This document shows positions 1 through 64,000 of a stretch of 64,000 bases of DNA, piece by piece (positions within the stretch are counted from its first letter, which is position 1; every line of letters begins with the position of its first letter). A program made the position numbers and the translations under genes. This DNA is from Schmidtea polychroa. Lineage: Eukaryota. Location: positions 210,738,001-210,802,000 of the forward strand of contig CM097885.1 in assembly GCA_044892525.1 (NCBI GenBank). Reading direction: 5' to 3'. A model generated the notes under the pieces. It was not told the DNA's origin and made no database searches. It worked only from the letters and a program-made list of their open reading frames with translations.

Positions 1-463
1 GTTATAGAACACAAAGAGCTGAAAAAATATTGAAAGAAGTTTATTGGGAATCGAAGTAAACAGAAAAATAAAAATGTTTTTTTTATAAAATTGTAAATGC
101 AAATCCATTAGAATTATTTTCTATAAAATTTTTATTAATAGCTTAAAATACCGTAACGTAACATGTGAGCCACAATCACGACGACTCGTAATAAAAGATG
201 TCGCAATGTCTTGATTTACCTTCCCTATTGCTATTAAAAAAATTTCAGCAATCATTACGTAACATTATTACAGTAAATAATCAAGACTAAATAATGGTAT
301 ATGAAGCTGGATGTTCCAATTTTTGAATAATTATTTCATTTATGTTTTATAATTGCGATTTTATATTTTATTGCGGTTTTAGATAAATTATAGAATTCTA
401 AGGAGAATTAAGACTCAAACTTACAAAACTTTAACAGAATATTTATTTAACACTTAATTTATT

Positions 464-548
464 AAAAAGTGCTTGAAGACTTTGAATCAGTAAATATATC
501 AACAAACATCGATATATTACTGATTTATAGTCTTCAAGCTCACTTTTT
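464..548. repeat. Short palindromic (fold-back) element, copy 1
   Basis: Left arm aaaaagtgcttgaagactttgaatcagtaaatatatc is an imperfect reverse complement of right arm gatatattactgatttatagtcttcaagctcacttttt; a related copy lies at 38345-38475. Confidence 0.7.
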
Positions 549-1801
549 AATAAATACAATGGAAAAAAAAATTAGTGGTGAAATTGGAAAAAAAGTTCTT
601 ATAATATTAACACTTAATAAATTTATTATTTCCTTTTATTATCAAATTTTCATAATCTCACTAAACTCATATATTCAGATATCCAACTTCAAGGATTTTT
701 TTAATTTTTCATAACTTATTTTTTTGGAAATACCCTTTGAACTATTTTTCCTTGAATATGTTGAAGGTAAAAAATACAGGCCTGACAGTAATATTATGAA
801 ATTTTACCATTTTCAAACCGAAGGCTTATATTTGGATCATAATGAAAAATAATGTAAAATGATTTAGTTTTTTATTCGTCAATAATATGAATATCATCAA
901 ATTCTTCTGTAAGTAATGGATCTTCCTTATGATATGAAAAATAACCTGATCTTAGTACTTCCAAGTATTTTTAAAATTTATTATTTTTCATAAACATGAA
1001 TTCTTTTAATAATCTAATTTAGAACATCATCAAGCGAAGAGTCATATGAAATTCAGAAAGGTTATATTGAGGCTGCGGATTTTATGAATTTATCATGGAA
1101 ATTAAAGAGCATACATTTACCAGAAAATATGGACAGATTAATCCGTGCCTTATGATTTTCAGCTTCATAAAAAAGCATTTCTACTGTTGAATTAATATTT
1201 AACCTTAAGGAATTTTTAAAAAATGATGTGGAATTTATTTCGATTTTCTCAAATATTCTGTGATTTCTCACCTAGCTGCAAGGATTTTTATAATCCGTTT
1301 TGTTTAAGTATAAACATATTTAATAAAACAATTCATAATTCTTTGTTTTATTTCTGGAATTTTAACTCTATTCAAGAGTGATTGAAATAGATCAGTAGTC
1401 CTCGATTAGGAGACAGCAACCCAGGTTAATGATATATTCGAGAATTTTAATAATTTCACATTAAATATATAAGTATATATTTAAAAAATTAAATATTAAT
1501 TAAAAGATTAATTATATAAATTAAATTAACATTTTTAATGTATGAAGTAATCGGTAATTATGTATCGCGTCTGTATGCGCGTTGATTTTTTTATTGTATT
1601 TGCCTGTTAGGGTGCGCACACAGACGCGAGGCAATGAATTTTTTTCCGTTTTATTTTCGAATTTTATATCGATTGTTTTTTGGAATTTAATTGGAGAATA
1701 TTTTGGAAGTTAGTTTTTGTTACAAATGTTTTTGGCAAGTTTTGAAAATAAAGATTTTTTCAAGCCTTTTCTTTTTCTTTTAAAATTTTATGGGAATATA
1801 T

Positions 1802-2140
1802 ATGATAGATCGAGAATATGATTATCAAATCACTGCTTTTTCTCGGGATGATAGTTCATGTCAAGTTGAATACTCAATAAAAGTTGTGGATGATGCTGGT
1901 ACTATTTTCGGAATGATTATGAAGGATGATGAAATAATCATCTCTGAAAAGATTTGTAAAAATAAAGATATTTCATGTGCAGTGGCTGGAATTACGTCAG
2001 ATATTAATATTTTATTAGATAAGATGAAATTAAATGCCTAACGTTATTTGCTAACTTTGCAAGAGTTAATTCCAGTTGATCAATTAACTACACAGATCTG
2101 TCATCTAATCTATGCCCATACTATGCACGGTCGTCGTTAG
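1802..2140 (+). pseudogene. PSMA4: Intronless, decayed proteasome 20S alpha-3 (PSMA4-like) pseudogene
   Basis: Translation EYDYQITAFSRDDSSCQVEY..AGTIFGM..ISEKICKNKDISCAVAGITSDINIL..KLNA*RYLLTLQELIPVDQL..HGRR* aligns by eye to PSMA4 [73 protein letters not shown]..; stops at 2039-2041 and 2138-2140, an internal deletion of about 20 codons, no introns. Confidence 0.85.
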
Positions 2141-3763
2141 GCGACCTATAAAAGGATGATAAAATGCGCTGTGGATATTCGCACATTTATATGGCAATAC
2201 TGTTTCATCGGAGATTTCAACTTTGGTTCAAATTTCAGTGAAAAATAATAAATTTATAAATGAAAAAAATTAATAAATGAAATGCATAAAGAATGAAATC
2301 TGTCCTTTTGAAAATATCAATATTTGACATTGAAAAACTCCTCTAATATACTGAGTGTTTCAATAATATTGTAAAAATAGTTTTTTATTTGAAATAAATT
2401 ATTGGAAGATTACTATTTTATGGACATGACAAATAAAATATTCACGATAGCTGAAAAGATNNNNNNNNNNNNNNNNNNNNNNNNNNNNNNNNNNNNNNNN
2501 NNNNNNNNNNNNNNNNNNNNNNNNNNNNNNNNNNNNNNNNNNNNNNNNNNNNNNNNNNNNNNNNNNNNNNNNNNNNNNNNNNNNNNNNNNNNNNNNNNNN
2601 NNNNNNNNNNNAATTTAAAATTTAAGTCCTATTAAAAAATAGAAAATTTAAATTTTACAGAAATTTCTAAGTGATTAAAACAGTTGGGTTCAATTAATTT
2701 TATTTTGTAATTTTGGTAAAAAAATTAATGACTCATTTTAATTATTACTTCAAGAATTCTGACGGTATACAAAAAAACTCTCAAAAATAAATGATATTTC
2801 TATCTCAACCACAAAAATATCGGGAAAGAGTATTGCTTACACATATATTCAACTGTTTTAGTAATAGATATGTAAATATTAGACATGAGTTAACTAGTCA
2901 TTTTAATAATGACCAAAAATATATTGAAACATTTGATATCATTAAAGAACTAATATTTCAATTTTATTCATAATAGATTATTGTTGGTATTTAAGGGATG
3001 TGTTGTTTAAATATTTTAGGGGCGATGATAAATTTATCATCAACTCATTCCTATAACCATTCAAGTTGGTAGTGTACATAATGGCTGAAAATCAATAAGC
3101 AGTCGAGCTTCATTATTATAACTACTCTTTGCATTCTCAATTTCGGGTTCATGACTGCTGATGTCGTTCCTTTCAATGTTAATTATTTGGATTAATTCTC
3201 TATTGATGCTCTTTTTCACATGGTCCGCATTAATGAATGTTAATGAATGTTCTTATCTTTCAAATTTTTGTGCAAGTATCATATGAATTTCAAAAGTTTA
3301 GGTAGCGTTCCACCTTAGCATTTGACATATCTTTCTTAATTCGACTGCATTTTTATTCCCCTTGAAATCGTTAAGCAGCGTTTCACCCATTCAGAAATTA
3401 GTTTTGGTTCCAAACAACCTTCAAATATAAGACCTTAACTTTTGACTTAGATGTAATACTTTAGCTTTTGTAATTATCAAACAATGAAAGTTATAGCATA
3501 AACAGTTGTAGCTAGATTTGAAAATAAAGAAATTACTAAATCAAGAGATATATTAACATTAAAAGCAAAAATATCTTTAAAGAAATGAAGAAAACATTGA
3601 CCAAAATTGTCAAAATGGTTTTTGGTATTTAGGGTGTAAGTGGAATTTCACCAACGATTTGTTATACAATATATGTAATTGAAAAATAATTTATACAAGA
3701 AATTGAAAGAAATTTGGCGAATACCACAAGATTAATAGCTGTTAAATTAAGTAGAAAAATTAA

Positions 3764-3765
<2 letters not shown>

Positions 3766-3811
<46 letters not shown>
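3766..3811. repeat. (ATT)n microsatellite
   Basis: Direct reading of tandem ATT. Confidence 0.95.
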
Positions 3812-3812
<1 letters not shown>

Positions 3813-4031
3813 GTATTTATTAAACAAATTGACTATGAATCATTAAAAATATCGATGTTTCTTGATATTCATGAATTTTCAGCNNNNNNNNNNNNNNNNN
3901 NNNNNNNNNNNNNNNNNNNNNNNNNNNNNNNNNNNNNNNNNNNNNNNNNNNNNNNNNNNNNNNNNNNNNNNNNNNNNNNNNNNNNNNNNNNNNNNNNNNN
4001 NNNNNNNNNNNNNNNNNNNNNNNNNNNNNNN

Positions 4032-5019
4032 GGACTACAGATCTTAACACAAATGACTCCAATAAATTAATTAAGATAAATAAATAAAAATAAATATAAA
4101 TAAGTTATATTTAAATGTGGTTGCGCGTCTAAATGTTCAAATCACTGAATTAAAAACAAAAACTCCTTTCTCTTTTTATAAAAATGTATTTTATAATTTA
4201 CAAATGAACTTTATAATATATGTACAAAGAGTACAAGAAAACGGATTTATTAATCCTTACTGTTTACCACAGCCTGCAAGAAATCGATGGCTCCTTTGTA
4301 GCACAACGATCGCTAAATAAATTGAAAAGATGATGGTAAAGCAAGAGGGCTGATTTTGGGGCCACCAGGTAACACGAAAGCCGCTATCTGTGCTTTGTGT
4401 TCGCTTTATTTTAACTGTCTCACTTCACAAGGATAATTATTTATCCTTACACAACTCGAATACTAAACTTCTTTTACCTTCTAGATTGATGGCTCCTTTT
4501 CCGTCTTTCTTTGTTTCACGATTCTGTTCAAATTTTTCTCCAGAAATATTCTCGCTCTCTTTCTTGTTTGTTCGGTTTGACAATTTATAGTCACTTTTCA
4601 AGTTTGAAATTGATCTGGAATTTGAGTTGGATTGTCGTCTGGTTGTTTGATGATCACAGTGATTCTTTAATCACGTTTTCTTTAAAAATAATAATAATTT
4701 TCTAAATTATTGTTTCAATTGTTTTTCCCACTTTCTTGCCAGTTTTCTTGTCCGCAAGTTATCGTCAATTTTATCGTCCCTTGGTTCTCGTTTTGAACCA
4801 GTATTTATATTACATTTTAATTAATTATTATCTTAATAGCAATTTTATAATTACTATATATAGTAATAGTATTATCAAATATTCCTATATATTACTTAAT
4901 TCTATTAATAGTAATTAATAAAACCTATCTTTTATTTTCAGTAATTTTTATTTATACTATTTCTAATTTTAGTAATTTTTATTTATTTAATCAACAAGGC
5001 TCCAGGCCTATCCCTAACA
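4032..5019 (-). repeat. 3' LTR (outer ~19 nt hidden in N run)
   Basis: Matches 18120-19160 except for two substitutions I could find and a 72-bp indel; on the element strand it begins TGTTAGGGAT at 5019. Confidence 0.95.
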
Positions 5020-5036
5020 AGTCTTACCCCCTAAAA
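5020..5036 (-). promoter_or_regulatory. Polypurine tract (plus-strand primer site)
   Basis: Element strand reads ttttAGGGGGTAAGAct immediately before the TG of the 3' LTR. Confidence 0.75.
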
Positions 5037-5346
5037 GATTTTCGTCTCGAAAACAAGACAAAACCAAGACCAAAGAAAAGCAATTGGTAAACAGTATTAC
5101 AATAAAACATAAAAATTATCAAATAAGACAAAACACAAAAATAAATGTTTCAGATCACAAATAATGAATGTCAAAACACAATAACACAAATCATAATAGT
5201 TAAGTCATTTTGTACACATTTGAATTTGACGACACGTGTTGGGTGGCAACACTCTCAGATTAGATATCCAGATCATCGGGATCTGGGTCGGGAACTTTGT
5301 AAAGGTGCAGCTCCTTTGTGCTGTAGCTATTCACAACGACGTATTG

Positions 5347-5997
5347 CTACAACAACTTCTTTTTTCTCTTCTGCAAGACTTCTGGCTCAAAACTCACTGC
5401 CAAGGGTTTACCATCCAGAGCACTCGTTAGTATGACTGTAGACACTACGTAAGGGATCCCGTCTACGTCATACACATCATATTTTTGATTATTATTGACT
5501 GCCATTCTCGTGACTGGTTGGCAGTCATACTCCTTCGTTCTGGGTTTCCATTTACTATCCGGACGTTTGTACCATATTGTTTCGAAACCGTCCACATCAA
5601 CCGAAACTGGTTTCTTGATGATATTCTCCTTGGCAATCTTGAACATTTTCTGTCTAACCACAGGTTCAGATTTAACCTTTATTGCTTCCTGCATCTCCTT
5701 AACTGGAGGTTGAAAGGCAACTTCCATAATGTCATCATCTGGTTCGCTGAATATCTTTTGAGGTTTATTATTCTTATCCTCCAAACTGCTGGGTGTTTCT
5801 TTTGTCGTTCCTTCCGACGGTTTAACAACTTTCTTCAACTTTAACTTCGACTTGTCTCTTTTTATGGGTAACATTTTCTTTAACATCTTTTTCACCTTGC
5901 CTCCTTCTGGATTTTCTTTTCTGACCGCACTATCCGATTTATCCTTTGGCTGATAGGCAGCTCCCGATGATTGTTTAGGTGATTTCGCTGTCTCCAT
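5347..5997 (-). CDS. Retroelement accessory ORF, 216 aa, Lys-rich, C-terminal NLS-like QKRKKKLL; function unknown
   Basis: Open ORF on the element strand between the exonuclease ORF and the 3' UTR; no family recognised. Confidence 0.6.
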   Translation of the reverse strand: METAKSPKQSSGAAYQPKDKSDSAVRKENPEGGKVKKMLKKMLPIKRDKSKLKLKKVVKPSEGTTKETPSSLEDKNNKPQKIFSEPDDDIMEVAFQPPVKEMQEAIKVKSEPVVRQKMFKIAKENIIKKPVSVDVDGFETIWYKRPDSKWKPRTKEYDCQPVTRMAVNNNQKYDVYDVDGIPYVVSTVILTSALDGKPLAVSFEPEVLQKRKKKLL

Positions 5998-6001
5998 TTC
6001 A

Positions 6002-7534
6002 CTAGCACATAGATATAGCTGGAGGTGGTAGATCCACAGGTGATTTTCTCTTAGGCTGTGGTTGTTCTGATGTAGATGGTTGCTCGGGTAATCTCCTCTT
6101 TTGCGTCATTTCCTGCTCAACTATTGCTGCTGTAGTTGCAGAAATGAATTCCTCCTGGGGTATCGTGATATGGTCTAACCATTCGTTTCTGATATGTAAA
6201 TAAACAGCACGTATTGCCAGTGCCTCATTGGTGACCACTAAATTCCTTGGTTCTCCGGGAACCGTACGTAGGAAAGTCTTTGTCAAGAATCCCAATCTGT
6301 AATGACCATGAATCTTTGGGACCCCTCTGGTTTCCAATAGTTTATTTGCAGAAAGATCACGAATACCCAATATTCGCTGCACTGGTAGATTGGCTACCGA
6401 GATCAGATCTTTAAGTAAAATAACTACAAGTATTTTCTTATCACAGATCTTTCTTATCAGATGATAACAATCGTCTTCGTCTAGGTTTCCTCTGATATCA
6501 GGTTCCTTTAACTTGTATTGGTGCGTTTGGTAGTGTTTTACAGGGTCTCTGGGAGTCACTACCGCACTCAATAAATTATTTCCTCTCATATCCATAATTG
6601 CGATTTGGATAATTGTCTCCTTCAATTCGATTCGGGATTTGGCAAAACCTGCCGATATGAAAATTGTAGCCTCGTCCTCCTCGGCTTTGGTTAACTTCTT
6701 CCTCACAAATGATTTACATTGCTGTATATCAGCTTCATTTACATTATAAATCCAAGTTGGCTCGTTTTTGCTAACTATAGAGTATGGTTTCCTGAAGTCT
6801 AAGATTTCCACTACGATTATGGTGTCCACCACCGCTGCCTGGATCATAATATTCCGTTCTCGTCCATCAGCGTGGTATATCTCCAGAGTACACTGTTTTT
6901 CTAATTCAACAGGTAGCTCTAAACCCGTCATAAACACAGTAAATGGCCTATTGATCGCATGGATCCAAATGTTTTCTACTTTCGGACATGAACCATACTC
7001 TCTACATAGTTCCCCCAATTTTAATCTACCTTGGTTATTTATAACCGTTACCATCATTTGCCTTGGAGGCCCTCCTGGGAATTTGAAGTCGTTTGGAATA
7101 TCCACTCTCCTGGGATAATACCAATAGTTTGAGGTGAGGTGATTCATCTTTGCTGCTACCGTGGTTCCGATGAACCGATATACATACTCTTCTTTATAGG
7201 TGCTATACACTTCAGTTTCGACTCGAGTTTGGGAATTGTAAGTTGCCAATGGGTGTCGTCGATTTGCTTTGACTGGCGGCTTTGATTCTCTGTTATAATT
7301 CATTTTTCTAAAAATAAAATAATTAACAGCTTTTATCACTTCCGTGATAGACCCTCGCAGGGTAACCAAAGTCGACATACGCTGATGTCTGATTTTACCG
7401 ATGCTCATTTGAGCCCACATTAGTCTACATACTAATATAAATAACATATAAAATAAATAGCTATATATATTTACACTTCCTAGTATATGGTGAGACTTTC
7501 TCCCTATACCTCGGTTTCGTAAATATTTTCCCAA
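6002..7534 (-). CDS. Accessory ORF with an unknown N-terminal domain and a REX4/ISG20-like DEDDh exonuclease domain (about 6170-6672), catalytically degenerate
   Basis: QIAIMDMRGNNLLSAVVTPRDPVKHYQTHQYKLKEPDIRG..IRKICDKKILV..KDL..IRDL..YRLGFLTKTFL..NEALAIRAVYLHIRNEW parallels REX4 RVSIVN..G..YDKYVKPTEPVTDYRTAVSGIRPENL..VAEMLKGRILV..NDL..IRDT..PSLRLLSEKIL..QDAQAAMRLY..KKEW; ExoI DxE appears as ISA. Confidence 0.75.
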   Translation of the reverse strand: MGKYLRNRGIGRKSHHILGSVNIYSYLFYMLFILVCRLMWAQMSIGKIRHQRMSTLVTLRGSITEVIKAVNYFIFRKMNYNRESKPPVKANRRHPLATYNSQTRVETEVYSTYKEEYVYRFIGTTVAAKMNHLTSNYWYYPRRVDIPNDFKFPGGPPRQMMVTVINNQGRLKLGELCREYGSCPKVENIWIHAINRPFTVFMTGLELPVELEKQCTLEIYHADGRERNIMIQAAVVDTIIVVEILDFRKPYSIVSKNEPTWIYNVNEADIQQCKSFVRKKLTKAEEDEATIFISAGFAKSRIELKETIIQIAIMDMRGNNLLSAVVTPRDPVKHYQTHQYKLKEPDIRGNLDEDDCYHLIRKICDKKILVVILLKDLISVANLPVQRILGIRDLSANKLLETRGVPKIHGHYRLGFLTKTFLRTVPGEPRNLVVTNEALAIRAVYLHIRNEWLDHITIPQEEFISATTAAIVEQEMTQKRRLPEQPSTSEQPQPKRKSPVDLPPPAISMC

Positions 7535-7941
7535 TAACGAATATCCCGTATGTTTAATCTAAACATCCAAAGGGTGGCTAATATCAAAATTAAAATCATG
7601 CAAATTACTCCCCCTATCATAATTAACAATAGCCATGTTGGCGTTTTATCTCTTGTTGTCCCCTTTAACGTATTTTGACAACTACAATTATTAATTATTT
7701 TAGTTATGCGGGGCTGTTTTACACTCGCTACCTTTCTAATACTGAACCAATCCAAAGCATTTATTCCTTTACAACCAGGAATACTCACTAACCTAGCCTT
7801 TCCTTCTTTGCTAGTTAGTTCTCCCTTTGTGGGAGGTAATAGATTTACTATTTCTTGATATATTGTATACCAACCGGTTTCTCCGTAAATTCCAAATACG
7901 AAATATTCGCCTTTGTCACGGTATCTGGTTTGATTGTCCAT
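7504..7941 (-). CDS. C-terminal part of a single-pass membrane protein (TM WLLLIMIGGVICMILILILATLWMF; tail ends ENIYETEV)
   Basis: Strong hydrophobic segment. The reading frame downstream of the TAG at 8067-8069 stays open to about 7850 and can join this ORF by +1 A at 7943-7946. Confidence 0.65.
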   Translation of the reverse strand: MDNQTRYRDKGEYFVFGIYGETGWYTIYQEIVNLLPPTKGELTSKEGKARLVSIPGCKGINALDWFSIRKVASVKQPRITKIINNCSCQNTLKGTTRDKTPTWLLLIMIGGVICMILILILATLWMFRLNIRDIRYWENIYETEV

Positions 7942-8066
7942 CTTTTACTTAGATACGCATGGTTGAGCACTAATCTCTCGACTTGCTGGTCATTTTCTAA
8001 TATGACGATTAACGCAATTTTATTATTCGTCCTCCAATCGTGAGTGGAAGATGTATCATTTCTTTT

Positions 8067-9482
8067 CTACTGTGGATGAGTAAATCTAACTATCTGCCCG
8101 AGATATGAAATCTCTACTTTTTTGGTAAATTTTGCAGTCTTCAAAATCCATGCTGCTTTATCTACACAATCTCCTCCATCTGCAAAAACGTTTGGGTCTG
8201 CAAAGAATGTCTTGATTTCTAATAGATAACTTGTATTCGGCATAAGTCCCTCTATTACTTTTACTCGATCCCGTGTATTCAAGTGAAATGATATCCCTCT
8301 TTCAGCAGCTACCAAATATAAATCATATCTGTGCCATTGTATATTCGTTAAATGAAATCTGAATGCTCTATCTGTTCGTTGGTATTCGATATCTGGATGT
8401 TGACTGGCTTTAGGTGTAAATACCTCGAATGCTTGTCCAATCATCATGACACAACTAATCACAGCTAGAAATGTAACTGTTTTCGGGATTTGCCGAGATC
8501 GTAAAGGGTATCGTTCCGGTTGTCCCTTTAGGATACTTTTATATGATTCTAACGTTTTCTTTTTCGATTTCTTATCTATTTCGAATTCATCAATATCGGA
8601 TTTTGGTTTCTCCTTTTCTGGTGGAGCTATCCTTTTACATCTGTTTGCATGAACCATAATCGGTTCTGCTTTTCTGTTTGCTACTAACTGCAAGACTAAA
8701 TTGGTTTCTGTAACTTTCAATATTTGATACGGCCCTTTGTAATTTCTCATTAATTTTGGAGATAAACCTTTTTTGTTGTAATGTCCTTCTAACATGACAT
8801 AATCTCCTACCAAAAACCCATGATCCTTCGCTTTACGATCATGATATTCTTTCATTGTTTCTTGGTTATAACGAATGTTCAAACCTGCTTTCTCCCAGGC
8901 TTCTTGCATTCTCTCTCTCATCTCGAATAAGTAATTTCCTTCGTCACAATTCTGTGAAGCTTTCGGATAAAATATAAGATCCACTGGCATCTTGCTATGC
9001 CTTAAATACATCAGATAGAAAGGTGTTTCTCCCGTTACTGAATGAACAGCATTTCTATACGCAGATAAACATGATGGTATGTGTACATCCCAGTCCGTCT
9101 GACCTGAGTTTACGTATGATGATAACATGTTTGCCAAGGTTCCATTGAACCTTTCTACCAATCCATCCGTCTGTGGGTGGTATGGTGAGGTATTTAATTT
9201 TAAAATACCAAAGTAGTCATTTATACTCTTTAACAGATTACTCATGAAATCCTTTCCTCTGTCGGTAAGTAATTTTGTTGGAACACCATATCTGAATACA
9301 ATTTGTTCTACAAAGATTCTGGCAATTGTGTCTGCCTTATGATTCGGAATTGGGAATGCTTCGGGCCACTTGGTTAAGTAATCGCAAAATACTATGATAA
9401 ATTTATTTCCCATCTTTGATTCTTTAAACGGTCCTAGTACGTCCATAGCAGTCATCTCCATTGGCGAGGACGGTACTGGCAT
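8067..9482 (-). CDS. pol: Integrase core plus GPY/F, followed in frame by a signal-peptide-like segment and an FN3-like domain
   Basis: AMDVLGP / LTDRGKDF / DGLVERFN (DDE), YKGPYQI, RYPLRSR; then TVTFLAVISCVMMIGQA and VIEGLMPNTSYLLEIKT (FN3 strand E-F signature like ITGLKPGTEYEVRV). Confidence 0.92.
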   Translation of the reverse strand: MPVPSSPMEMTAMDVLGPFKESKMGNKFIIVFCDYLTKWPEAFPIPNHKADTIARIFVEQIVFRYGVPTKLLTDRGKDFMSNLLKSINDYFGILKLNTSPYHPQTDGLVERFNGTLANMLSSYVNSGQTDWDVHIPSCLSAYRNAVHSVTGETPFYLMYLRHSKMPVDLIFYPKASQNCDEGNYLFEMRERMQEAWEKAGLNIRYNQETMKEYHDRKAKDHGFLVGDYVMLEGHYNKKGLSPKLMRNYKGPYQILKVTETNLVLQLVANRKAEPIMVHANRCKRIAPPEKEKPKSDIDEFEIDKKSKKKTLESYKSILKGQPERYPLRSRQIPKTVTFLAVISCVMMIGQAFEVFTPKASQHPDIEYQRTDRAFRFHLTNIQWHRYDLYLVAAERGISFHLNTRDRVKVIEGLMPNTSYLLEIKTFFADPNVFADGGDCVDKAAWILKTAKFTKKVEISYLGQIVRFTHPQ

Positions 9483-10632
9483 TGGTTTTAATGGAACATG
9501 CGGTTTCCTGCCTGTGTTTTCTGGTTATACATATCTTACACGATTGACACCACTTTTTAACATCATCTTTCATATCTGGCCAGAAGTATTTCATTTTTAA
9601 TCTTGACAGTGTATGTCTAGCTGAGAGATGTCCTCCCAGTGCTCCATCGTGGTATTGTAATAATAGTGATTCTCTGTATTTCTTTGGTACTAATATTACA
9701 TTATCCCTTGATTCAACGTATTTGATTAGACCTTCTTCCAATATGAATTTATCTTTATGTTTCTCCCAATATTTCTGAAATTCATTTGGTATGGCCTTTG
9801 CTTCTATAGCTTGTCTGATCATATTGATTTCGTCATCATTTTTCTGTGCTTCTACTAAATCGCTCAAAGTGTTAGCCTCTCTTGTTAGCATGAAGATTGT
9901 TCCTTCTAATCTTCCTTCATATATATCTTCTAACTCAGGCTCTTGCTCCATTCGTGATAATGCATCTGCATTACCATTAGCTTTACCTTTACGATATACA
10001 ATTTCGATATTATATGGCTGTAATCTCAATGCCCATCTGACTAACTTTGATGCTTCATCTCTATGTTTTAACAGCCATTGCAATGGTCTATGATCTGTAT
10101 AGAAAATTACCTTTCTACCCCATAGGTAATGACTAAATTTTTCCACTACAAATACTAACGCTAATGCTTCCAATTCTATTACAGCATAACTTTTTTCGTG
10201 TGGTTTCAATCCACGACTTGCATATGCTACTGCGTATTCATCGCCAATTTCGTCTTTCTGTCCCAAAACTGCACCTATACCTCTTGTGCATGCATCGGTC
10301 ATCACCATGAATTGTCTTTTAAAATCTGGAAATCGTAGAATTGGTGGTTTGCATAGTGCATCTTTTAACTTATCGAATGCCTGTTGCTGATCTTCTCCCC
10401 ATAAAAATTTTATACCTTTCTTTTCTAAGGTAGTTAAAGGAAAAGCTATTGCTGAAAAATTTCGTATAAATTTCCGATAATATCCCGTCAACCCTAAAAA
10501 TCCTTTGATTTGTTTCACATTCACTGGTTGTGGGAAATTCTTCACTTTATCCGTATTTGCCGGATCTGTTCTTACGCAATCGTGTGATATTAAATGCCCC
10601 ACGCAAATCACTTCCGATTCTGCCATTTGCAT
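9424..10632 (-). CDS. pol: RT thumb/connection, RNase H and integrase HHCC zinc finger
   Basis: GFLGLTGYYRKFI, TDACTRGIGAVL, ELEALAL, YTDHRPL, NADALSR, HDGALGGHL..CQSCKIC. Confidence 0.95.
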   Translation of the reverse strand: MQMAESEVICVGHLISHDCVRTDPANTDKVKNFPQPVNVKQIKGFLGLTGYYRKFIRNFSAIAFPLTTLEKKGIKFLWGEDQQQAFDKLKDALCKPPILRFPDFKRQFMVMTDACTRGIGAVLGQKDEIGDEYAVAYASRGLKPHEKSYAVIELEALALVFVVEKFSHYLWGRKVIFYTDHRPLQWLLKHRDEASKLVRWALRLQPYNIEIVYRKGKANGNADALSRMEQEPELEDIYEGRLEGTIFMLTREANTLSDLVEAQKNDDEINMIRQAIEAKAIPNEFQKYWEKHKDKFILEEGLIKYVESRDNVILVPKKYRESLLLQYHDGALGGHLSARHTLSRLKMKYFWPDMKDDVKKWCQSCKICITRKHRQETACSIKTNASTVLANGDDCYGRTRTV

Positions 10633-12773
10633 TTGCTTGGCTTTACTTTCAGGTTTGCCATAATCAATCTTTTGAAAATGTCTTCAAGATGTTCCAAATG
10701 TTTATCTAAATCTTCCGAGAAGATGATAATATCGTCTATATATACCATTGCGTGGTGTGCATCCATCAGCATGATATTCATTGCCCTCTGGAAAGTTGGA
10801 GGGGCTCCTTTTAATCCAAACGGCATTACTAAATATTCGAAATGATTGCTACTTGTAGAAAATCCTGTCATAGGAATTGAGTCTTCGCTCATCTTTATTT
10901 GATAAAAGCCTTTCTGTGCATCCATCACAGTAAACAACTTTGAATTTTTCATTTTATCATAAATGTAATCTAGCAAAGGTAGCGGGTGATTATCACTAAC
11001 TGTTTGTTCATTTAATTTCCTATAATCATTACATAATCTAACTGAGACGTCTCTTTTAGCTACAACCACCAAAGGTGAGGAATATGGAGATTTACTGGGT
11101 CTGATTATATTATATTTTTGCATTAATTTAATTTGTTTATCAACGGACCCTTGTATACTTTGAGGTATTCTATACGGGCGTATTTTTATCGGTTTATTTT
11201 CTGTTAATTTAATTTCATGCTCTAAAATATTAACTTGCCCTAGGTCATATTCGTGCTTTGCGAAAACTTGGTCATATTTACGTAATAATTGATTGACTCT
11301 GATATTTTCTTTTCTAGATAAATCTTTACTATCGCAGCTCGGTGCGTCGTAATATTCGATATCAGGATCTCGTTCATCCTCTTCTACTGATAATATCGAT
11401 TCAGACTCTTTCTGCATGTTAGAAAGTTGTATCACTTTACCCACTCTAGTCTCTGGGTATAATCTCAATGATTTGCTCGCTAGATTCGTTAATCTAATCG
11501 GGATCCTTCCTCCCCGTACTGTTGCCAAGTTTTGCACCATAGGCGTTTTATACCTATTTACGAACTGCTCACTCGGTTCGAAAATAACATCTCCTTCCAC
11601 CTCTTGGTGTGTTGCCACAAAATAAACTGTTTCGGTCCTCGGTGGTATTGTCACCGTTCTATCCAAAAACACTACATCCACACTGTAGGTTTTCCGTTTT
11701 CTACCCCTCATTTTCACTAATTCACCTGTTGCACAATCGAATACGATATCTTTTAACTTTTTCAATAAATCCATTCCCACGATACATTCTGCCATACATT
11801 GTCTAGTGACCTTGATATCGTGTCTAAATTTTTGATCACACAACCTTAATTCGCAATCTAATGTTCCGATAACATTGATAGGTTGTCCATTTGCTCCCGA
11901 TGCAACAGTTAATGTCGGCACTATTGCTTGTAATTCTTTTTCGTTTAATAAATTTGCTTCTATCAATGTCAAATCTGATCCTGAATCAATGATGGCATGT
12001 ACCGTATGCCTGTTAACTTTTAATTTGATCGTAGGTTTATGAGTCTTTTTACCCATATTGACCATTAGTATTGTTGAAATTCCTCTAATATTATCTCTGA
12101 ACTTTTGTTGATCATCACTATCTTTGTCATTTTCTGATTTTATTTCATCTTTATACTCTTCCTTTAGCCGTTCCAATGTGCTAAATGGATATTTAGGTAC
12201 CATCTCTAATACTGATGTACCCAAGGGTGGCATTGTCTCGAACTTCATTTTATACGTCGGGTATGAGGTAGATGGTAATATATCTGTATTTGTTCTAAAC
12301 TCGAACCTCTTTAACATTTCCTCTTCAACTCGTTCTGGTATTATCTTTTTTCTACCCTCATATGGTGACAAATAATTCACGGGCCACTCCTGGCGTTTCC
12401 TCCTTTTCGCTTTAACAGTGTATTGTTGTAAAGTACTATTTTCAAAATTTTGAAATTTCGGTTTTTTGTTGTCTGGTTTTATTGAGGTGTTGTCTGAGGT
12501 CTCATAGCCCTCTAGGTTACCTCCCTCGTCAGAATTGTCATCGTCTCGATGACTAGGTTCATACATTATTAACTCATGCTTCTTTATAGTTTGTCTCTTC
12601 ATTCTTTTAATCTCTTTATTATGATGATGAAATACTGCAAAATCTGCACAAACTGGACACATTCCTAGTAGCAACTTCCAAGACCATCCCCCGATCTTGA
12701 AGAAATAATTGAAGAAAATAATTGTGATATGATTATTTTCAATATCATCACTATTGCATATATACCTGAACAT
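10608..12773 (-). CDS. pol: Env C-terminal end and cytoplasmic spacer, aspartic protease, reverse transcriptase
   Basis: IGGWSWKLLLG (env-type membrane-proximal motif) at the start, AIIDSGSDLTLI protease, SPYSSPLVVV, RLCNDYRKLN, MPFGLKGAPPTFQ, VYIDDIIIF. Confidence 0.95.
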   Translation of the reverse strand: MFRYICNSDDIENNHITIIFFNYFFKIGGWSWKLLLGMCPVCADFAVFHHHNKEIKRMKRQTIKKHELIMYEPSHRDDDNSDEGGNLEGYETSDNTSIKPDNKKPKFQNFENSTLQQYTVKAKRRKRQEWPVNYLSPYEGRKKIIPERVEEEMLKRFEFRTNTDILPSTSYPTYKMKFETMPPLGTSVLEMVPKYPFSTLERLKEEYKDEIKSENDKDSDDQQKFRDNIRGISTILMVNMGKKTHKPTIKLKVNRHTVHAIIDSGSDLTLIEANLLNEKELQAIVPTLTVASGANGQPINVIGTLDCELRLCDQKFRHDIKVTRQCMAECIVGMDLLKKLKDIVFDCATGELVKMRGRKRKTYSVDVVFLDRTVTIPPRTETVYFVATHQEVEGDVIFEPSEQFVNRYKTPMVQNLATVRGGRIPIRLTNLASKSLRLYPETRVGKVIQLSNMQKESESILSVEEDERDPDIEYYDAPSCDSKDLSRKENIRVNQLLRKYDQVFAKHEYDLGQVNILEHEIKLTENKPIKIRPYRIPQSIQGSVDKQIKLMQKYNIIRPSKSPYSSPLVVVAKRDVSVRLCNDYRKLNEQTVSDNHPLPLLDYIYDKMKNSKLFTVMDAQKGFYQIKMSEDSIPMTGFSTSSNHFEYLVMPFGLKGAPPTFQRAMNIMLMDAHHAMVYIDDIIIFSEDLDKHLEHLEDIFKRLIMANLKVKPSKCKWQNRK

Positions 12774-14311
12774 CCTGCTACAAAAATGCCAAAGCTTGTA
12801 AATCTACCCCAGATTTTCCGTATTACATTTGATGCAGCTTGTTTGTAATGTTCTGGTCCAAATAACAAGTTATAGTCCGGTTTTCCATCATATGATTGAT
12901 AAATTCTTGTTATTATTTCTGTCACTCCCCGATCTCTGATTTGGGGAAATACAATTGCTCTCCGAGCTTCTTCAATATCTTCCGGAGTATATACTCCTCC
13001 TTTTGACATCTCGTTTAATGGTTGAAACTCCATTTTAGTTTCTAACTTTGTCGCTTGGAGCACTTCAACTGGTTTTGAAGGCGGCTTTCTGTCTGGCAAT
13101 GAAATCCAAATATTGTTAATTTTGTATAATGGTGACATTGCTGGATTGCAAATTGCTGTTAATGGTGAGGTATCCTCCTTTAATAACTGATGTGATACTG
13201 GCATTAGGAATCTCAATTTTCCTTTATATTTCACTGGTAACTCCAATGTACATCGATCATATTTGGTAATTTCCACCTCTATTGCTTTGCACTGATAGCT
13301 ATAAATTGCTTCACCCAAAATTCTGCCGAATGTTCCTTCCTCTGTCAACATTGGCATTATTAAATCAGGATTAGCTATAGATATTGCTAATCTGTTTCGT
13401 ATTATTTCCCGGTTTAAACGACAGTCGTTCAGGATCACTTCCTGATACACATCTAATAATTGTTTCTGTAAATCATGATACAAGAAATCAATCTTATTAT
13501 TGATATACTTGGCTATTTTAATATCTGATAGATGTAATGATTCTGCTGCTGGAACATATTTGTATGCTAAGTATATTCCCTTGTAATTTGTTTCAAATAT
13601 TGGTACACCGCATTTTGTTGTCTGTTTCTTTCTGACTAAACGAATTGCATCTGTGGGGTCCTTGGAGACTAATACTACTGCTGTGCTTTTCTCCGGTACT
13701 ACTTCCTTTTTTGTTTTGTGAGCTATCTTGTCTCCCCAACCACTTTGTTGTGAGTCCTGAGACGTAAAGCTTTTTCCATCTAACCTTGTAAATACTACCT
13801 TTTTCAGGTATCCCAAATCACAAAAATCTCTCATTGATTGATACGTTAATACTGCCAAACTGGTTTTACAATAACCATATTTCACGTTGCATTCTGGATG
13901 AGACATCATTTTTCCCGTGGATACTTCGAAAGTTCCTTCGTACTCGATCAGCTCTACTGTGTAGTACTCAACCGTTACCACATAGCTTACTACATTAGAA
14001 CCTCTTACTTTCTTTCTACCATGACAAGAACCATCATCTGCTATCGGTCCTCCCCGGGTAATAGTTATACCCAACTTTTTCCCTTCTTCTGCGGTAATTG
14101 TTACCTCATGATCTATTTTAACTGTTTTTGACCGAAAAGCATTTATACAATCCTCTGGTGGGATGACTAACGGTATCGGAATGAGTTTAGCTCCTAGAAA
14201 TGCTGAATAACTATTCGATCCACAGTAATATTCGAACGTCGCTCTCTGTATTCGACATTCCCTCACTCTGGTTCTGTAAAATTCTGTTTGCTGATAAACA
14301 TGATATTCCAC
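12665..14311 (-). CDS. env: Envelope glycoprotein ectodomain and TM, chuvirus-G / herpes gB-like class III fusogen; N-terminus (LTAYDC, from ~14418) lies in the upstream ORF
   Basis: Cys pattern and motifs AYDC, ECRIQRATFEYYCG, YINNKIDFLY, NDCRLNREII, GEAIYSYQC, ELPV, GGVYT and a C-terminal TM (FGIFVAGCSGIYAIVMILKIII) match my recollection of chuvirus-like glycoproteins. Confidence 0.8.
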   Translation of the reverse strand: MEYHVYQQTEFYRTRVRECRIQRATFEYYCGSNSYSAFLGAKLIPIPLVIPPEDCINAFRSKTVKIDHEVTITAEEGKKLGITITRGGPIADDGSCHGRKKVRGSNVVSYVVTVEYYTVELIEYEGTFEVSTGKMMSHPECNVKYGYCKTSLAVLTYQSMRDFCDLGYLKKVVFTRLDGKSFTSQDSQQSGWGDKIAHKTKKEVVPEKSTAVVLVSKDPTDAIRLVRKKQTTKCGVPIFETNYKGIYLAYKYVPAAESLHLSDIKIAKYINNKIDFLYHDLQKQLLDVYQEVILNDCRLNREIIRNRLAISIANPDLIMPMLTEEGTFGRILGEAIYSYQCKAIEVEITKYDRCTLELPVKYKGKLRFLMPVSHQLLKEDTSPLTAICNPAMSPLYKINNIWISLPDRKPPSKPVEVLQATKLETKMEFQPLNEMSKGGVYTPEDIEEARRAIVFPQIRDRGVTEIITRIYQSYDGKPDYNLLFGPEHYKQAASNVIRKIWGRFTSFGIFVAGCSGIYAIVMILKIIISQLFSSIISSRSGDGLGSCY

Positions 14312-16224
14312 GTCTTCCCTTTTTGCAACTTATCTGGATATGCTTCCTTGCATTCCACTGTGTCTACTAATGAGTAGATTCGCGATAGTATTGGTTCACT
14401 ACAATCATATGCCGTTAGGGAATTTGTCTGTCGCAATATTCCCATCATTACCAACAACATCATCATCCAACTAGTAAATCCACCTGTTCCCCGTGGACTA
14501 CTTGAAATATTTTCTGTCAACAACTCTTCATTCAATTCATATTTTCCTTTCGTTTCTTTTATATCCCAAAACTTGTGCTCCGTCATCCATGTTCCGAAAT
14601 TCACTTCGGTGATATCAGTCAGCTTGTCTATAGCTGCTGGAATTTTCGACGATTCATCTTTAATTATGCTTAATGCATTTTTAAACATTAAGGCTAGAAT
14701 CGTTATCATTTTCCCTTTCGTCAGGCCTTCATCTATGAATTGCCCTGCTATTTCGAACATCTCCTGTTCCTGGAATCTTTTCCATAGCTTTCTTGACTTT
14801 TCTGCAATTTTGTCAACATTAACACTTTTATCTTTCTTAATTTGCCAATCGGGTTTGATCAGTCGTAAGATTTGATTTAATCTTTTCCATGTTTCCGTTT
14901 TATCACTAGCGTCTCCAACGCTTTTATCAATTTGGCTAGCTATCCCTGCTAAAGCCTGCTTAGTTACATTTTGTATTGTAACTGGTTTTAGAAGTTCTCT
15001 TGGAGGCGGGTTCATTTGACTTTTCCTCGGTCTACCCTTTCTCTCCCTTTTCTTTTTATTCTCTATTAACTTCGGGCTCACCCTTGCTCTTGGTGGCTCG
15101 ACTTGTCGCGATGTACTAGCTCCAACGTTTGTTTCATCTTGATTTAATTGTACTTCATTATCTTCCTCTGTCGGAAATATTTCGATCAACTCGTCTTCAG
15201 TGTTATCGAGTTCCTTGAGATACTTATCTATCTCTTCATCTAAATCTACTGTAGTTACGGGTTCCTGATGAGTATTCCCGTCTACTTGTTTTTGCTCAGG
15301 ATGTACTGTTTCATCCTCCATTTCAGCATTATCTGGCAATCTCAATGTTGCCCATTGATCCTCTGGAAACTCTACCAGTAATATTAATACGACTGTTTCC
15401 TCATTGGGAAAACATCCAACATCTACTAGAAATTCGTCGTCATCCACCTGACAACCATGTATCATTATTAGGAATGACTCTTTTAATATTTCTGATATCC
15501 TTTTTCTCAGTTTCTTTACCCTATGATAACATGAGAATTGTTGTATCAGGTGTCCTCTCCTGGGTATCCTGATCTCTAACGTCACTGGACCTTGTATACC
15601 TTCCAAATGCCTGATAGCATGTCCATTTTTAATCAACAGCATCTTTGTTTGTGTCTGAAATTGTGATGTCTCTTTTACTAAAGGCACCACCAATGGCATT
15701 ATCTCTCTAAGAGTATATACTGGGATTCGCAACTCCAGTATCCAATCCATTATCATCTTAATGGCTTCCCCATCTCTTGGGTTTTTCATCAGCTCGATTC
15801 CCAATCTATGTGGTACGGCTGATATTTGATTTAACTGATCAATTTCCATCTCGCTTATTGTAAGGACATTATCCAAGTCCACTACTGTAACAGTTTCCTT
15901 GTGAAACTTTGCTTTTATGACAATACTTTTCCCTGGTAATATACCACAATCTAACAGGGTTTCTCCCTCTAATAATCTTTCTCCCAACAAATATAGTTTA
16001 CATCTCAATTGAGGTTTTACCACAGAAACTCTCTTTGCCAATGCTTCTACCTTTTGACTTGGGTTAATTGTATATCTACGAAAACAACTTTTTGGGAAAG
16101 ATACAAAAATTGTAGAATCCTCCAGATTTTCTCTTTGTTTCCAATTTAGGCCAATATTTCTCAGAATTTCTCTCAATTCTGGATAATATTCCTCATTTCT
16201 GTCTAACTCTGATATGATATCCAT
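14263..16224 (-). CDS. 653 aa ORF: two (possibly three) ubiquitin-like domains, acidic linker, AT-hook/NLS-like KGRPRK, helical region, signal peptide and env N-terminus
   Basis: IFVSFPK..YTINPSQKVEALAKRV..KLYLLGERLLEGETLLDCGILPGKSIVI (15907-16110) and VTLEIRIP..RVKKLRKRIS..LIMIHGCQVDDDEFLVDVGC..VVLILL (15373-15585) follow the ubiquitin pattern; WMMMLLVMMGILRQTNS precedes LTAYDC. Confidence 0.75.
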   Translation of the reverse strand: MDIISELDRNEEYYPELREILRNIGLNWKQRENLEDSTIFVSFPKSCFRRYTINPSQKVEALAKRVSVVKPQLRCKLYLLGERLLEGETLLDCGILPGKSIVIKAKFHKETVTVVDLDNVLTISEMEIDQLNQISAVPHRLGIELMKNPRDGEAIKMIMDWILELRIPVYTLREIMPLVVPLVKETSQFQTQTKMLLIKNGHAIRHLEGIQGPVTLEIRIPRRGHLIQQFSCYHRVKKLRKRISEILKESFLIMIHGCQVDDDEFLVDVGCFPNEETVVLILLVEFPEDQWATLRLPDNAEMEDETVHPEQKQVDGNTHQEPVTTVDLDEEIDKYLKELDNTEDELIEIFPTEEDNEVQLNQDETNVGASTSRQVEPPRARVSPKLIENKKKRERKGRPRKSQMNPPPRELLKPVTIQNVTKQALAGIASQIDKSVGDASDKTETWKRLNQILRLIKPDWQIKKDKSVNVDKIAEKSRKLWKRFQEQEMFEIAGQFIDEGLTKGKMITILALMFKNALSIIKDESSKIPAAIDKLTDITEVNFGTWMTEHKFWDIKETKGKYELNEELLTENISSSPRGTGGFTSWMMMLLVMMGILRQTNSLTAYDCSEPILSRIYSLVDTVECKEAYPDKLQKGKTWNIMFISKQNFTEPE

Positions 16225-16236
16225 TACTTTGTCAAC

Positions 16237-17962
16237 CTAATTCTCATTAACGGGGTTTAAACGAATATTTTCTAATTTCTGTCTCATTTCTCTTTGCCAT
16301 ACCCTCTTGCGTAATAATACTTTTCTACAGTCATCGATGGGATTTCTTTCCTCTTTCGATGCTTCTCTAACCTTTATTGGTTCGCTACCACACTCACCTC
16401 GCACGGATGATGTGGCTATAAGAACTTCCGGCTCACTGACCGAAGCCCATCTTTTTTCCAAAACCTCTGTTGGAACAATTACATTAGCTACTGGATCCAT
16501 GTCCTTACGATTTTTAACTGGTGAAACCGGTAAACCTTCTATTTCTCTGTTGGCTTCTGGCTCCCTGGCCATAGCCACTAGATTTTCCTGGGTGAAACCT
16601 GTAAACCCTCACAGACCTCTGGTTCTATGACCATAGTCTTTTCCTCTTTGTCCTCCCTTGAACTCACTTGAAGCATCAACACTTCAAGTTCTACATAATT
16701 ATTTTTATTTCGCCTTTTTCTGGCTGATGTCATATAAACACCTTCATTTTCATCGTACCCATCAGTTTCATTTGTTGTTAGCCTTGCTAACCTGTTTCTC
16801 TCTTCTTGAATTTCTAATTCAAGCTGCTGCAAATACGTTAATTTGTGGTCTGAATTCACTGCAAACGTTGTCTGCTTTGATCGATTATTACCATTGTTGC
16901 CACTACCATTATTATTAGATAACTGATTCTGTGGACATGAACGCATAATATGACCAAATTTTCCACACTTATGACATTTAATTTTACCCCCCGAATTTAC
17001 TTCATCCCTTTAAATATTATTATTAAAATTATTATTTCTACTCTGAAAATTATTATTATTATTATTACCACGAAAATTCATATGGGGGCTTCTATTTCTA
17101 TTACTGTTATTATTTGAATTATTCCCCCCAAAACTAGCTTTACAAACTGACGCTACATGTCCTTTGCGCTTGCATTTCTCACAATTTAGGTCCGAAATTC
17201 TACAGTTTGATGCCAGCTGATTATTTCTCCCACACTTTGTACATAATTTGTCCCCTGGAGAATTATTCCTACTTTTACAATCTTTTGACATATGTCCCTT
17301 TTTGTGACAATTAAAAGACTCAATGTCTGACTTATTGCTACTAATTGCAAAATTATTTGACTTTTCAATGCTACTTCAATTAAACACGCTTTGCGAGTTA
17401 ATTCCTCTAAATTATCTCCTATGTGTAAACTGAGTGCATTTCTCATTGCAGACGATAACCCTGACCAAAACTGATCTTTCACTAATGCTCTAGTCGCATC
17501 ATTCCAGGCTGCCCTATTGCCAAATGCTCTCTCTGCCAACATCATTATTTGATATGAAAATTCCCCAACATGCTCACCCGAATTTTGTCGCCTGTTATAA
17601 AACTGTTGTCTCAGCACTCTAGTTGCATCCCCCGGTAATATTCTGTTTTGTAACGCTAATCGCAATACGTTCCATTCAACTGGATGCTCGGCTATTATAA
17701 CATCGTTATATATTTCCCGCGCCATCCCTTTTAAATATAAAGGTAATCTCAAAATCATTACCGGTTCCGGGAATCCTAATGCTCTGGCTAACTGAAAATA
17801 TTCGGACATAAATTGCGGAAACTCTCCTGGGTTTCCACTAAATGGTTTAATCGTAATTGTTGGGTATCTCATAAAATCTACCGCTGGTGGTTGAGCTACT
17901 GGCACATTATTATTTTCTAAATTATTCTCGTTTAAATTTTGTAAATTATTTATCTCTGCCAT
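16237..17962 (-). CDS. gag: Gag (capsid, four CCHC knuckles, C-terminal extension), split by two 1-nt slips and one in-frame TAA
   Basis: IKPFSG, LPLYLKG.A, RRQNSGEHVGEFSYQIMMLAERAF capsid motifs; knuckles SFNCHKKGHMSKDC, CTKCGRNNQLASNC, CEKCKRKGHVASVC, CHKCGKFGHIMRSC. ORFs 17010-17291 and 16578-16946 are in the same frame across the TAA at 17010-17012. Confidence 0.9.
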
Positions 17963-18079
17963 TATTTGCTGGTTTCTATTACCTGGTCTTAAATTTATTA
18001 CCCTTCTATTTCTTAACTCAATGATTCAAAAAGATGTTTGCCTTTTATAAATAAAATTCTTATTCCCCCCGTAAATTGT

Positions 18080-18097
18080 ATCACGTCGGGCTCACCA
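18080..18097 (-). promoter_or_regulatory. Primer binding site, tRNA-Trp
   Basis: Element strand TGGTGAGCCCGACGTGAT, 3 nt after the LTR-terminal CA; 17/18 identical to the tRNA-Trp PBS TGGTGACCCCGACGTGAT. Confidence 0.88.
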
Positions 18098-18100
18098 AAA

Positions 18101-19160
18101 TGTTAAGATCGAAAAACGGGGACTACAGATCTTAACACAAATGACTCCAATAAATTAATTAAGATAAATAAATAAAAATAAATATAAATAAGTTATATTT
18201 AAATGTGGTTGCGCGTCTAAATGTTCAAATCACTGAATTAAAAACAAAAACTCCTTTCTCTTTTTATAAAAATGTATTTTATAATTTACAAATGAACTTT
18301 ATAATATATGTACAAAGAGTACAAGAAAACGGATTTATTAATCCTTACTGTTTACCACAGCCTGCAAGAAATCGATGGCTCCTTTGTAGCACAACGATCG
18401 CTAAATAAATTGAAAAGATGATGGTAAAGCAAGAGGGCTGATTTTGGGGCCACCAGGTAACACGAAAGCCGCTATCTGTGCTTTGTGTTCGCTTTATTTT
18501 AACTGTCTCACTTCACAAGGATAATTATTTATCCTTACACAACTCGAATACTAAACTTCTTTTACCTTCTAGATTGATGGCTCCTTTTCCGTCTTTCTTT
18601 GTTTCACGATTCTGTTCAAATTTTTCTCCAGAAATCTTCTCGCTCTCTTTCTTGTTTGTTCGGTTTGACAATTTATAGTCACTTTTCAAGTTTGAAATTG
18701 ATCTGGAATTTGAGTTGGATTGTCGTCTGGTTGTTTGATGATCACAGTGATTCTTTAATCACGTTTGCTTTATTGTAGACAACTGTTGAACTTCTTAACT
18801 TAATTTTGATCAACAACAGTGATTCTTTAATCACGTTTTCTTTAAAAATAATAATAATTTTCTAAATTATTGTTTCAATTGTTTTTCCCACTTTCTTGCC
18901 AGTTTTCTTGTCCGCAAGTTATCGTCAATTTTATCGTCCCTTGGTTCTCGTTTTGAACCAGTATTTATATTACATTTTAATTATTTATTATCTTAATAGC
19001 AATTTTATAATTACTATATATAGTAATAGTATTATCAAATATTCCTATATATTACTTAATTCTATTAATAGTAATTAATAAAACCTATCTTTTATTTTCA
19101 GTAATTTTTATTTATACTATTTCTAATTTTAGTAATTTTTATTTATTTAATCAACAAGGC
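18101..19160 (-). repeat. 5' LTR (outer ~19 nt hidden in N run)
   Basis: Ends GATCTTAACA on the element strand; 72 bp longer than the 3' LTR. Confidence 0.95.
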
Positions 19161-20220
19161 NNNNNNNNNNNNNNNNNNNNNNNNNNNNNNNNNNNNNNNN
19201 NNNNNNNNNNNNNNNNNNNNNNNNNNNNNNNNNNNNNNNNNNNNNNNNNNNNNNNNNNNNNNNNNNNNNNNNNNNNNNNNNNNNNNNNNNNNNNNNNNNN
19301 NNNNNNNNNNNNNNNNNNNNNNNNNNNNNNNNNNNNNNNNNNNNNNNNNNNNNNNNNNNNNNNNNNNNNNNNNNNTTAAATAAAAATGCAAATACAAATA
19401 CAAATTAAATTTTCCACATTAGAAAGAAAAACATGCTAACAAAAGAAATATTTTTCAGAATTTTTATTTTGGTAATTGATAGAAATTGCGATGATTGCTT
19501 GTAACATTCGAATTTGTTGAATTCATCTAAAAAAATAATAATAACACTAGATTTTATTTATCATAATATAATTATTATATGAAATAAAATTACAAAATAA
19601 GATAATAATAAATTAACTATGTTTAATAAATTAAATAAAATAGTAGTTCCCGGGTGGTGGCAATCTAAATTGAAAACAGGCAGTTTGGGAATATTTTGTG
19701 TTCTTTGCATTTAATTAAACAAAATATACAACGACCGCTATTTACAATTGGAAAACCTTTTCTCGAACCTTTGAATACTAGCCAAGAATAAATGGCTCTT
19801 TGTAATACTCACGAGAAATGATAATAAAAGCAGTTTTTGATTTCATAATTCTCAAAATGGTAAATGATTCTGGTAACCTGCAACTTTTGAGGTAAATATT
19901 AATTATTGACACCTCGACAGATTTCTATTTCTTTTAGTTTCATTCACAATGATCATATTGTAAAATGTTATTATCAACCAAACAAATTATAAATTTTTAC
20001 ACTTCTCGCTAATATTTTGAAAACAACTTAATAAAACTCATCAAAATCCTTGAAATCTTTTTTCCTTACAAATTTAAGTCAAAAGTGTGTTTACGGTGCA
20101 TTTTAAAACTAAATTGACTCTAAATGTGCCCATTGCATTGGCACTGATTCTCACCTGGTCGCACGAAGAAAGTTAATTACTTTGATTAAATTATATTTAA
20201 TTGAATTAATTTAAATAATG

Positions 20221-21280
20221 TGTTGGGTTATTGGGTTGGTGATAAAATTAAAATTCTTAATCTGACTCCAAGCGTGCCTTTGACCCACAATTAATATTTG
20301 ACAACAGAAATCTTTATTGATAATCACAAATAAATTTCACTTTACACTGACAATCGATTCAACACTCTGCTCAGTGATTATACAATGCTTATTGCAACAC
20401 TTAGTGAAGAATAGAACTCGTGTACAAAACCGGATTGAAAGATTACTAACTACTGATTAGTTAATCAACTTGGACTTTCAGTTGGTTGTTTTCTTTCTTC
20501 GACAACTTTATTCAAATATTCAAATAACTTCTTTTAGTTTATTTCTCAACTAATTCTTTTCAGGAAATCTTCTTCAACAATTATTCCTTAACAATTATTC
20601 TCCATCATATAGTTTTCCAATAAATACTCGTCTCAATGACTTCTATAAAATTTCTCTCATAATTTCTTCGTTAATTTTACCCGTTAGTTTATCTCTTTTT
20701 TCCGTAGACTCTTGACTCGTTTTTCGTTTCATTCTCCAATAAATTTCCGTTTAATATTTTGTCTGATTTTTGTGTCCATTTCTCGGTCAACGGTTTCCCT
20801 TTATATAGCTTGTTTTATTTGTGGCACTCGAGATAATCAAATGTTTTCCACTTTTCTTTCTCCGGCATTTCTCGACTGTTCCCATTGTATCTTTGACAGA
20901 TGTCGAAATAGTTTTCCTTTTTGTCTTTTTTTGTTAGGCCGCCTTCTCCCGGTAATTCCGATATCTTTGACAAGCTGCCAAGATACAGCTTTTTCCCATA
21001 TTTTGTTTTTCTGGAATTTGAAATTCCTTTTCTCCTTTGTACTAATTAACTAGTACCGACCTTTGTTTTTGTTTACTTGTCTGATTTCTTTTGTTTCCTT
21101 CCTCTTTCTCATTTCTTTAAACTTCCGTTTTCTTTTCCGACGAAATGGGACATTTTTAATACATTTTAAAATTTTTTGCGGACCGGTTAGATTAGTATTG
21201 CGCATCAGCACCATTTCAAGGACCGGCTGTTGAGAAATACTGTTCTAAAATATATATTTTAGCATTATTAGCATTTTCAC
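20221..21280. repeat. Solo-LTR-like repeat (family shared with 44108-45110); boundaries approximate
   Basis: Starts TGTTGGGTTATTGGGTTGG; colinear blocks shared with 44108+ (tctgactccaagcgtg, ctttattgataatcac, ttcaacactc, gacaagctgccaagata). No TSD found. Confidence 0.55.
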
Positions 21281-21352
21281 ATTTTATCAATATTTTAAAA
21301 TAATTTAGTAATAAATTTCAAAAAATAATATTCTATTAAATTAAATCTTTAC

Positions 21353-21538
21353 CGGTTCATATCTTTCTCGCGGGCCCCACATATTGTTCCATGCATCAAC
21401 ATGTTGTTTGCATTCTTGTTGTTCTCTCAGTTTGTCTAAATGTTTCATCACTTGCCTCTCCTTGGCAGCCCTAGCTAACTCCATTCCATATGTTAATGTG
21501 TCAACATTTGAAATTGAAACAATGTCATTCGGTGTACG
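21353..21538 (-). CDS. Coding exon of a coiled-coil host gene (RTPNDIVSISNVDTLTYGMELARAAKERQVMKHLDKLREQQECKQHVDAWNNMWGPRERYEP)
   Basis: Acceptor tctattttttAG, donor CCG|GTAAAG, 186 nt open, phase 0-0, compatible with the exon at 26293-26456. Confidence 0.65.
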
Positions 21539-22984
21539 CTAAAAAATAGATTTCATTTCACAATAAATAAAATAAAATTGAAATATTCGAATACTTTTGT
21601 TCATTTATGGATGATGATAACCTTATCGATAAAAGCAGCATATATATATTTATTATTTTAAAACTTTCATATATTTTCCGTCGTATATTATTGAATTATA
21701 ACTAATATATATCTTAATGTAAATATTATACCAGGCATACATAATTATTACTTGTATTTTATAAAAAATGAAAAAGATGGTTTTTGAATTTAATAAACAT
21801 TTAAATAAGAAATTTTTTATTTAAATATTACAGTGACATTCATAGTTAAAACAAAACCAAATTTAAATGATAATTTTCATTAAAACAAATGATAAAGGAA
21901 AATTAGTTCACTTTTGAAGAGTCTATTTATCAAAACTATTTATTTGTACAACGATTAAATTAGAATTTGCCATTAAAATATATTTNNNNNNNNNNNNNNN
22001 NNNNNNNNNNNNNNNNNNNNNNNNNNNNNNNNNNNNNNNNNNNNNNNNNNNNNNNNNNNNNNNNNNNNNNNNNNNNNNNNNNNNNNNNNNNNNNNNNNNN
22101 NNNNNNNNNNNNNNNNNNNNNNNNNNNNNNNNNNNNNNNNNNNNNNNNNNNNNNNNNNNNNNNNNNNNNNNNNNNNNNNNNNNNNNNNNNNNNNNNNNNN
22201 NNNNNNNNNNNNNNNNNNNNNNNNNNNNNNCTAGGTGAAGCCAATTTCATATTTGTAACATCACTTGATGGCAAATGATTGTCTATTAGTATTCCGGTTA
22301 AGGGATCTCGTTTTGGCCGACCACCTTTAAAACTTGAAATAAGTTCAGTGAAATTTCCATTCTATTTTAGAAAATAAATTAATTTCATGTTACCTTTTCG
22401 GTAAAATAATAAGAATTTTGCCAAAATTGAAATTATATCGTTATTGAAATGTATTCAGAAGACTCAATATTTATCCTCTATATATCCTCGAAACTGTTAA
22501 AATTTTTGCGAAATAAAATTAACTCGTTTTCAAAATATTATGGATAAACCAAATCCAAATCCAATAAATGAAATTAGGGTTTGCGGTTCAAGCCTGAGAA
22601 AATGAAATCTTATGCAGATCCTGCAGTTATGAGTGGTTTGGGCACCATTTAATTTATTAAACCAACATCATCTACTCTCCTGCAGTTCTTAACTTTTGAA
22701 ATAATGAGATAATGAGATAACAATAAAACGTTGACAATAAAACCAGCATTGTTTGACAAATGCAACATTTCAGTCATTTCCTGACATATCNNNNNNNNNN
22801 NNNNNNNNNNNNNNNNNNNNNNNNNNNNNNNNNNNNNNNNNNNNNNNNNNNNNNNNNNNNNNNNNNNNNNNNNNNNNNNNNNNNNNNNNNNNNNNNNNNN
22901 NNNNNNNNNNNNNNNNNNNNNNNNNNNNNNNNNNNNNNNNNNNNNNNNNNNNNNNNNNNNTCCTGGTTCACCGAGACTTAAAAT

Positions 22985-23167
22985 ATTGATATATACTTAC
23001 AAATTTAAAACAAGATCACTTGTTATTTAATTAATTAATAATTATTAATTAATTATGACGAATACCACAAATTTCATTTCTGATTCTGCAAATAAAATAA
23101 AAATTTTGTTTAAAAAATAAAACAATCTTTAGTGATCGTTCAGAATTTTTTAATGATGGAAGGCATA
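22985..23167 (+). repeat. ~183 bp dispersed direct repeat, second copy at 27037-27219
   Basis: Near-identical sequence attgatatatacttacaaatttaaaacaagatcac...gaaggcata at both sites. Confidence 0.9.
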
Positions 23168-25435
23168 TTCGATGTAAAAAGTTAAAAGCTAATCCGGAAA
23201 ATTATATGAAGAAGTTATATTTTTCATTTAAATACAATTTAACCTAAACAGAAAGTTAATGCTTTAAGGCCAAAGGTTTTCTTGACCAACATTCACAAAA
23301 GATTACTTGGGTAGGGTGTTGCATTCAAATTTTACCGAAAGTGTAACTGATTACCTATAGACCAATTATATAGTATGCCAGTCCAGATCTACATATGATC
23401 CACATCGATTTAAATGTGAGTGAATTTAATTAACGTTTAAGTTTCACAAGATTTGAAGTGAGAAACAACATGGGACCCTCAAGTTGTGAATTTATGTGGA
23501 AAGCTCGTTAAATATAAATGCTAATTAACTAATGAATATTATTAATAAAAATTATTACTGGTTCACGATTTTGTTGTTTATCTTGTAATCTTCTCAATCT
23601 CTGTTGCAACATTTCTNNNNNNNNNNNNNNNNNNNNNNNNNNNNNNNNNNNNNNNNNNNNNNNNNNNNNNNNNNNNNNNNNNNNNNNNNNNNNNNNNNNN
23701 NNNNNNNNNNNNNNNNNNNNNNNNNNNNNNNNNNNNNNNNNNNNNNNNNNNNNNNNNNNNNNNNNNNNNNNNNNNNNNNNNNNNGTTAATTATAAATGGA
23801 TGTGTTAATTAGAAAAATGTTATAAAATAATTTTATTGATAAAAAGGTTAAATGTAAATTTGAGCGTATTTCTTTAATAAATATTCCATGGATATCCCTC
23901 AGAAATTCATAGTTATTATTGTGTTTAATAAATGTCGGAGCATGTATTTTTATCGTTTATTAAATTTTAAATGTTTTTAACTATTACNNNNNNNNNNNNN
24001 NNNNNNNNNNNNNNNNNNNNNNNNNNNNNNNNNNNNNNNNNNNNNNNNNNNNNNNNNNNNNNNNNNNNNNNNNNNNNNNNNNNNNNNNNNNNNNNNNNNN
24101 NNNNNNNNNNNNNNNNNNNNNNNNNNNNNNNNNNNNNNNNNNNNNNNNNNNNNATTATTAAAGTATTTATTATTATCATAAATACGATCAAAGTGTTTTG
24201 TACTTTAAATGAATAAAAATCAAGACAAAAAATATAACTAAGACAATACATAATTATGTCATTTTATTCAGCCTAATTTTTTAAAATTATACATTAATAG
24301 AAAAATATTTAAAAAATTAAAAATAAAATATTAAAAATTTTCCGCATAAAAAAATCAAAATTAAAAATATAATTGCGTAGAAAACACTGCATTTTAATAC
24401 AGTAATTACCAAATCAGTAATAATATATAAACTTTAATTAAAAGAAATGAAAAATTATTTTAAATGATAATTGCGAAATTTAAGAAGCTTTTGGATTCAA
24501 TGTAAATGTCGAATTCAACATGTGAAATGACATATAAATTTTTATGCATATCGGTTACGCACTATTTATTATAATAAGTTACTTATTAAAATAAATAGTT
24601 TTGTTTGATTATTATTTATTAAAGACGGCACTGATTTTGACTCTTCGTATTCTCTATATCAATTGATCAAATGATACCCAACATAAGATAATTTATTGAA
24701 ACTAGATCAAAATATTTACAATATTGTTAATCACACTTTAAACCTGTCGCTAAGGGTAAGAACCCAATGAGAAACTACCTCTTTTATCTATCAGCTTTTC
24801 ACTTGTTTATATGGTTGTAACTTTGAGTTAGAGTCTGCTACAGTCTCCGTTCTTGTTGCTTATTTCGTTCTTCGACTAAATGACAATCGGTTATTAATGT
24901 TGTTTATTTTTATAGGTTTCTCTCGTTCAAATAATTCAATTAACCAACATCAAAACTATTTCATAAAAGATATTTTTCTAAAATCAAATAATTAAGTAAG
25001 CGAAATTTCGTCCTTTGTGCGAACTGATTTTTTGCGTAATTTTATTCTGAGAGAAACTAATTATTTTATTTTTATCAATTACTACTCGTGGTTTCCACAT
25101 GGCTCGGGTTTCCCACATAGTTTCTAAATTATCTATTTTTAATTAACTTGCAATTTTTGAATATATTTTTGTATTTTCCATTAATTTCAAATTATTAGAC
25201 TTCTTCTCAATATTTACCATCCGTACATATTCATTTCCCCGAACTACGTTAATTTTTATTTTTTTGAAATTTAAATCAATTTATTATTTTTGAATTTATA
25301 TAAGTTTTGCATTTTATCGATTTTCACATTTCATTGCACATCCGAATTTCTTTTGAACTACTTATTAAAAACTCCAACAGTTTACAGAAAAAATGATTTT
25401 TTAGTGACCGCTGAACTACAATGAAAGTATAACTA

Positions 25436-25965
25436 CAGGAATACCTCGAACAGTACGGTTAATCGTTCTGGAATTTAGCCGTACTATTTGAAACCGGACT
25501 ATTCGAGGCATTCTGGCGCTAATAAATTTACGGCTTAGTGCCCCTATTAAGAAATTTAAAAATCGTGATTATAATCTAGTAAACAAAAAATATTTTGTTA
25601 TGTATTTTTATTTTTCTGATATTCAAGAGCAAAACAAGCATATTTAACACAGTTTATAAGCCGGCAATACCAATTCATTGCAACTAAATCAAAAAAAAAT
25701 AATTTATTTCATTTTAAAAATATTAAAAATAGCTGATGAAAAACAAGTAAATAAAATTAAATAAACACAACAATTTAATTTAAAAAAGATCAACAAAAGC
25801 AATTCACTTAAATTCTAATTTTTAGATTCATTTTTTATTGTTTAAAAATTTCAATAATGATGTCTGAACTTTTTGTGGTCGTTTCTCCTCATACAATTCT
25901 TTGTAGCAAAAAAAAAACAATCATATTTTGAAAATTTCAAAACCGTACTATGCAAGGTATTCCTG
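25436..25965. mobile_element. Tc1/mariner/pogo-type MITE
   Basis: TIRs CAGGAATACCTCGAACAGTACGGTT / AACCGTACTATGCAAGGTATTCCTG, flanked by TA on both sides. Confidence 0.8.
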
Positions 25966-26292
25966 TATATACATTTTGATATACGGAAAAAATAAATTTT
26001 GTAAATGTAAAGATCGTTGTTATAAAGTTTTCTGTTAGGAAAGGTTATTTGAAAATATTTTAAACAATATCATGAAAAATGTAATTAAAGAAATTTTGAA
26101 TTAAATTTTACAAAACTTCAAAATCAAGTTTGGTGACCCAAACAGTTAAAATGAATTTAAAAGTTTTACACAAAAAATAAGCAATACGTTGTGATTCCTG
26201 AATGGCTTGAGATGCTAAAATTTTGCGCTTTTTCTCGTCAATATTAACCTGAAAATATAAGTAACTAGATAAAAACTGAAATATTAAATTAC

Positions 26293-26456
26293 GTTTAAAC
26301 ACTGTGGGCCGACCAATGTGGTTTGTATCCGACCTTGGTTATCTCGTCTTGGAGCTCCACCACCAGGAGAACCAAATGGAAAGTAAAGGTTCATCATAGG
26401 ACCTTGGTAGGGATCTTTAGGTGTCCAACTACCAATTCTCTGATTCACATCATCGT
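26293..26456 (-). CDS. Coding exon with CSPP1/CCDC66-like motif (..YFPFGSPGGGAPRRDNQGRIQTTL..)
   Basis: Acceptor ttacttgcAG, donor AAC|GTAATT, 164 nt open (phase 1-0); the PFG.PG.GAP.RD..G.I motif resembles CSPP1 repeats as I recall them. Confidence 0.6.
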
Positions 26457-28956
26457 CTGCAAGTAATTAATTAATAAATTCCAGTTTTTGTGATGACAAT
26501 ACAATCGTAAAATCTTTATAAACAATTCAAGTATGGATTTTTAAGCTTGTTCATTCGAACATTTACTTGATTCAGTTCAAAAATTTCTAATCTAAAACAA
26601 GTTATATATATATATATATATATATTCGCATCCGTTACAACATTAATATCTGTTTGCAAATCACTAAATAATTCCATAAATTTTATTCAATAAATTTTAC
26701 ACTCAAAAACTTGTCTTTCTTAATTTTGTTATTTAAACAAATTTCAACTTTCCTTTTAGAATATTTTTCGATAAAAATATTTTTTAAGAATGCTAAATTT
26801 CAGTCTTCTTTTTAAAATATTTTTCAATAAAAATATTTTTTTAAATTTAACAAAATTTCTAATTAAATCTTCAAAAATCTATCAACTTCCTCATAATATA
26901 TATATTTCTTGGTGGAGAGGGGTTATTTTAAAGCTTTTTAGAATGTTTTAAAACTTGCTCATTTACGAAATAATCATCTAAAATCTAACAAATATTAATA
27001 AAAGAATGACAACAGCTGTCATTATCGATACAACTCATTGATATATACTTACAAATTTAAAACAAGATCACTTGTTATTTAATTAATTAATAATTATTTA
27101 TTAATTATGACGAATACCACAAATTTCATTTCTGATTCTGCAAATAAAATAAAAATTTTCTTTAAAAAATAAAACAATCTTTAGTGATCGTTCAGAATTT
27201 TTTAATAATGGAAGGCATACAACATGACACAATATTAAAAAAATTAAAATGGTGTAGCAAAACTAAATAATGATTCCGGGCACCGAGTTTAATGATTCAC
27301 GGGGGATAATTCTTTTAAGAATTATTAAACAATAAAAGTACAATTTATAGTATATTTAAAATTATTAATTATAATGCAAATTAATAAAATGACCTAAAAT
27401 TATTATTTGTATTATTATAAATAATGACTAAATATTTGATTTTTGGAACAAACTAAAATAGAAAATATTGAATTTCATACCGAATTCCTTTCCATATTCA
27501 TAATTTTTGCGGCTAATAATTTCATTTCCCAAATCCAATTTTCGATTTTCTTGGGAATTCTAAATTATATTTCGTAAATATTTTGACTACTGTCAATAAT
27601 AAGTAGTGGTAATATTAGAAATGGGAATATCCGAATCAAAAATTGTATGAAATGTTACAGTCCAATAATTTAAAACGAATACCAAAAATAACTGAAAATA
27701 TTTTTCATTATTATAGCTGATAAAAATAATAATCGGTGATGTCGCATATGTATCATTTCTCTATGAAAGGTTCCTTTCATTGGTCTACATATACTCATTT
27801 AAATCTTTTCAAGTGGTTTTGTACTTAAGGTTGTTTCTGTTTCCTCTCTAATTTTGATTGCAAGTGTCTTTGTTTTTTGGCATGCTATACAGTTCTAAAT
27901 TGCTACTTTGTTTCTTTTGTTAAATCTTCCATGTAAAAAATTCCGTTGAATGTTGTTAAATACTTTCTGCATTTCTGCATAACAGTATTTCTTTTATCAT
28001 ATCTTGTCTTTTTCATTATGGTATTCATAGTTTGTTATTGTTCGTATATATTGTCTTTTATGATGATAAATTTATATTTTATATCTCTTTCTATTTCATT
28101 TTTATTTCTTAGATTTTTTTATTATCTTATTGCTGATCATTTACGTTATTTTCGATTGTTACTGCTATTAACGCCCGGATTTTGGGTAGGCATATCGGCA
28201 TTCGCATGATCGAATCCTTTACTGAATTCCATTTAAATGTACACTCCAATTGTATTGAAACTTGCATCCGTATCCAATATAAATTCTCTTTTAAAGTTTG
28301 GGAATACGAGTATCGGATTCATCATCAATGCCGGTTTCATTTCCTCAAATACTTTCTGACATTTTCTGTTAATAAATATTTTTTTTGTCATAGGTACATT
28401 CAGTTTACCTTGCTTTCTTTGCTTATTTTTAAATAAATTGTCTGCAGTAGTTACATCTTCTTAAGAAACTTCTTACATTCTTTACACATTTTGTCATTTC
28501 AAATTACTATATTGCTACGTTAGTCATTTTGGATGCCTTTGTTATACATTATATGTCCCCTAGAAAATTTACTTTTATTTCTGATATTTAACATTTTTCT
28601 AGGTTAATCCTTAGTTTCACCCTCGAGATATTTTCTTGCACTTTTCCTCATATCTTTTAAGGTTCTTCTATTGTTCTGGTAAATATTAATATATTATCTA
28701 GATCATTGGTTCCCAAACTTATTTGATCTATCACACCCTTTCCAGAAAAAATATTAATCAGCGCCCCCTGGATTTTTTTCAATTTTAATAGCATTTAAGC
28801 AGAAATATATATTAGTCGCATATGCTAAAAGAATTCGATTGACCAGAAAAGGAAAGTGATTCCCAGATCGGGAATAATTAACAAATATGGAAAGTGGTTG
28901 ATCAAGATGGTACTAATAAGGAAGTTAGTGATTAGTAAAAAAAGAGGTTATATAAT

Positions 28957-31900
28957 AAAAAGGTGGAGCTTAAAAAATAAAAAAAAATAAAAAAATAATT
29001 TTTGAAAGTCTTACCCCCTAATCTGTTCCTTATGGTATAGAAACACTGTATAAAAAGTTTAAGCAATAAATTTTTATGTTTAGAGGTAGCTCAAGTGCCT
29101 GAAATATGATAAAATTTTTGTAAATTCAACAAATTCTGATTCTATTTTATTTTTTTGCAAACTTCAGTGTTACACACATAGACATTAATAGTGAAATGTT
29201 TCTTTAGCTTCTGACACAAACAATCTGTAAATGTCCAGCAAATTTGAAATTAACTGTTATTATGTAAACCCAGAGATGGCGGACAGAGTCTTTTTCCTGC
29301 TGTTGGGATACATTTTGCGATGGTCCTGGACAACTTGCAGCAAGAATTGAAGTTGTGTTTCATCACGGGTGATTAATCCACTGTATTCCTGAATGAGGGC
29401 CACTCCACGCTCAGCATGGTCATTTACAACTTTTAGAGATGTAACTGTTTCTGCAGCTTGTTTGTAATCATCTCTGTCTCCCCACAAGTCTGGGTCAACT
29501 GCAAGAAATCCATCTGGCAGTTCAAGCTGTTGAAGCAGAATCATTGATTTAGCTGTGACAAAATCTTCCAAGTTTTTCTCTTTGAATGAACCAAGAGTAA
29601 CTGTGATACGTTTGCAATGATCAGAATCCTGGTTTTCATCATTTTGCATGGCACTCACCATCAGTCGTTTGGTTGACGAACTGACCCGACTGTCGAAAAA
29701 AGCCAAGCTTACCAGTTTCTCAGATAAGTACCACAAATGATTTGCAAACTTGCGAGATGTTGCCTTTGAAATGGCTGCATGTATTGATGAGTACTCGAGC
29801 AGCGACTTCAGCAGCAGCAAGTCACTGAATGGAGCACCTGCTGCTTGAGGTGCAGATATCCAAGCTTTCAGGTACACTCGTACTGCAAATACACAAACAT
29901 CACGCAACCCTCGCTCTTCTGCAGTAGTCAGCTTGAACTGCGCCTTGAACATCCAAATTTTTAGGCTGTATATCACCTTGGACATCCAACGAGCATGGTG
30001 CATTGCACCAGGTGCCATGAACCGTACACCTCTGGGAGGAGCAGCACCGAGGAAGACAATTACAAGTTCCAAGAATTCTTTATAGTCATCTCTCGGCTGA
30101 CTCTGTTCAAGATACTTGTTGGCATAATCGATGGTGTCTTGCTTTATATCCTCCAGTAAACTTGCTACGTCATCAGCTGTAGTGCCTGCTTCATACTTAG
30201 CCGTATCTATAAATCTCCAGAACTCTTGAAAGCGTTTGAAGAGTGCAACTTCTGGGGAGGATGAGGCTCCCATGCAGACCTGGAAAACTGCCCCAATTAT
30301 CAGTTCCATAATGTGGTGCCTACAAGCCAGTGATAACAACTCCTTCTGAAGCTTCTGCTCTAACAGTACACAAGCACCAGCAATCCGACCAGTGTTTGAG
30401 CTAGTAGTGTCAAAACACATAGCTCGGATATTCTTGGCTATGCCCCAGTCTTTGATGGCTTCATATACAGCAGCAGCCTGAGCTTCGCCTGTTCCAGATG
30501 GAAGCTTAGCAACTGTAAGTAGCTGAGATACTCCTTTTCCAGAAACCAAAACCGGCAGTCGATCAACCTTCTCCTTTCCAATCAGATCAGGAATCAGTTT
30601 GCCGTCCCAATGAACTACAAGTGGTACATTATCCTGGAACTTTGCTTTTATGTTGGCAGCTCTCTGAACTCGATGTTCTACCCTAAGTCGTCGAATCGAG
30701 TCTCTGTTTAGAACAAGTTCATCGATGTTCTGTCCCAGGCTTTTAGCAGTTTTTGCAATAACGAAAACAGCCTTGCGATCTGACACTTTAGTTCTATCTA
30801 AAGCTACTGCAAGTTCTGGAGTAATAACAGTTTTTCGCCCCCTCTTTCTTTTTGGCGTCCGAAATGTGCTGCCTCCTGCAGCATCATCACTCAGATTTTC
30901 TCCACTTTTCATGTTTCCACCATCTAAGCTGGTTTCAGAAGATGACGATATCAGTTCAGCGGTAGAAGCTGCTAACTGCTTCACTTGCTCCATTCGCTGT
31001 CGCCTCGCAAGCATTTGCTTATCTCGTTCAAATGATCTTTTCTCCTTAGCAGCAAGTTTTTCATCTGCACCAGTCATCGACCCCCTTCTTCCTTTTTCTC
31101 TCTGGGCTAACAAGAAATTTTTATCTTCCTGTAGTACCGAGGGGCTGGTCAGTGCATCAGCATGAGCAAGATCAAAGAGATCTTCGAGCTTGGAACTAAA
31201 AGCTGATTCTCTCGCTAGTTGAGTTGCTGATAATCGTGCCTTGTTCTTTTTCAGAAGACGCCATTCTTCAAATGCATGCTCAACCTTGGTTTGGCAGTTT
31301 TGATGATCTCTCATCGGGATCCTCGCTTTCTGCCAAAACTTCGATACTTCTGTAATGGTAACAGCCGATGATTGTCTTATTGTCTCTTTCAGTTCCAGAT
31401 GGTGATGTAGGAAGAGTCCAAGAGCCATACGTAAAGATGGCAGCTTGCTGCCACGTAACTGAGTCACGGAATCGCCAAGAAGATACAACTCAGTTTGAGA
31501 TCGTGTTGCTTTTGCAACTGATGACATTTTCTTACAGAAATGAATATTATAAAAATAGCATTGACTTTGGAATCATGGATTGATATGTTAATTTGAATAA
31601 TTGTATTACAAAATTCACATTTACTTATCTAACTAATCTATATCTTCATTTAATTACTATTCACACTTAAACATTGAAAATAATATTCAATATTCAAATA
31701 ACATTCAACTAACTTACCAGCAGCTATAGATTCAGGAAGGCTTGCTTCACTTCAGTGGCCTACCAGCAATTTAATGCTCACTTTAATAGTAGTGTTATCA
31801 ACTGTTTACAATTTAAATTTATAAACACATTTGTCAAACTCCTGCAATAGCCAGTCCACACAGTAAACATACTAAACAAGTCTGATCATGCCTGGACTAT

Positions 31901-32188
31901 GAAGAATTTGTGTTAATTGTATATTGTAAAAATAGGATTGAAATGTTGTATGATTATCAGAGTCTGAGAAAGTCTCAATTTACTTAGTTCTCATTTACTA
32001 TAGTAAAGTACCGTAAATAAATGGGCGGCCGCTGCTTGAGAGTATCAGAAACTTCTCTGTCCTTGAGCTACCCCTAAATATTGTTCAATTGTGTTCATAT
32101 TTTGCCTGAATTTTTCTTTCATATATAGGAACAGAATGGGAGGGTAAGAAGGTAATATTTTGAAAGTTCAAAAATAAGCTCCACCCTA
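28957..32188 (-). mobile_element. hATm-like DNA transposon with intact transposase
   Basis: Right TIR TAAGCTCCACCCTA, degenerate left TIR aaaaaGGTGGAGCTTA, subterminal inverted blocks (ttagaggtagctcaag 29080 / cttgagctacccctaa 32062), candidate 9-bp TSD TTATATAAT (28948-28956, 32189-32197). Confidence 0.7.
29260..31527 (-). CDS. hATm-type DDE transposase, 755 aa, uninterrupted
   Basis: VVHWDGK, MCFDTTSSNTG, LACRHH, HHARWM, NHLWYLSE, VVNDHAERG motifs. Confidence 0.85.
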   Translation of the reverse strand: MSSVAKATRSQTELYLLGDSVTQLRGSKLPSLRMALGLFLHHHLELKETIRQSSAVTITEVSKFWQKARIPMRDHQNCQTKVEHAFEEWRLLKKNKARLSATQLARESAFSSKLEDLFDLAHADALTSPSVLQEDKNFLLAQREKGRRGSMTGADEKLAAKEKRSFERDKQMLARRQRMEQVKQLAASTAELISSSSETSLDGGNMKSGENLSDDAAGGSTFRTPKRKRGRKTVITPELAVALDRTKVSDRKAVFVIAKTAKSLGQNIDELVLNRDSIRRLRVEHRVQRAANIKAKFQDNVPLVVHWDGKLIPDLIGKEKVDRLPVLVSGKGVSQLLTVAKLPSGTGEAQAAAVYEAIKDWGIAKNIRAMCFDTTSSNTGRIAGACVLLEQKLQKELLSLACRHHIMELIIGAVFQVCMGASSSPEVALFKRFQEFWRFIDTAKYEAGTTADDVASLLEDIKQDTIDYANKYLEQSQPRDDYKEFLELVIVFLGAAPPRGVRFMAPGAMHHARWMSKVIYSLKIWMFKAQFKLTTAEERGLRDVCVFAVRVYLKAWISAPQAAGAPFSDLLLLKSLLEYSSIHAAISKATSRKFANHLWYLSEKLVSLAFFDSRVSSSTKRLMVSAMQNDENQDSDHCKRITVTLGSFKEKNLEDFVTAKSMILLQQLELPDGFLAVDPDLWGDRDDYKQAAETVTSLKVVNDHAERGVALIQEYSGLITRDETQLQFLLQVVQDHRKMYPNSRKKTLSAISGFT

Positions 32189-35183
32189 TTATATAATATA
32201 TAAATATCTCTTTCGATGCTCAACCGTACTGAGCAAGTTAGGACAAGTTAGGACCAGCCGATTGCTACCGGATTGCTTCAATGGCGTTATTTAACAGAAA
32301 CTTGTTACAACTTGATTGCATACGGCGTGTGGGCTATCCTACGAAATCTATGTTAAGTATTTTAAGTTTTTATACCATCATATAGGGTAGAAATATAAAC
32401 TAATTATTCCTTATTGTGTAGTAGCTAGGTTTTAATATTAGTGAAATTTAAAATATAAAGTAAATGAAATTACAAATCTACCATCGCCCTCTTAACTCAC
32501 GTCAACGCCCCCATTTATTTTCTAGTCTCTTTAACGCCCCCCTCTAGGTCTCAAACGCCCACACGGGGGCGTTATCGCCCACTTTGAGAAAGACTGATCT
32601 AGATGTACACGTTACTTCTTCTTTTCATGGATTTTTTAAAACTTTAGTTATCAGCTTTTGAAATGTTCCTAGTGCAATGGAATTGCCGAAGGGCATTTTG
32701 TTGAAACAAAATTGTCCCTCCCTTGTTGAAAAGCTGATTTTTTTTGTGACATTTTATCCAGATTTACTTAGTAAAATATTTGTTTACCAAGTCCCATTTA
32801 ACGTTCCCAACATTTTTCAACGTTTGGCATTGAGAATGCTTGCCACTTCCTTGTTTTTTAATTATCTGAAATCTAGGAATAGCCTAATTTTTCTCTTTTT
32901 CCACACATATATCAGTGGTGTACTCTAACGCAAATTGCACTTCCTGATAATATCATATTGCTTCAATCTCACAGATAAATTCACTATCTCTTTGCTCGTT
33001 CTTCTTGTGCCACATGAGTTTAATTTCAAACGACTTTTGTAGCTCTATTCCACTTATCATTCCCTGCAAGATATTTTAGATGCTTTCCTTTTATATCGTT
33101 ATTTTGAAACTTAATATATATTTTGCCTAGAGTTTCTAGTTTCCTATAATTGACATATTTTAACATTCATTCCTTTAGATCATATATCATCGTCTTTGGG
33201 TTTTTGAAGGCTCCTTTCAACATTTGGTAAAATGTTATCACTTCCGTTGCTTTAAAGTTTTCTCTCAGCTCTTCGTTGGTCATTGTTTTTATGAGTGTTG
33301 AATCAACACTGCTGACAGCAGTTTAATCGTGATTTTTGCCATTTTAAAAAGTTGTTGAACTTCTCGATGTCATCACTTTTACCTAATCTTTGAGGAACAA
33401 CTTTGTTATTAGAGTATCCGTAGACTTAGTGAGAATTTAGTTGCATTAGAATTGCATTCAATTTCGTTATTTATTTTGAATTGATAACTAAATTCAAGTA
33501 ATAAATATCTATTTCACGAACATTTTCGGGAAATAATTATCATTATGTCAAATTTTTCAATCTTTGGATAAACAAACTGTTATTTTGAAACCAAAATTAT
33601 TCAGGCTTTCTTTTACAGGAATCACAGGTAAAAGTTTTAAGGCTTTAGGTAGCTAATTTTTCGATTTCTCATTGATCTTCACGGAAATCTCAACCTAACG
33701 CTCATTACTTAGTAGAGTCTGAGAAAATTTTACTTTCTAGATCTTAATTCTATGGTCGTATGAAGACAACAGTTTTGAGCTTTATCCCAGTTAATTCAAG
33801 GACGAAGCCTTCAAGGAACTTGAGTGTCTCCAATTTCCTAACTAAAATTGTGGCAATTCAGTTCATACGCTCAATTTGAAATGTCTATTTGAGTACTCAG
33901 TATATATCATGGGCAATCAATCTTTCTTACTTGAAAGTTTGGTGTTTCTTAACAAATTAGCAGACGTAAAGTCCTTGTGTTAATTAATTTGCATGTAATA
34001 TTATAAGGCTAGTATTTAATTGAGCATTAATATAATAATGATTTAGCATTAATTTAATAACATTATAGAAATTATTTTTGAGCATTAATTTATTAAAAGA
34101 ACTACATTAATATAAATGAAAAAATATCAATTTAAGAAAAAACATTAGACAAAAAAACCATTATTTAATATTATTTTGAAATTGAAAAATTACAGATCCA
34201 TTATTTATAAAATTGTCATTGTCATTGTCTTAGTAAAGCTGTTCTAGCTTTCGAACGTCTTCCTTTCTTGCGATTGGTACCAATATCGACATTTTTTAAA
34301 TATAAGTGATATTATAAATGTATATTTTTAAAACTCTATATTAACCTCGCCAACAAAAAATATATGTGGTTCGCAAATCTTGCAAGGGCTAATTAACACA
34401 CTCCCAGTCATACAATCAAGCTGAAACTTAGTGAATAGACTCGTCGTCGATAACAATACGTTTTATTAAGTTTTGGTACAACACTTACACAGACAAACAC
34501 ACTAGGGTAATTTTCATTAGATATTATTCCTCTAAAATTACACATTTTAAGTCGATTTTTTTTCTTTAATTCTCTTCATGTTAAAAAATGTTATTTGTGG
34601 AAAAAATTTCATCTATATTTCTGATAATATTTTTATAATAAAATTTAAGTGTTTTGAAAAAATAAAAATTTTATATAATGAAAATTACGGTAGTATGCCA
34701 AAGTTATATTCATAGCGCTAAAACTTGAATTTTTAACGACTTTTTGAATTTCGTAAAACAAATTATAAATTTGAAAATGATTTTAGACCGTGAAATTTCG
34801 CATTTAAAAGATTTACACTAAAAACTTTTTTTATGGGTAAATTTTTTATATAACTTGTTTGAAATTGCAATAAGGCATTTATATAATAAAAAATACTTCA
34901 TTCAGCCTTGTACTATTTTGTTTCGAGTTAATGTTTCTTTTCAACTAANNNNNNNNNNNNNNNNNNNNNNNNNNNNNNNNNNNNNNNNNNNNNNNNNNNN
35001 NNNNNNNNNNNNNNNNNNNNNNNNNNNNNNNNNNNNNNNNNNNNNNNNNNNNNNNNNNNNNNNNNNNNNNNNNNNNNNNNNNNNNNNNNNNNNNNNNNNN
35101 NNNNNNNNNNNNNNNNNTGCAAGTTTCAAGTTTATTAAAAAATGATAATTCTCGACTATGAAATAGCCCCCTTTACACTATAT

Positions 35184-35955
35184 CAGGGGTGGGCAAAAGC
35201 CGGCCCGCGGGCCGTATCCGACCCTTTTGCTTATTTCATCCGGTCCGTTGAAAAATCCCGGATGCAATTTTTTAAATCTCTTTCATGCGATTTTGTTGAA
35301 ATCAACAGTATTAGTGTGCGTACATATAAATAATGAAAAATATTAATAATAGACAGTATTATAATTTTGAACAGCCGTAACCATACTACTTTAATGTATG
35401 CAACATACTCTCACAAAGCGCGTGGTTGGCTGACTACATAAAATTGAACGTGCACTCCTCTCACTCTTCGAGGGATGACAGGTCAAGCACGTATACTGTT
35501 TATTTTGATTTAGCAATGGTCACATACTAGTTGTCATTTCTTTTAAGATCACGTTTCGCATTAACTATAAGTATTCTATTTTAACGTTTGATGTTTGTCT
35601 TTTCTTTTTAAAATTCTAATTACTATTATATTTACAAAGTGCAATATAAACATAAAAATGTAATAATTATTTATCAATATTAAATATTTTGTATCGTTAA
35701 GATATAAATAAATAACAAAATAAAATCTGCCATTAACTGTTTTATTTAATGATCATTAATTTAATAAAATGCATCATATTTCTTTAAAAATTACGTGACA
35801 TTTTACTGGCACAAATTGTTCGCATGCACACCCAAGTAAGACAATTTCTTGGGCAGGGAAAAACACCCACAGCGTAAGCGGTACAGTTCTCCGGCCCGGG
35901 AGATATTTTGAAAATTTCATTTTGGCCCGCGCTTAAAAGTATTTGCCCACCCCTG
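35184..35955. mobile_element. hAT (Charlie/Buster-type) MITE
   Basis: Perfect 14-bp TIR CAGGGGTGGGCAAA, subterminal cggcccgcgggccg, TSD CACTATAT/CTCTATAT (7/8). Confidence 0.88.
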
Positions 35956-36624
35956 CTCTATATTATTAGTCATAATATAGAGTCTTTGTGTAAACATCTT
36001 GAATGATCCAATCAAAGCATCCATATTCTGGCCTACAAAGGCTATATTTCTGGGTCGGCCAAATCACCCGGAAATAAAATTTATATGATTTGAAAATTCA
36101 TTAATAATGGAAATTTAAATGCAGCTCTAAAAATGACAGAGTATTCATTATTTCATATTTGTTGAACTGGCCGAGGGTTATTCTTTTCTAGTAAAGGTAA
36201 TGCAACTTAAGTTTCACATTTTTAATGGTATTTTAATGGTAGTATTAACAACCAAGATTCCAGAAATGTTTATCTTGGTCTCAGCGACAAATTCTGATTT
36301 CATTAAAAGAAAATAATGCCAAACATTTACACTGATTACAAACCAAAAATCTAGAAAGTACAAATTTTATATACTTTACTATAAAAAATGGTGTTGGAAA
36401 AGGTTATTATCGAATTTTAGGTGTGTAATACTCATTAAAACAAGCATAAAATTCAATAGAACATAAGCCTAAAAATGCCTCCATTAAAAGTTGTATATCA
36501 CAAAGTTTGATTAAAACTTTTATAAAAGTACTAAACATACTATTTGAATATTCGTAAAGTTATTTATTATTATTTAAATTATTATATTTTTTAGAATTAT
36601 TAAAATTAAATATTAAATTTTGAA

Positions 36625-37090
36625 ATGACAGACATTCTTTTCATTCACTGCAAAGCGAATCCCATTGTTACTGAAGCAAGACGATTATATGAAGAAATTT
36701 TTCATAATGGCAAATGTCCAAACAAGCGAAAGTTTTGCAAAGTCTATCTAGATTTACCTGATACTGGAATATTTGAGCACAATTTAATTGACTGCGGTAA
36801 AACACATGAATTCAAAGAAATTATTTTACGAATGTTTGAAGAAAATCCTGTAACATCATGCTGAAGAATTGCGGTGAAAGAACACTTATAAAAATAAAGA
36901 AGAGACAATTTGGATTCATACCATATTCAACGTGTTCCAGTACTTGTACCATTGGATTAGAAAGCAAATGCTTCATTTTCTCAATGACACATTAATTGTT
37001 GGAATTGAAAACTGTTATCAAAGAATACGAAAGAAGTCGGAAATCTTTGAACGTGTCCGATCTTCAATGATGAAGTGTGTATTGTGAATA
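36625..37090 (+). mobile_element. Decayed IS630-Tc1-mariner transposase (DUF4817-type N-terminal HTH)
   Basis: DILFIHCKAN..EARRLYEE.F....PNKRKF..V...L.DTG..IL..FEENP.TS pattern, followed by stops. Confidence 0.65.
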
Positions 37091-37534
37091 TTGTGTATTG
37101 TGCATTGAAATAAACGGGAAAAATATCAAAAACTTCCATAGATAAAATTAATGTTAATATATTTTTTAATAGTATTAATATAAATCACAATTTGTGGGAT
37201 AACCTTTAAAGAAAGTATTTTCAGAAGAAAGGTTTCATTAAATTTTAAAATGGTTTTGACAAGTACTAAATACACATAAAATTCAATACAAATTCTTTCA
37301 AACACCGTATAAACTCGCCTCCTTTATGATATGCAATTTTTCTATATTTTATCATAGTAATATCAATACAGTATTTATTAAAGTTATATATTTTGCAAAA
37401 AAAAAAGAATTCTGGAAATTCCAACCCTACTATTAGTGACTTTCATGGTGCAAGAAAACCCGAAGAATAGGACCAAGAATAAATACTAAGTTCTTTAAAA
37501 TATTTGTGTTTTTCTAATTGAGGGTTTAATTATA

Positions 37535-37581
<47 letters not shown>
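37535..37581. repeat. (ATT)n microsatellite
   Basis: Direct reading. Confidence 0.9.
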
Positions 37582-37582
<1 letters not shown>

Positions 37583-37952
37583 AGATAACACCAATCAAAC
37601 ATTCTTTTCACGGTTAATTTCGACAGTTTTCCTGTCATCATCAGGTGGGATATAATAACTCATTAAATTAAGGATTTTAAACAAATTTAATTATATATAA
37701 AAATTTTTTTTTCCATTTTATAAAAAATATATTATTTTTTTTAAATTTTAACATTTAAAATTTAATTTAATAATTTAAANNNNNNNNNNNNNNNNNNNNN
37801 NNNNNNNNNNNNNNNNNNNNNNNNNNNNNNNNNNNNNNNNNNNNNNNNNNNNNNNNNNNNNNNNNNNNNNNNNNNNNNNNNNNNNNNNNNNNNNNNNNNN
37901 NNNNNNNNNNNNNNNNNNNNNNNNNNNNNNNNNNNNNNNNNNNNNNNNNNNN

Positions 37953-38026
37953 CTGAAATTCTCGTTCCAATTCTGCTATACGATTTATTTGTTCTTGTAC
38001 CAGTGTTTCTGTTGTGGATACAGCTT
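37953..38026 (-). CDS. Coding exon (partial, runs into N gap): EAVSTTETLVQEQINRIAELEREFQ
   Basis: Acceptor ccattcAG, phase 1 start matching the phase 1 end of exon 38651-38693; coiled-coil composition. Confidence 0.6.
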
Positions 38027-38203
38027 CTGAATGGTATCAACGAAAATTGAAAAATGAATTATAAAATTATATCTAAACTCATTAAAAATCATAAGAGTAC
38101 AAGCCAATAACATTAGTGAGATGCAATAGACAAATACAGAATACAAAAATGATTAAATTAAAATTAATAGGTGAAATCACTGAATAAAATTTGGAAATTA
38201 TAT

Positions 38204-38208
<5 letters not shown>

Positions 38209-38290
<82 letters not shown>
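38209..38290. repeat. (TA)n microsatellite
   Basis: Direct reading. Confidence 0.95.
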
Positions 38291-38293
<3 letters not shown>

Positions 38294-38344
38294 AGAACTT
38301 CTTTTTCCAATTTCACCACTGATATTTTTTCCATTTAATTTATT

Positions 38345-38475
38345 AAAAAAGAGCTTGAAGACTATAAATTACTAATATATATCGATGAATTTCACTTGAA
38401 AAAGGCAGTGCCGAAAATTCGCGAATATCAATAACATCGATATATTACTGATTTATAGTCTTCAAGCTCTTTTTT
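38345..38475. repeat. Short palindromic (fold-back) element, copy 2
   Basis: aaaaaagagcttgaagactataaattactaatatatatcgatg ... catcgatatattactgatttatagtcttcaagctctttttt. Confidence 0.75.
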
Positions 38476-38650
38476 AATATATATATATATATATATAGAT
38501 AGCTAGATATGTGGTATAAAAATAGAATAAAGGAAATAAAAATAAAAATAGACGGATGGTGAAAAGACTAAATGATTTTACTAAAAAAATGTATTAAATT
38601 ACAAAAATACAATTTAAATGTAACAAATTAAAATAAAGTTATTTTCTTAC

Positions 38651-38693
38651 CGTCTTTAAGAAATATTCTTGATTTTGATTGATTGTCATGTAC
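38651..38693 (-). CDS. 43-nt coding exon VHDNQSKSRIFLKD
   Basis: Acceptor ttttatAG, donor ACG|GTAAGA, phase 0-1; links exons 41154-41277 and 37953-38026 in frame. Confidence 0.6.
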
Positions 38694-39191
38694 CTATAAA
38701 AAATATCTTTTTAAAAATACGAAAATATAGCATCTTCTTATAATTTTAGAAAAGAAATTTAAATTAAAATTTGAAATATGAAAAAAAAATATTTAAAATG
38801 AAATTTGCATTTCTTGAAAGCAAGAAAACAAATAAAATAAAAATTATTACTAAAAAATACATCACAGTTAAATTTAAATTCACAATTTTGTCTAATCTTT
38901 CCAAAAACAAAAAATAATTATGCACCACTACCGCACTTTGCGTTGTTACCGTTTTTCAATTTTCTTTTATATCGTTTCAAATTGCATTGCGTTTTTATTT
39001 GTAATTTTTGTATTATTTTATGATTCTCTGTAATTTTAATAAAATATCGAAAAAATAATATTGTGAAACAGTAAAATAAAAGTGAGAGTGCAACGTCATT
39101 TCACATGAAAAATACATGAAAAACTGCTGATTCAATTTGGTAGAATTTTTTCTGAACCAATTATGGACGGAAATGAAGTACTCAGAAAAAA

Positions 39192-40331
39192 TTAAGTACT
39201 CAAACAACATTTCTTGAATCCTTTGATAATAATTGCCTCACTAACTGCATCCCATGATAATTGAATCCATTTGCAAATAGTTTCTAAATCAACCTTTCGT
39301 CTGTTTCCAGAAGCAGTAAATGATGGAGCTCCAGAAAAAAACCACTCATTCCATCTCTTTCGCATCTCTTGTTTAAATGGCCTATTGCAAACTACATCCA
39401 TAACTTGGAGTTGCCCGGTCATCCCTCCAGGAATAATCACAAGATCTGTTTTGTTTTTTGCCAAAATTTCCTTTACGCATGGCATACGGTGGCATCTAAA
39501 TGCGTCTAATACCAGTAACCTCCTTGAATTTCGAAATTCATCTGTTCTATCATTACACCAAATAGTCTTAATCCAATCCTTAGTCAACTCCTCATTCATC
39601 CATCCATTTTCTTGTGCTTTAACAATCATACCAGCTGGCCAATGAATGTTCTTTGGTAAAGATTTTCTTTTAAAAATTACATAAGGCGGCATCTTCTTGC
39701 CGTCACCATAAGCTCCCAACATAACTGTAAACCGATTCTTTTCGTTGCCTGTAGTTTTAATAGGTACGGACTTGACTCCTTTGAAATCCAATGTCTGAAA
39801 TGAAGGTATATCAAAACTTAGTGGAGTCTGATCCCCATTTGCTATGCAACTAATTGGATATTCATGCCTTTTCCTTAAATTTATTATATATTTCTGATAG
39901 TCGAGCAGCTTATTTTCTACATCATCCGGCAGTCGCTGTGCAATCGAAGTCCTTCTTCTTATAGAAATATCATTCCTTTTCATGAAGAGCTGGCACCAGC
40001 GCGCCGAGGCTTTAAATATTGAACCAGGATACATCTCCTTGACTAACTCTAAAGCCTTCAATCTAACTTCTACAGTGGATATTGAGGAACCTGAAAATCG
40101 CCTTTCATGAACATATTCAACTAATTTTTTCTCCACGTCAGGAAAAAATAATTTCCTCCCTCTGCCAGGGGCCTTTGTAGAGGATCTGCACTCTTTTAAA
40201 GTATTTTTATTATTTCTCCAATGCCTTACATTAGCTTCACTGAGTCCATATTCTCTATTTCCGATACGTTCGGCTGCTTCAATTACCTTCAATTTGAAAC
40301 CTGTCGTATAACTGCAGCGTTTAGAAGACAT
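39192..40331 (-). CDS. pogo/Tigger-family transposase (Brinker-like DBD, CENP-B HTH, DDE_1), 3'-truncated
   Basis: YTTGFKLKVI, FKASARWCQLFMKR, NGDQTP, LVLDAF, LQVMDVVCNRPFK; TIR-like ccgtaattatccgaatataagacgc plus TA at 40501-40527; opposite TIR not found. Confidence 0.88.
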   Translation of the reverse strand: MSSKRCSYTTGFKLKVIEAAERIGNREYGLSEANVRHWRNNKNTLKECRSSTKAPGRGRKLFFPDVEKKLVEYVHERRFSGSSISTVEVRLKALELVKEMYPGSIFKASARWCQLFMKRNDISIRRRTSIAQRLPDDVENKLLDYQKYIINLRKRHEYPISCIANGDQTPLSFDIPSFQTLDFKGVKSVPIKTTGNEKNRFTVMLGAYGDGKKMPPYVIFKRKSLPKNIHWPAGMIVKAQENGWMNEELTKDWIKTIWCNDRTDEFRNSRRLLVLDAFRCHRMPCVKEILAKNKTDLVIIPGGMTGQLQVMDVVCNRPFKQEMRKRWNEWFFSGAPSFTASGNRRKVDLETICKWIQLSWDAVSEAIIIKGFKKCCLST

Positions 40332-41153
40332 TATAGGGAAATAAAAATTTAAATTTAAGTAACTGAAATTTTAATTTTAAACAAAAAATAAATTTAATGT
40401 AATATAAATTTAATGTAATAATTATACATGCGTCTTATATTTGGGTTACTTATATTTTCTTGAATTCAGTCAATTTTTAATGATGCGTCTTATATTGGAT
40501 GCGTCTTATATTCGGATAATTACGGTATTAATATTAATATTATTAATAAATGTGCTTTTGTCAGTGGGCCTACTTACATTTTAATTCTGAAAATCGTATA
40601 ATAAATTTTACCTTGCTTAACTATATAAAATTTTTATTTTAAGCAACTAAATAATATTTCATATTTAATTAAGTTGAAATATTGAAAACTTTCATTGTTT
40701 TAATAGATGAAAATGGAGATACGACGATGACGTCAAGTTCATGGCGCCAAATTATCAAAATTAAAATATACTTAAATAATTTCACAATTCAAACAAATAA
40801 TATAATTTAAATTAAAAATTCTAATTATTTTACTCATGACTCAGGAGAAATGAGGCAAAGTATCGCAGTCATGTTTCGTTTCAAATTGCATTGCGTTTTT
40901 ATTTGTCAAATAATTAATGCGATAGATAAAATGATACGTTCGCCACCCCCCCCCATTTTAATAACGATCATAAAATTTTCTACGACTTTGAAAAATGAAA
41001 TGGCGGTGAAAATTATAAAAGATTATTATTTTTTTAGTTTATTAATAAATTATAGACCCAACTAAGGCTTACACACGTCATTAGGGAAGGTACAGAAATC
41101 TTGGCCTAGGGGGGGGGGGGGAATTGTATATTAATAAAATATAAATTTTATAC

Positions 41154-41277
41154 TTGATAATCATGTTTCTGTTGAAATAACTGCTTTTCACGTTCAATAT
41201 TTTTCAGTTGTTTTATTTCGTCATCCATTTCTAGTATTCTGGAACGAAATTCTTTCAGATTGTCAAAATCCATATCA
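41154..41277 (-). CDS. Coding exon DMDFDNLKEFRSRILEMDDEIKQLKNIEREKQLFQQKHDYQ
   Basis: Acceptor ttgtttttaAG, donor CAA|GTATAA, phase 2-0, heptad-like composition. Confidence 0.6.
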
Positions 41278-41651
41278 CTTAAAAACAAATAATTTAAACA
41301 AAAGAAACATTTGATGGAATAAATGAATATTAGAGACTTATTTGTATTCAATAAACCGGAGTTTATTTTCCATTTTTTCAGTAACAATTGCAAAAATTTT
41401 AAGTTAATTTAAACAATTGTCAATTCTCAGATGGATTCTTAGGTCATGCTTCAATAAATATCATACAATGTGATAAAATTTTATAGCTATCAATTTTGAT
41501 GCAATACTATTTTATTGCTATTACTGCATTTTGAAAGGAATAAGTAAAGCATATTTATTACTTTTATATATTTGCCTGTCATAGGACAGAAAAAATATCA
41601 TAAATAGAAGTAAATTAAAGTTCTATAATTTATAAAATCATTTCTGATAAG

Positions 41652-42098
41652 CAGTGGCGTAGCCAGAAATTTATGAAGGGGGGGGGTCGGAGTTGAGAAA
41701 TATTTATTAATATTATGGTCAATCATTTCAAGCGTGGAAGAATGAGGGTGCCGAAGGCGCGAAGCCCCTCATGATTAAGGTGTCTGATACTATCAGACTG
41801 ATAGATTAAAATGGTTTAAAATGTTAAAAAAAAATTAATATTAAATGTTGTTTTTTATGACGAATGTAAAATGAGGATTTCATTAAAATTAAAAAGTTCA
41901 AATTTATTAAAGACTTTCAATTTTCAAGTGAACAACAGTCAATGGTGACAGTCCAAAGAATGGAAGGGAATTATAAGCCTAATAATTACTATCGTCTATT
42001 GTCATTTTATTTTTATACGTCGACAAATATTTTTACATGAAAAATCAAATATTGGGGGGTTATCCCCTAAACCCCCTGCCCCCTTGGCTACGTCACTG
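41652..42098. mobile_element. hAT-type MITE
   Basis: TIR CAGTGGCGTAGCCA / TGGCTACGTCACTG, perfect 8-bp TSD CTGATAAG. Confidence 0.9.
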
Positions 42099-43088
42099 CT
42101 GATAAGTGAATGTGTAATACGTAATGTATTTTTATGACAGGTGAAAGGTGTTCAATAATTTTAGCAAGAAATTATAAAATTATTATACTAAATTTAAGTT
42201 TTAATACACTTTAACATATAGTTAATAATAGTACCATGTCTTTTGAACCAAGCTTTTACATCTTGTTACAAAATTATATTTATTTATAAATTTGTTATTA
42301 GATGTTACTTTTATATATTTACCAGGAACACTCAAGTAAGAAGAGGGATTTTCATGCTCAGTTCCTGTAAAAAGTACAACATCATCATGACTTTATGACA
42401 GGGACAACATGTTCAAATTTATCAAATGTAATCCTAGTTTCTTTTTCAACTATCCATGTTAGTAGGAGATTCACAAAAGTGTAAGCCATTTTATTATCAT
42501 TAGACTTTTGACTAACGAAGATCTCATTCCGTTTGAGATTTATTCGATACTTAAAAATCATTTTGGAAATGAAAGTCTTTTTCAGTCTAGAATGTATGAT
42601 TGATGAAATTCTTTTAATGAAAACCCAGTAAAAGTTCAAAATGAACTAAATGTTCGTCGGCCAAGAACCACAACCGATGAAAATAAGCTGACTCTATCAT
42701 ATATTAAATTACTCGTTTTCTTATACCTATACACAAAGAAAGAAGATAGAATGCAGTTACAAAACTTCTTAAAATGATGGAAACAAGTTTTAAGAATCAA
42801 AAGTAACTTGTGATGGAACTTGAGTACACCAATTCAATCCAGAGTCAAAATATGCAAGAATACAATAAAGACATCCACGCTCATTCCTACCACTAAAAAC
42901 CAAAAAGGCATTTCAACTCCAAAATTATGATCACTTTCTTTTAGGACTCAAAAGAAATCCTTTATCTCGGCTTTCTCAAAAAACGAAAACTATTACTGCA
43001 GCGTGCTATTCAACGGCTTTGAAAAAGAAAGTGAAAGCCAGTGACTCATTTCTTGAGGAAAGTTATCCAGGATTCAGTGTATTTCCAT

Positions 43089-43691
43089 CAGTGGCGTACC
43101 AAGGATTTCTGGGGCCCTTGAGCAGATTTTGGGACGCACAAAATATTTGTCGAACGAAGTGATCCGAGGAACCAAACCATAGGCAGGCTTGGGGGAAGGT
43201 GATTAGCAACTCTCTGAGTAAATTTGCGCGTTTTAAAACAGAAATATTAGCGTTTCCGGTTGGGCAATATTATTTTTATCCTTTTTACCGCATAGTAATT
43301 ATCAACAAAACTCTATGACCTCTGCCATGATGTCGTTATACCGCCATTTTGAATTGAGTATGCAAGTAAATTGGATTTGACGTTTTATTAATAAACAAGT
43401 CCTCATCACATAAATAAAACCAACGTCAAGTAAAGCAAATAATTTTATAGATGAATGGGTGTGACATATGTGGTTTACAACTATATCCAATATAGATTCC
43501 TAATAATATTAAATGTATAAACCATCCAAACTGTGGTTGCTGTCTTAATAAAAACAAAACAAACGCCAAAGCGATGCTTGGTTTGATGACAATCGGGGAA
43601 TTTATAATGCTCGAACGTATAAATTTTACTAATTTTTCGTCCTGGGCCCTTGTGCCGTGCACAACCTGCACAAGCTATTGCTACGCCACTG
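43089..43691. mobile_element. hAT-type MITE (family copy 1)
   Basis: TIR CAGTGGCGTA / TACGCCACTG, perfect 8-bp TSD ATTTCCAT. Confidence 0.92.
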
Positions 43692-43699
43692 ATTTCCAT

Positions 43700-43920
43700 A
43701 TGATGAATGATCTCTCTCAAACTGCTGCTTTAACAATAAAAACGATGAGAAAACTTAAGTGACATGTGTTTACTTTACAGTTAGCACCAATGGACTTTCC
43801 TCTATTCGGTCTACTCAAAAAAGTTTTAGGAGGTAAAAAATTCAAGTCTAATAAACAGGTTATTGACGCTGGACACGAAACTTCATGAGCGCTGGAAAAT
43901 GTGGATCGCAGTGACAGAGC
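43700..43920 (+). mobile_element. Mariner transposase C-terminal remnant
   Basis: LAPMDFPLFGLLKKVLGGKKFKSNKQV..KLHERWKM resembles mariner LAPSDFHLFGPLK..LGGK.F.S..EV. Confidence 0.7.
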
Positions 43921-44107
43921 GCAGCAAGAAAAAAATAATTAAAAGTTTATCTGGTAAATTTTTATTTATATTTGAATATACAAATTGAATGTGTTTGTAT
44001 TGTGAGAATAATAAATAAATAATTACACTATTTAAAACATTGTCCGTCATATATACTGACGAGCTAATTTTTCATACCATTTTATACGAAAAAATATTTT
44101 GTATTGT

Positions 44108-45110
44108 TGTTAGGTTATTAGGTTAGTGGTAATATTTAAAAGTTACCAATCCAATATCTGACTCCAAAGCGTGTTTTATCTGATCCACAAGATAAGAAGT
44201 CTCAGAGAAGATACACCTTTATTGATTATCACGAATTATAACAACACGATCAATTCAACACTCAAATAGGTAATTACACAGAGCTTATTTCAACATTACA
44301 TGAGGAATAGGTCTACGCGTATAATTCCCAATTACTGAACAATCAGCCGCTACTGATCTGACTCAATAATTTAGTAAATTGAATTAAATTCTCCTTTGCT
44401 TTGACTTGAATTTATTCAGTATACTTTAAACCTTTCTTACTGAACTAAATTTTATCACACTGTTTAGTTTCAATATTTTCTCTTCTTTCCAATTTCTAAT
44501 TTCTCACTTCTAATTTCTATAATTTCCGATTTCTTTAATTTTTCTCTACTGTTTAATTCCGAATTATTTTCTCGACTATCTTTTTAATTTTTTTCATCGA
44601 CCACTAACTTCTGATTCCATTAAGAAGACTTTTGCTTTTATAATCCGCCCTTGTCCGACACTTGTGATAATTCATATTTTCCATTCCTGTTTCTCCATAA
44701 TTTGTACAGCTCCTGTATTATCACTGATAGCTACCAAGATATGCCATGTTCTGCCCTTTTTTGTTCTGTCTTTTCTTGCACTCCTAATATTTCTGACAGG
44801 CTGTCAAGATATGAATTTTTCTCTTATCTTATTTTTTTATAATTTCGAATTCCTTTTTCCTTTTTGCACTTTTCTCCTGCTTTGTTGTCTGATTTCTTTT
44901 ATTTGCTCCTCCTTTCTCATTTCTTAATTTTTTTTCTCTTCCGCTCTCTTTCCTAAGTTCCAGAGTGCTATCCCAACCCTAACCCCTATTGGTTTTCCCC
45001 CAGGATATTTTAGTTATTTATAATATTATTCATTATTTAGCTATCCTCAACATTATTAATAAAATTTCGTGTAATTAGTATAGTATTACTACTAATATTA
45101 TTTATCAACA
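44108..45110. repeat. Solo-LTR-like repeat related to 20221-21280; boundaries approximate
   Basis: Starts TGTTAGGTTATTAGGTTAG, candidate end TTATCAACA; colinear similarity blocks. Confidence 0.55.
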
Positions 45111-46789
45111 TCTTCTAAGCCATTGTGTTTGTTATACTGGTGTTCAGAGACGTCTTAAGGTTTTATATAAGTTTGAAGACCCAAAATTTTGAAAACAATT
45201 ATCGAGTAAGATATAAAATATATATTCTGTTGAGACCCACAAACTCCTCCGAGGGCTCCAACAGGTATTGCGTATGTATAATGTCAGAAATATTAATAAA
45301 GTTCTGAAAGTATTTAGGAATGGTAAGAAATATTTTGCTTACGCCACCTAAACTATTAATACGTCTCTTCTTATGAAACAATTGGATTTTAAGTTATACA
45401 ATGGTCATTGTTAAAAAAAACATTGCTGACAAAGTATATACATCAAATAAATCAGTATAGTCTGCTGCATAATATATCAGTAATGGAAAACGTACTATAA
45501 TTGAAGGTCTTTGTGTCAGTTTACGAAAGGTGTCGTTAAAAAATGAAAAAGACATTATTTAAAATTGTTTAGGTCTAATTTATTGTTAAAGAAATAATTT
45601 CTAGGGAGAATCATCACCAACTTATACTGCGTAAAAATCATCCTTGGGGTAGGGTATACGAATAATTGCCTTCTTCAAATATCTATTACTACGAGTTTTC
45701 AATAATTTGGATTAAAGAGAAAGTAGGATTTTGTAATATACTTCCTCAATTGTTTCATTGTTTTATATGTGACATAAGGTGACAGGTATTCCTTAGTGGA
45801 GCATCACATATTAGATAGTCAAAAGGTAGTTGATCATATGATAGCATTGCTATTCATAATGCTATCGGCAAAGATGATCTATCCCGGCGAATAAGAAAGA
45901 TATCATCATCTCTATTATTTTATTTTTTCTTACACGTTTGGAAAAAAATCCGCTTTTTGAAATTTGGAAATAACTTTTCAATAATTTTTATTTTTTTCTA
46001 ATGTTTATTTTTAAAAATATTATAAAATTGTGTCAAAGTTAACCAAAGTTTGAATATAAATATTTTAATATTTTTAATAAGCAATAAAAATTATAATATT
46101 AACCCTTAAATTTACTATGTTGTCATTTCACAAGAAACTGAATCTTATTTCCTTTAAGTATGTAGGGTTGCCAACTCCCACAACCTCGAACCTGGGAGAT
46201 TATAAAATTGCGAACAGTATAACGCTTAAGAAATAATATAACAGGTGTTTTTTCACAATGTTGATGCACTGACTGGAACTCCTTCGAATTGGAGATACAA
46301 ATGAAATACGATTTTAACGAAGTTAGATGAAGATCCTATAAAAATGACAACCGAACTGCACGAAATAAGCCATTTTCGGCGAGATAATTTGAAATATTTA
46401 GTCAAATAAGCAGGGATTACAATTTTTGGGCATGAGTTACGAGAGATTGTAAAGAAACCTGATAAATGTGAAGCTGTTGTTCCTCAAACAGTGCAAACAA
46501 GAAAGGGTTAGCTAACATAGACGATACGTGAAGAAGATTATCCACTGATGTAACAAAAGTCAGCCTGGCAAAACTTTTAACCACTATTGATTGTGGACCT
46601 TCTTGCTTTGCGATTTAGCGAGAAATAAAGAATGAAAATGCAGGTGAAATATGCAAACAACTAGAACAAGTCTTTTTGGAGAGAGGACCACCAAATGAAA
46701 TTTTAGATATTTATTATCAAAAGAAACCACAAAAAAATAAAAGTAGTTGTTACGCGATCACAGTGTCAAATTCAGGAAGCAATTTATTG

Positions 46790-46990
46790 GTACCACAATA
46801 CTCGGTGACCGGTTCCGTTAAATCACCAGCAAATATCATATATGCATACCAGACAAGACTTCAATTTAAGGAAAAAGACAATCTACAGCAAAACGTAGAT
46901 AATTGGTTTAAGGTAAACGATAAAGTGTGGGTAAAACCTTCTCATATGCAGCCATGTACAGTGTCATGAACCAGAGGTAAGATCAATAAG
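46790..46990 (+). mobile_element. Gypsy integrase C-terminal remnant
   Basis: SPANIIYAYQTRL..FKVNDKVWVKP..PCTVS*TRGKI pattern typical of Gypsy IN tails. Confidence 0.55.
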
Positions 46991-47908
46991 TTATCTTTTA
47001 CATTTGTCTCTTGACATTGCATATGCATTTCTATGATCTGTTCATTTTCTATATTCCATATGCATATCTAAACTGCTTAAAAAATTATTCTACATTCGAA
47101 ATTGAGTTGTGGTTCGTTTTTTTATTATTATAAATGTTATTTCTTTATGGTCTGTTCCGAGAATAAACTTCTTTCCGTACAATTAATGTTTGAAATGTAT
47201 AACATAACTCTTCACCATATCTTTTACATTTTTATTAGGTCTACATAACTCGATCAATTTTTTATTTTTATTTTTAAAACTATTATTATTTAAATCATCA
47301 AATTACTATTTAATTTATTACTACTTTGAATCCAGACATTTATTATTATTATTATTCATATTATTTAAATTACTATTATAATTATTATTATATTTATTAA
47401 ATACAAGACTAATTAATTTATTTATTTTTATTACATAAATCACTATTAAGATTATTATTATTTAATTTATACAATTTGTTTCGATATTTTGAAGAAATAT
47501 AATTTCGAATAACCTTATTTTCTGATCGGAATGAGATTGCGGATAAGGTGGAAGGACAGAAGCTATTTTCTGGTTTTTATCACTGAAATCTATCATTAAT
47601 TAAAATTTACATCTTCTATTAAATTTAATTAAATCACTTTGAAACGCTAAATTAACTGGACTAGATTCTCCATAAAAATTCATTTGAATTAAACACTATG
47701 AAAATCTAAATGCTTTTTATAAGGTTAAAATTGCCAGTATTAACGTTACCATATGGACCTGTATTTCTGATCATTTAAAACAATCAGCCAATAATAATCG
47801 TTTCAAAATTCATTTAATAGGAAATTAAACAAAAAATAACTAAAGTTTTATAAATTAATAATATAATATTTATAATTAAAATATTCAACATTTAAAAGTC
47901 GATGTTAA

Positions 47909-48140
47909 CACTAGAACTACCAAAGAAATTATTCATTTTGACTGGTGTTGATATAACTGTCCAAAGTAAAAAGAACTTTTTCTATAATTAAACAAACACC
48001 AAATTAAAATTCATTATAAAAATAAACATATATATATCACTAGAAAACTCATAACATAATTCATTAAAAAAATAAAAAATTTATGAATTAATGATAAAAA
48101 GTAAAATCAGTCATGTTGACTGGTTTTGTTAGTTCTAGTG
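47909..48140. mobile_element. piggyBac-like MITE candidate
   Basis: TTAA-CACTAGAACTA ... TAGTTCTAGTG with ttgactgg subterminal motifs; right flank is TTTT, not TTAA. Confidence 0.45.
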
Positions 48141-49131
48141 TTTTTAAATTAAAACATAAATTATTTGTTTATTTATCAATTTAAGATAAAAGAAGCATAC
48201 GAGTCTTAAGAGGAGACGAGGGATAGTGAGCGAATTGTATGGGTAGACTACACTATATTATTATCATCTAATGGGAAACCACACCAAATTATGAATATTT
48301 TATAAAAAGGTAAATAAAAATATAAATAAAAAATACTTCAAGTACCGTACTTGTTAGTACCAAATTATTACAATATTTCATTAAATAAAATGACAAATAT
48401 TTTATTTCAAAATTCAAAAAAAAAGATATTTAAAAAGTTATTAAATTTTCAAATACTTAAAAATATTGAAACAATTTATAATATTTAACAGAACTATTTT
48501 TAATTGAATCATTAAAAGGTTATATCAGTAAAAATGTACATCAGTACAGTAGACGTATGATAACTGTTTGCGCAGTAGCTTACAATAAATAGTAATAGGG
48601 AACTACGAGTTGACTGTGTTATAGTCTTTCATTATGTAGATGCCTTGGTCGGTAGTACAATTGGAGAAAAAAAATTATAATATATTCATACAGTATGAAT
48701 CATACTGTTAGTATTTTTTTCAAAAATAATAAAAAAATGAAATGTAATAATTTTTATTATGGATCAGTGTTTACAAACTGTACAATTATGTTCTAAAAGT
48801 TTGAATACGACGAATTACAAGATGATAAAAAAAGGATAAAAACAAATCGGATATTACATTATTAATGGATTTTTTTTAGAAACGTATCTCGAATATCAAA
48901 ATCGGAAGTAAATTGCCTTAAATATGGAATGATTCTCAGTGGGAAATTTTCAAGTCAAATATACGTGGCTCATGAGTTCAAATTGTAAACTTGAATGTCA
49001 TTTTTGTTCCACAGTAAAAACTTATCTGTTACAAAAAACAAAGATTGCATTTTTGTGATGAGTGAAGGAGCGGGAAAAGATCGTGCTAGTTAATTGTCTA
49101 ACTTGCGGCTAAAAAAAACATTGATTCGGAG

Positions 49132-49849
49132 CAGTGGCGTACCAAGGATTTCTGGGGCCCTTGTGCAGATTTTGGGACTCACAAAATATTTGTCGAACGA
49201 AGTGATCCGAGGAACCAAACCATAGGCAGGCTTGGGGGAAGGTGATTAGCAACTCTCTGAGTAAATTTGCGCATTTTAGCGGCCTTCTGTTCTCGTTCCT
49301 CACGTGCTCGTCGCTTAGCAGCCCCACTTAAATATGACTTAGACATAGTTAAGGGTGTGCAGCTAATGCAATTATATAATATCCAACTAATTATACAATT
49401 ATTGTAAATTGATATACAATAAGCAATATTATTTTTATCCTTTTTACCGCATAGTAAATATCAACAAAACTCTATGACCTCTGCCATGATGTCGTTATAC
49501 CGCCATTTTGAATTGAGTAGGCAAGTAAATTGGATTTGACGTTTGTTTAATAAACAAGTCCTCATCAAATAAAAAAAACCAACGTCAAGTAAAGCAAATA
49601 ATTTAATAGATGAATGGGTGTGACATATGTGGTTTACAACTCATCCAATATAGATTCCTAATAATATTAAATGTATAAACCGTCCAAACTGTGGTTGCTG
49701 TCTTAATAAAAACAAAACAAACGCCAAAGCGATGCTTGGTTTGATGACAATCGGGGAATTTATAATGCTCGAACGTATAAATTTTACTAATTTTTCGTCC
49801 TGGGCCCTTGTGCCGTGCACAACCAGCACAACCTATTGCTACGCCACTG
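49132..49849. mobile_element. hAT-type MITE (family copy 2)
   Basis: Same TIRs and most of the interior as 43089-43691; TSD ATTCGGAG/ATTTGGAG (7/8). Confidence 0.9.
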
Positions 49850-49999
49850 ATTTGGAGAGTCATAAAATCCCTCAAAATTTGTTAGAAGAATGTCAAAAAA
49901 ACGCTTTAGGAATGCTTGAATACAGTTTTCATTGCAGAAGAAGAACCAGCCATCAAAGTATTCATGGCTGCATATTATTTAGGATAAAATAACAGACCT

Positions 50000-50290
50000 T
50001 TTATAGATCATGAAGAACTTGTTCGATTACAGGAGATAAGTAGCATAAATATATGTTCAATTCTACATTCTCGAAATCCCGCAAAAATATCATTAATCAT
50101 GTAGCGAGCTAGATTCTCAAAATGAAGAACATATCAAGAAGACACTATTAGAGATCCTAAAAATGCATGATTTCCACGAGGAATACTTAATAAATTATTG
50201 GATTACAATTGCTACTGATGGAGCAATGAAGGAGAATATTCTGGCGTGGTAACCCGATTTTAACAAAGATACTCGAATCTTTTCACTTGG
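50000..50290 (+). mobile_element. hAT transposase remnant
   Basis: IATDGAM(fs)GEYSGVVTRF matches the hAT xDGAxxMxGxxxGV motif; otherwise decayed. Confidence 0.5.
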
Positions 50291-50466
50291 GATTTTTAAT
50301 AGATAGACTCGAATTCATAGACTCGAATTATCTATATATTATAATGTAAAAGATGTGGTGTAAATAGGCTTGCCAACTCTATTAACACTATTAATAATAT
50401 CACCAAATTTTCTGCCTACTTCAAATAATCCAAATAAATTAGATATTGAAAAATAATCATCAAAAT

Positions 50467-50867
50467 GAGGGGTCTGAAACTCAAACTGACCTGCGGGCCG
50501 CAACTAAATTTTTTTTGAAAATAAATACTCGAGAATGTATCAAAATTGCAATTTATTAGAAATAGTTTAGAAACAGCAATTGTTTGCAGGCAAATAAGGC
50601 ATTGTAATTTATCGTTGTTTTACCTCCGTGAAAAAATATAAAATCTCCCATTTCTCTTGAAAAATTCTTTTTTCTTCCAGAATTGTTCGTTTTTTTTGCT
50701 CCAGATATCATTTTTTATAAATTGTATTTTATGTTATAATATGAATGTTTTGTTGTTGATTAAATTTATAGATTCATTAAGAATTCAAAAATTACATTTT
50801 TGTTAAATGTTTGGTGTTGTTGAGGGCCGCAGAATACAAATTTGCGGGCCGCGTGTTTGAAACCCTG
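50467..50867. mobile_element. hAT (Charlie-type) MITE
   Basis: gAGGGGTCTGAAACTC / GTTTGAAACCCTG ends with gcgggccgc subterminal motifs. Confidence 0.7.
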
Positions 50868-51207
50868 ATTCAAATGTTATGATTATTTATCCACAAAAAT
50901 ATATTGTCACCTAAAATTTCCAAAAATAATATATGAATCAATAAATCTTTTATTAGCAATACATATTTTATTAAACAGTTTTATAAAAAGATTAGTAAAA
51001 ATATTAATTCGTCACTATAATTTCGATGCACTTTTACAGGAGGATTAAATTGTTAGAATTCATTCCAGTTACTTTTTCGGAAATAATTTCCTTAAGGATT
51101 TTTTCTGGCAAAATTCTCTACATAAAAATATAAAAAAATACATTCAGATCAAAGATAAACCAAGCTTCATTTTAAGACACCTTTAAAATACCAAAGGGTG
51201 ATGTAGA

Positions 51208-51750
51208 GCAGGGCTGGCCAACAAGTCAATCGTCGATCTCTCGCAATTTGTGTTAGGGATATTTAAATAATTAATTTATAAATAAAATATATAATGTATT
51301 ATAAGTATCGAATACTATTATATAGTAAAAGTATAATAAGTATAAATGCTGGCAATCATAATTATCATAATTATTAAATTAATTAATTCGCCATTAAAAT
51401 CGGTTGTTTTAATAATACCAGATTTAGGCAACAATTTGTTTTTCAATATATTTTTAGAAAAGTAATCTTTTATTATTAACAATTCGCATTCTAGTTTACC
51501 CATGAATATGAGTAGTAAACTGAAGAAATCTAAAACTTATCACTTCAATGAAGAGTGGGAGCTCGATTACTTTTTTACAATGGTGAATGATAAATGCTGT
51601 GGTAACAATGGTAATCTGGAGAGACATTTTTTAGCTTTACATAACAAGTATCAAACTGATTATCCATCAAATTCAGAACTGAAAAAAAATAAAGTTAAGG
51701 ATCTTAAAACTCGATTAGCAGATCAACAAAGTGTTTTTAAATTGTAGAGT
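51208..51750 (+). mobile_element. Buster/SPIN (GTF2IRD2-like) hAT 5' fragment
   Basis: CAGGGCTGGCCAAC end; ORF 51502-51747 YHFNEEWELDYFF..KC..NLERHF..H..LK..L..QQ..F is an internally deleted BED-finger region. Confidence 0.7.
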
Positions 51751-52826
51751 AATATAAATTCTAAATAAAATGGAAATGTTTTCCAAATGTTTTAATTTTA
51801 AACGCTAATCAAAATGTCCAAGAATTTCAACTGAATTTACAGAATAATTTATTCAAACTTGCCAATTATTCTTTGGATTGAGATCATTTTGACATCGGTC
51901 ATCACGTAAGATTTGTTATTTAAAATGAAACAAATAATTTTCAATTTTAATAAATATTTAGTGCTATATTGATAGACAGTCAATTCTTTGCTATGTCATG
52001 GATTTGTAAAATATTTCTAATTGCTCAGCTTCACCACAAACTTAAGGGTATAAAGATCAGTTGTACTGTAATGGACATTAATTTTATTATAGTCACTGAT
52101 TTACAAATAAAAATTATAATTTTTAGAAAGTTTAACAAAAGACATACCTTGGAGATGTTAAAATCGGATCAAAAAAATTGTTTGGTTTCTCAGTGATTAG
52201 GGAAATTATATTTGCACAATACGTGAATCTGGTTGATGCAAACGTGGTTAGCTACAATGGGAATACATTATTCTTCATTCTTAAAATCTGTTAATCATTA
52301 TATGAGACATTTGCAAGTTGTCCTTACACGAAAGATTTTTCAGTAGAATGCTGGGTCATTTGTTAGTATTGACATAGAAAACTTTAAACTTTTTAACATT
52401 GGTACCAAGCTTCTCAAACTTTACTTGTCATATAAAAAATTACATAGCATTTTTATCAAGAAAAGTACTTTTGTCAAGAAATTAAAGTTCATCATAAGAT
52501 AGCAGCAATTTACCTTTATATTCCAACTATACNNNNNNNNNNNNNNNNNNNNNNNNNNNNNNNNNNNNNNNNNNNNNNNNNNNNNNNNNNNNNNNNNNNN
52601 NNNNNNNNNNNNNNNNNNNNNNNNNNNNNNNNNNNNNNNNNNNNNNNNNNNNNNNNNNNNNNNNNNNNNNNNNNNNNNNNNNNNNNNNNNNNNNNNAAAT
52701 TTGGCCCCCAAAAGCAACTTCGAGATTTTTTTAATTAAATTTTAATGTATTTTTTAAATTATTTTTTTTAAATGAATGAATTAGAATAAAATTCTTTATT
52801 TTGATTCTGTTTACTATTTTATAAAT

Positions 52827-52852
52827 CGTGCAACGCAGGGTACCCCAGCTAG
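52827..52852 (+). mobile_element. Helitron 3' terminus candidate
   Basis: CGTGCAACGCAGGGTACCCCAGCTAG|T resembles the GC-rich hairpin + CTAG end of non-autonomous Helitrons; 5' end not identified (N run upstream). Confidence 0.5.
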
Positions 52853-53433
52853 TTCTTTATATTTGAATGTCAATTTTACAAAACCATATATTTTTTACAT
52901 TATTATTTGAATTTTTATATTTTGGAAAATGAAAAATTTATTATATATTAATATTTGATAGCATGATTGAATTTAATTTTCTATCTATTTGTCTATTTGT
53001 CTATAATAAAAATGTTGATTTGGAAATGATATTTTCAACACTCATGCAAATTTTTGTTTTTTCGTTAAGTATAACATTATATTAATATTTTTCTAAATTA
53101 TTGAAAATATTAACTGTTGAAAAAGATTGCATAAAAAATCCATAAAAATGTCACATCAATATAATGTACAAATTGTCTGCTTGCAACTGATTCAATTTAG
53201 ATTTATGGAATTCTGTTTATCAAAAGTCGACTCTTGATATTTGTAATGTAAATTCTCAGCTTGGCAATTCTTGGTTTTCAACTTTAGCCGTTCACTTGTT
53301 GAAGTCATTCAATTAATTTGTAGCCGTTATATTAATAAATAAATAATAATAATCAACATAAACATCGCTAGTATATAAGGACTGATAAAAATAGTATAAA
53401 CAATATATATAAGCAAATCGAAACAATTCAAGA

Positions 53434-54702
53434 ATGATATCTTTTTCGGCTAGATATTTTCTCATCCTCTTTTTGCATCAAATCTATGAAATCGCTTGGG
53501 CCAACGAAATGAATATTGAAAATTTATTAATTTCCCATATGAAGAAAATTATTTATAGAAGTTCAATAAAGCCCTTTGAAACTGTAGGCAGTTCTCAAAA
53601 TGAGAAACATCAGTTATTAAAAGTACGTGCCCATTTAGTAATCCATGAATTTGGGAAACTGAGCGAGACGGAGAATGAATTTGCAGTCAGTCTAACATTA
53701 ACACAGAAATGGACTGATCAGCGGTTGGTCTTAAATCAATCATTTGAGTTTCTCTCTTTGACTTATTCTAAATCCAAGATATGGATCCCTGATTTGTATT
53801 TTTACAACTTGAAATCATACTTAACCACCCCTCAGACATCTTTACTCATTTGGCTCTATCCAAATGGAACTCTGATATACAGCTCATCGATGAATATAAA
53901 ACTATTTTGCCACATGAATCTTTGGAAATTTCCTCTTGATACACAAACTTGTTCAATGGAACTCGGAAGTTATGGATATCCTTCCGAAGACATAAAACTA
54001 GAATGGTGGCATGATATTTCAAAAGTCGATGAAAATGTTAATTTGGAACATGTTTTCAACACCGATTTTCATGAGCCAACCGTTAGCCTGGACAGTCATG
54101 ACTTTTGTCCCAAATTCAATGGAAACTTTTCAATATTAATTGTTAAATTTGTTTTCAAAAGAAATTTCATTTATCATTTCATTTATACCTTTTTACCTTC
54201 AACCTTGATTGTCTGTGTCAGTTGGGTATCATTCTTCATTGATTACAAGGCGGCTCCTGCTCGAGTTCCATTTTGTCTGTTGACTTTGCTTACAATCATG
54301 ACCCAATGGTCAAATATCAATTCAACCCTTCCACGTCTGTCATATTTAAAATCAATTGATATCTGGATGTTTATTTGTTTATCTTTTATTATTTTATCCT
54401 TGTTTGAATATGCTTTAGTTAATCAAATGGCAGTGAAGCAAGAGCAAAACAAAATACAAAATCAAATTCAAACGGTTCTGAAAACAGAATTTCAACATTT
54501 ATCTGAATCCATTAATTTCAATTTAATTAATTCTCCAAATTATGTTCCATATGAAGAGCATGAAAATGTACTTCATAAACAAACTACCAAAATTGTTTAC
54601 TTTAAACCGGGAGATATCGATAAAATGTCTTCTTATGTTTTCCCAATAATGTTTGTTATAGTAAACATAATTTTTTGGAGTGTCTTTTATCATATTAAAT
54701 AA
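53434..54702 (+). CDS. Intronless Cys-loop ligand-gated anion channel subunit (GluCl/GlyR-like superfamily)
   Basis: Signal peptide, IWIPDLYFYN loop A, Cys-loop CHMNLWKFPLDTQTC, M1-M4, PAR anion-selectivity motif; TATA-like tatataag at ~53371 and aataaa after the stop. Confidence 0.93.
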   Translation: MISFSARYFLILFLHQIYEIAWANEMNIENLLISHMKKIIYRSSIKPFETVGSSQNEKHQLLKVRAHLVIHEFGKLSETENEFAVSLTLTQKWTDQRLVLNQSFEFLSLTYSKSKIWIPDLYFYNLKSYLTTPQTSLLIWLYPNGTLIYSSSMNIKLFCHMNLWKFPLDTQTCSMELGSYGYPSEDIKLEWWHDISKVDENVNLEHVFNTDFHEPTVSLDSHDFCPKFNGNFSILIVKFVFKRNFIYHFIYTFLPSTLIVCVSWVSFFIDYKAAPARVPFCLLTLLTIMTQWSNINSTLPRLSYLKSIDIWMFICLSFIILSLFEYALVNQMAVKQEQNKIQNQIQTVLKTEFQHLSESINFNLINSPNYVPYEEHENVLHKQTTKIVYFKPGDIDKMSSYVFPIMFVIVNIIFWSVFYHIK

Positions 54703-56232
54703 ATAATAATAATTGAAGATGAGAAATCATTNNNNNNNNNNNNNNNNNNNNNNNNNNNNNNNNNNNNNNNNNNNNNNNNNNNNNNNNNNNNNNNNNNNNN
54801 NNNNNNNNNNNNNNNNNNNNNNNNNNNNNNNNNNNNNNNNNNNNNNNNNNNNNNNNNNNNNNNNNNNNNNNNNNNNNNNNNNNNNNNNNATTATAAAAAA
54901 TTGTATGTTGTGATAACAGATTTAAATTTCATTACTGAATAATTATATTTTGCAGAATTTTGTTTTACAATTGTTGTAAACCTAATAAGTATTTTTAGCA
55001 TTTTCTAAGTGCTACGAAAGATATTATATTGTTAGGTTAGGGTTAGGTTAGGGTTTGAGAGTGAGGGTCATTTATAACGACTTTATGGATCGTATGAAAA
55101 ATTCAAAAGAATTCCACGAATTTAAAGAACGAAATTTGTATTCAAAATCAATAAATTTCATAATTTTGAAGATCTTTTGTAATGTAATTTACAACTTTTA
55201 AAATAATTGCTTGATATTCCACAATTGCAGGATATCAATATAAATAGCGTTAAGCTTCATGTATTTCGATTTAGAATAAATTATCATCTTGTTTTATTTA
55301 TTAGAAATCTGGGATAACAAAGGTACCTTTGATCAAATCCACAAATTCAAGTTTTCAAACAAAGGGTTCACCACAAGGCAACATGCAACCATGTCAGTAT
55401 GGAAACGAAAATCTGCAAACTTGACAGGGATGGCACCAAAATGTCAAACTGTAATAAATTAATTAAATTTTTAATTTTTTCCAGACTTGTTGTGAACAAG
55501 TAAGCGATGGTCATAAACTGAATATTGGAGTGAGTTAATATCAATGAAGCCATATATAAGGGGTAATAAAATTAACCTAAATTCCCATCGCTTGCCATTA
55601 TGGTCGAAGCAAAAAATTGCAGAAAGGGAGCCAGAGAATAATAGCACTTGTATTAAAATGATTATTAGTTTATAAAATGAAAGTGTTGACAAATTTATAC
55701 TTGTTTATATTTGATCAAATTTGCAAATAGTTTGTAGAGGTCCCCTCTATGGATCACCCTCATATGTGCCGAAATATTGACTGCAAAATGTAGGTTTATG
55801 TTGAAATTGTAATCAATTTTAGTTGAAGGATGGAAAACTGGTTGTTTTATTATTGATAAATAAACCAATTGTGTTGAGTCTTGTTGTTTTGATATAGGGA
55901 CCACATGAGGTCAGAACATAATTTATTGTTTGTCGAAATTATTATTGAAGCACCTGATTTGGAATATCCCAAATATTTATCATTTTTTGTATGAATAATG
56001 GGAAATCATTTTAAGTCAAATTGGACCTTAAATATAAAAATAAAATTTCTTTCCATTCGGATATCCCATGACTCTAAATATTTTATATGGTATTATAAAG
56101 AATTGGCGTGAGCAGAAAATGAAATTCCAATTCAAATAAAAATGAGGGGAATCCAACTCCATCCAAATATCCCATGAAAAGCGATGTATTTTATGAAGAA
56201 TCACAAATCTATCTTTATTAGTAATTCTTTAT

Positions 56233-59200
56233 TCATTTATTTCCCTCTAGATTTTCATATTCACTTGATAGAAGTTTCAGTTTCTTCAATGCATCAGCGA
56301 ATTCTTCTTCTTGTAAACCTTCTTCTGTATACCAATGTAGGAAAGCTTTTTGACTAAGCATGCTTTCGAATTTCTCTGCTAAAAGTGAAAAAGAATCTTT
56401 AATAGATGTAGTATTTCCTATAAAAGTAGAACACATGCAACATCCAGGGGGAGCAATGTCGCATACAGCAGTAGAAATATTGCTGGGTAACCAGTCGACG
56501 AAGTTATCAGCCATTTCAGTTTGTATTTGCATCATTTCTTCTTCGATTTCCTAAGTGTAATAGTTTTAAAATATGTATTAGTATAAGGGGAAACCTTTGT
56601 ACTAATTAATCCCCTGAAGAGAACTGCTGTTGACAAGTATCGACCTTTATTAGTATCACAAGAGGCCATTAAGTTTTGCGGTTGAAATAATTGTTGTAAT
56701 AACGTAGATACGCTTCTCACAATGTGCTCAGAATTAACTTGAGGGTTAAGTGGTGCATAACTCGTCACAAGAAAGTGCAACATTGGAAAGGGTATCATAT
56801 TTACTGATAATTTCCGTAAGTCTGCATTTAACTGTCCAGGAAATCTCAGGCAAGTGGTAATACCGGACATGCTGGCACATACTAATTGATTCAAATCTCC
56901 ATATGTTGGCTCTGAAACTTTCATTGTTTCAGAACAGATATTACATAATGCTTCATTGTCAATAACAAATGTCAAATCGCTATTCTCCATTAATTGTTGT
57001 ACAGACAAAGTTGCGTTGTAGGGTTCCACGACAACATCGGAAACCTTTTCTGATGGAAATATTGAAAAGTTACACATTATTTTATCACTGAAGTTTTCTT
57101 TAATTTTGTTTGTCAATAAGCTGCCTAGTCCAGAACCAGTACCACCTCCTAGCGAATGGATCATTTGAAACCCCTAAAATAATTTAAATTCTTTTCCAAA
57201 CATTTTATTAAATCGAAATAATACACTATTATAATATATATTATTATATCTGAAAAAATCTTACGAAGGTCCAAAACATTTTCAAAAATAACCCGGGTTG
57301 AACACAGTGCATTGATGAGTACTGGTGATGCACATTCGATGTCTAATGAACGATTTCAAATGTTTATCCGAAATAATACTTTGAAAGGACTATAGACCCA
57401 ATTCCTTATTCACAGATGATATGATGACATGTATGATACCGCCATTAAACAAAGATTTTGAAAGTGTTGGGGTTGTAAAATTAAATTCTCTTGTTTTTAT
57501 TTCTAGGAAAATGAAATATCTTGGGAGCAGTCACAAGTGATATAATGAAAAACTGAAAGAATGCGAAATTACAGAAAATCAATAAACTATCAAATTTGAA
57601 TTTGAAGATCTAACAAAGTATAGATTAAACGGGGAAAATATCATCGAGATAAGGAATTTATCAGAATACATTTAGAAAGGGTCGAAAAGCAAGGTAATGG
57701 AAAAAAAAGGAAATTGTTAATTAATACCAAAAAGTTCAAATAGGTAAACAACTAGAAAAGCAAACAAATGATAAATCGAAAAACCATTATCAAGACGGGA
57801 TGATTAATGGGAAGACGTGGGAAAAGATTATCATAGTAAAGATGCACAGTAGGGTAATTAATTATATTGTTACACGAAGAGAACATGAAAGAAAGCTGCA
57901 GAGAAAGGACTGTCAAATAGAGACGATTATTTGATATGATTAATTGAAAATCATTAATCAAATGGGTTCCACCACTATATAGGACAAGTTGAAATTACCA
58001 CTGCTTCAGGTTGTGACGAAAAAGTCAAGATTAGGATTTGAGGAGATATATCGATTTATTTTGTAAGTAGGGCAAACGAAGGATTAAGAGAAGTTAATAG
58101 ATCAATTAAGGTTGAATCAAGATAAGATTTTTGAAGGTGATTATTGTATTAACAAGAAAGGAATCCAACTAGTCGAATAAATAACGTATATTATTTCTTG
58201 CTGCAACAATTTAGGTGTGATTTTGTGATATATATAATTGTAAATGTTACAAATATAAGTTGGGAGAGTTGTGTCTTATTTTATAGAACACAATTAGTCA
58301 GAACAACTAACTAGTTTTATCTATTCAATTTAAACCAAACGAAAGTGTAATAAATGTGGTAAAATTTATAAGCATTCAAGTAGTTAAAACAAGGTTTTTC
58401 AAAGGATTGTATATTTATTTGAAATCTGAAAATATGTCCCATGTTTCAATTATTGCAAAAAGTATATTTGTGGTAGAAAGAAAATCATGAATAGCAACAT
58501 ATTCTTTAGTGAACTTTTATGCATGAGTGAAATTTATGAAAAGTTAAACGCATTGAATCTTGCCATGCAGAGGCAGCATGTACATTTTGAAAATTAGCGA
58601 GAAGATTTCGATTTTCAGAAAGAAATTATAATAATAAAGAAGACAACTATTGGTTTCCATATCGCCACATTTTGTGGTCTCTAATGAAGTTGATTTCTTT
58701 TGTAAAAAAAAACCTGTATTTGAAAATTACAAATTACAAATTTTCAATTTTTTTGAAAAATACTTCAAAAGACGTATATTCAAGACCGATTCAGAGCCAA
58801 TGCTGAATTTAAGTAGTCGCTGTAATAAAAAGAGAATACCATGAGAAAATCAACGTGTAACGGGCAAGGATGGTGGATATTTTCAGTTTGATTCATAGAT
58901 TGTAAAGATGTGTAAGGAAAAATATGTTTACCTGCCTAAGGAGTTCCAAAACTACTACATAAACATAATATAGTTTAAATGTTATAAGTGTGATTAGTTA
59001 GTTGAAATAATTATTTATGTTAAATTTGTATATTAAAATCGATATTAAATTATATCATATCATATAAAATTATAATATTAAATTAAAGCAATTTTATTTA
59101 TGACGAATAGATACATCAACATTAATTTATTAGTAGTTTAAATTTTCAGAATAACGAGAGAATTAAAAATTGTAAATAATAAATAAATGTTGGAAGACTT

Positions 59201-60640
59201 GAATTAAATTGTGTCTAATAATCGCTAATAAATTGTTTGTAAATTTTGTGATATTTGCATTTAATATTTTTTAAATAATCGCATTTCTTCATGTATAATA
59301 GAGAGTCACTTAATTGGTATTTTTTAATAACCAAAAAGTTTACTTTGAAAGAATTACAATTCTTAAAGATTGCTTATTCTTGTAAATTGTTGCATAAAAT
59401 AATAAATAAACACTTTAGTTTTATTTTGTTTGTTTTCTTAACCGAAGTAATGAAAACAATTGCATTAAGTCATCAAATGCGCAGCGGAACAGTATAATAA
59501 AACTATGATTTGTATAATAAAACTATGATTTCATTTGGGGCGCCGTTAAAAATATACCAAAAAGGTTTGGGTTGGCCGATAAAGAATATCAGATTATTTC
59601 TGTGGTTTTCAAAATAAAATATTAACCATAACCCAGTGGCGCCCTATGAAATTTGGAGTCCCCGTGTTAAGAATTATATGGTGTCTTAAAAAATGTTTTC
59701 AAATATTTTATTAACAAAAATAAAGAACATACTCATTTCGAAAACAAAAATTGTACTTTCAAAAATAAATTCATTTTAAAAGAAAATTTTAATTCAATAA
59801 CAAAATTATAAAAAATATTATATTCACGGTTTGGATATTTTTAAATATGTAAAAAAAGGTGAAATACATTCAAATTCACTTTATAAAAGTTTTGGACCAG
59901 AGAATTTTGTTATTTCAGAAAAAATGTTGAAAGTTTTGGGAGTGTTTTCAAAATGACTTTACGTTTACACAACGTGGCGTTGTTAAAATGTTTGAAATGA
60001 TAACATTAAGGTTTCCCAATCCTTAGTTTCACTATATTGTAAGAAACTTGATTTAACCACAAAAAGATTACGAAATGTTTCTGACAAAGCTATTTCTCTA
60101 AAAATTACAGCAAAACGAAAAAAAACTTTTTTAAAATACTGTGTTTTCCAATTCCTCTTTATTGTACTTGAATGAAACAGGATTCAACCTTTTATACTTC
60201 CAAAAGGTATGGTTATTTTCCAAAGAAATGTTCCTGGGAATTTGATTGTCTCTGCGAAGACGAGTCAAAATATATTATTATTAAATGTCATCGTGACACT
60301 AATAGATAAAAAAAGGGACCTATATCAGTAAATATCGAAATTAAAATGAAATAATTGTTATATTCAATATTTTATAAAATTTAAATATTACTTGAAGCTG
60401 TTCACATTCATTAGCAAGTTTTCTAATTATTTCCATAGTAGCATCAACCAGCTCAACTCCATCTGTTAGATGGCCTTTTGCCCAGTTACTTCCTGAACCT
60501 TGAGTTCCACAAATTGCAAGTTCTGGAGAAAAATATTCTTTATGCGAACAACATAGAATACAGTCTACGGTAGATGGCTCCATGTCAACCATTATTGTTC
60601 TTGGAGTATACTTTACTTTATCTACGGAGTCAATGATTAC
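56233..60640 (-). CDS. TUBB: Divergent beta-tubulin; exons ~60640-60392, 57173-56595, 56550-56233; 5' exon(s) not located
   Basis: [22 protein letters not shown]|[46 protein letters not shown]; GT-AG phase-0 introns at 57174-60391 and 56551-56594. Confidence 0.9.
57510..58340. repeat. LTR-like repeat in the tubulin intron (inverted relative to the other solo-LTR-like repeats); boundaries approximate
   Basis: Compositional resemblance only. Confidence 0.3.
58500..58950 (+). mobile_element. Buster-type hAT transposase remnant
   Basis: [15 protein letters not shown] resembles SDIFxKLNxLNLSLQG; disrupted. Confidence 0.5.
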
Positions 60641-61357
60641 TATTTAATTATCTTATTATCAAATATTCTCTAAAATTCCAACATTATAAAATCATGAACT
60701 CTGTCTGCACTCAACAAAATTATTCCACATTTTTGAGAATTTTTTTTGTAAATTTTGTTAAAAAATAAAGAATATCAAAATAATCCCTATTAATTTTTTT
60801 GTTATATATAAATAAGATTTTTATTTGTTACTTATTATTGTAAATAGTATATGATTGATTATATATTATTAATTATACTAAAATTTAAAATATTTACAAG
60901 TTATTATTTTATTATACATTTCAAGTTGAAGTTATTGAATTTTATATTATTTGATCTCATATCAGTTTCAGAATGATAAATATTGAAAACATTCTTATAA
61001 TTTACTACTGATTCAGTTTTTCAATATAGTTACAATAACTGAACAATGAATATCTTGGTAGTGCCACTCTCATATCTTTTTCACAACAAAATTGATTGCT
61101 TTTCTTCATTTTAGTGTCTACTATTGTGAATATATTTTTATTATTATCTATTATGTGTATCTTTTCGACATTTCAATTGCGTTTGTACTTGAACTGCAGG
61201 AAAACTTTCTAGTATCCAGCAGCGTCACATTTAAAAAGAAACTGACTCGGGACAGCTGGGGTGATTGTATGTTATTATGAATGAAATTGCAATGATAGTA
61301 AATAGTAACAATAATAATAAAATTAATAATTTTTATCAAATAAACAAAATCTTAGTA

Positions 61358-62204
61358 CAGTGGCGAGCAAAGGTTTTTGCTAGTGGTACATAAAATCAGA
61401 TATTCATTAATATATATTTATGTATGTTTCGTAAGAAGACCAATCTTCTCAAGAATGTTAAATGTTAATCATGTTAAGAAATATTTTTAAAAATTGCATT
61501 TGTTTGAATTTATTAAAGCATTGAAGTATAACTTCGCTAATTTTAAGCGAGCAAAGGTTTTTGCTAGAAATTGAAAAGTTTAAAATGGTTGCGACATCTC
61601 ATTAACTTTGTGACAAAACTTTTATAATATAATACATAGATAATTAATATTTAGAATGCATTCCACAATTTTTAATAATGTTTTTTTAGTCTCTTTGGAA
61701 TTGATCTGTATAGATCAAATATCATTTGGTCCGGTATTAGGTTCCATTCTGTTAAAATAATGTACCATAATTCGATAGATGTTTTCGGAGTTCTTTTATA
61801 TACTTTGTCCTTCAAGATCGATCATAAATTATCTATTATGTTTATGTCAGGTGATTTTGGGGGATAATCACTTATGAAGGAAATACCTTTCCTAATCAGA
61901 AATTCTGTAGTGAACTTCGAACGATGGCATGAAGCACCGTCTTGCATAAAAATAATTTCCGGAGAAATAGGTCTCGAAGGCCTATTCCAATAACAGTTTC
62001 ATAAGCAGCAGAATCTAGTCTTCTCGGACATTTTATCAACATTCGTTTTCCATTCCCTAAAATAGCTCCCCATACTAATATTGAAGTACCTCCTTGTCGC
62101 AATGTTTTACACGTAAATTTGTTCTTAAAACGACTATTTATAGGTCTTCGAACATAACAACGCCGAGTGGTATATAAGTCAAACCGTACCTCATCAGTAA
62201 ACAT
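61358..62204 (-). mobile_element. Tc1-like transposon remnant with IR/DR-type end
   Basis: TA-CAGTGGCGAGCAAAGGTTTTTGCTAG, inner direct repeat at 61547-61567; FTDEVRF..VWGAI (ORF 61896-62204) then frameshifted FMQDGASCH..YPPKSPDINIIDNLW. Confidence 0.82.
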
Positions 62205-63397
62205 TAGACAGTAAATTAATTGAGATTTATGGTTAAGATCAATGTTTTATTAAAGTTTCTATTAATTATCCGGAGTTTAATTAAGTAGTGTTGATGACCA
62301 ATTTATTTAAAATCTTTACAGATAATTGGGATTGATATCAAATTTAAATTATTTTTATCTTTATGAAAATGTTATAGACAAACAAAAGTTGAGAAATATT
62401 AACTTAAAAGAGTTGTACATCGACTAAAGAAAATTGATCTTTATTGGAAGAAATTTATTGGGTGATTTTAATTAGAAATTAAATCGGTTGAATATCGATA
62501 AAATATGATCATTTGAAAAAATATATTAGATGGATAAATTTAATTTTCTAATGCAACTAGTCAGTTATATTGTACAGTAATATTTATTTTAAATTTTGAG
62601 TAGAACAAAAATTTAATTATTTTTAATTATTTTAAACGTTTGCGGACGGTAGGCCAGCACTGCTGACCACGAATTTTGTTTCAGACGTTCTACAATGTAT
62701 AATGGCCAGCTGAGTTGGCCAAACTTTAAAAAAATCATACCACGATATCGAGCATTCGTATACTAAAAGATTTTATGCTAAAAAAATAATATATTAAAAT
62801 ATTACTTATGTTGGGCTGGAACCCAGAATTGAGAGCTTGTTTTATTGAATCAAAAATATATAACAAAAAAATCGCACCAAGTTAAATTAGAACACCAATC
62901 AATACAAATTAAAGTACATAACACATTGATGATAAATAAGACCGGGTAATAAAATAAAGGAACGCAAAAAAAGGTCGCGATCACTAACACAGTTAGCAGA
63001 AATATCGCATTCGGAATAACTAACAACAAAAAAATAAAATAATAATAAAATAATGGATAATAAATTAATTAATAATATGAAAAATGGTTAAATAAATAAA
63101 TTTAAAATTTAAAATAAAATATCTATTAAACTGATAAAATGATAAAAAGTAGAATAAAAGTAGAAAAATTAGATGAATTATAAAATTTATAAAACCAGAT
63201 TGTTTAAATCAATGAAACTAAAATAAAGTTAACTAAACTTATTTAAAATTATAAAAACTTGTAAAACTAAATTAAAATTAGCAAAAACTATTTAAATTAT
63301 AGAATTATAAAAATAAATCTTAAAAATTAATAAAAAATAGAATTTTGATTAATTAAATTAATTAAATTAAAAAATAAACAATAGCACACATTCACGC

Positions 63398-63485
63398 ATG
63401 CATGCAAAAACTAATCAGAATTGCCTCGCATTCTAATTGGATGCATGCAAAAACTAATCAGAATTGCCTCGCATTCTAATTGGAT
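63398..63485. repeat. 43-bp tandem duplication (2 copies)
   Basis: atgcatgcaaaaactaatcagaattgcctcgcattctaattgg repeated. Confidence 0.9.
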
Positions 63486-64000
63486 ATAGTAGCAGAGAAT
63501 GCGTAGGCGTACAATTCAATCAGTATAAATACGGATTGAAATTTCAGTTGTTCAACTTGTTAAACTAGTTTTCAGATTTACACAACAAATCGTTTTTCAG
63601 GCAGTGAACATATGCTCTCAATTTTTGATTTTATGCCATCGTGGATTAAACTGGGTAATTTTATTTTAATATGAAATTTTTATGTAATGTTTTAGGTTAA
63701 ATAAATTTTATATTCAATTTAGTTTAGTTGTTTAATTGTTTAATTTTCGTTTAATTTTTAAGTTTTGGATAATAATTTTTATTGGGTACAATTGTTAGGC
63801 TTATTATTTATGGAAAATAATTACAGTGAAGCTGAGATCCAGTAGGCCACAGCTTAAGGGACACTATTTGTTCCTCTTTCGAGTAGGTCGACTGGCTTTT
63901 CAGATTCACGCGGCTTGATCGGGCCATAATGTGGGGGCTTCTCCACTGGTCTGTCGCCGTAAGTATTTCTATTGGAATATAGGTTAAAATTAGAAATACA

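Follow-up and report, generated by a model that had tools for sequence, protein, structure and literature searches.

A planarian Ty3/gypsy element with gag, env and pol in one reading frame and a predicted membrane-threaded polyprotein

Can one retroelement encode Gag, Env and Pol as a single polyprotein that alternates between cytosol and lumen, or are its modules separate genes, or debris joined by decay? The question is raised by a locus in a 64,000-nt window of the Schmidtea polychroa genome (GCA_044892525.1, contig CM097885.1, positions 210,738,001 to 210,802,000 of the forward strand), the window being the whole stretch of DNA that was analysed. At this locus the minus strand carries an LTR element (4032-19160) whose outer LTR ends lie under N; all features described below are on that strand. 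The element shows the hallmarks of Ty3/gypsy (Metaviridae) elements: TG..CA direct LTRs, a primer site, a purine tract, a short target duplication, and a PR-RT-RH-IN Pol order with catalytic motifs. The 5′ LTR (18098..19160, inner end TAACA near 18101) is followed by a primer-binding site of 18 nt that can pair with the 3′ end of the host tRNA-Trp(CCA) (18080..18097), and a polypurine-tract-like stretch (5020..5037) adjoins the 3′ LTR (4032..5019). The two LTRs align with 967 matches, 2 mismatches and 1 gap. In sister copies, full LTRs measure 1,072-1,146 nt (TGTTA..TAACA), eight of nine LTR pairs differ by 0-2 mismatches, and 4-bp target duplications are readable in two pairs. In the window copy itself, ORF1 is interrupted by seven frame changes and no fewer than three stops, so the polyprotein cannot be made from this copy; ORF2 has one frame change and one stop. 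In all, the window holds a broken copy of a young, recently multiplying, multi-copy Ty3/gypsy element.

The coding layout is visible in the other copies. Among the best 20 of 39 non-self matches, ten are open over the whole of a 3,263-codon stretch, three of these being units of one tandem array, and the frame from the gag ATG to env is open in all ten 5′ stretches of sister copies. With gag included, this ~10-kb stretch gives an ORF1 of 3,495 codons in unbroken copies. A preliminary description of the locus had joined the reading unit by repairing single bases and had proposed collecting further genomic copies as a check; natural copies turn out to be open without repair, and the intact ones keep one frame rather than separate ORFs. 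Its minus-strand orientation and its module order, from gag through integrase to a signal, an ectodomain and a TM segment and then exonuclease-like and basic regions, were borne out as well, while gag, which it had set apart as an ORF of its own, is fused in frame to env in 10/10 of the sister 5′ stretches. The many pieces of the window copy could suggest that the long unit is an artefact, put together from decayed unrelated fragments or nested insertions, but the ten naturally open copies and the recurrence of the layout in independent families make this extremely improbable. An assembly chimera is rejected as well. Contigs of four runs cover the element in short pieces, none of which spans it, and are uninformative on expression or splicing.

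The first half of ORF1 reads Gag, two helix plus ubiquitin-like modules, an AT-hook, a Bcl-2-like domain, a signal, a chuvirus/gB-type Env and a TM segment. ORF1 starts with an ATG at 17960-17962 in the window copy, and Gag (16929..17962) combines a capsid-like region with four zinc knuckles of CCHC type (Pfam zf-CCHC). No matrix domain is obvious in Gag. The first helical bundle and ubiquitin-like domain (15904..16341) were assigned from an AlphaFold model with fold matches of Z up to 10 and from a profile comparison with the PDB; this ubiquitin-like domain has no terminal Gly-Gly. The second such pair (15376..15843) was assigned from its model and fold matches. A TFIIS-N-like identity of the helical bundles was considered and found no support, as the fold lists held ubiquitin folds throughout. 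An RGRP-core motif at 15019..15042, which we take to be AT-hook-like, recurs in L065 and in a Burro-1-like family (family D), and none was seen in families B and C. Directly before the env signal lies a Bcl-2-like domain (14554..14964), absent from the order first given for the element and degenerate in the window element's family. Pfam Bcl-2 gave matches that fall short of the Pfam cut-off (E 0.0086 in copy L021, 0.0027 in family B and 1.3e-5 in family C) and no match on the window's own stretch; a seven-sequence profile of the domain matches Bcl-xL at E 7e-6, and this part of the AlphaFold model has pLDDT <50.

A predicted internal signal peptide (14419..14493) is recognized by hydropathy and by the distance it keeps from the env start, which is conserved in six lineages. 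It leads into a fusion glycoprotein ectodomain of chuvirus/gB type with a TM anchor (12707..14418), matched by Pfam Monjiviricetes_fusion (PF24664) at E 3.2e-68 and 8.7e-82; the class III-type ectodomain is full-length, and Env gave no sequence match against the PDB. The second half of ORF1 continues with PR-RT-RH-IN, a second signal, an ectodomain for which an FN3-like fold is a lead only, a TM segment and a PDZ-type tail. An aspartic protease (DSG; Pfam RVP) is followed by a putative dUTPase-like spacer (together 11412..12041), conserved at dN/dS 0.03-0.04 and free of Pfam matches, which takes its name only from its position by analogy with the accessible text of PMC6431247. Reverse transcriptase (YIDD) and RNase H occupy 10012..11204 (Pfam RVT_1, RT_RNaseH), and integrase, with HHCC, DDE core and GPY region, occupies 8496..9690 (Pfam and motifs). 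Integrase ends in a YPLRS motif that resembles the foamy-virus chromatin-binding sequence, a comparison taken from the accessible part of PMC12125541.

Behind integrase, a second membrane protein is predicted at 7507..8492, with a signal, an ectodomain of ~260 aa, a TM segment and an 18-aa tail ending in ETEV. It is present in all six lineages examined, the Burro-1-like family included. The preliminary description had assigned FN3 to its ectodomain, and this assignment stands as a lead: an ESM Atlas search (0.89) gave the FN3 clan in 10/10 matches and phmmer found a five-repeat fn3 protein at E 1.7e-8, while the ectodomain matched neither Pfam nor PDB profiles, a profile built from six candidate FN3 repeats matched nothing in the PDB, and AlphaFold models from four sequences reached a pLDDT of 30. 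The ectodomains of family D, L061 and L067 align poorly with that of family A, so the function may differ between them. Class I PDZ-type ends occur in four of six lineages; among background frames they occur in 17 of 650.

Every module is under purifying selection. The dN/dS values were computed against a divergent subfamily, in which one of four loci contains ORF2 alone and another a partial ORF1, and they are biased down because the filter removes divergent codons. They are 0-0.02 in PR, RT, RH and IN, 0.02-0.08 in the env ectodomain, 0.11-0.12 in the Bcl-2-like domain, 0.14-0.26 in the ubiquitin-like domains, 0.21 in the second ectodomain (with ~110 of 260 codons kept), 0.21-0.25 in the second membrane protein, and 0.08-0.38 in the linkers. 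The single-frame layout is also found in family B, in the Burro-1-like family D, in L061 (P0002; 3,181 aa), which was the one match of an Env search among long proteins, and in the distant L067 (2,693 codons); family C has the same order in broken copies. RT is 43% identical to that of family D, and an RT tree with one outgroup did not resolve the branching of families A, B/C and D, L061 and L067.

These comparisons bear on how the frame is used. Foamy viruses express pol separately through a spliced or subgenomic RNA, and the one-frame genes here could likewise be expressed mostly as separate products from such RNAs, with the full polyprotein rare. It is well established that enveloped retroelements do not usually make Gag and Pol in equal amounts. 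Against this, the linkers are open and under purifying selection at the values given above, and one frame has been kept across lineages with 27-45% Env identity, for which splicing would have no need; we regard mostly separate expression as unlikely.

Instead, we think it probable that unbroken copies encode a 3,495-residue Gag-Env-Pol polyprotein that is threaded four times through the ER membrane and cut by host signal peptidase and its own protease. Judged by hydropathy, all six lineages have a signal-like segment directly before the env start and another directly after integrase, and the positions of the two signal-like and two TM-like segments agree between families A, B, C and D and L061. 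The Env anchor in L061 and L067 and the second signal in family D fall below the hydropathy cut-off. Families B and C have a weaker hydrophobic segment after the Env anchor (KD 2.21) and L067 has two hydrophobic segments before env, so the number of membrane crossings could differ. Gag, the two helix-ubiquitin-like modules and the Bcl-2-like domain would be made in the cytosol, after which the first signal would direct Env to the lumen; left behind after cleavage, this signal could act as a tail anchor that tethers Gag and the Bcl-2-like domain to the membrane. At the Env anchor transfer would halt, leaving PR-RT-RH-IN as a cytosolic loop; the second signal would then take the second ectodomain into the lumen, anchored by the last TM segment, which is followed by the PDZ-type tail. 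Capsid and enzymes would finally be released by the protease. As one polyprotein, the element would need neither frameshift nor splicing, would make equal amounts of Gag, Env and Pol, and could package Pol as a covalent extension of the Env tail. The alternation of cytosolic and lumenal segments proposed in the preliminary description is thus well supported as a prediction, given the conserved signal and TM positions in one frame, and the polyprotein is more extreme than first proposed because gag is fused too.

Env is likely a fusogen, the second membrane protein likely an attachment or membrane-targeting factor, and the Bcl-2-like and ubiquitin-like modules likely modulate cell death and protein turnover in the host. 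The same polyprotein might also serve to pass the element between touching cells, with Env and the second membrane protein acting at fusion pores or junctions and no free virions formed. PDZ-type tail ends in 4/6 lineages would suit targeting to junction scaffolds, and a Gag with no obvious matrix domain also speaks for such transfer; however, a membrane-anchored Gag could stand in for matrix, and the Env ectodomain is full-length, of class III type and held at a dN/dS of 0.04, as in the elements treated as proviruses in the accessible text of PMC13524379. We find transfer of this kind rather doubtful.

ORF2 (5263..7447; 775 codons between stops in sister copies) lies downstream and consists of an N-terminal domain with no assignment, an ISG20/REX4-like exonuclease fold that lacks the catalytic acids (6164-6691), and a basic low-complexity C-terminal part. 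The exonuclease and the basic region had been taken for two ORFs; they form one in nine of ten sister 3′ stretches. Nor does the reading as a DEDDh exonuclease hold, as the ExoI acids are missing from the window and from all 14 family stretches matched, and ORF2 does not carry the residue set of an active enzyme (ExoI D-x-E, ExoII D, ExoIII H and D). An active exonuclease in the window element's family is rejected on these grounds, and judging by sequence the domain is likely dead as a nuclease in that family; in the family C copy L050 the ExoI acids are largely kept. Despite the missing acids, ORF2 is under strong purifying selection (dN/dS 0.04-0.08; 0.04-0.05 in the exonuclease-like part). 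A search with residues 40-480 yielded no homologue in a set of 6,828 candidates that were 405-1,292 residues long. ORF2 is likely a non-catalytic RNA-binding protein or a decoy.

If the processing holds, retroviral assembly could proceed with neither frameshift nor spliced env: Pol would ride on the Env tail and a leftover signal peptide would anchor Gag, in the manner of positive-strand RNA virus polyproteins. With its second surface protein next to a class III fusogen, the element would then resemble herpesviruses, in which fusion and attachment are divided. More tentatively, Burro-type elements at large may be infectious enveloped retroviruses in which a gB-type fusogen works with a rapidly evolving attachment protein that is released from behind integrase and held on PDZ scaffolds, the Env signal peptide doubles as tail anchor for Gag and a viral Bcl-2, and the inactive ISG20-like nuclease of ORF2 acts as shield or decoy against host RNA decay. 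Since the elements are young and abundant in model animals, cell-to-cell movement of env-bearing elements from non-insect invertebrates should be testable on native material.

In Drosophila gypsy and ZAM, Env is a separate ORF 3′ of pol and of F type. The window element has its Env in frame, before pol and of gB type, which places it outside the classical errantiviruses. The nematode NERVs, reportedly described by Sacco et al. in 2022, are said to have Env before pol in one continuous gag-env-pro-pol frame, in a nematode host and with a helicase as accessory ORF rather than a ubiquitin-like, Bcl-2 or exonuclease domain. What gypsy and ZAM share with the window element is a Ty3/gypsy Pol, LTRs and an envelope gene (PMC13524379, accessible text). 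Bdelloid Juno and Vesta are likewise LTR elements with an extra 3′ ORF (ORF3) that encodes a DEDD-family exonuclease; according to the accessible part of PMC5408684, theirs is DEDDy/RNase D-like with catalytic residues present and no env, whereas that of the window element is ISG20/REX4-like (DEDDh), lacks the catalytic acids and stands beside Env.

The nearest published layouts are planarian. In the accessible text of PMC6431247, Burro ORF1 reads Gag, Ubi2/SUMO-like, BCL-2, in-frame mononegavirus-like Env, PR, dUTPase-like, RT, RH and IN. Burro/GYPSM1 thus shares with the window element a CCHC Gag, ubiquitin/SUMO-like and BCL-2-like domains before Env, and Env in frame between gag and pol. 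It differs in size (>30 kb and 4,873 residues, against ~15 kb, 1.1-kb LTRs and 3,495 residues) and in its MATH, BIR and ankyrin domains, of which the window element has no Pfam matches; such cargo is carried by family D, a separate family in the S. polychroa genome. The window element differs further in its two helix-ubiquitin-like modules and its exonuclease-like ORF2. The signal-ectodomain-TM unit behind integrase is absent from that text, although the Burro-1-like family of S. polychroa has one. The architecture had been presented as apparently undescribed; its core (Gag-Ubl-BCL2-Env-Pol in one frame) has been in print since 2019 (PMC6431247, as accessible), and the accessible text of PMC13524379 lists six GAG-ENV-POL planarian elements. 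Prior cataloguing, named in the preliminary description as grounds for giving up its novelty, is thus largely the case, and the layout is less of a surprise. The accessible parts of published texts on such elements yielded no post-integrase membrane protein, exonuclease-like ORF2 or membrane-threading model; figures, Repbase and the PMC13524379 repository may show the post-integrase segment or ORF2. Knockdown of PIWI can lift the repression of Burro RNA (PMC8532177, accessible text).

With the HSV/gB-type GAG-ENV-POL errantiviruses of Platyhelminthes, as given in the accessible text of PMC13524379, the element shares the order, a gB/chuvirus-type Env, a Ty3/gypsy Pol and many young copies; it has the uninterrupted gag-env-pol frames and multiple near-identical copies of that group. 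In the main text, as accessible, the words ubiquitin, fibronectin, exonuclease, accessory and fused are all missing, and no primer site is called for the Smed elements, whereas the window element has its tRNA-Trp site. Compared by eye with that source, the Env stretch is about two-thirds identical to Smed_errantivirus_4, the nearest, and sister family B matches Smed_errantivirus_2 at 245 of 251 positions.

The Ty3/gypsy LTR element at 4032-19160 lies on the minus strand of the window, spans 15 kb and is bounded by two long direct repeats. Comparison of the visible parts of these LTRs, as N covers the outer end of both, gave 967 matches, 2 mismatches and one gap. The 18-nt primer site lies three bases inward from the 5′ LTR and is complementary to the 3′ end of the host tRNA-Trp(CCA); the genes for this tRNA are arrayed in tandem at another place in the host genome (G000:C4 from 55.02 Mb, locus L075, period 284 bp), and the tRNA-Trp(CCA) pattern has 856 genome-wide matches, element primer sites counted in. 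Pfam recognises, in order, zinc knuckles, a Monjiviricetes fusion glycoprotein (E 3.2e-68), protease, RT, RNase H and integrase. ORF1 of this copy is disabled by seven frame changes and at least three stops, and ORF2 by one frame change and one stop. Its interior holds about a dozen disabling changes, yet its LTRs are near-identical, a contrast that could reflect gene conversion, errors in the assembly or a template that was already disabled when it was copied.

With a 1-kb probe, 203 candidate copies of this group (family A) were recovered, 40 of which were scored, the window itself among them; the others show 93-97% identity. In 10 of the best 20 other copies, a 3,263-codon frame runs unbroken over all 9,992 bases between the zinc knuckles and the final transmembrane segment, both included (a single tandem array supplies three of the ten), and the remaining ten are disrupted, mostly each at sites of its own. 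The single reading unit put forward in the preliminary description is thus open throughout in these sister copies but broken in the window copy itself. That description had also set gag apart as an ORF and treated the exonuclease and the basic ORF as two units. The gag ATG is joined to env in one frame in 10 of 10 upstream stretches of sister copies, and the exonuclease-like and basic regions form a single frame in 9 of 10 downstream stretches (775 codons in eight); therefore both separations are products of decay, and the element, the description of which is partly confirmed and extended, has two ORFs. From its coordinates, ORF1 is 3,495 codons long. Since the two LTRs differ by 0-2 bases in eight of nine pairs (one pair could not be anchored), the family is young; 4-bp target duplications are legible in two copies. 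In a non-random sample, a (TAA)n microsatellite was seen on both sides of five of eight measured copies (flanks of L021-L040; window 3770-3820).

Between gag and env, the structure model shows two repeats, each a helical bundle plus a ubiquitin fold. Fold searches match both ubiquitin-like repeats (E 3.6e-8; Z up to 10.0, rmsd 2.4 over 77 residues), and the Gly-Gly end is missing from both. A Bcl-2-like domain, over which the structure model is poor, directly precedes the env signal. Pfam Bcl-2 scores are all below cut-off (E 1.3e-5 in family C, 0.0027 in family B and 0.0086 in family A), with no match on the window's own stretch; with a profile of seven Bcl-2-like sequences, Bcl-xL and Bcl-2 account for all 60 matches listed (best E 7e-6).

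Downstream of the integrase, ORF1 continues with a YPLRS motif, similar to the foamy-virus nucleosome anchor as described in the available part of PMC12125541, then a signal-like segment, a stretch of about 260 residues, a strong transmembrane segment and an 18-residue tail. The earlier assignment of this second ectodomain to FN3 is a lead, favoured by ESM Atlas (0.89) and one phmmer match to an fn3 repeat protein, but Pfam, PDB-profile and fold results for FN3 were all blank. A class I PDZ-type motif ends ORF1 in four of six lineages versus 17 of 650 background frames, the six being kin and hence not independent draws.

With frame, order, age and selection established for the element, we infer the membrane-threading steps, a plausible interpretation of the predicted polyprotein. 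The Gag-Ubl-Ubl-Bcl-2 part would be cytosolic; signal 1 would direct Env into the lumen and itself stay behind as a tail anchor; the Env anchor would turn the chain back, placing Pol on the cytosolic side; and signal 2 would send the second ectodomain into the lumen. Signal peptidase would make two cuts, and the element's own protease would release capsid and enzymes. One weak point of this topology model is a second hydrophobic patch downstream of the Env anchor.

In the case of ORF2, the window-family frame and a family C ORF align at 26%, and the latter matches ISG20L2 (E 6e-10) and retains most DEDDh residues. The ExoI acids are absent in all 14 window-family stretches matched, and an active exonuclease is rejected for this family. 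In pairwise comparison with a divergent subfamily, dN/dS is 0.00-0.38 across all modules, with 0.04-0.05 in the exonuclease-like part and 0.21 in the second ectodomain, values from four subfamily loci (three giving ORF1 data) that the filter pushes downward. Between subfamilies, dS runs from about 0.1 in gag to 1.2 or more in ORF2 (L079-L082 versus L004/L021/L031), an unevenness that points to recombination between them. Part of ORF2 is also carried in a long tandem array of period about 2.87 kb (G000:C3:106.49-107.22 Mb).

An Env profile search of the genome gave 2,580 candidates, of which 68 were scored; ten loci from this list form family B (eight) and family C (two), with the layout in the same order as in the window element. 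The Burro-1-like family D, reached by a BIR search (309 candidates in the genome), has MATH, Ubl, Bcl-2-like, Env, Pol and ankyrin in order, followed by its own second signal-like segment, ectodomain and transmembrane segment. This family (L085-L091) also has an AT-hook between Ubl and Bcl-2-like, and separate TRAF-like and IAP-like (BIR + RING) ORFs downstream. The relatives search also gave 11 loci on metagenome contigs. Among these loci, L061 has an ORF1 of 3,181 residues and an ORF2 homologous to that of the window, and L067 shows the layout with two signals but has neither Ubl nor Bcl-2; the RT tree leaves the branching of the six lineages unsettled. One family C copy (L049/L050), lacking RT and most of IN, retains Env, the predicted second membrane protein and an ORF2 in which the exonuclease motifs are near-intact, and is likely a non-autonomous derivative.

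The element belongs to the GAG-ENV-POL gB-type group, and its novelty is limited. Burro ORF1 (PMC6431247) comprises Gag, Ubi2/SUMO-like, BCL-2, Env in frame between gag and pol, PR, dUTPase-like, RT, RH and IN, and its in-frame Env is presented there as the first such case; the window element works alike, but differs from Burro proper in size and cargo. The available part of PMC13524379 lists GAG-ENV-POL elements for nematodes, bryozoans and flatworms, six of them from one planarian, and that of PMC5408684 describes exonuclease cargo, of DEDDy type, in rotifer LTR elements. The core layout is thus already in PMC6431247 and PMC13524379, but the predicted post-integrase membrane protein, the ISG20-like ORF and the threading model were not found in the text of section 7 of PMC6431247, the available text of PMC13524379 and PMC5408684, or a literature search. 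Among the elements listed in that part of PMC13524379, the nearest to the window Env is Smed_errantivirus_4, with an identity judged by eye at about two-thirds. In families A and C, identity to the nearest element on that list amounts to only about two-thirds to three-quarters. The family B Env stretch is identical by eye to Smed_errantivirus_2 at 245 of 251 positions (L041-L048, L053-L060). This near-identity makes a planarian host likely, and it would point to recent interspecies transfer if the hosts are different species.

Elsewhere in the window, a 3.2-kb DNA transposon-like repeat (28960-32188) is bounded by terminal inverted repeats and contains a 770-codon frame with no significant Pfam match; the repeat is also inserted in L019 (1947-4697), where the copy shows 98% identity and has a 9-bp duplication at its flanks. 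Further frames encode a pogo/Tigger-type DDE transposase (39195-40370), a ligand-gated ion channel (53413-54699) and tubulin (56535-57173).

Follow-up and report, generated by a model that had tools for sequence, protein, structure and literature searches.

A 64,000-nucleotide stretch of the Schmidtea polychroa genome (hereafter, the window) very likely carries a Ty3/gypsy-type element with the order gag-X-env-linker-pol and a gB-like envelope, belonging to a family in which env and pol are read in one frame, the copy in the window itself being broken or miscalled. Judged from the reading frames compared here, this Env-Pol fusion is a trait of the family, and neither a chance likeness nor a programmed frameshift. 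Specifically, env in this family has no stop codon of its own, its predicted anchor and tail run in frame into Pol, and gag often runs in frame into the env signal peptide.

Organization of the element

The element occupies ~15 kb of the window (~4013-19179, minus strand) as a single unit, in which gag, X, env, linker, protease, RT, RNase H, and integrase are followed by further ORFs (Table 1). The element belongs to the Ty3/gypsy (Metaviridae) LTR retroelements: two long terminal direct repeats surround the coding region, and the pol domains come in the order expected of Ty3/gypsy (Pfam RVP, RVT_1, RT_RNaseH, Integrase_H2C2, and rve). When the two LTRs were aligned (4032-5000 vs. 18120-19160), 967 of 969 positions were identical (99.8%), in addition to a single 72-nt length difference. 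The inner LTR ends look like TG and CA, while both outer ends are masked by runs of N. The inner end of the 5′ LTR (...CA) lies 2 nt ahead of a primer-binding-site-like 18-mer, which has the form of a complement to the 3′ end of a tRNA; no tRNA gene was present within the window for comparison.

Table 1 Features of the element in the window (window coordinates) and uninterrupted env-pol ORFs on relatives' contigs (contig coordinates).
Feature	Position	Strand	Description
5′ LTR	18101..19160	-	Outer end within masked run 19161-19375; from LTR-LTR alignment
Primer-binding-site-like 18-mer	18080..18097	-	Starts TGG; read from sequence
gag and conserved gag-env intervening region X	14497..17962	-	As assembled, 2 frame changes and 2 internal stops
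env	12570..14496	-	Internal signal peptide, class III (gB-type) ectodomain, anchor, conserved cytoplasmic tail; 2 frame changes as assembled
Linker, env tail to protease	12042..12569	-	~175 residues; open frame; charged, fast-evolving
pol	8601..12041	-	Protease, RT, RNase H, integrase zinc finger and core; 2 frame changes as assembled
Post-integrase region	7504..8600	-	Signal-like hydrophobic segment, second membrane anchor ~250 residues further; from translations
510-codon ORF	6002..7534	-	Related to RNase_T-type exonuclease ORF located after env-pol in relatives
Last ORF of element	5347..5997	-	216 codons, lysine-rich
Polypurine-tract-like short purine run	5027..5032	-	Just upstream of 3′ LTR; inferred from sequence
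3′ LTR	4032..5019	-	Outer end within masked run 3884-4031; starts TG... if the inferred boundary is right
Uninterrupted ORF, L003	228-8111		
Uninterrupted ORF, L004	756-9323		
Uninterrupted ORF, L005	6512-21046		
Uninterrupted ORF, L006	3130-9570		
Uninterrupted ORF, L007	180-9911		

Within pol, the ORF at 10608-12773 (minus strand, 721 codons, with ten further open codons upstream of its first ATG) matched RVP at residues 245-341 and RVT_1 at residues 573-717. The best solved relatives of its RT were the Ty3 RT (4ol8, E 5.5e-45) and the Ty3 Gag-Pol (7q5b), followed by a PDB chain named "Enzymatic polyprotein" (8r0s, E 8.3e-32) and by foamy-virus and retroviral RTs. The uninterrupted ORFs of three relatives (P0006, P0009, and P0154) map onto the pol region, and a look-up of exact products for the window's pol ORF and one host gene returned no record. 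On the other side of env, the N-terminal part of gag matched the gag ORF of contig L005 (E 1e-15) as well as the N-terminal ends of P0010, P0016, and P0018, X matched P0007 and the same gag ORF of L005, and a gag-type zinc knuckle gave a weak match below the cut-off (PF14787, E 1.3e-4, 22 bits vs. 27).

Profile and predicted fold place the envelope among the class III, herpes-gB-like fusion glycoproteins, in the Monjiviricetes (chuvirus/nyamivirus-like) family. The env ORF (12665-14311, minus strand) matched PF24664 over most of the model and far above the gathering cut-off (E 2.1e-67, 228 bits vs. 27), an N-terminal piece sitting in the frame of the upstream ORF matched model positions 6-68, a signal peptide is present, and anchor and tail were located in two frames by a family-specific HMM (see below). 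Searching PDB sequences with the env profile retrieved gB (E 3e-4), and the best PDB folds for an AF2 model of env (pLDDT 81.8) were those of herpesvirus gB (E 7e-11, TM 0.35-0.40).

The envelope tail continues in the pol frame

In the window, the env and pol ORFs lie in different frames and overlap by ~100 nt. A preliminary description of this DNA had noted that the start of the pol ORF resembles the membrane-proximal tail of a glycoprotein, that the frame then stays open through a spacer into protease and RT, and that Pol would be made as the tail of Env rather than as Gag-Pol. To evaluate the likeness, we built an HMM of anchor plus tail from 11 relatives. Its first half matched the C-terminal end of the env ORF (63 bits, E 8e-21) and its second half the pol ORF near its N-terminus (32 bits, E 2.6e-11), while four other ORFs of the element, used as controls, gave E-values of at least 0.2. 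By this comparison, the head of the pol ORF encodes the membrane-proximal tail conserved in the env family, a correspondence far beyond chance, and the suggested likeness is borne out. The peptide quoted as the evidence for it is present as well, albeit at residues 21-48 after the first ATG and not at the very start of the ORF: the first ~20 residues after the ATG are an out-of-frame reading of anchor-coding DNA. Detecting the tail in the pol frame required the family-specific HMM, the Pfam model being insufficient; no glycoprotein match was returned by Pfam at E ≤ 10 for either the first 80 or the first 240 residues of this ORF. The conserved tail was also found in stand-alone glycoproteins of ~650 residues.

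From the tail through the spacer into protease and RT, the frame is indeed free of stops. The linker is rich in K, E, S, and D; it had no Pfam match, no similarity to distant relatives (E of at least 0.2), and a search for remote similarity to the additional DDI-like protease found in relatives was negative. Over its first part, the linker shares 56% identity with P0001, the sole close relative (56-66% identity) and the single hit of a word-indexed protein search with tail and linker as the query. This relative, a chimeric predicted protein, contains an ion-channel domain and lacks the anchor, and no DNA source was traceable for it.

Env and Pol form one ORF in relatives

Next, we evaluated how the env-pol junction is read across the family. 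An exhaustive search returned 1089 env relatives, the best of which include long proteins with env followed by protease, RT, RNase H, and integrase. Uninterrupted ORFs spanning 2146-4844 codons, each confirmed by exact translation, were present on five contigs that derive from four public samples. Along these ORFs, the signal peptide comes first, then envelope, anchor, tail, and linker, and finally the pol domains from protease through RT and RNase H to integrase. Overall, 11 relatives read the env tail region in a single frame. In all nine polyproteins examined, a hydrophobic stretch resembling a signal peptide directly precedes env, together with a conserved beginning of the mature protein. 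Gag lies upstream within the same ORF in P0018, P0010, P0016, and P0007, and a separate gag ORF was found in L005 only. Even a decayed copy with 36% env identity (L001) has anchor and tail in one frame and, after one in-frame stop, this frame remains open into linker-like sequence up to the contig end. No LTR pairs were captured in the relatives' contigs.

It is the combination of these uninterrupted env-pol ORFs with the tail HMM that identifies the fusion as a family trait. The preliminary description had named a stop or a separate pol start in the spacer as evidence that would speak against the fusion; the relatives have neither, nor do they have a frameshift. Its view of Pol as a tail of Env is upheld insofar as env and pol make up one ORF in relatives, but the wording "rather than Gag-Pol" was too strong, as gag is often part of that same ORF. 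No close sister copy was found in the window, in JGI metagenomes, or in IMG/VR, and we therefore infer the intact state of the window's lineage from relatives with 25-40% env identity.

Breaks in the window copy

Between gag and integrase, the window copy shows eight breaks, i.e., six frame changes and two internal stops, with the env/pol break among them. Four of the frame changes fall between the start of env and the end of integrase, so that the copy as assembled lacks the uninterrupted ORF seen in L003-L007. Being one of eight, the env/pol break indicates nothing special about expression. The window copy is young and is either broken as assembled or miscalled, as opposed to using programmed frameshifting.

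The copy might well be truly intact, a reading to which we give somewhat less than an even chance, with the frame changes reflecting base-calling or consensus errors in an AT-rich genome full of homopolymers. For LTRs that are 99.8% identical, eight breaks exceed the expectation at such low divergence, five of the six frame changes share one direction, and four of the six fall within domains that are contiguous in relatives. However, length errors do not create in-frame stops, which account for two of the breaks, and trans copying of defective copies would also be compatible with identical LTRs.

A programmed ribosomal frameshift joining Env and Pol, like Gag and Pol in many retroviruses, could be accommodated by the ~100 nt over which the two ORFs overlap in different frames, yet we consider it very improbable. 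The single-frame reading in 11 relatives leaves no conserved two-frame arrangement, the frame change falls inside a conserved segment, between the anchor and the conserved tail, and not at a domain border, and comparable frame changes occur in the env N-terminus, the RT, and the integrase of the same copy; on these grounds, the frameshift reading was rejected. No more credible are separate env and pol genes, with Pol made from the ATG at the head of its ORF or from a spliced RNA and the tail likeness, which the Pfam model missed, arising by chance: we rejected this too, since the HMM match at the pol ORF start directly continues the env match, the ~20 residues after the ATG are anchor DNA read out of frame, and relatives have neither a stop nor a conserved start at the junction.

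Taken together, the evidence suggests a recently inserted copy, broken as assembled, with nothing pointing to a function of the locus beyond that. As a separate observation, a Cys-loop channel and a tubulin mark the host as a metazoan, the best named homologues of the channel being ~30% identical and coming from several phyla.

ORFs downstream of the integrase

The membrane segments that follow the integrase in the window have counterparts in P0006, P0009, and P0017, in which hydrophobic segments occur at analogous positions. The post-integrase region of the window showed no sequence similarity to that of relatives, and among relatives such similarity was limited to P0006 and P0154. The 510-codon ORF matched positions 9547-11622 of L004, which carry PF00929 (BLASTP E 3e-12), although an RNase_T-type domain was undetected by Pfam in the window ORF itself. 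The last ORF had no family match in Pfam.

A likely route of expression

Given that gag shares the ORF in P0018, P0010, P0016, and P0007, and that the sequence upstream of env in the window (gag-X) continues in frame into the env signal peptide, the primary product is probably a Gag-Env-Pol protein split at the internal signal peptide. Based on the predicted topology, the genomic RNA would be translated as a single polyprotein. The internal signal peptide would direct the env ectodomain into the ER, where signal peptidase would cleave it from Gag-X. The anchor would then halt transfer, leaving tail, linker, and Pol on the cytosolic face as a long Env tail, from which the element's own protease would later release the enzymes. 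Membrane tethering of Pol would follow from this topology. Alternatively, a subgenomic RNA may be made by splicing, or translation may start internally at the signal peptide.

In this family, the enzymes would be delivered as the cytosolic tail of an anchored class III fusogen and in numbers equal to those of Gag and Env, all being products of one giant ORF (up to 4844 codons) split by an internal signal peptide, a proposal we put forward tentatively and with some doubt. Were it true that the enzymes are made as an Env tail, this would represent a distinct assembly strategy among reverse-transcribing elements, so far catalogued only as a change in gene order. It also raises the question of how the ratio of structural proteins to enzymes is controlled, and how the enzymes enter particles, when Pol is carried on the envelope instead of on Gag. 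Annotators of such elements should expect, as the normal state, an "env" that lacks a stop or a "pol" that lacks a start.

Comparison with known systems

The GAG-ENV-POL order with a gB-type envelope has already been published (Sacco et al. 2022; Chary and Hayashi 2026), and the window element likewise has its env between gag and pol and a class III, gB-like envelope. According to their title and to their description in PMC13524379, the nematode endogenous retroviruses of Sacco, Lau, Godinez-Vidal, and Kaloshian (2022, J Gen Virol 103:1739) are metaviruses with a captured RNA-virus glycoprotein and env before pol. As far as title and description go, backbone, captured glycoprotein, and env-before-pol order are thus as in the window, whose copy differs in being frame-broken. 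The elements of Sacco and colleagues reportedly have a continuous gag-env-pro-pol ORF and Nyami/Chuvirus-like glycoproteins.

"Errantiviruses" with GAG-ENV-POL order and an HSV/gB-type ENV have been described from Nematoda, Bryozoa, and Platyhelminthes (Chary and Hayashi, eLife 2026, PMC13524379). As described there, these share a Ty3/gypsy pol, a gB-type class III env, and the gag-env-pol order with the window element. The article treats GAG, ENV, and POL as three ORFs, with the terms "fused" and "polyprotein" absent and "continuous" used once in another context, whereas the relatives of the window element have one ORF, an internal signal peptide, and extra post-integrase ORFs. The passages of PMC13524379 consulted make no mention of the second membrane-protein module or the exonuclease-like gene that this family carries.

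A chuvirus-type glycoprotein captured by an LTR retroelement, as in the window, is also seen in mosquitoes, where the parts consulted of Dezordi et al. (2020, PMC7642597) describe BEL/Pao elements with a Chuviridae-like glycoprotein, i.e., a backbone other than Ty3/gypsy. These mosquito elements are not listed among the GAG-ENV-POL groups of PMC13524379.

Flaviviruses and pestiviruses resemble the element only in the proposed mechanism; these RNA viruses are unrelated to it in both sequence and fold. Their polyproteins are encoded by one ORF, in which internal signals and anchors thread the envelope into the ER while capsid and enzymes stay cytosolic, and the chain is cut by host signal peptidase and the viral protease. 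Drosophila gypsy and other classical errantiviruses are, like the window element, Ty3/gypsy elements with an envelope gene. Their order is gag-pol-env, with an F-type (baculovirus-like) env expressed from a spliced RNA and Pol made as Gag-Pol. The independent environmental contigs analyzed here show that the gag-env-pol order goes beyond a rearrangement of genes: one reading frame, with an internal signal peptide, covers Env and Pol and often Gag as well.

An envelope protein that continues into Pol

The pol ORF of the preliminary description was confirmed, with the peptide likened there to a glycoprotein tail at residues 21–48, followed by a ~175-residue linker, protease, and reverse transcriptase (RT). 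The env ORF lies upstream in a different frame and overlaps it by about 100 nt. Pfam recognized the env ORF as a Monjiviricetes fusion glycoprotein (PF24664, E 2.1e-67), the match stopping at the membrane anchor, and did not recognize the start of the pol ORF. We then built a family HMM of the anchor-plus-tail region from 11 relatives: the env ORF was matched at its C-terminus by the first half of this model (E 8e-21) and the pol ORF toward its N-terminus by the second half (E 2.6e-11), while four control ORFs of the element yielded only E ≥ 0.2. The pol ORF thus opens with a genuine continuation of the envelope protein. Stand-alone glycoproteins also carry this tail: across 79 hits covering it, the sequence past the tail measured ≤40 residues in 36, 41–150 in 28, and >150 in 15.

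Features of the element and of the rest of the window
Feature	Position	Strand	Remarks
Direct repeat	4032–5000		
Exonuclease-like ORF	6002–7534	−	
Post-integrase region	7504–8600	−	
pol ORF	10608–12773	−	721 codons
env ORF	12665–14311	−	
X ORF	14263–16224	−	Conserved region between gag and env
Direct repeat	18120–19160		
G+C-richer stretch	28000–34000		
RT/RNase H-like fragments	28197–28358; 32637–32966; 46970–47203		Weak
755-codon ORF	29260–31527	−	No Pfam match; within G+C-richer stretch
DNA transposon ORF	39192–40331	−	379 codons; Tc5/pogo-type transposase domains (DDE_1, HTH_Tnp_Tc5, BrkDBD)
Cys-loop ligand-gated channel	53434–54702	+	Host gene, single exon, 422 codons
Tubulin fragment	56532–57164	−	Host gene

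Element architecture

The two direct repeats are identical at 967/969 positions, plus a single 72-nt length difference, and masked N runs truncate both on their outer sides, hiding the termini and any target-site duplication. Between them, the minus strand reads gag, X, glycoprotein, linker, protease, RT, RNase H, integrase, and three more ORFs; an 18-mer beginning TGG lies 2 nt beyond a CA, the probable end of the 5′ LTR, and a short purine run precedes a TG, the probable start of the 3′ LTR. The G+C content is 33–39% in the element and about 22–28% in flanking DNA. In a search among solved structures, the RT was nearest to Ty3 RT (E 5.5e-45). A profile of 36 family members, likewise run against solved structures, matched herpesvirus gB (E 3e-4). 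For the env ORF itself, AlphaFold gave a model (pLDDT 81.8) whose best fold matches were also to gB (E 7e-11, TM 0.35–0.40). Since the RT is closest to that of Ty3 and the envelope matches gB in both profile and fold, the element is of Ty3/gypsy type with a class III, gB-type envelope.

Past the integrase, the window carries a signal-like hydrophobic segment with a second membrane anchor about 240–290 residues on, and the env-pol proteins P0006, P0009, and P0017 carry both at analogous positions, which points to an additional membrane-protein module at the Pol end; none of these four regions had sequence similarity or a family match. An exonuclease-like ORF also follows env-pol in the window and on two contigs carrying relatives (L004, 9547–11622; L005, 21702–22841). 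The window ORF is homologous to that of L004 (E 3e-12). Pfam detected RNase_T (PF00929) in the relatives and not in the window ORF, where the stretch aligned pairwise to the start of a relative's exonuclease part differs.

Elsewhere in the window, the 755-codon ORF and the RT/RNase H-like fragments are probably remnants of other retroelements. The Cys-loop channel has an 87% identical protein in metaclust only, named homologues being ~30% identical.

Relatives with a single env-pol ORF

Used as query in an exhaustive HMMER search, the env ORF returned 1089 hits, many of the best ones long. Glycoprotein, aspartyl protease(s), RT, RNase H, and integrase follow one another within one protein in P0006 (2855 aa), P0009 (2627 aa), P0017 (3243 aa), P0018 (2146 aa), and P0154 (4844 aa). 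On five contigs from four samples (L003–L007), the called genes are unbroken ORFs translating exactly to these long env-pol proteins, ruling out spliced gene models as their source. In L001, a decayed copy from a soil metagenome (36% env identity), a single frame encodes anchor and tail; beyond one in-frame stop it stays open through linker-like sequence to the contig end. The preliminary description named as its refutation sister copies in which pol has its own start behind a stop; by this criterion the Env-Pol fusion is not refuted.

Several relatives (among P0005, P0006, P0007, P0016, and P0154) have two or three tandem aspartyl-protease domains, one DDI-like (PF09668), between env tail and RT; in P0154 this interval also contains ankyrin repeats and a C2H2 finger. 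The window element has a single protease and an unrelated linker. L003 (NCBI DNYW01000170.1, GCA_003506685.1), which carries a 2627-codon env-pol ORF of this retroelement of animal type, is filed under a genome bin labelled Flavobacteriaceae bacterium, probably through eukaryotic contamination. In the predicted metaclust protein P0001, pieces of a related env, with internal deletions and no anchor, are fused together with tail and linker to an ion-channel domain of voltage-gated type (PF00520); the protein probably reflects a decayed copy read through into an adjacent host gene in a related species.

State of the window copy

Mapping the unbroken env-pol ORFs of P0006, P0009, and P0154 onto the window revealed four frame changes, split evenly between env and pol. 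The gag-X part adds two further frame changes and two internal stops, bringing the total between gag and integrase to six frameshifts plus two stops. Since five of the six frameshifts share one direction and the LTRs are nearly identical, two explanations are left: the breaks may be assembly errors, or they may be real, in a defective copy spread in trans. A programmed frameshift between env and pol is very unlikely, because this break is not special among those of the copy; moreover, it falls inside a conserved protein segment, and relatives need no such shift.

Gag, the internal signal peptide, and expression

The window gag region is homologous to relatives' gag ORFs, matching that of L005 (E 1e-15) and the N-termini of P0010, P0016, and P0018, with a weak gag-type zinc knuckle match. 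For X, matches were found in P0007 and at the end of the gag ORF on L005; it also contains a weak ubiquitin-like match (residues 51–102, PF00240, E 0.007, under cut-off). One ORF holds gag, X, and env, with protease or whole pol, in P0018, P0010, P0016, and P0007; L005 encodes gag separately, in a different frame. The preliminary view of Pol as an Env tail instead of Gag-Pol is supported in part: the fusion is real in the family, but gag, sharing the ORF in several relatives, probably belongs to that precursor as well. In the window, the X ORF also encodes, without a change of frame, the env signal peptide and first ~60 env residues. Just before env, each of the nine polyproteins examined shows a hydrophobic, signal-like stretch and then a conserved mature-protein start; in seven, an anchor follows at the same hydrophobicity threshold.

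The domain order, the relatives' single ORF, and the conserved signal-like and anchor segments are observed features. As a model, the internal signal peptide would direct the ectodomain into the ER, with signal peptidase severing Gag-X, while the anchor would keep tail, linker, and Pol cytosolic; Pol would initially form a long cytoplasmic tail of Env, to be freed subsequently by the protease. We infer from this arrangement a tethering of Pol to the membrane. Alternatively, expression may involve a spliced transcript, or translation may initiate internally at the signal peptide. In 7 of 12 sequences (the window pol ORF and relatives), a hydrophobic-Tyr-Pro motif in the linker precedes the first catalytic D-S/T-G by 33–92 residues; in 2000 shuffles the mean was 0.9 and 7 was never reached. 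As the 12 sequences are related, the motif is a lead only; it may represent an aromatic-Pro-type protease cleavage site or a YPxL-type budding (late-domain) motif.

Comparison with known elements

The nematode endogenous retroviruses (ERVs) studied by Sacco and colleagues reportedly have a continuous gag-env-pro-pol ORF. In the text of Chary and Hayashi (eLife 2026, PMC13524379), non-canonical nematode ERVs with ENV and POL flipped are attributed to Sacco et al. 2022, and Ty3/gypsy elements with HSV/gB-type ENV in the order GAG-ENV-POL are reported from Nematoda, Bryozoa, and Platyhelminthes. Because of that report, the gene order is already known, and the window locus adds a further member, from an AT-rich metazoan host. 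The same text contains neither “fused” nor “polyprotein”, and “continuous” once in another connection, whereas the relatives analyzed here encode env and pol in one ORF.
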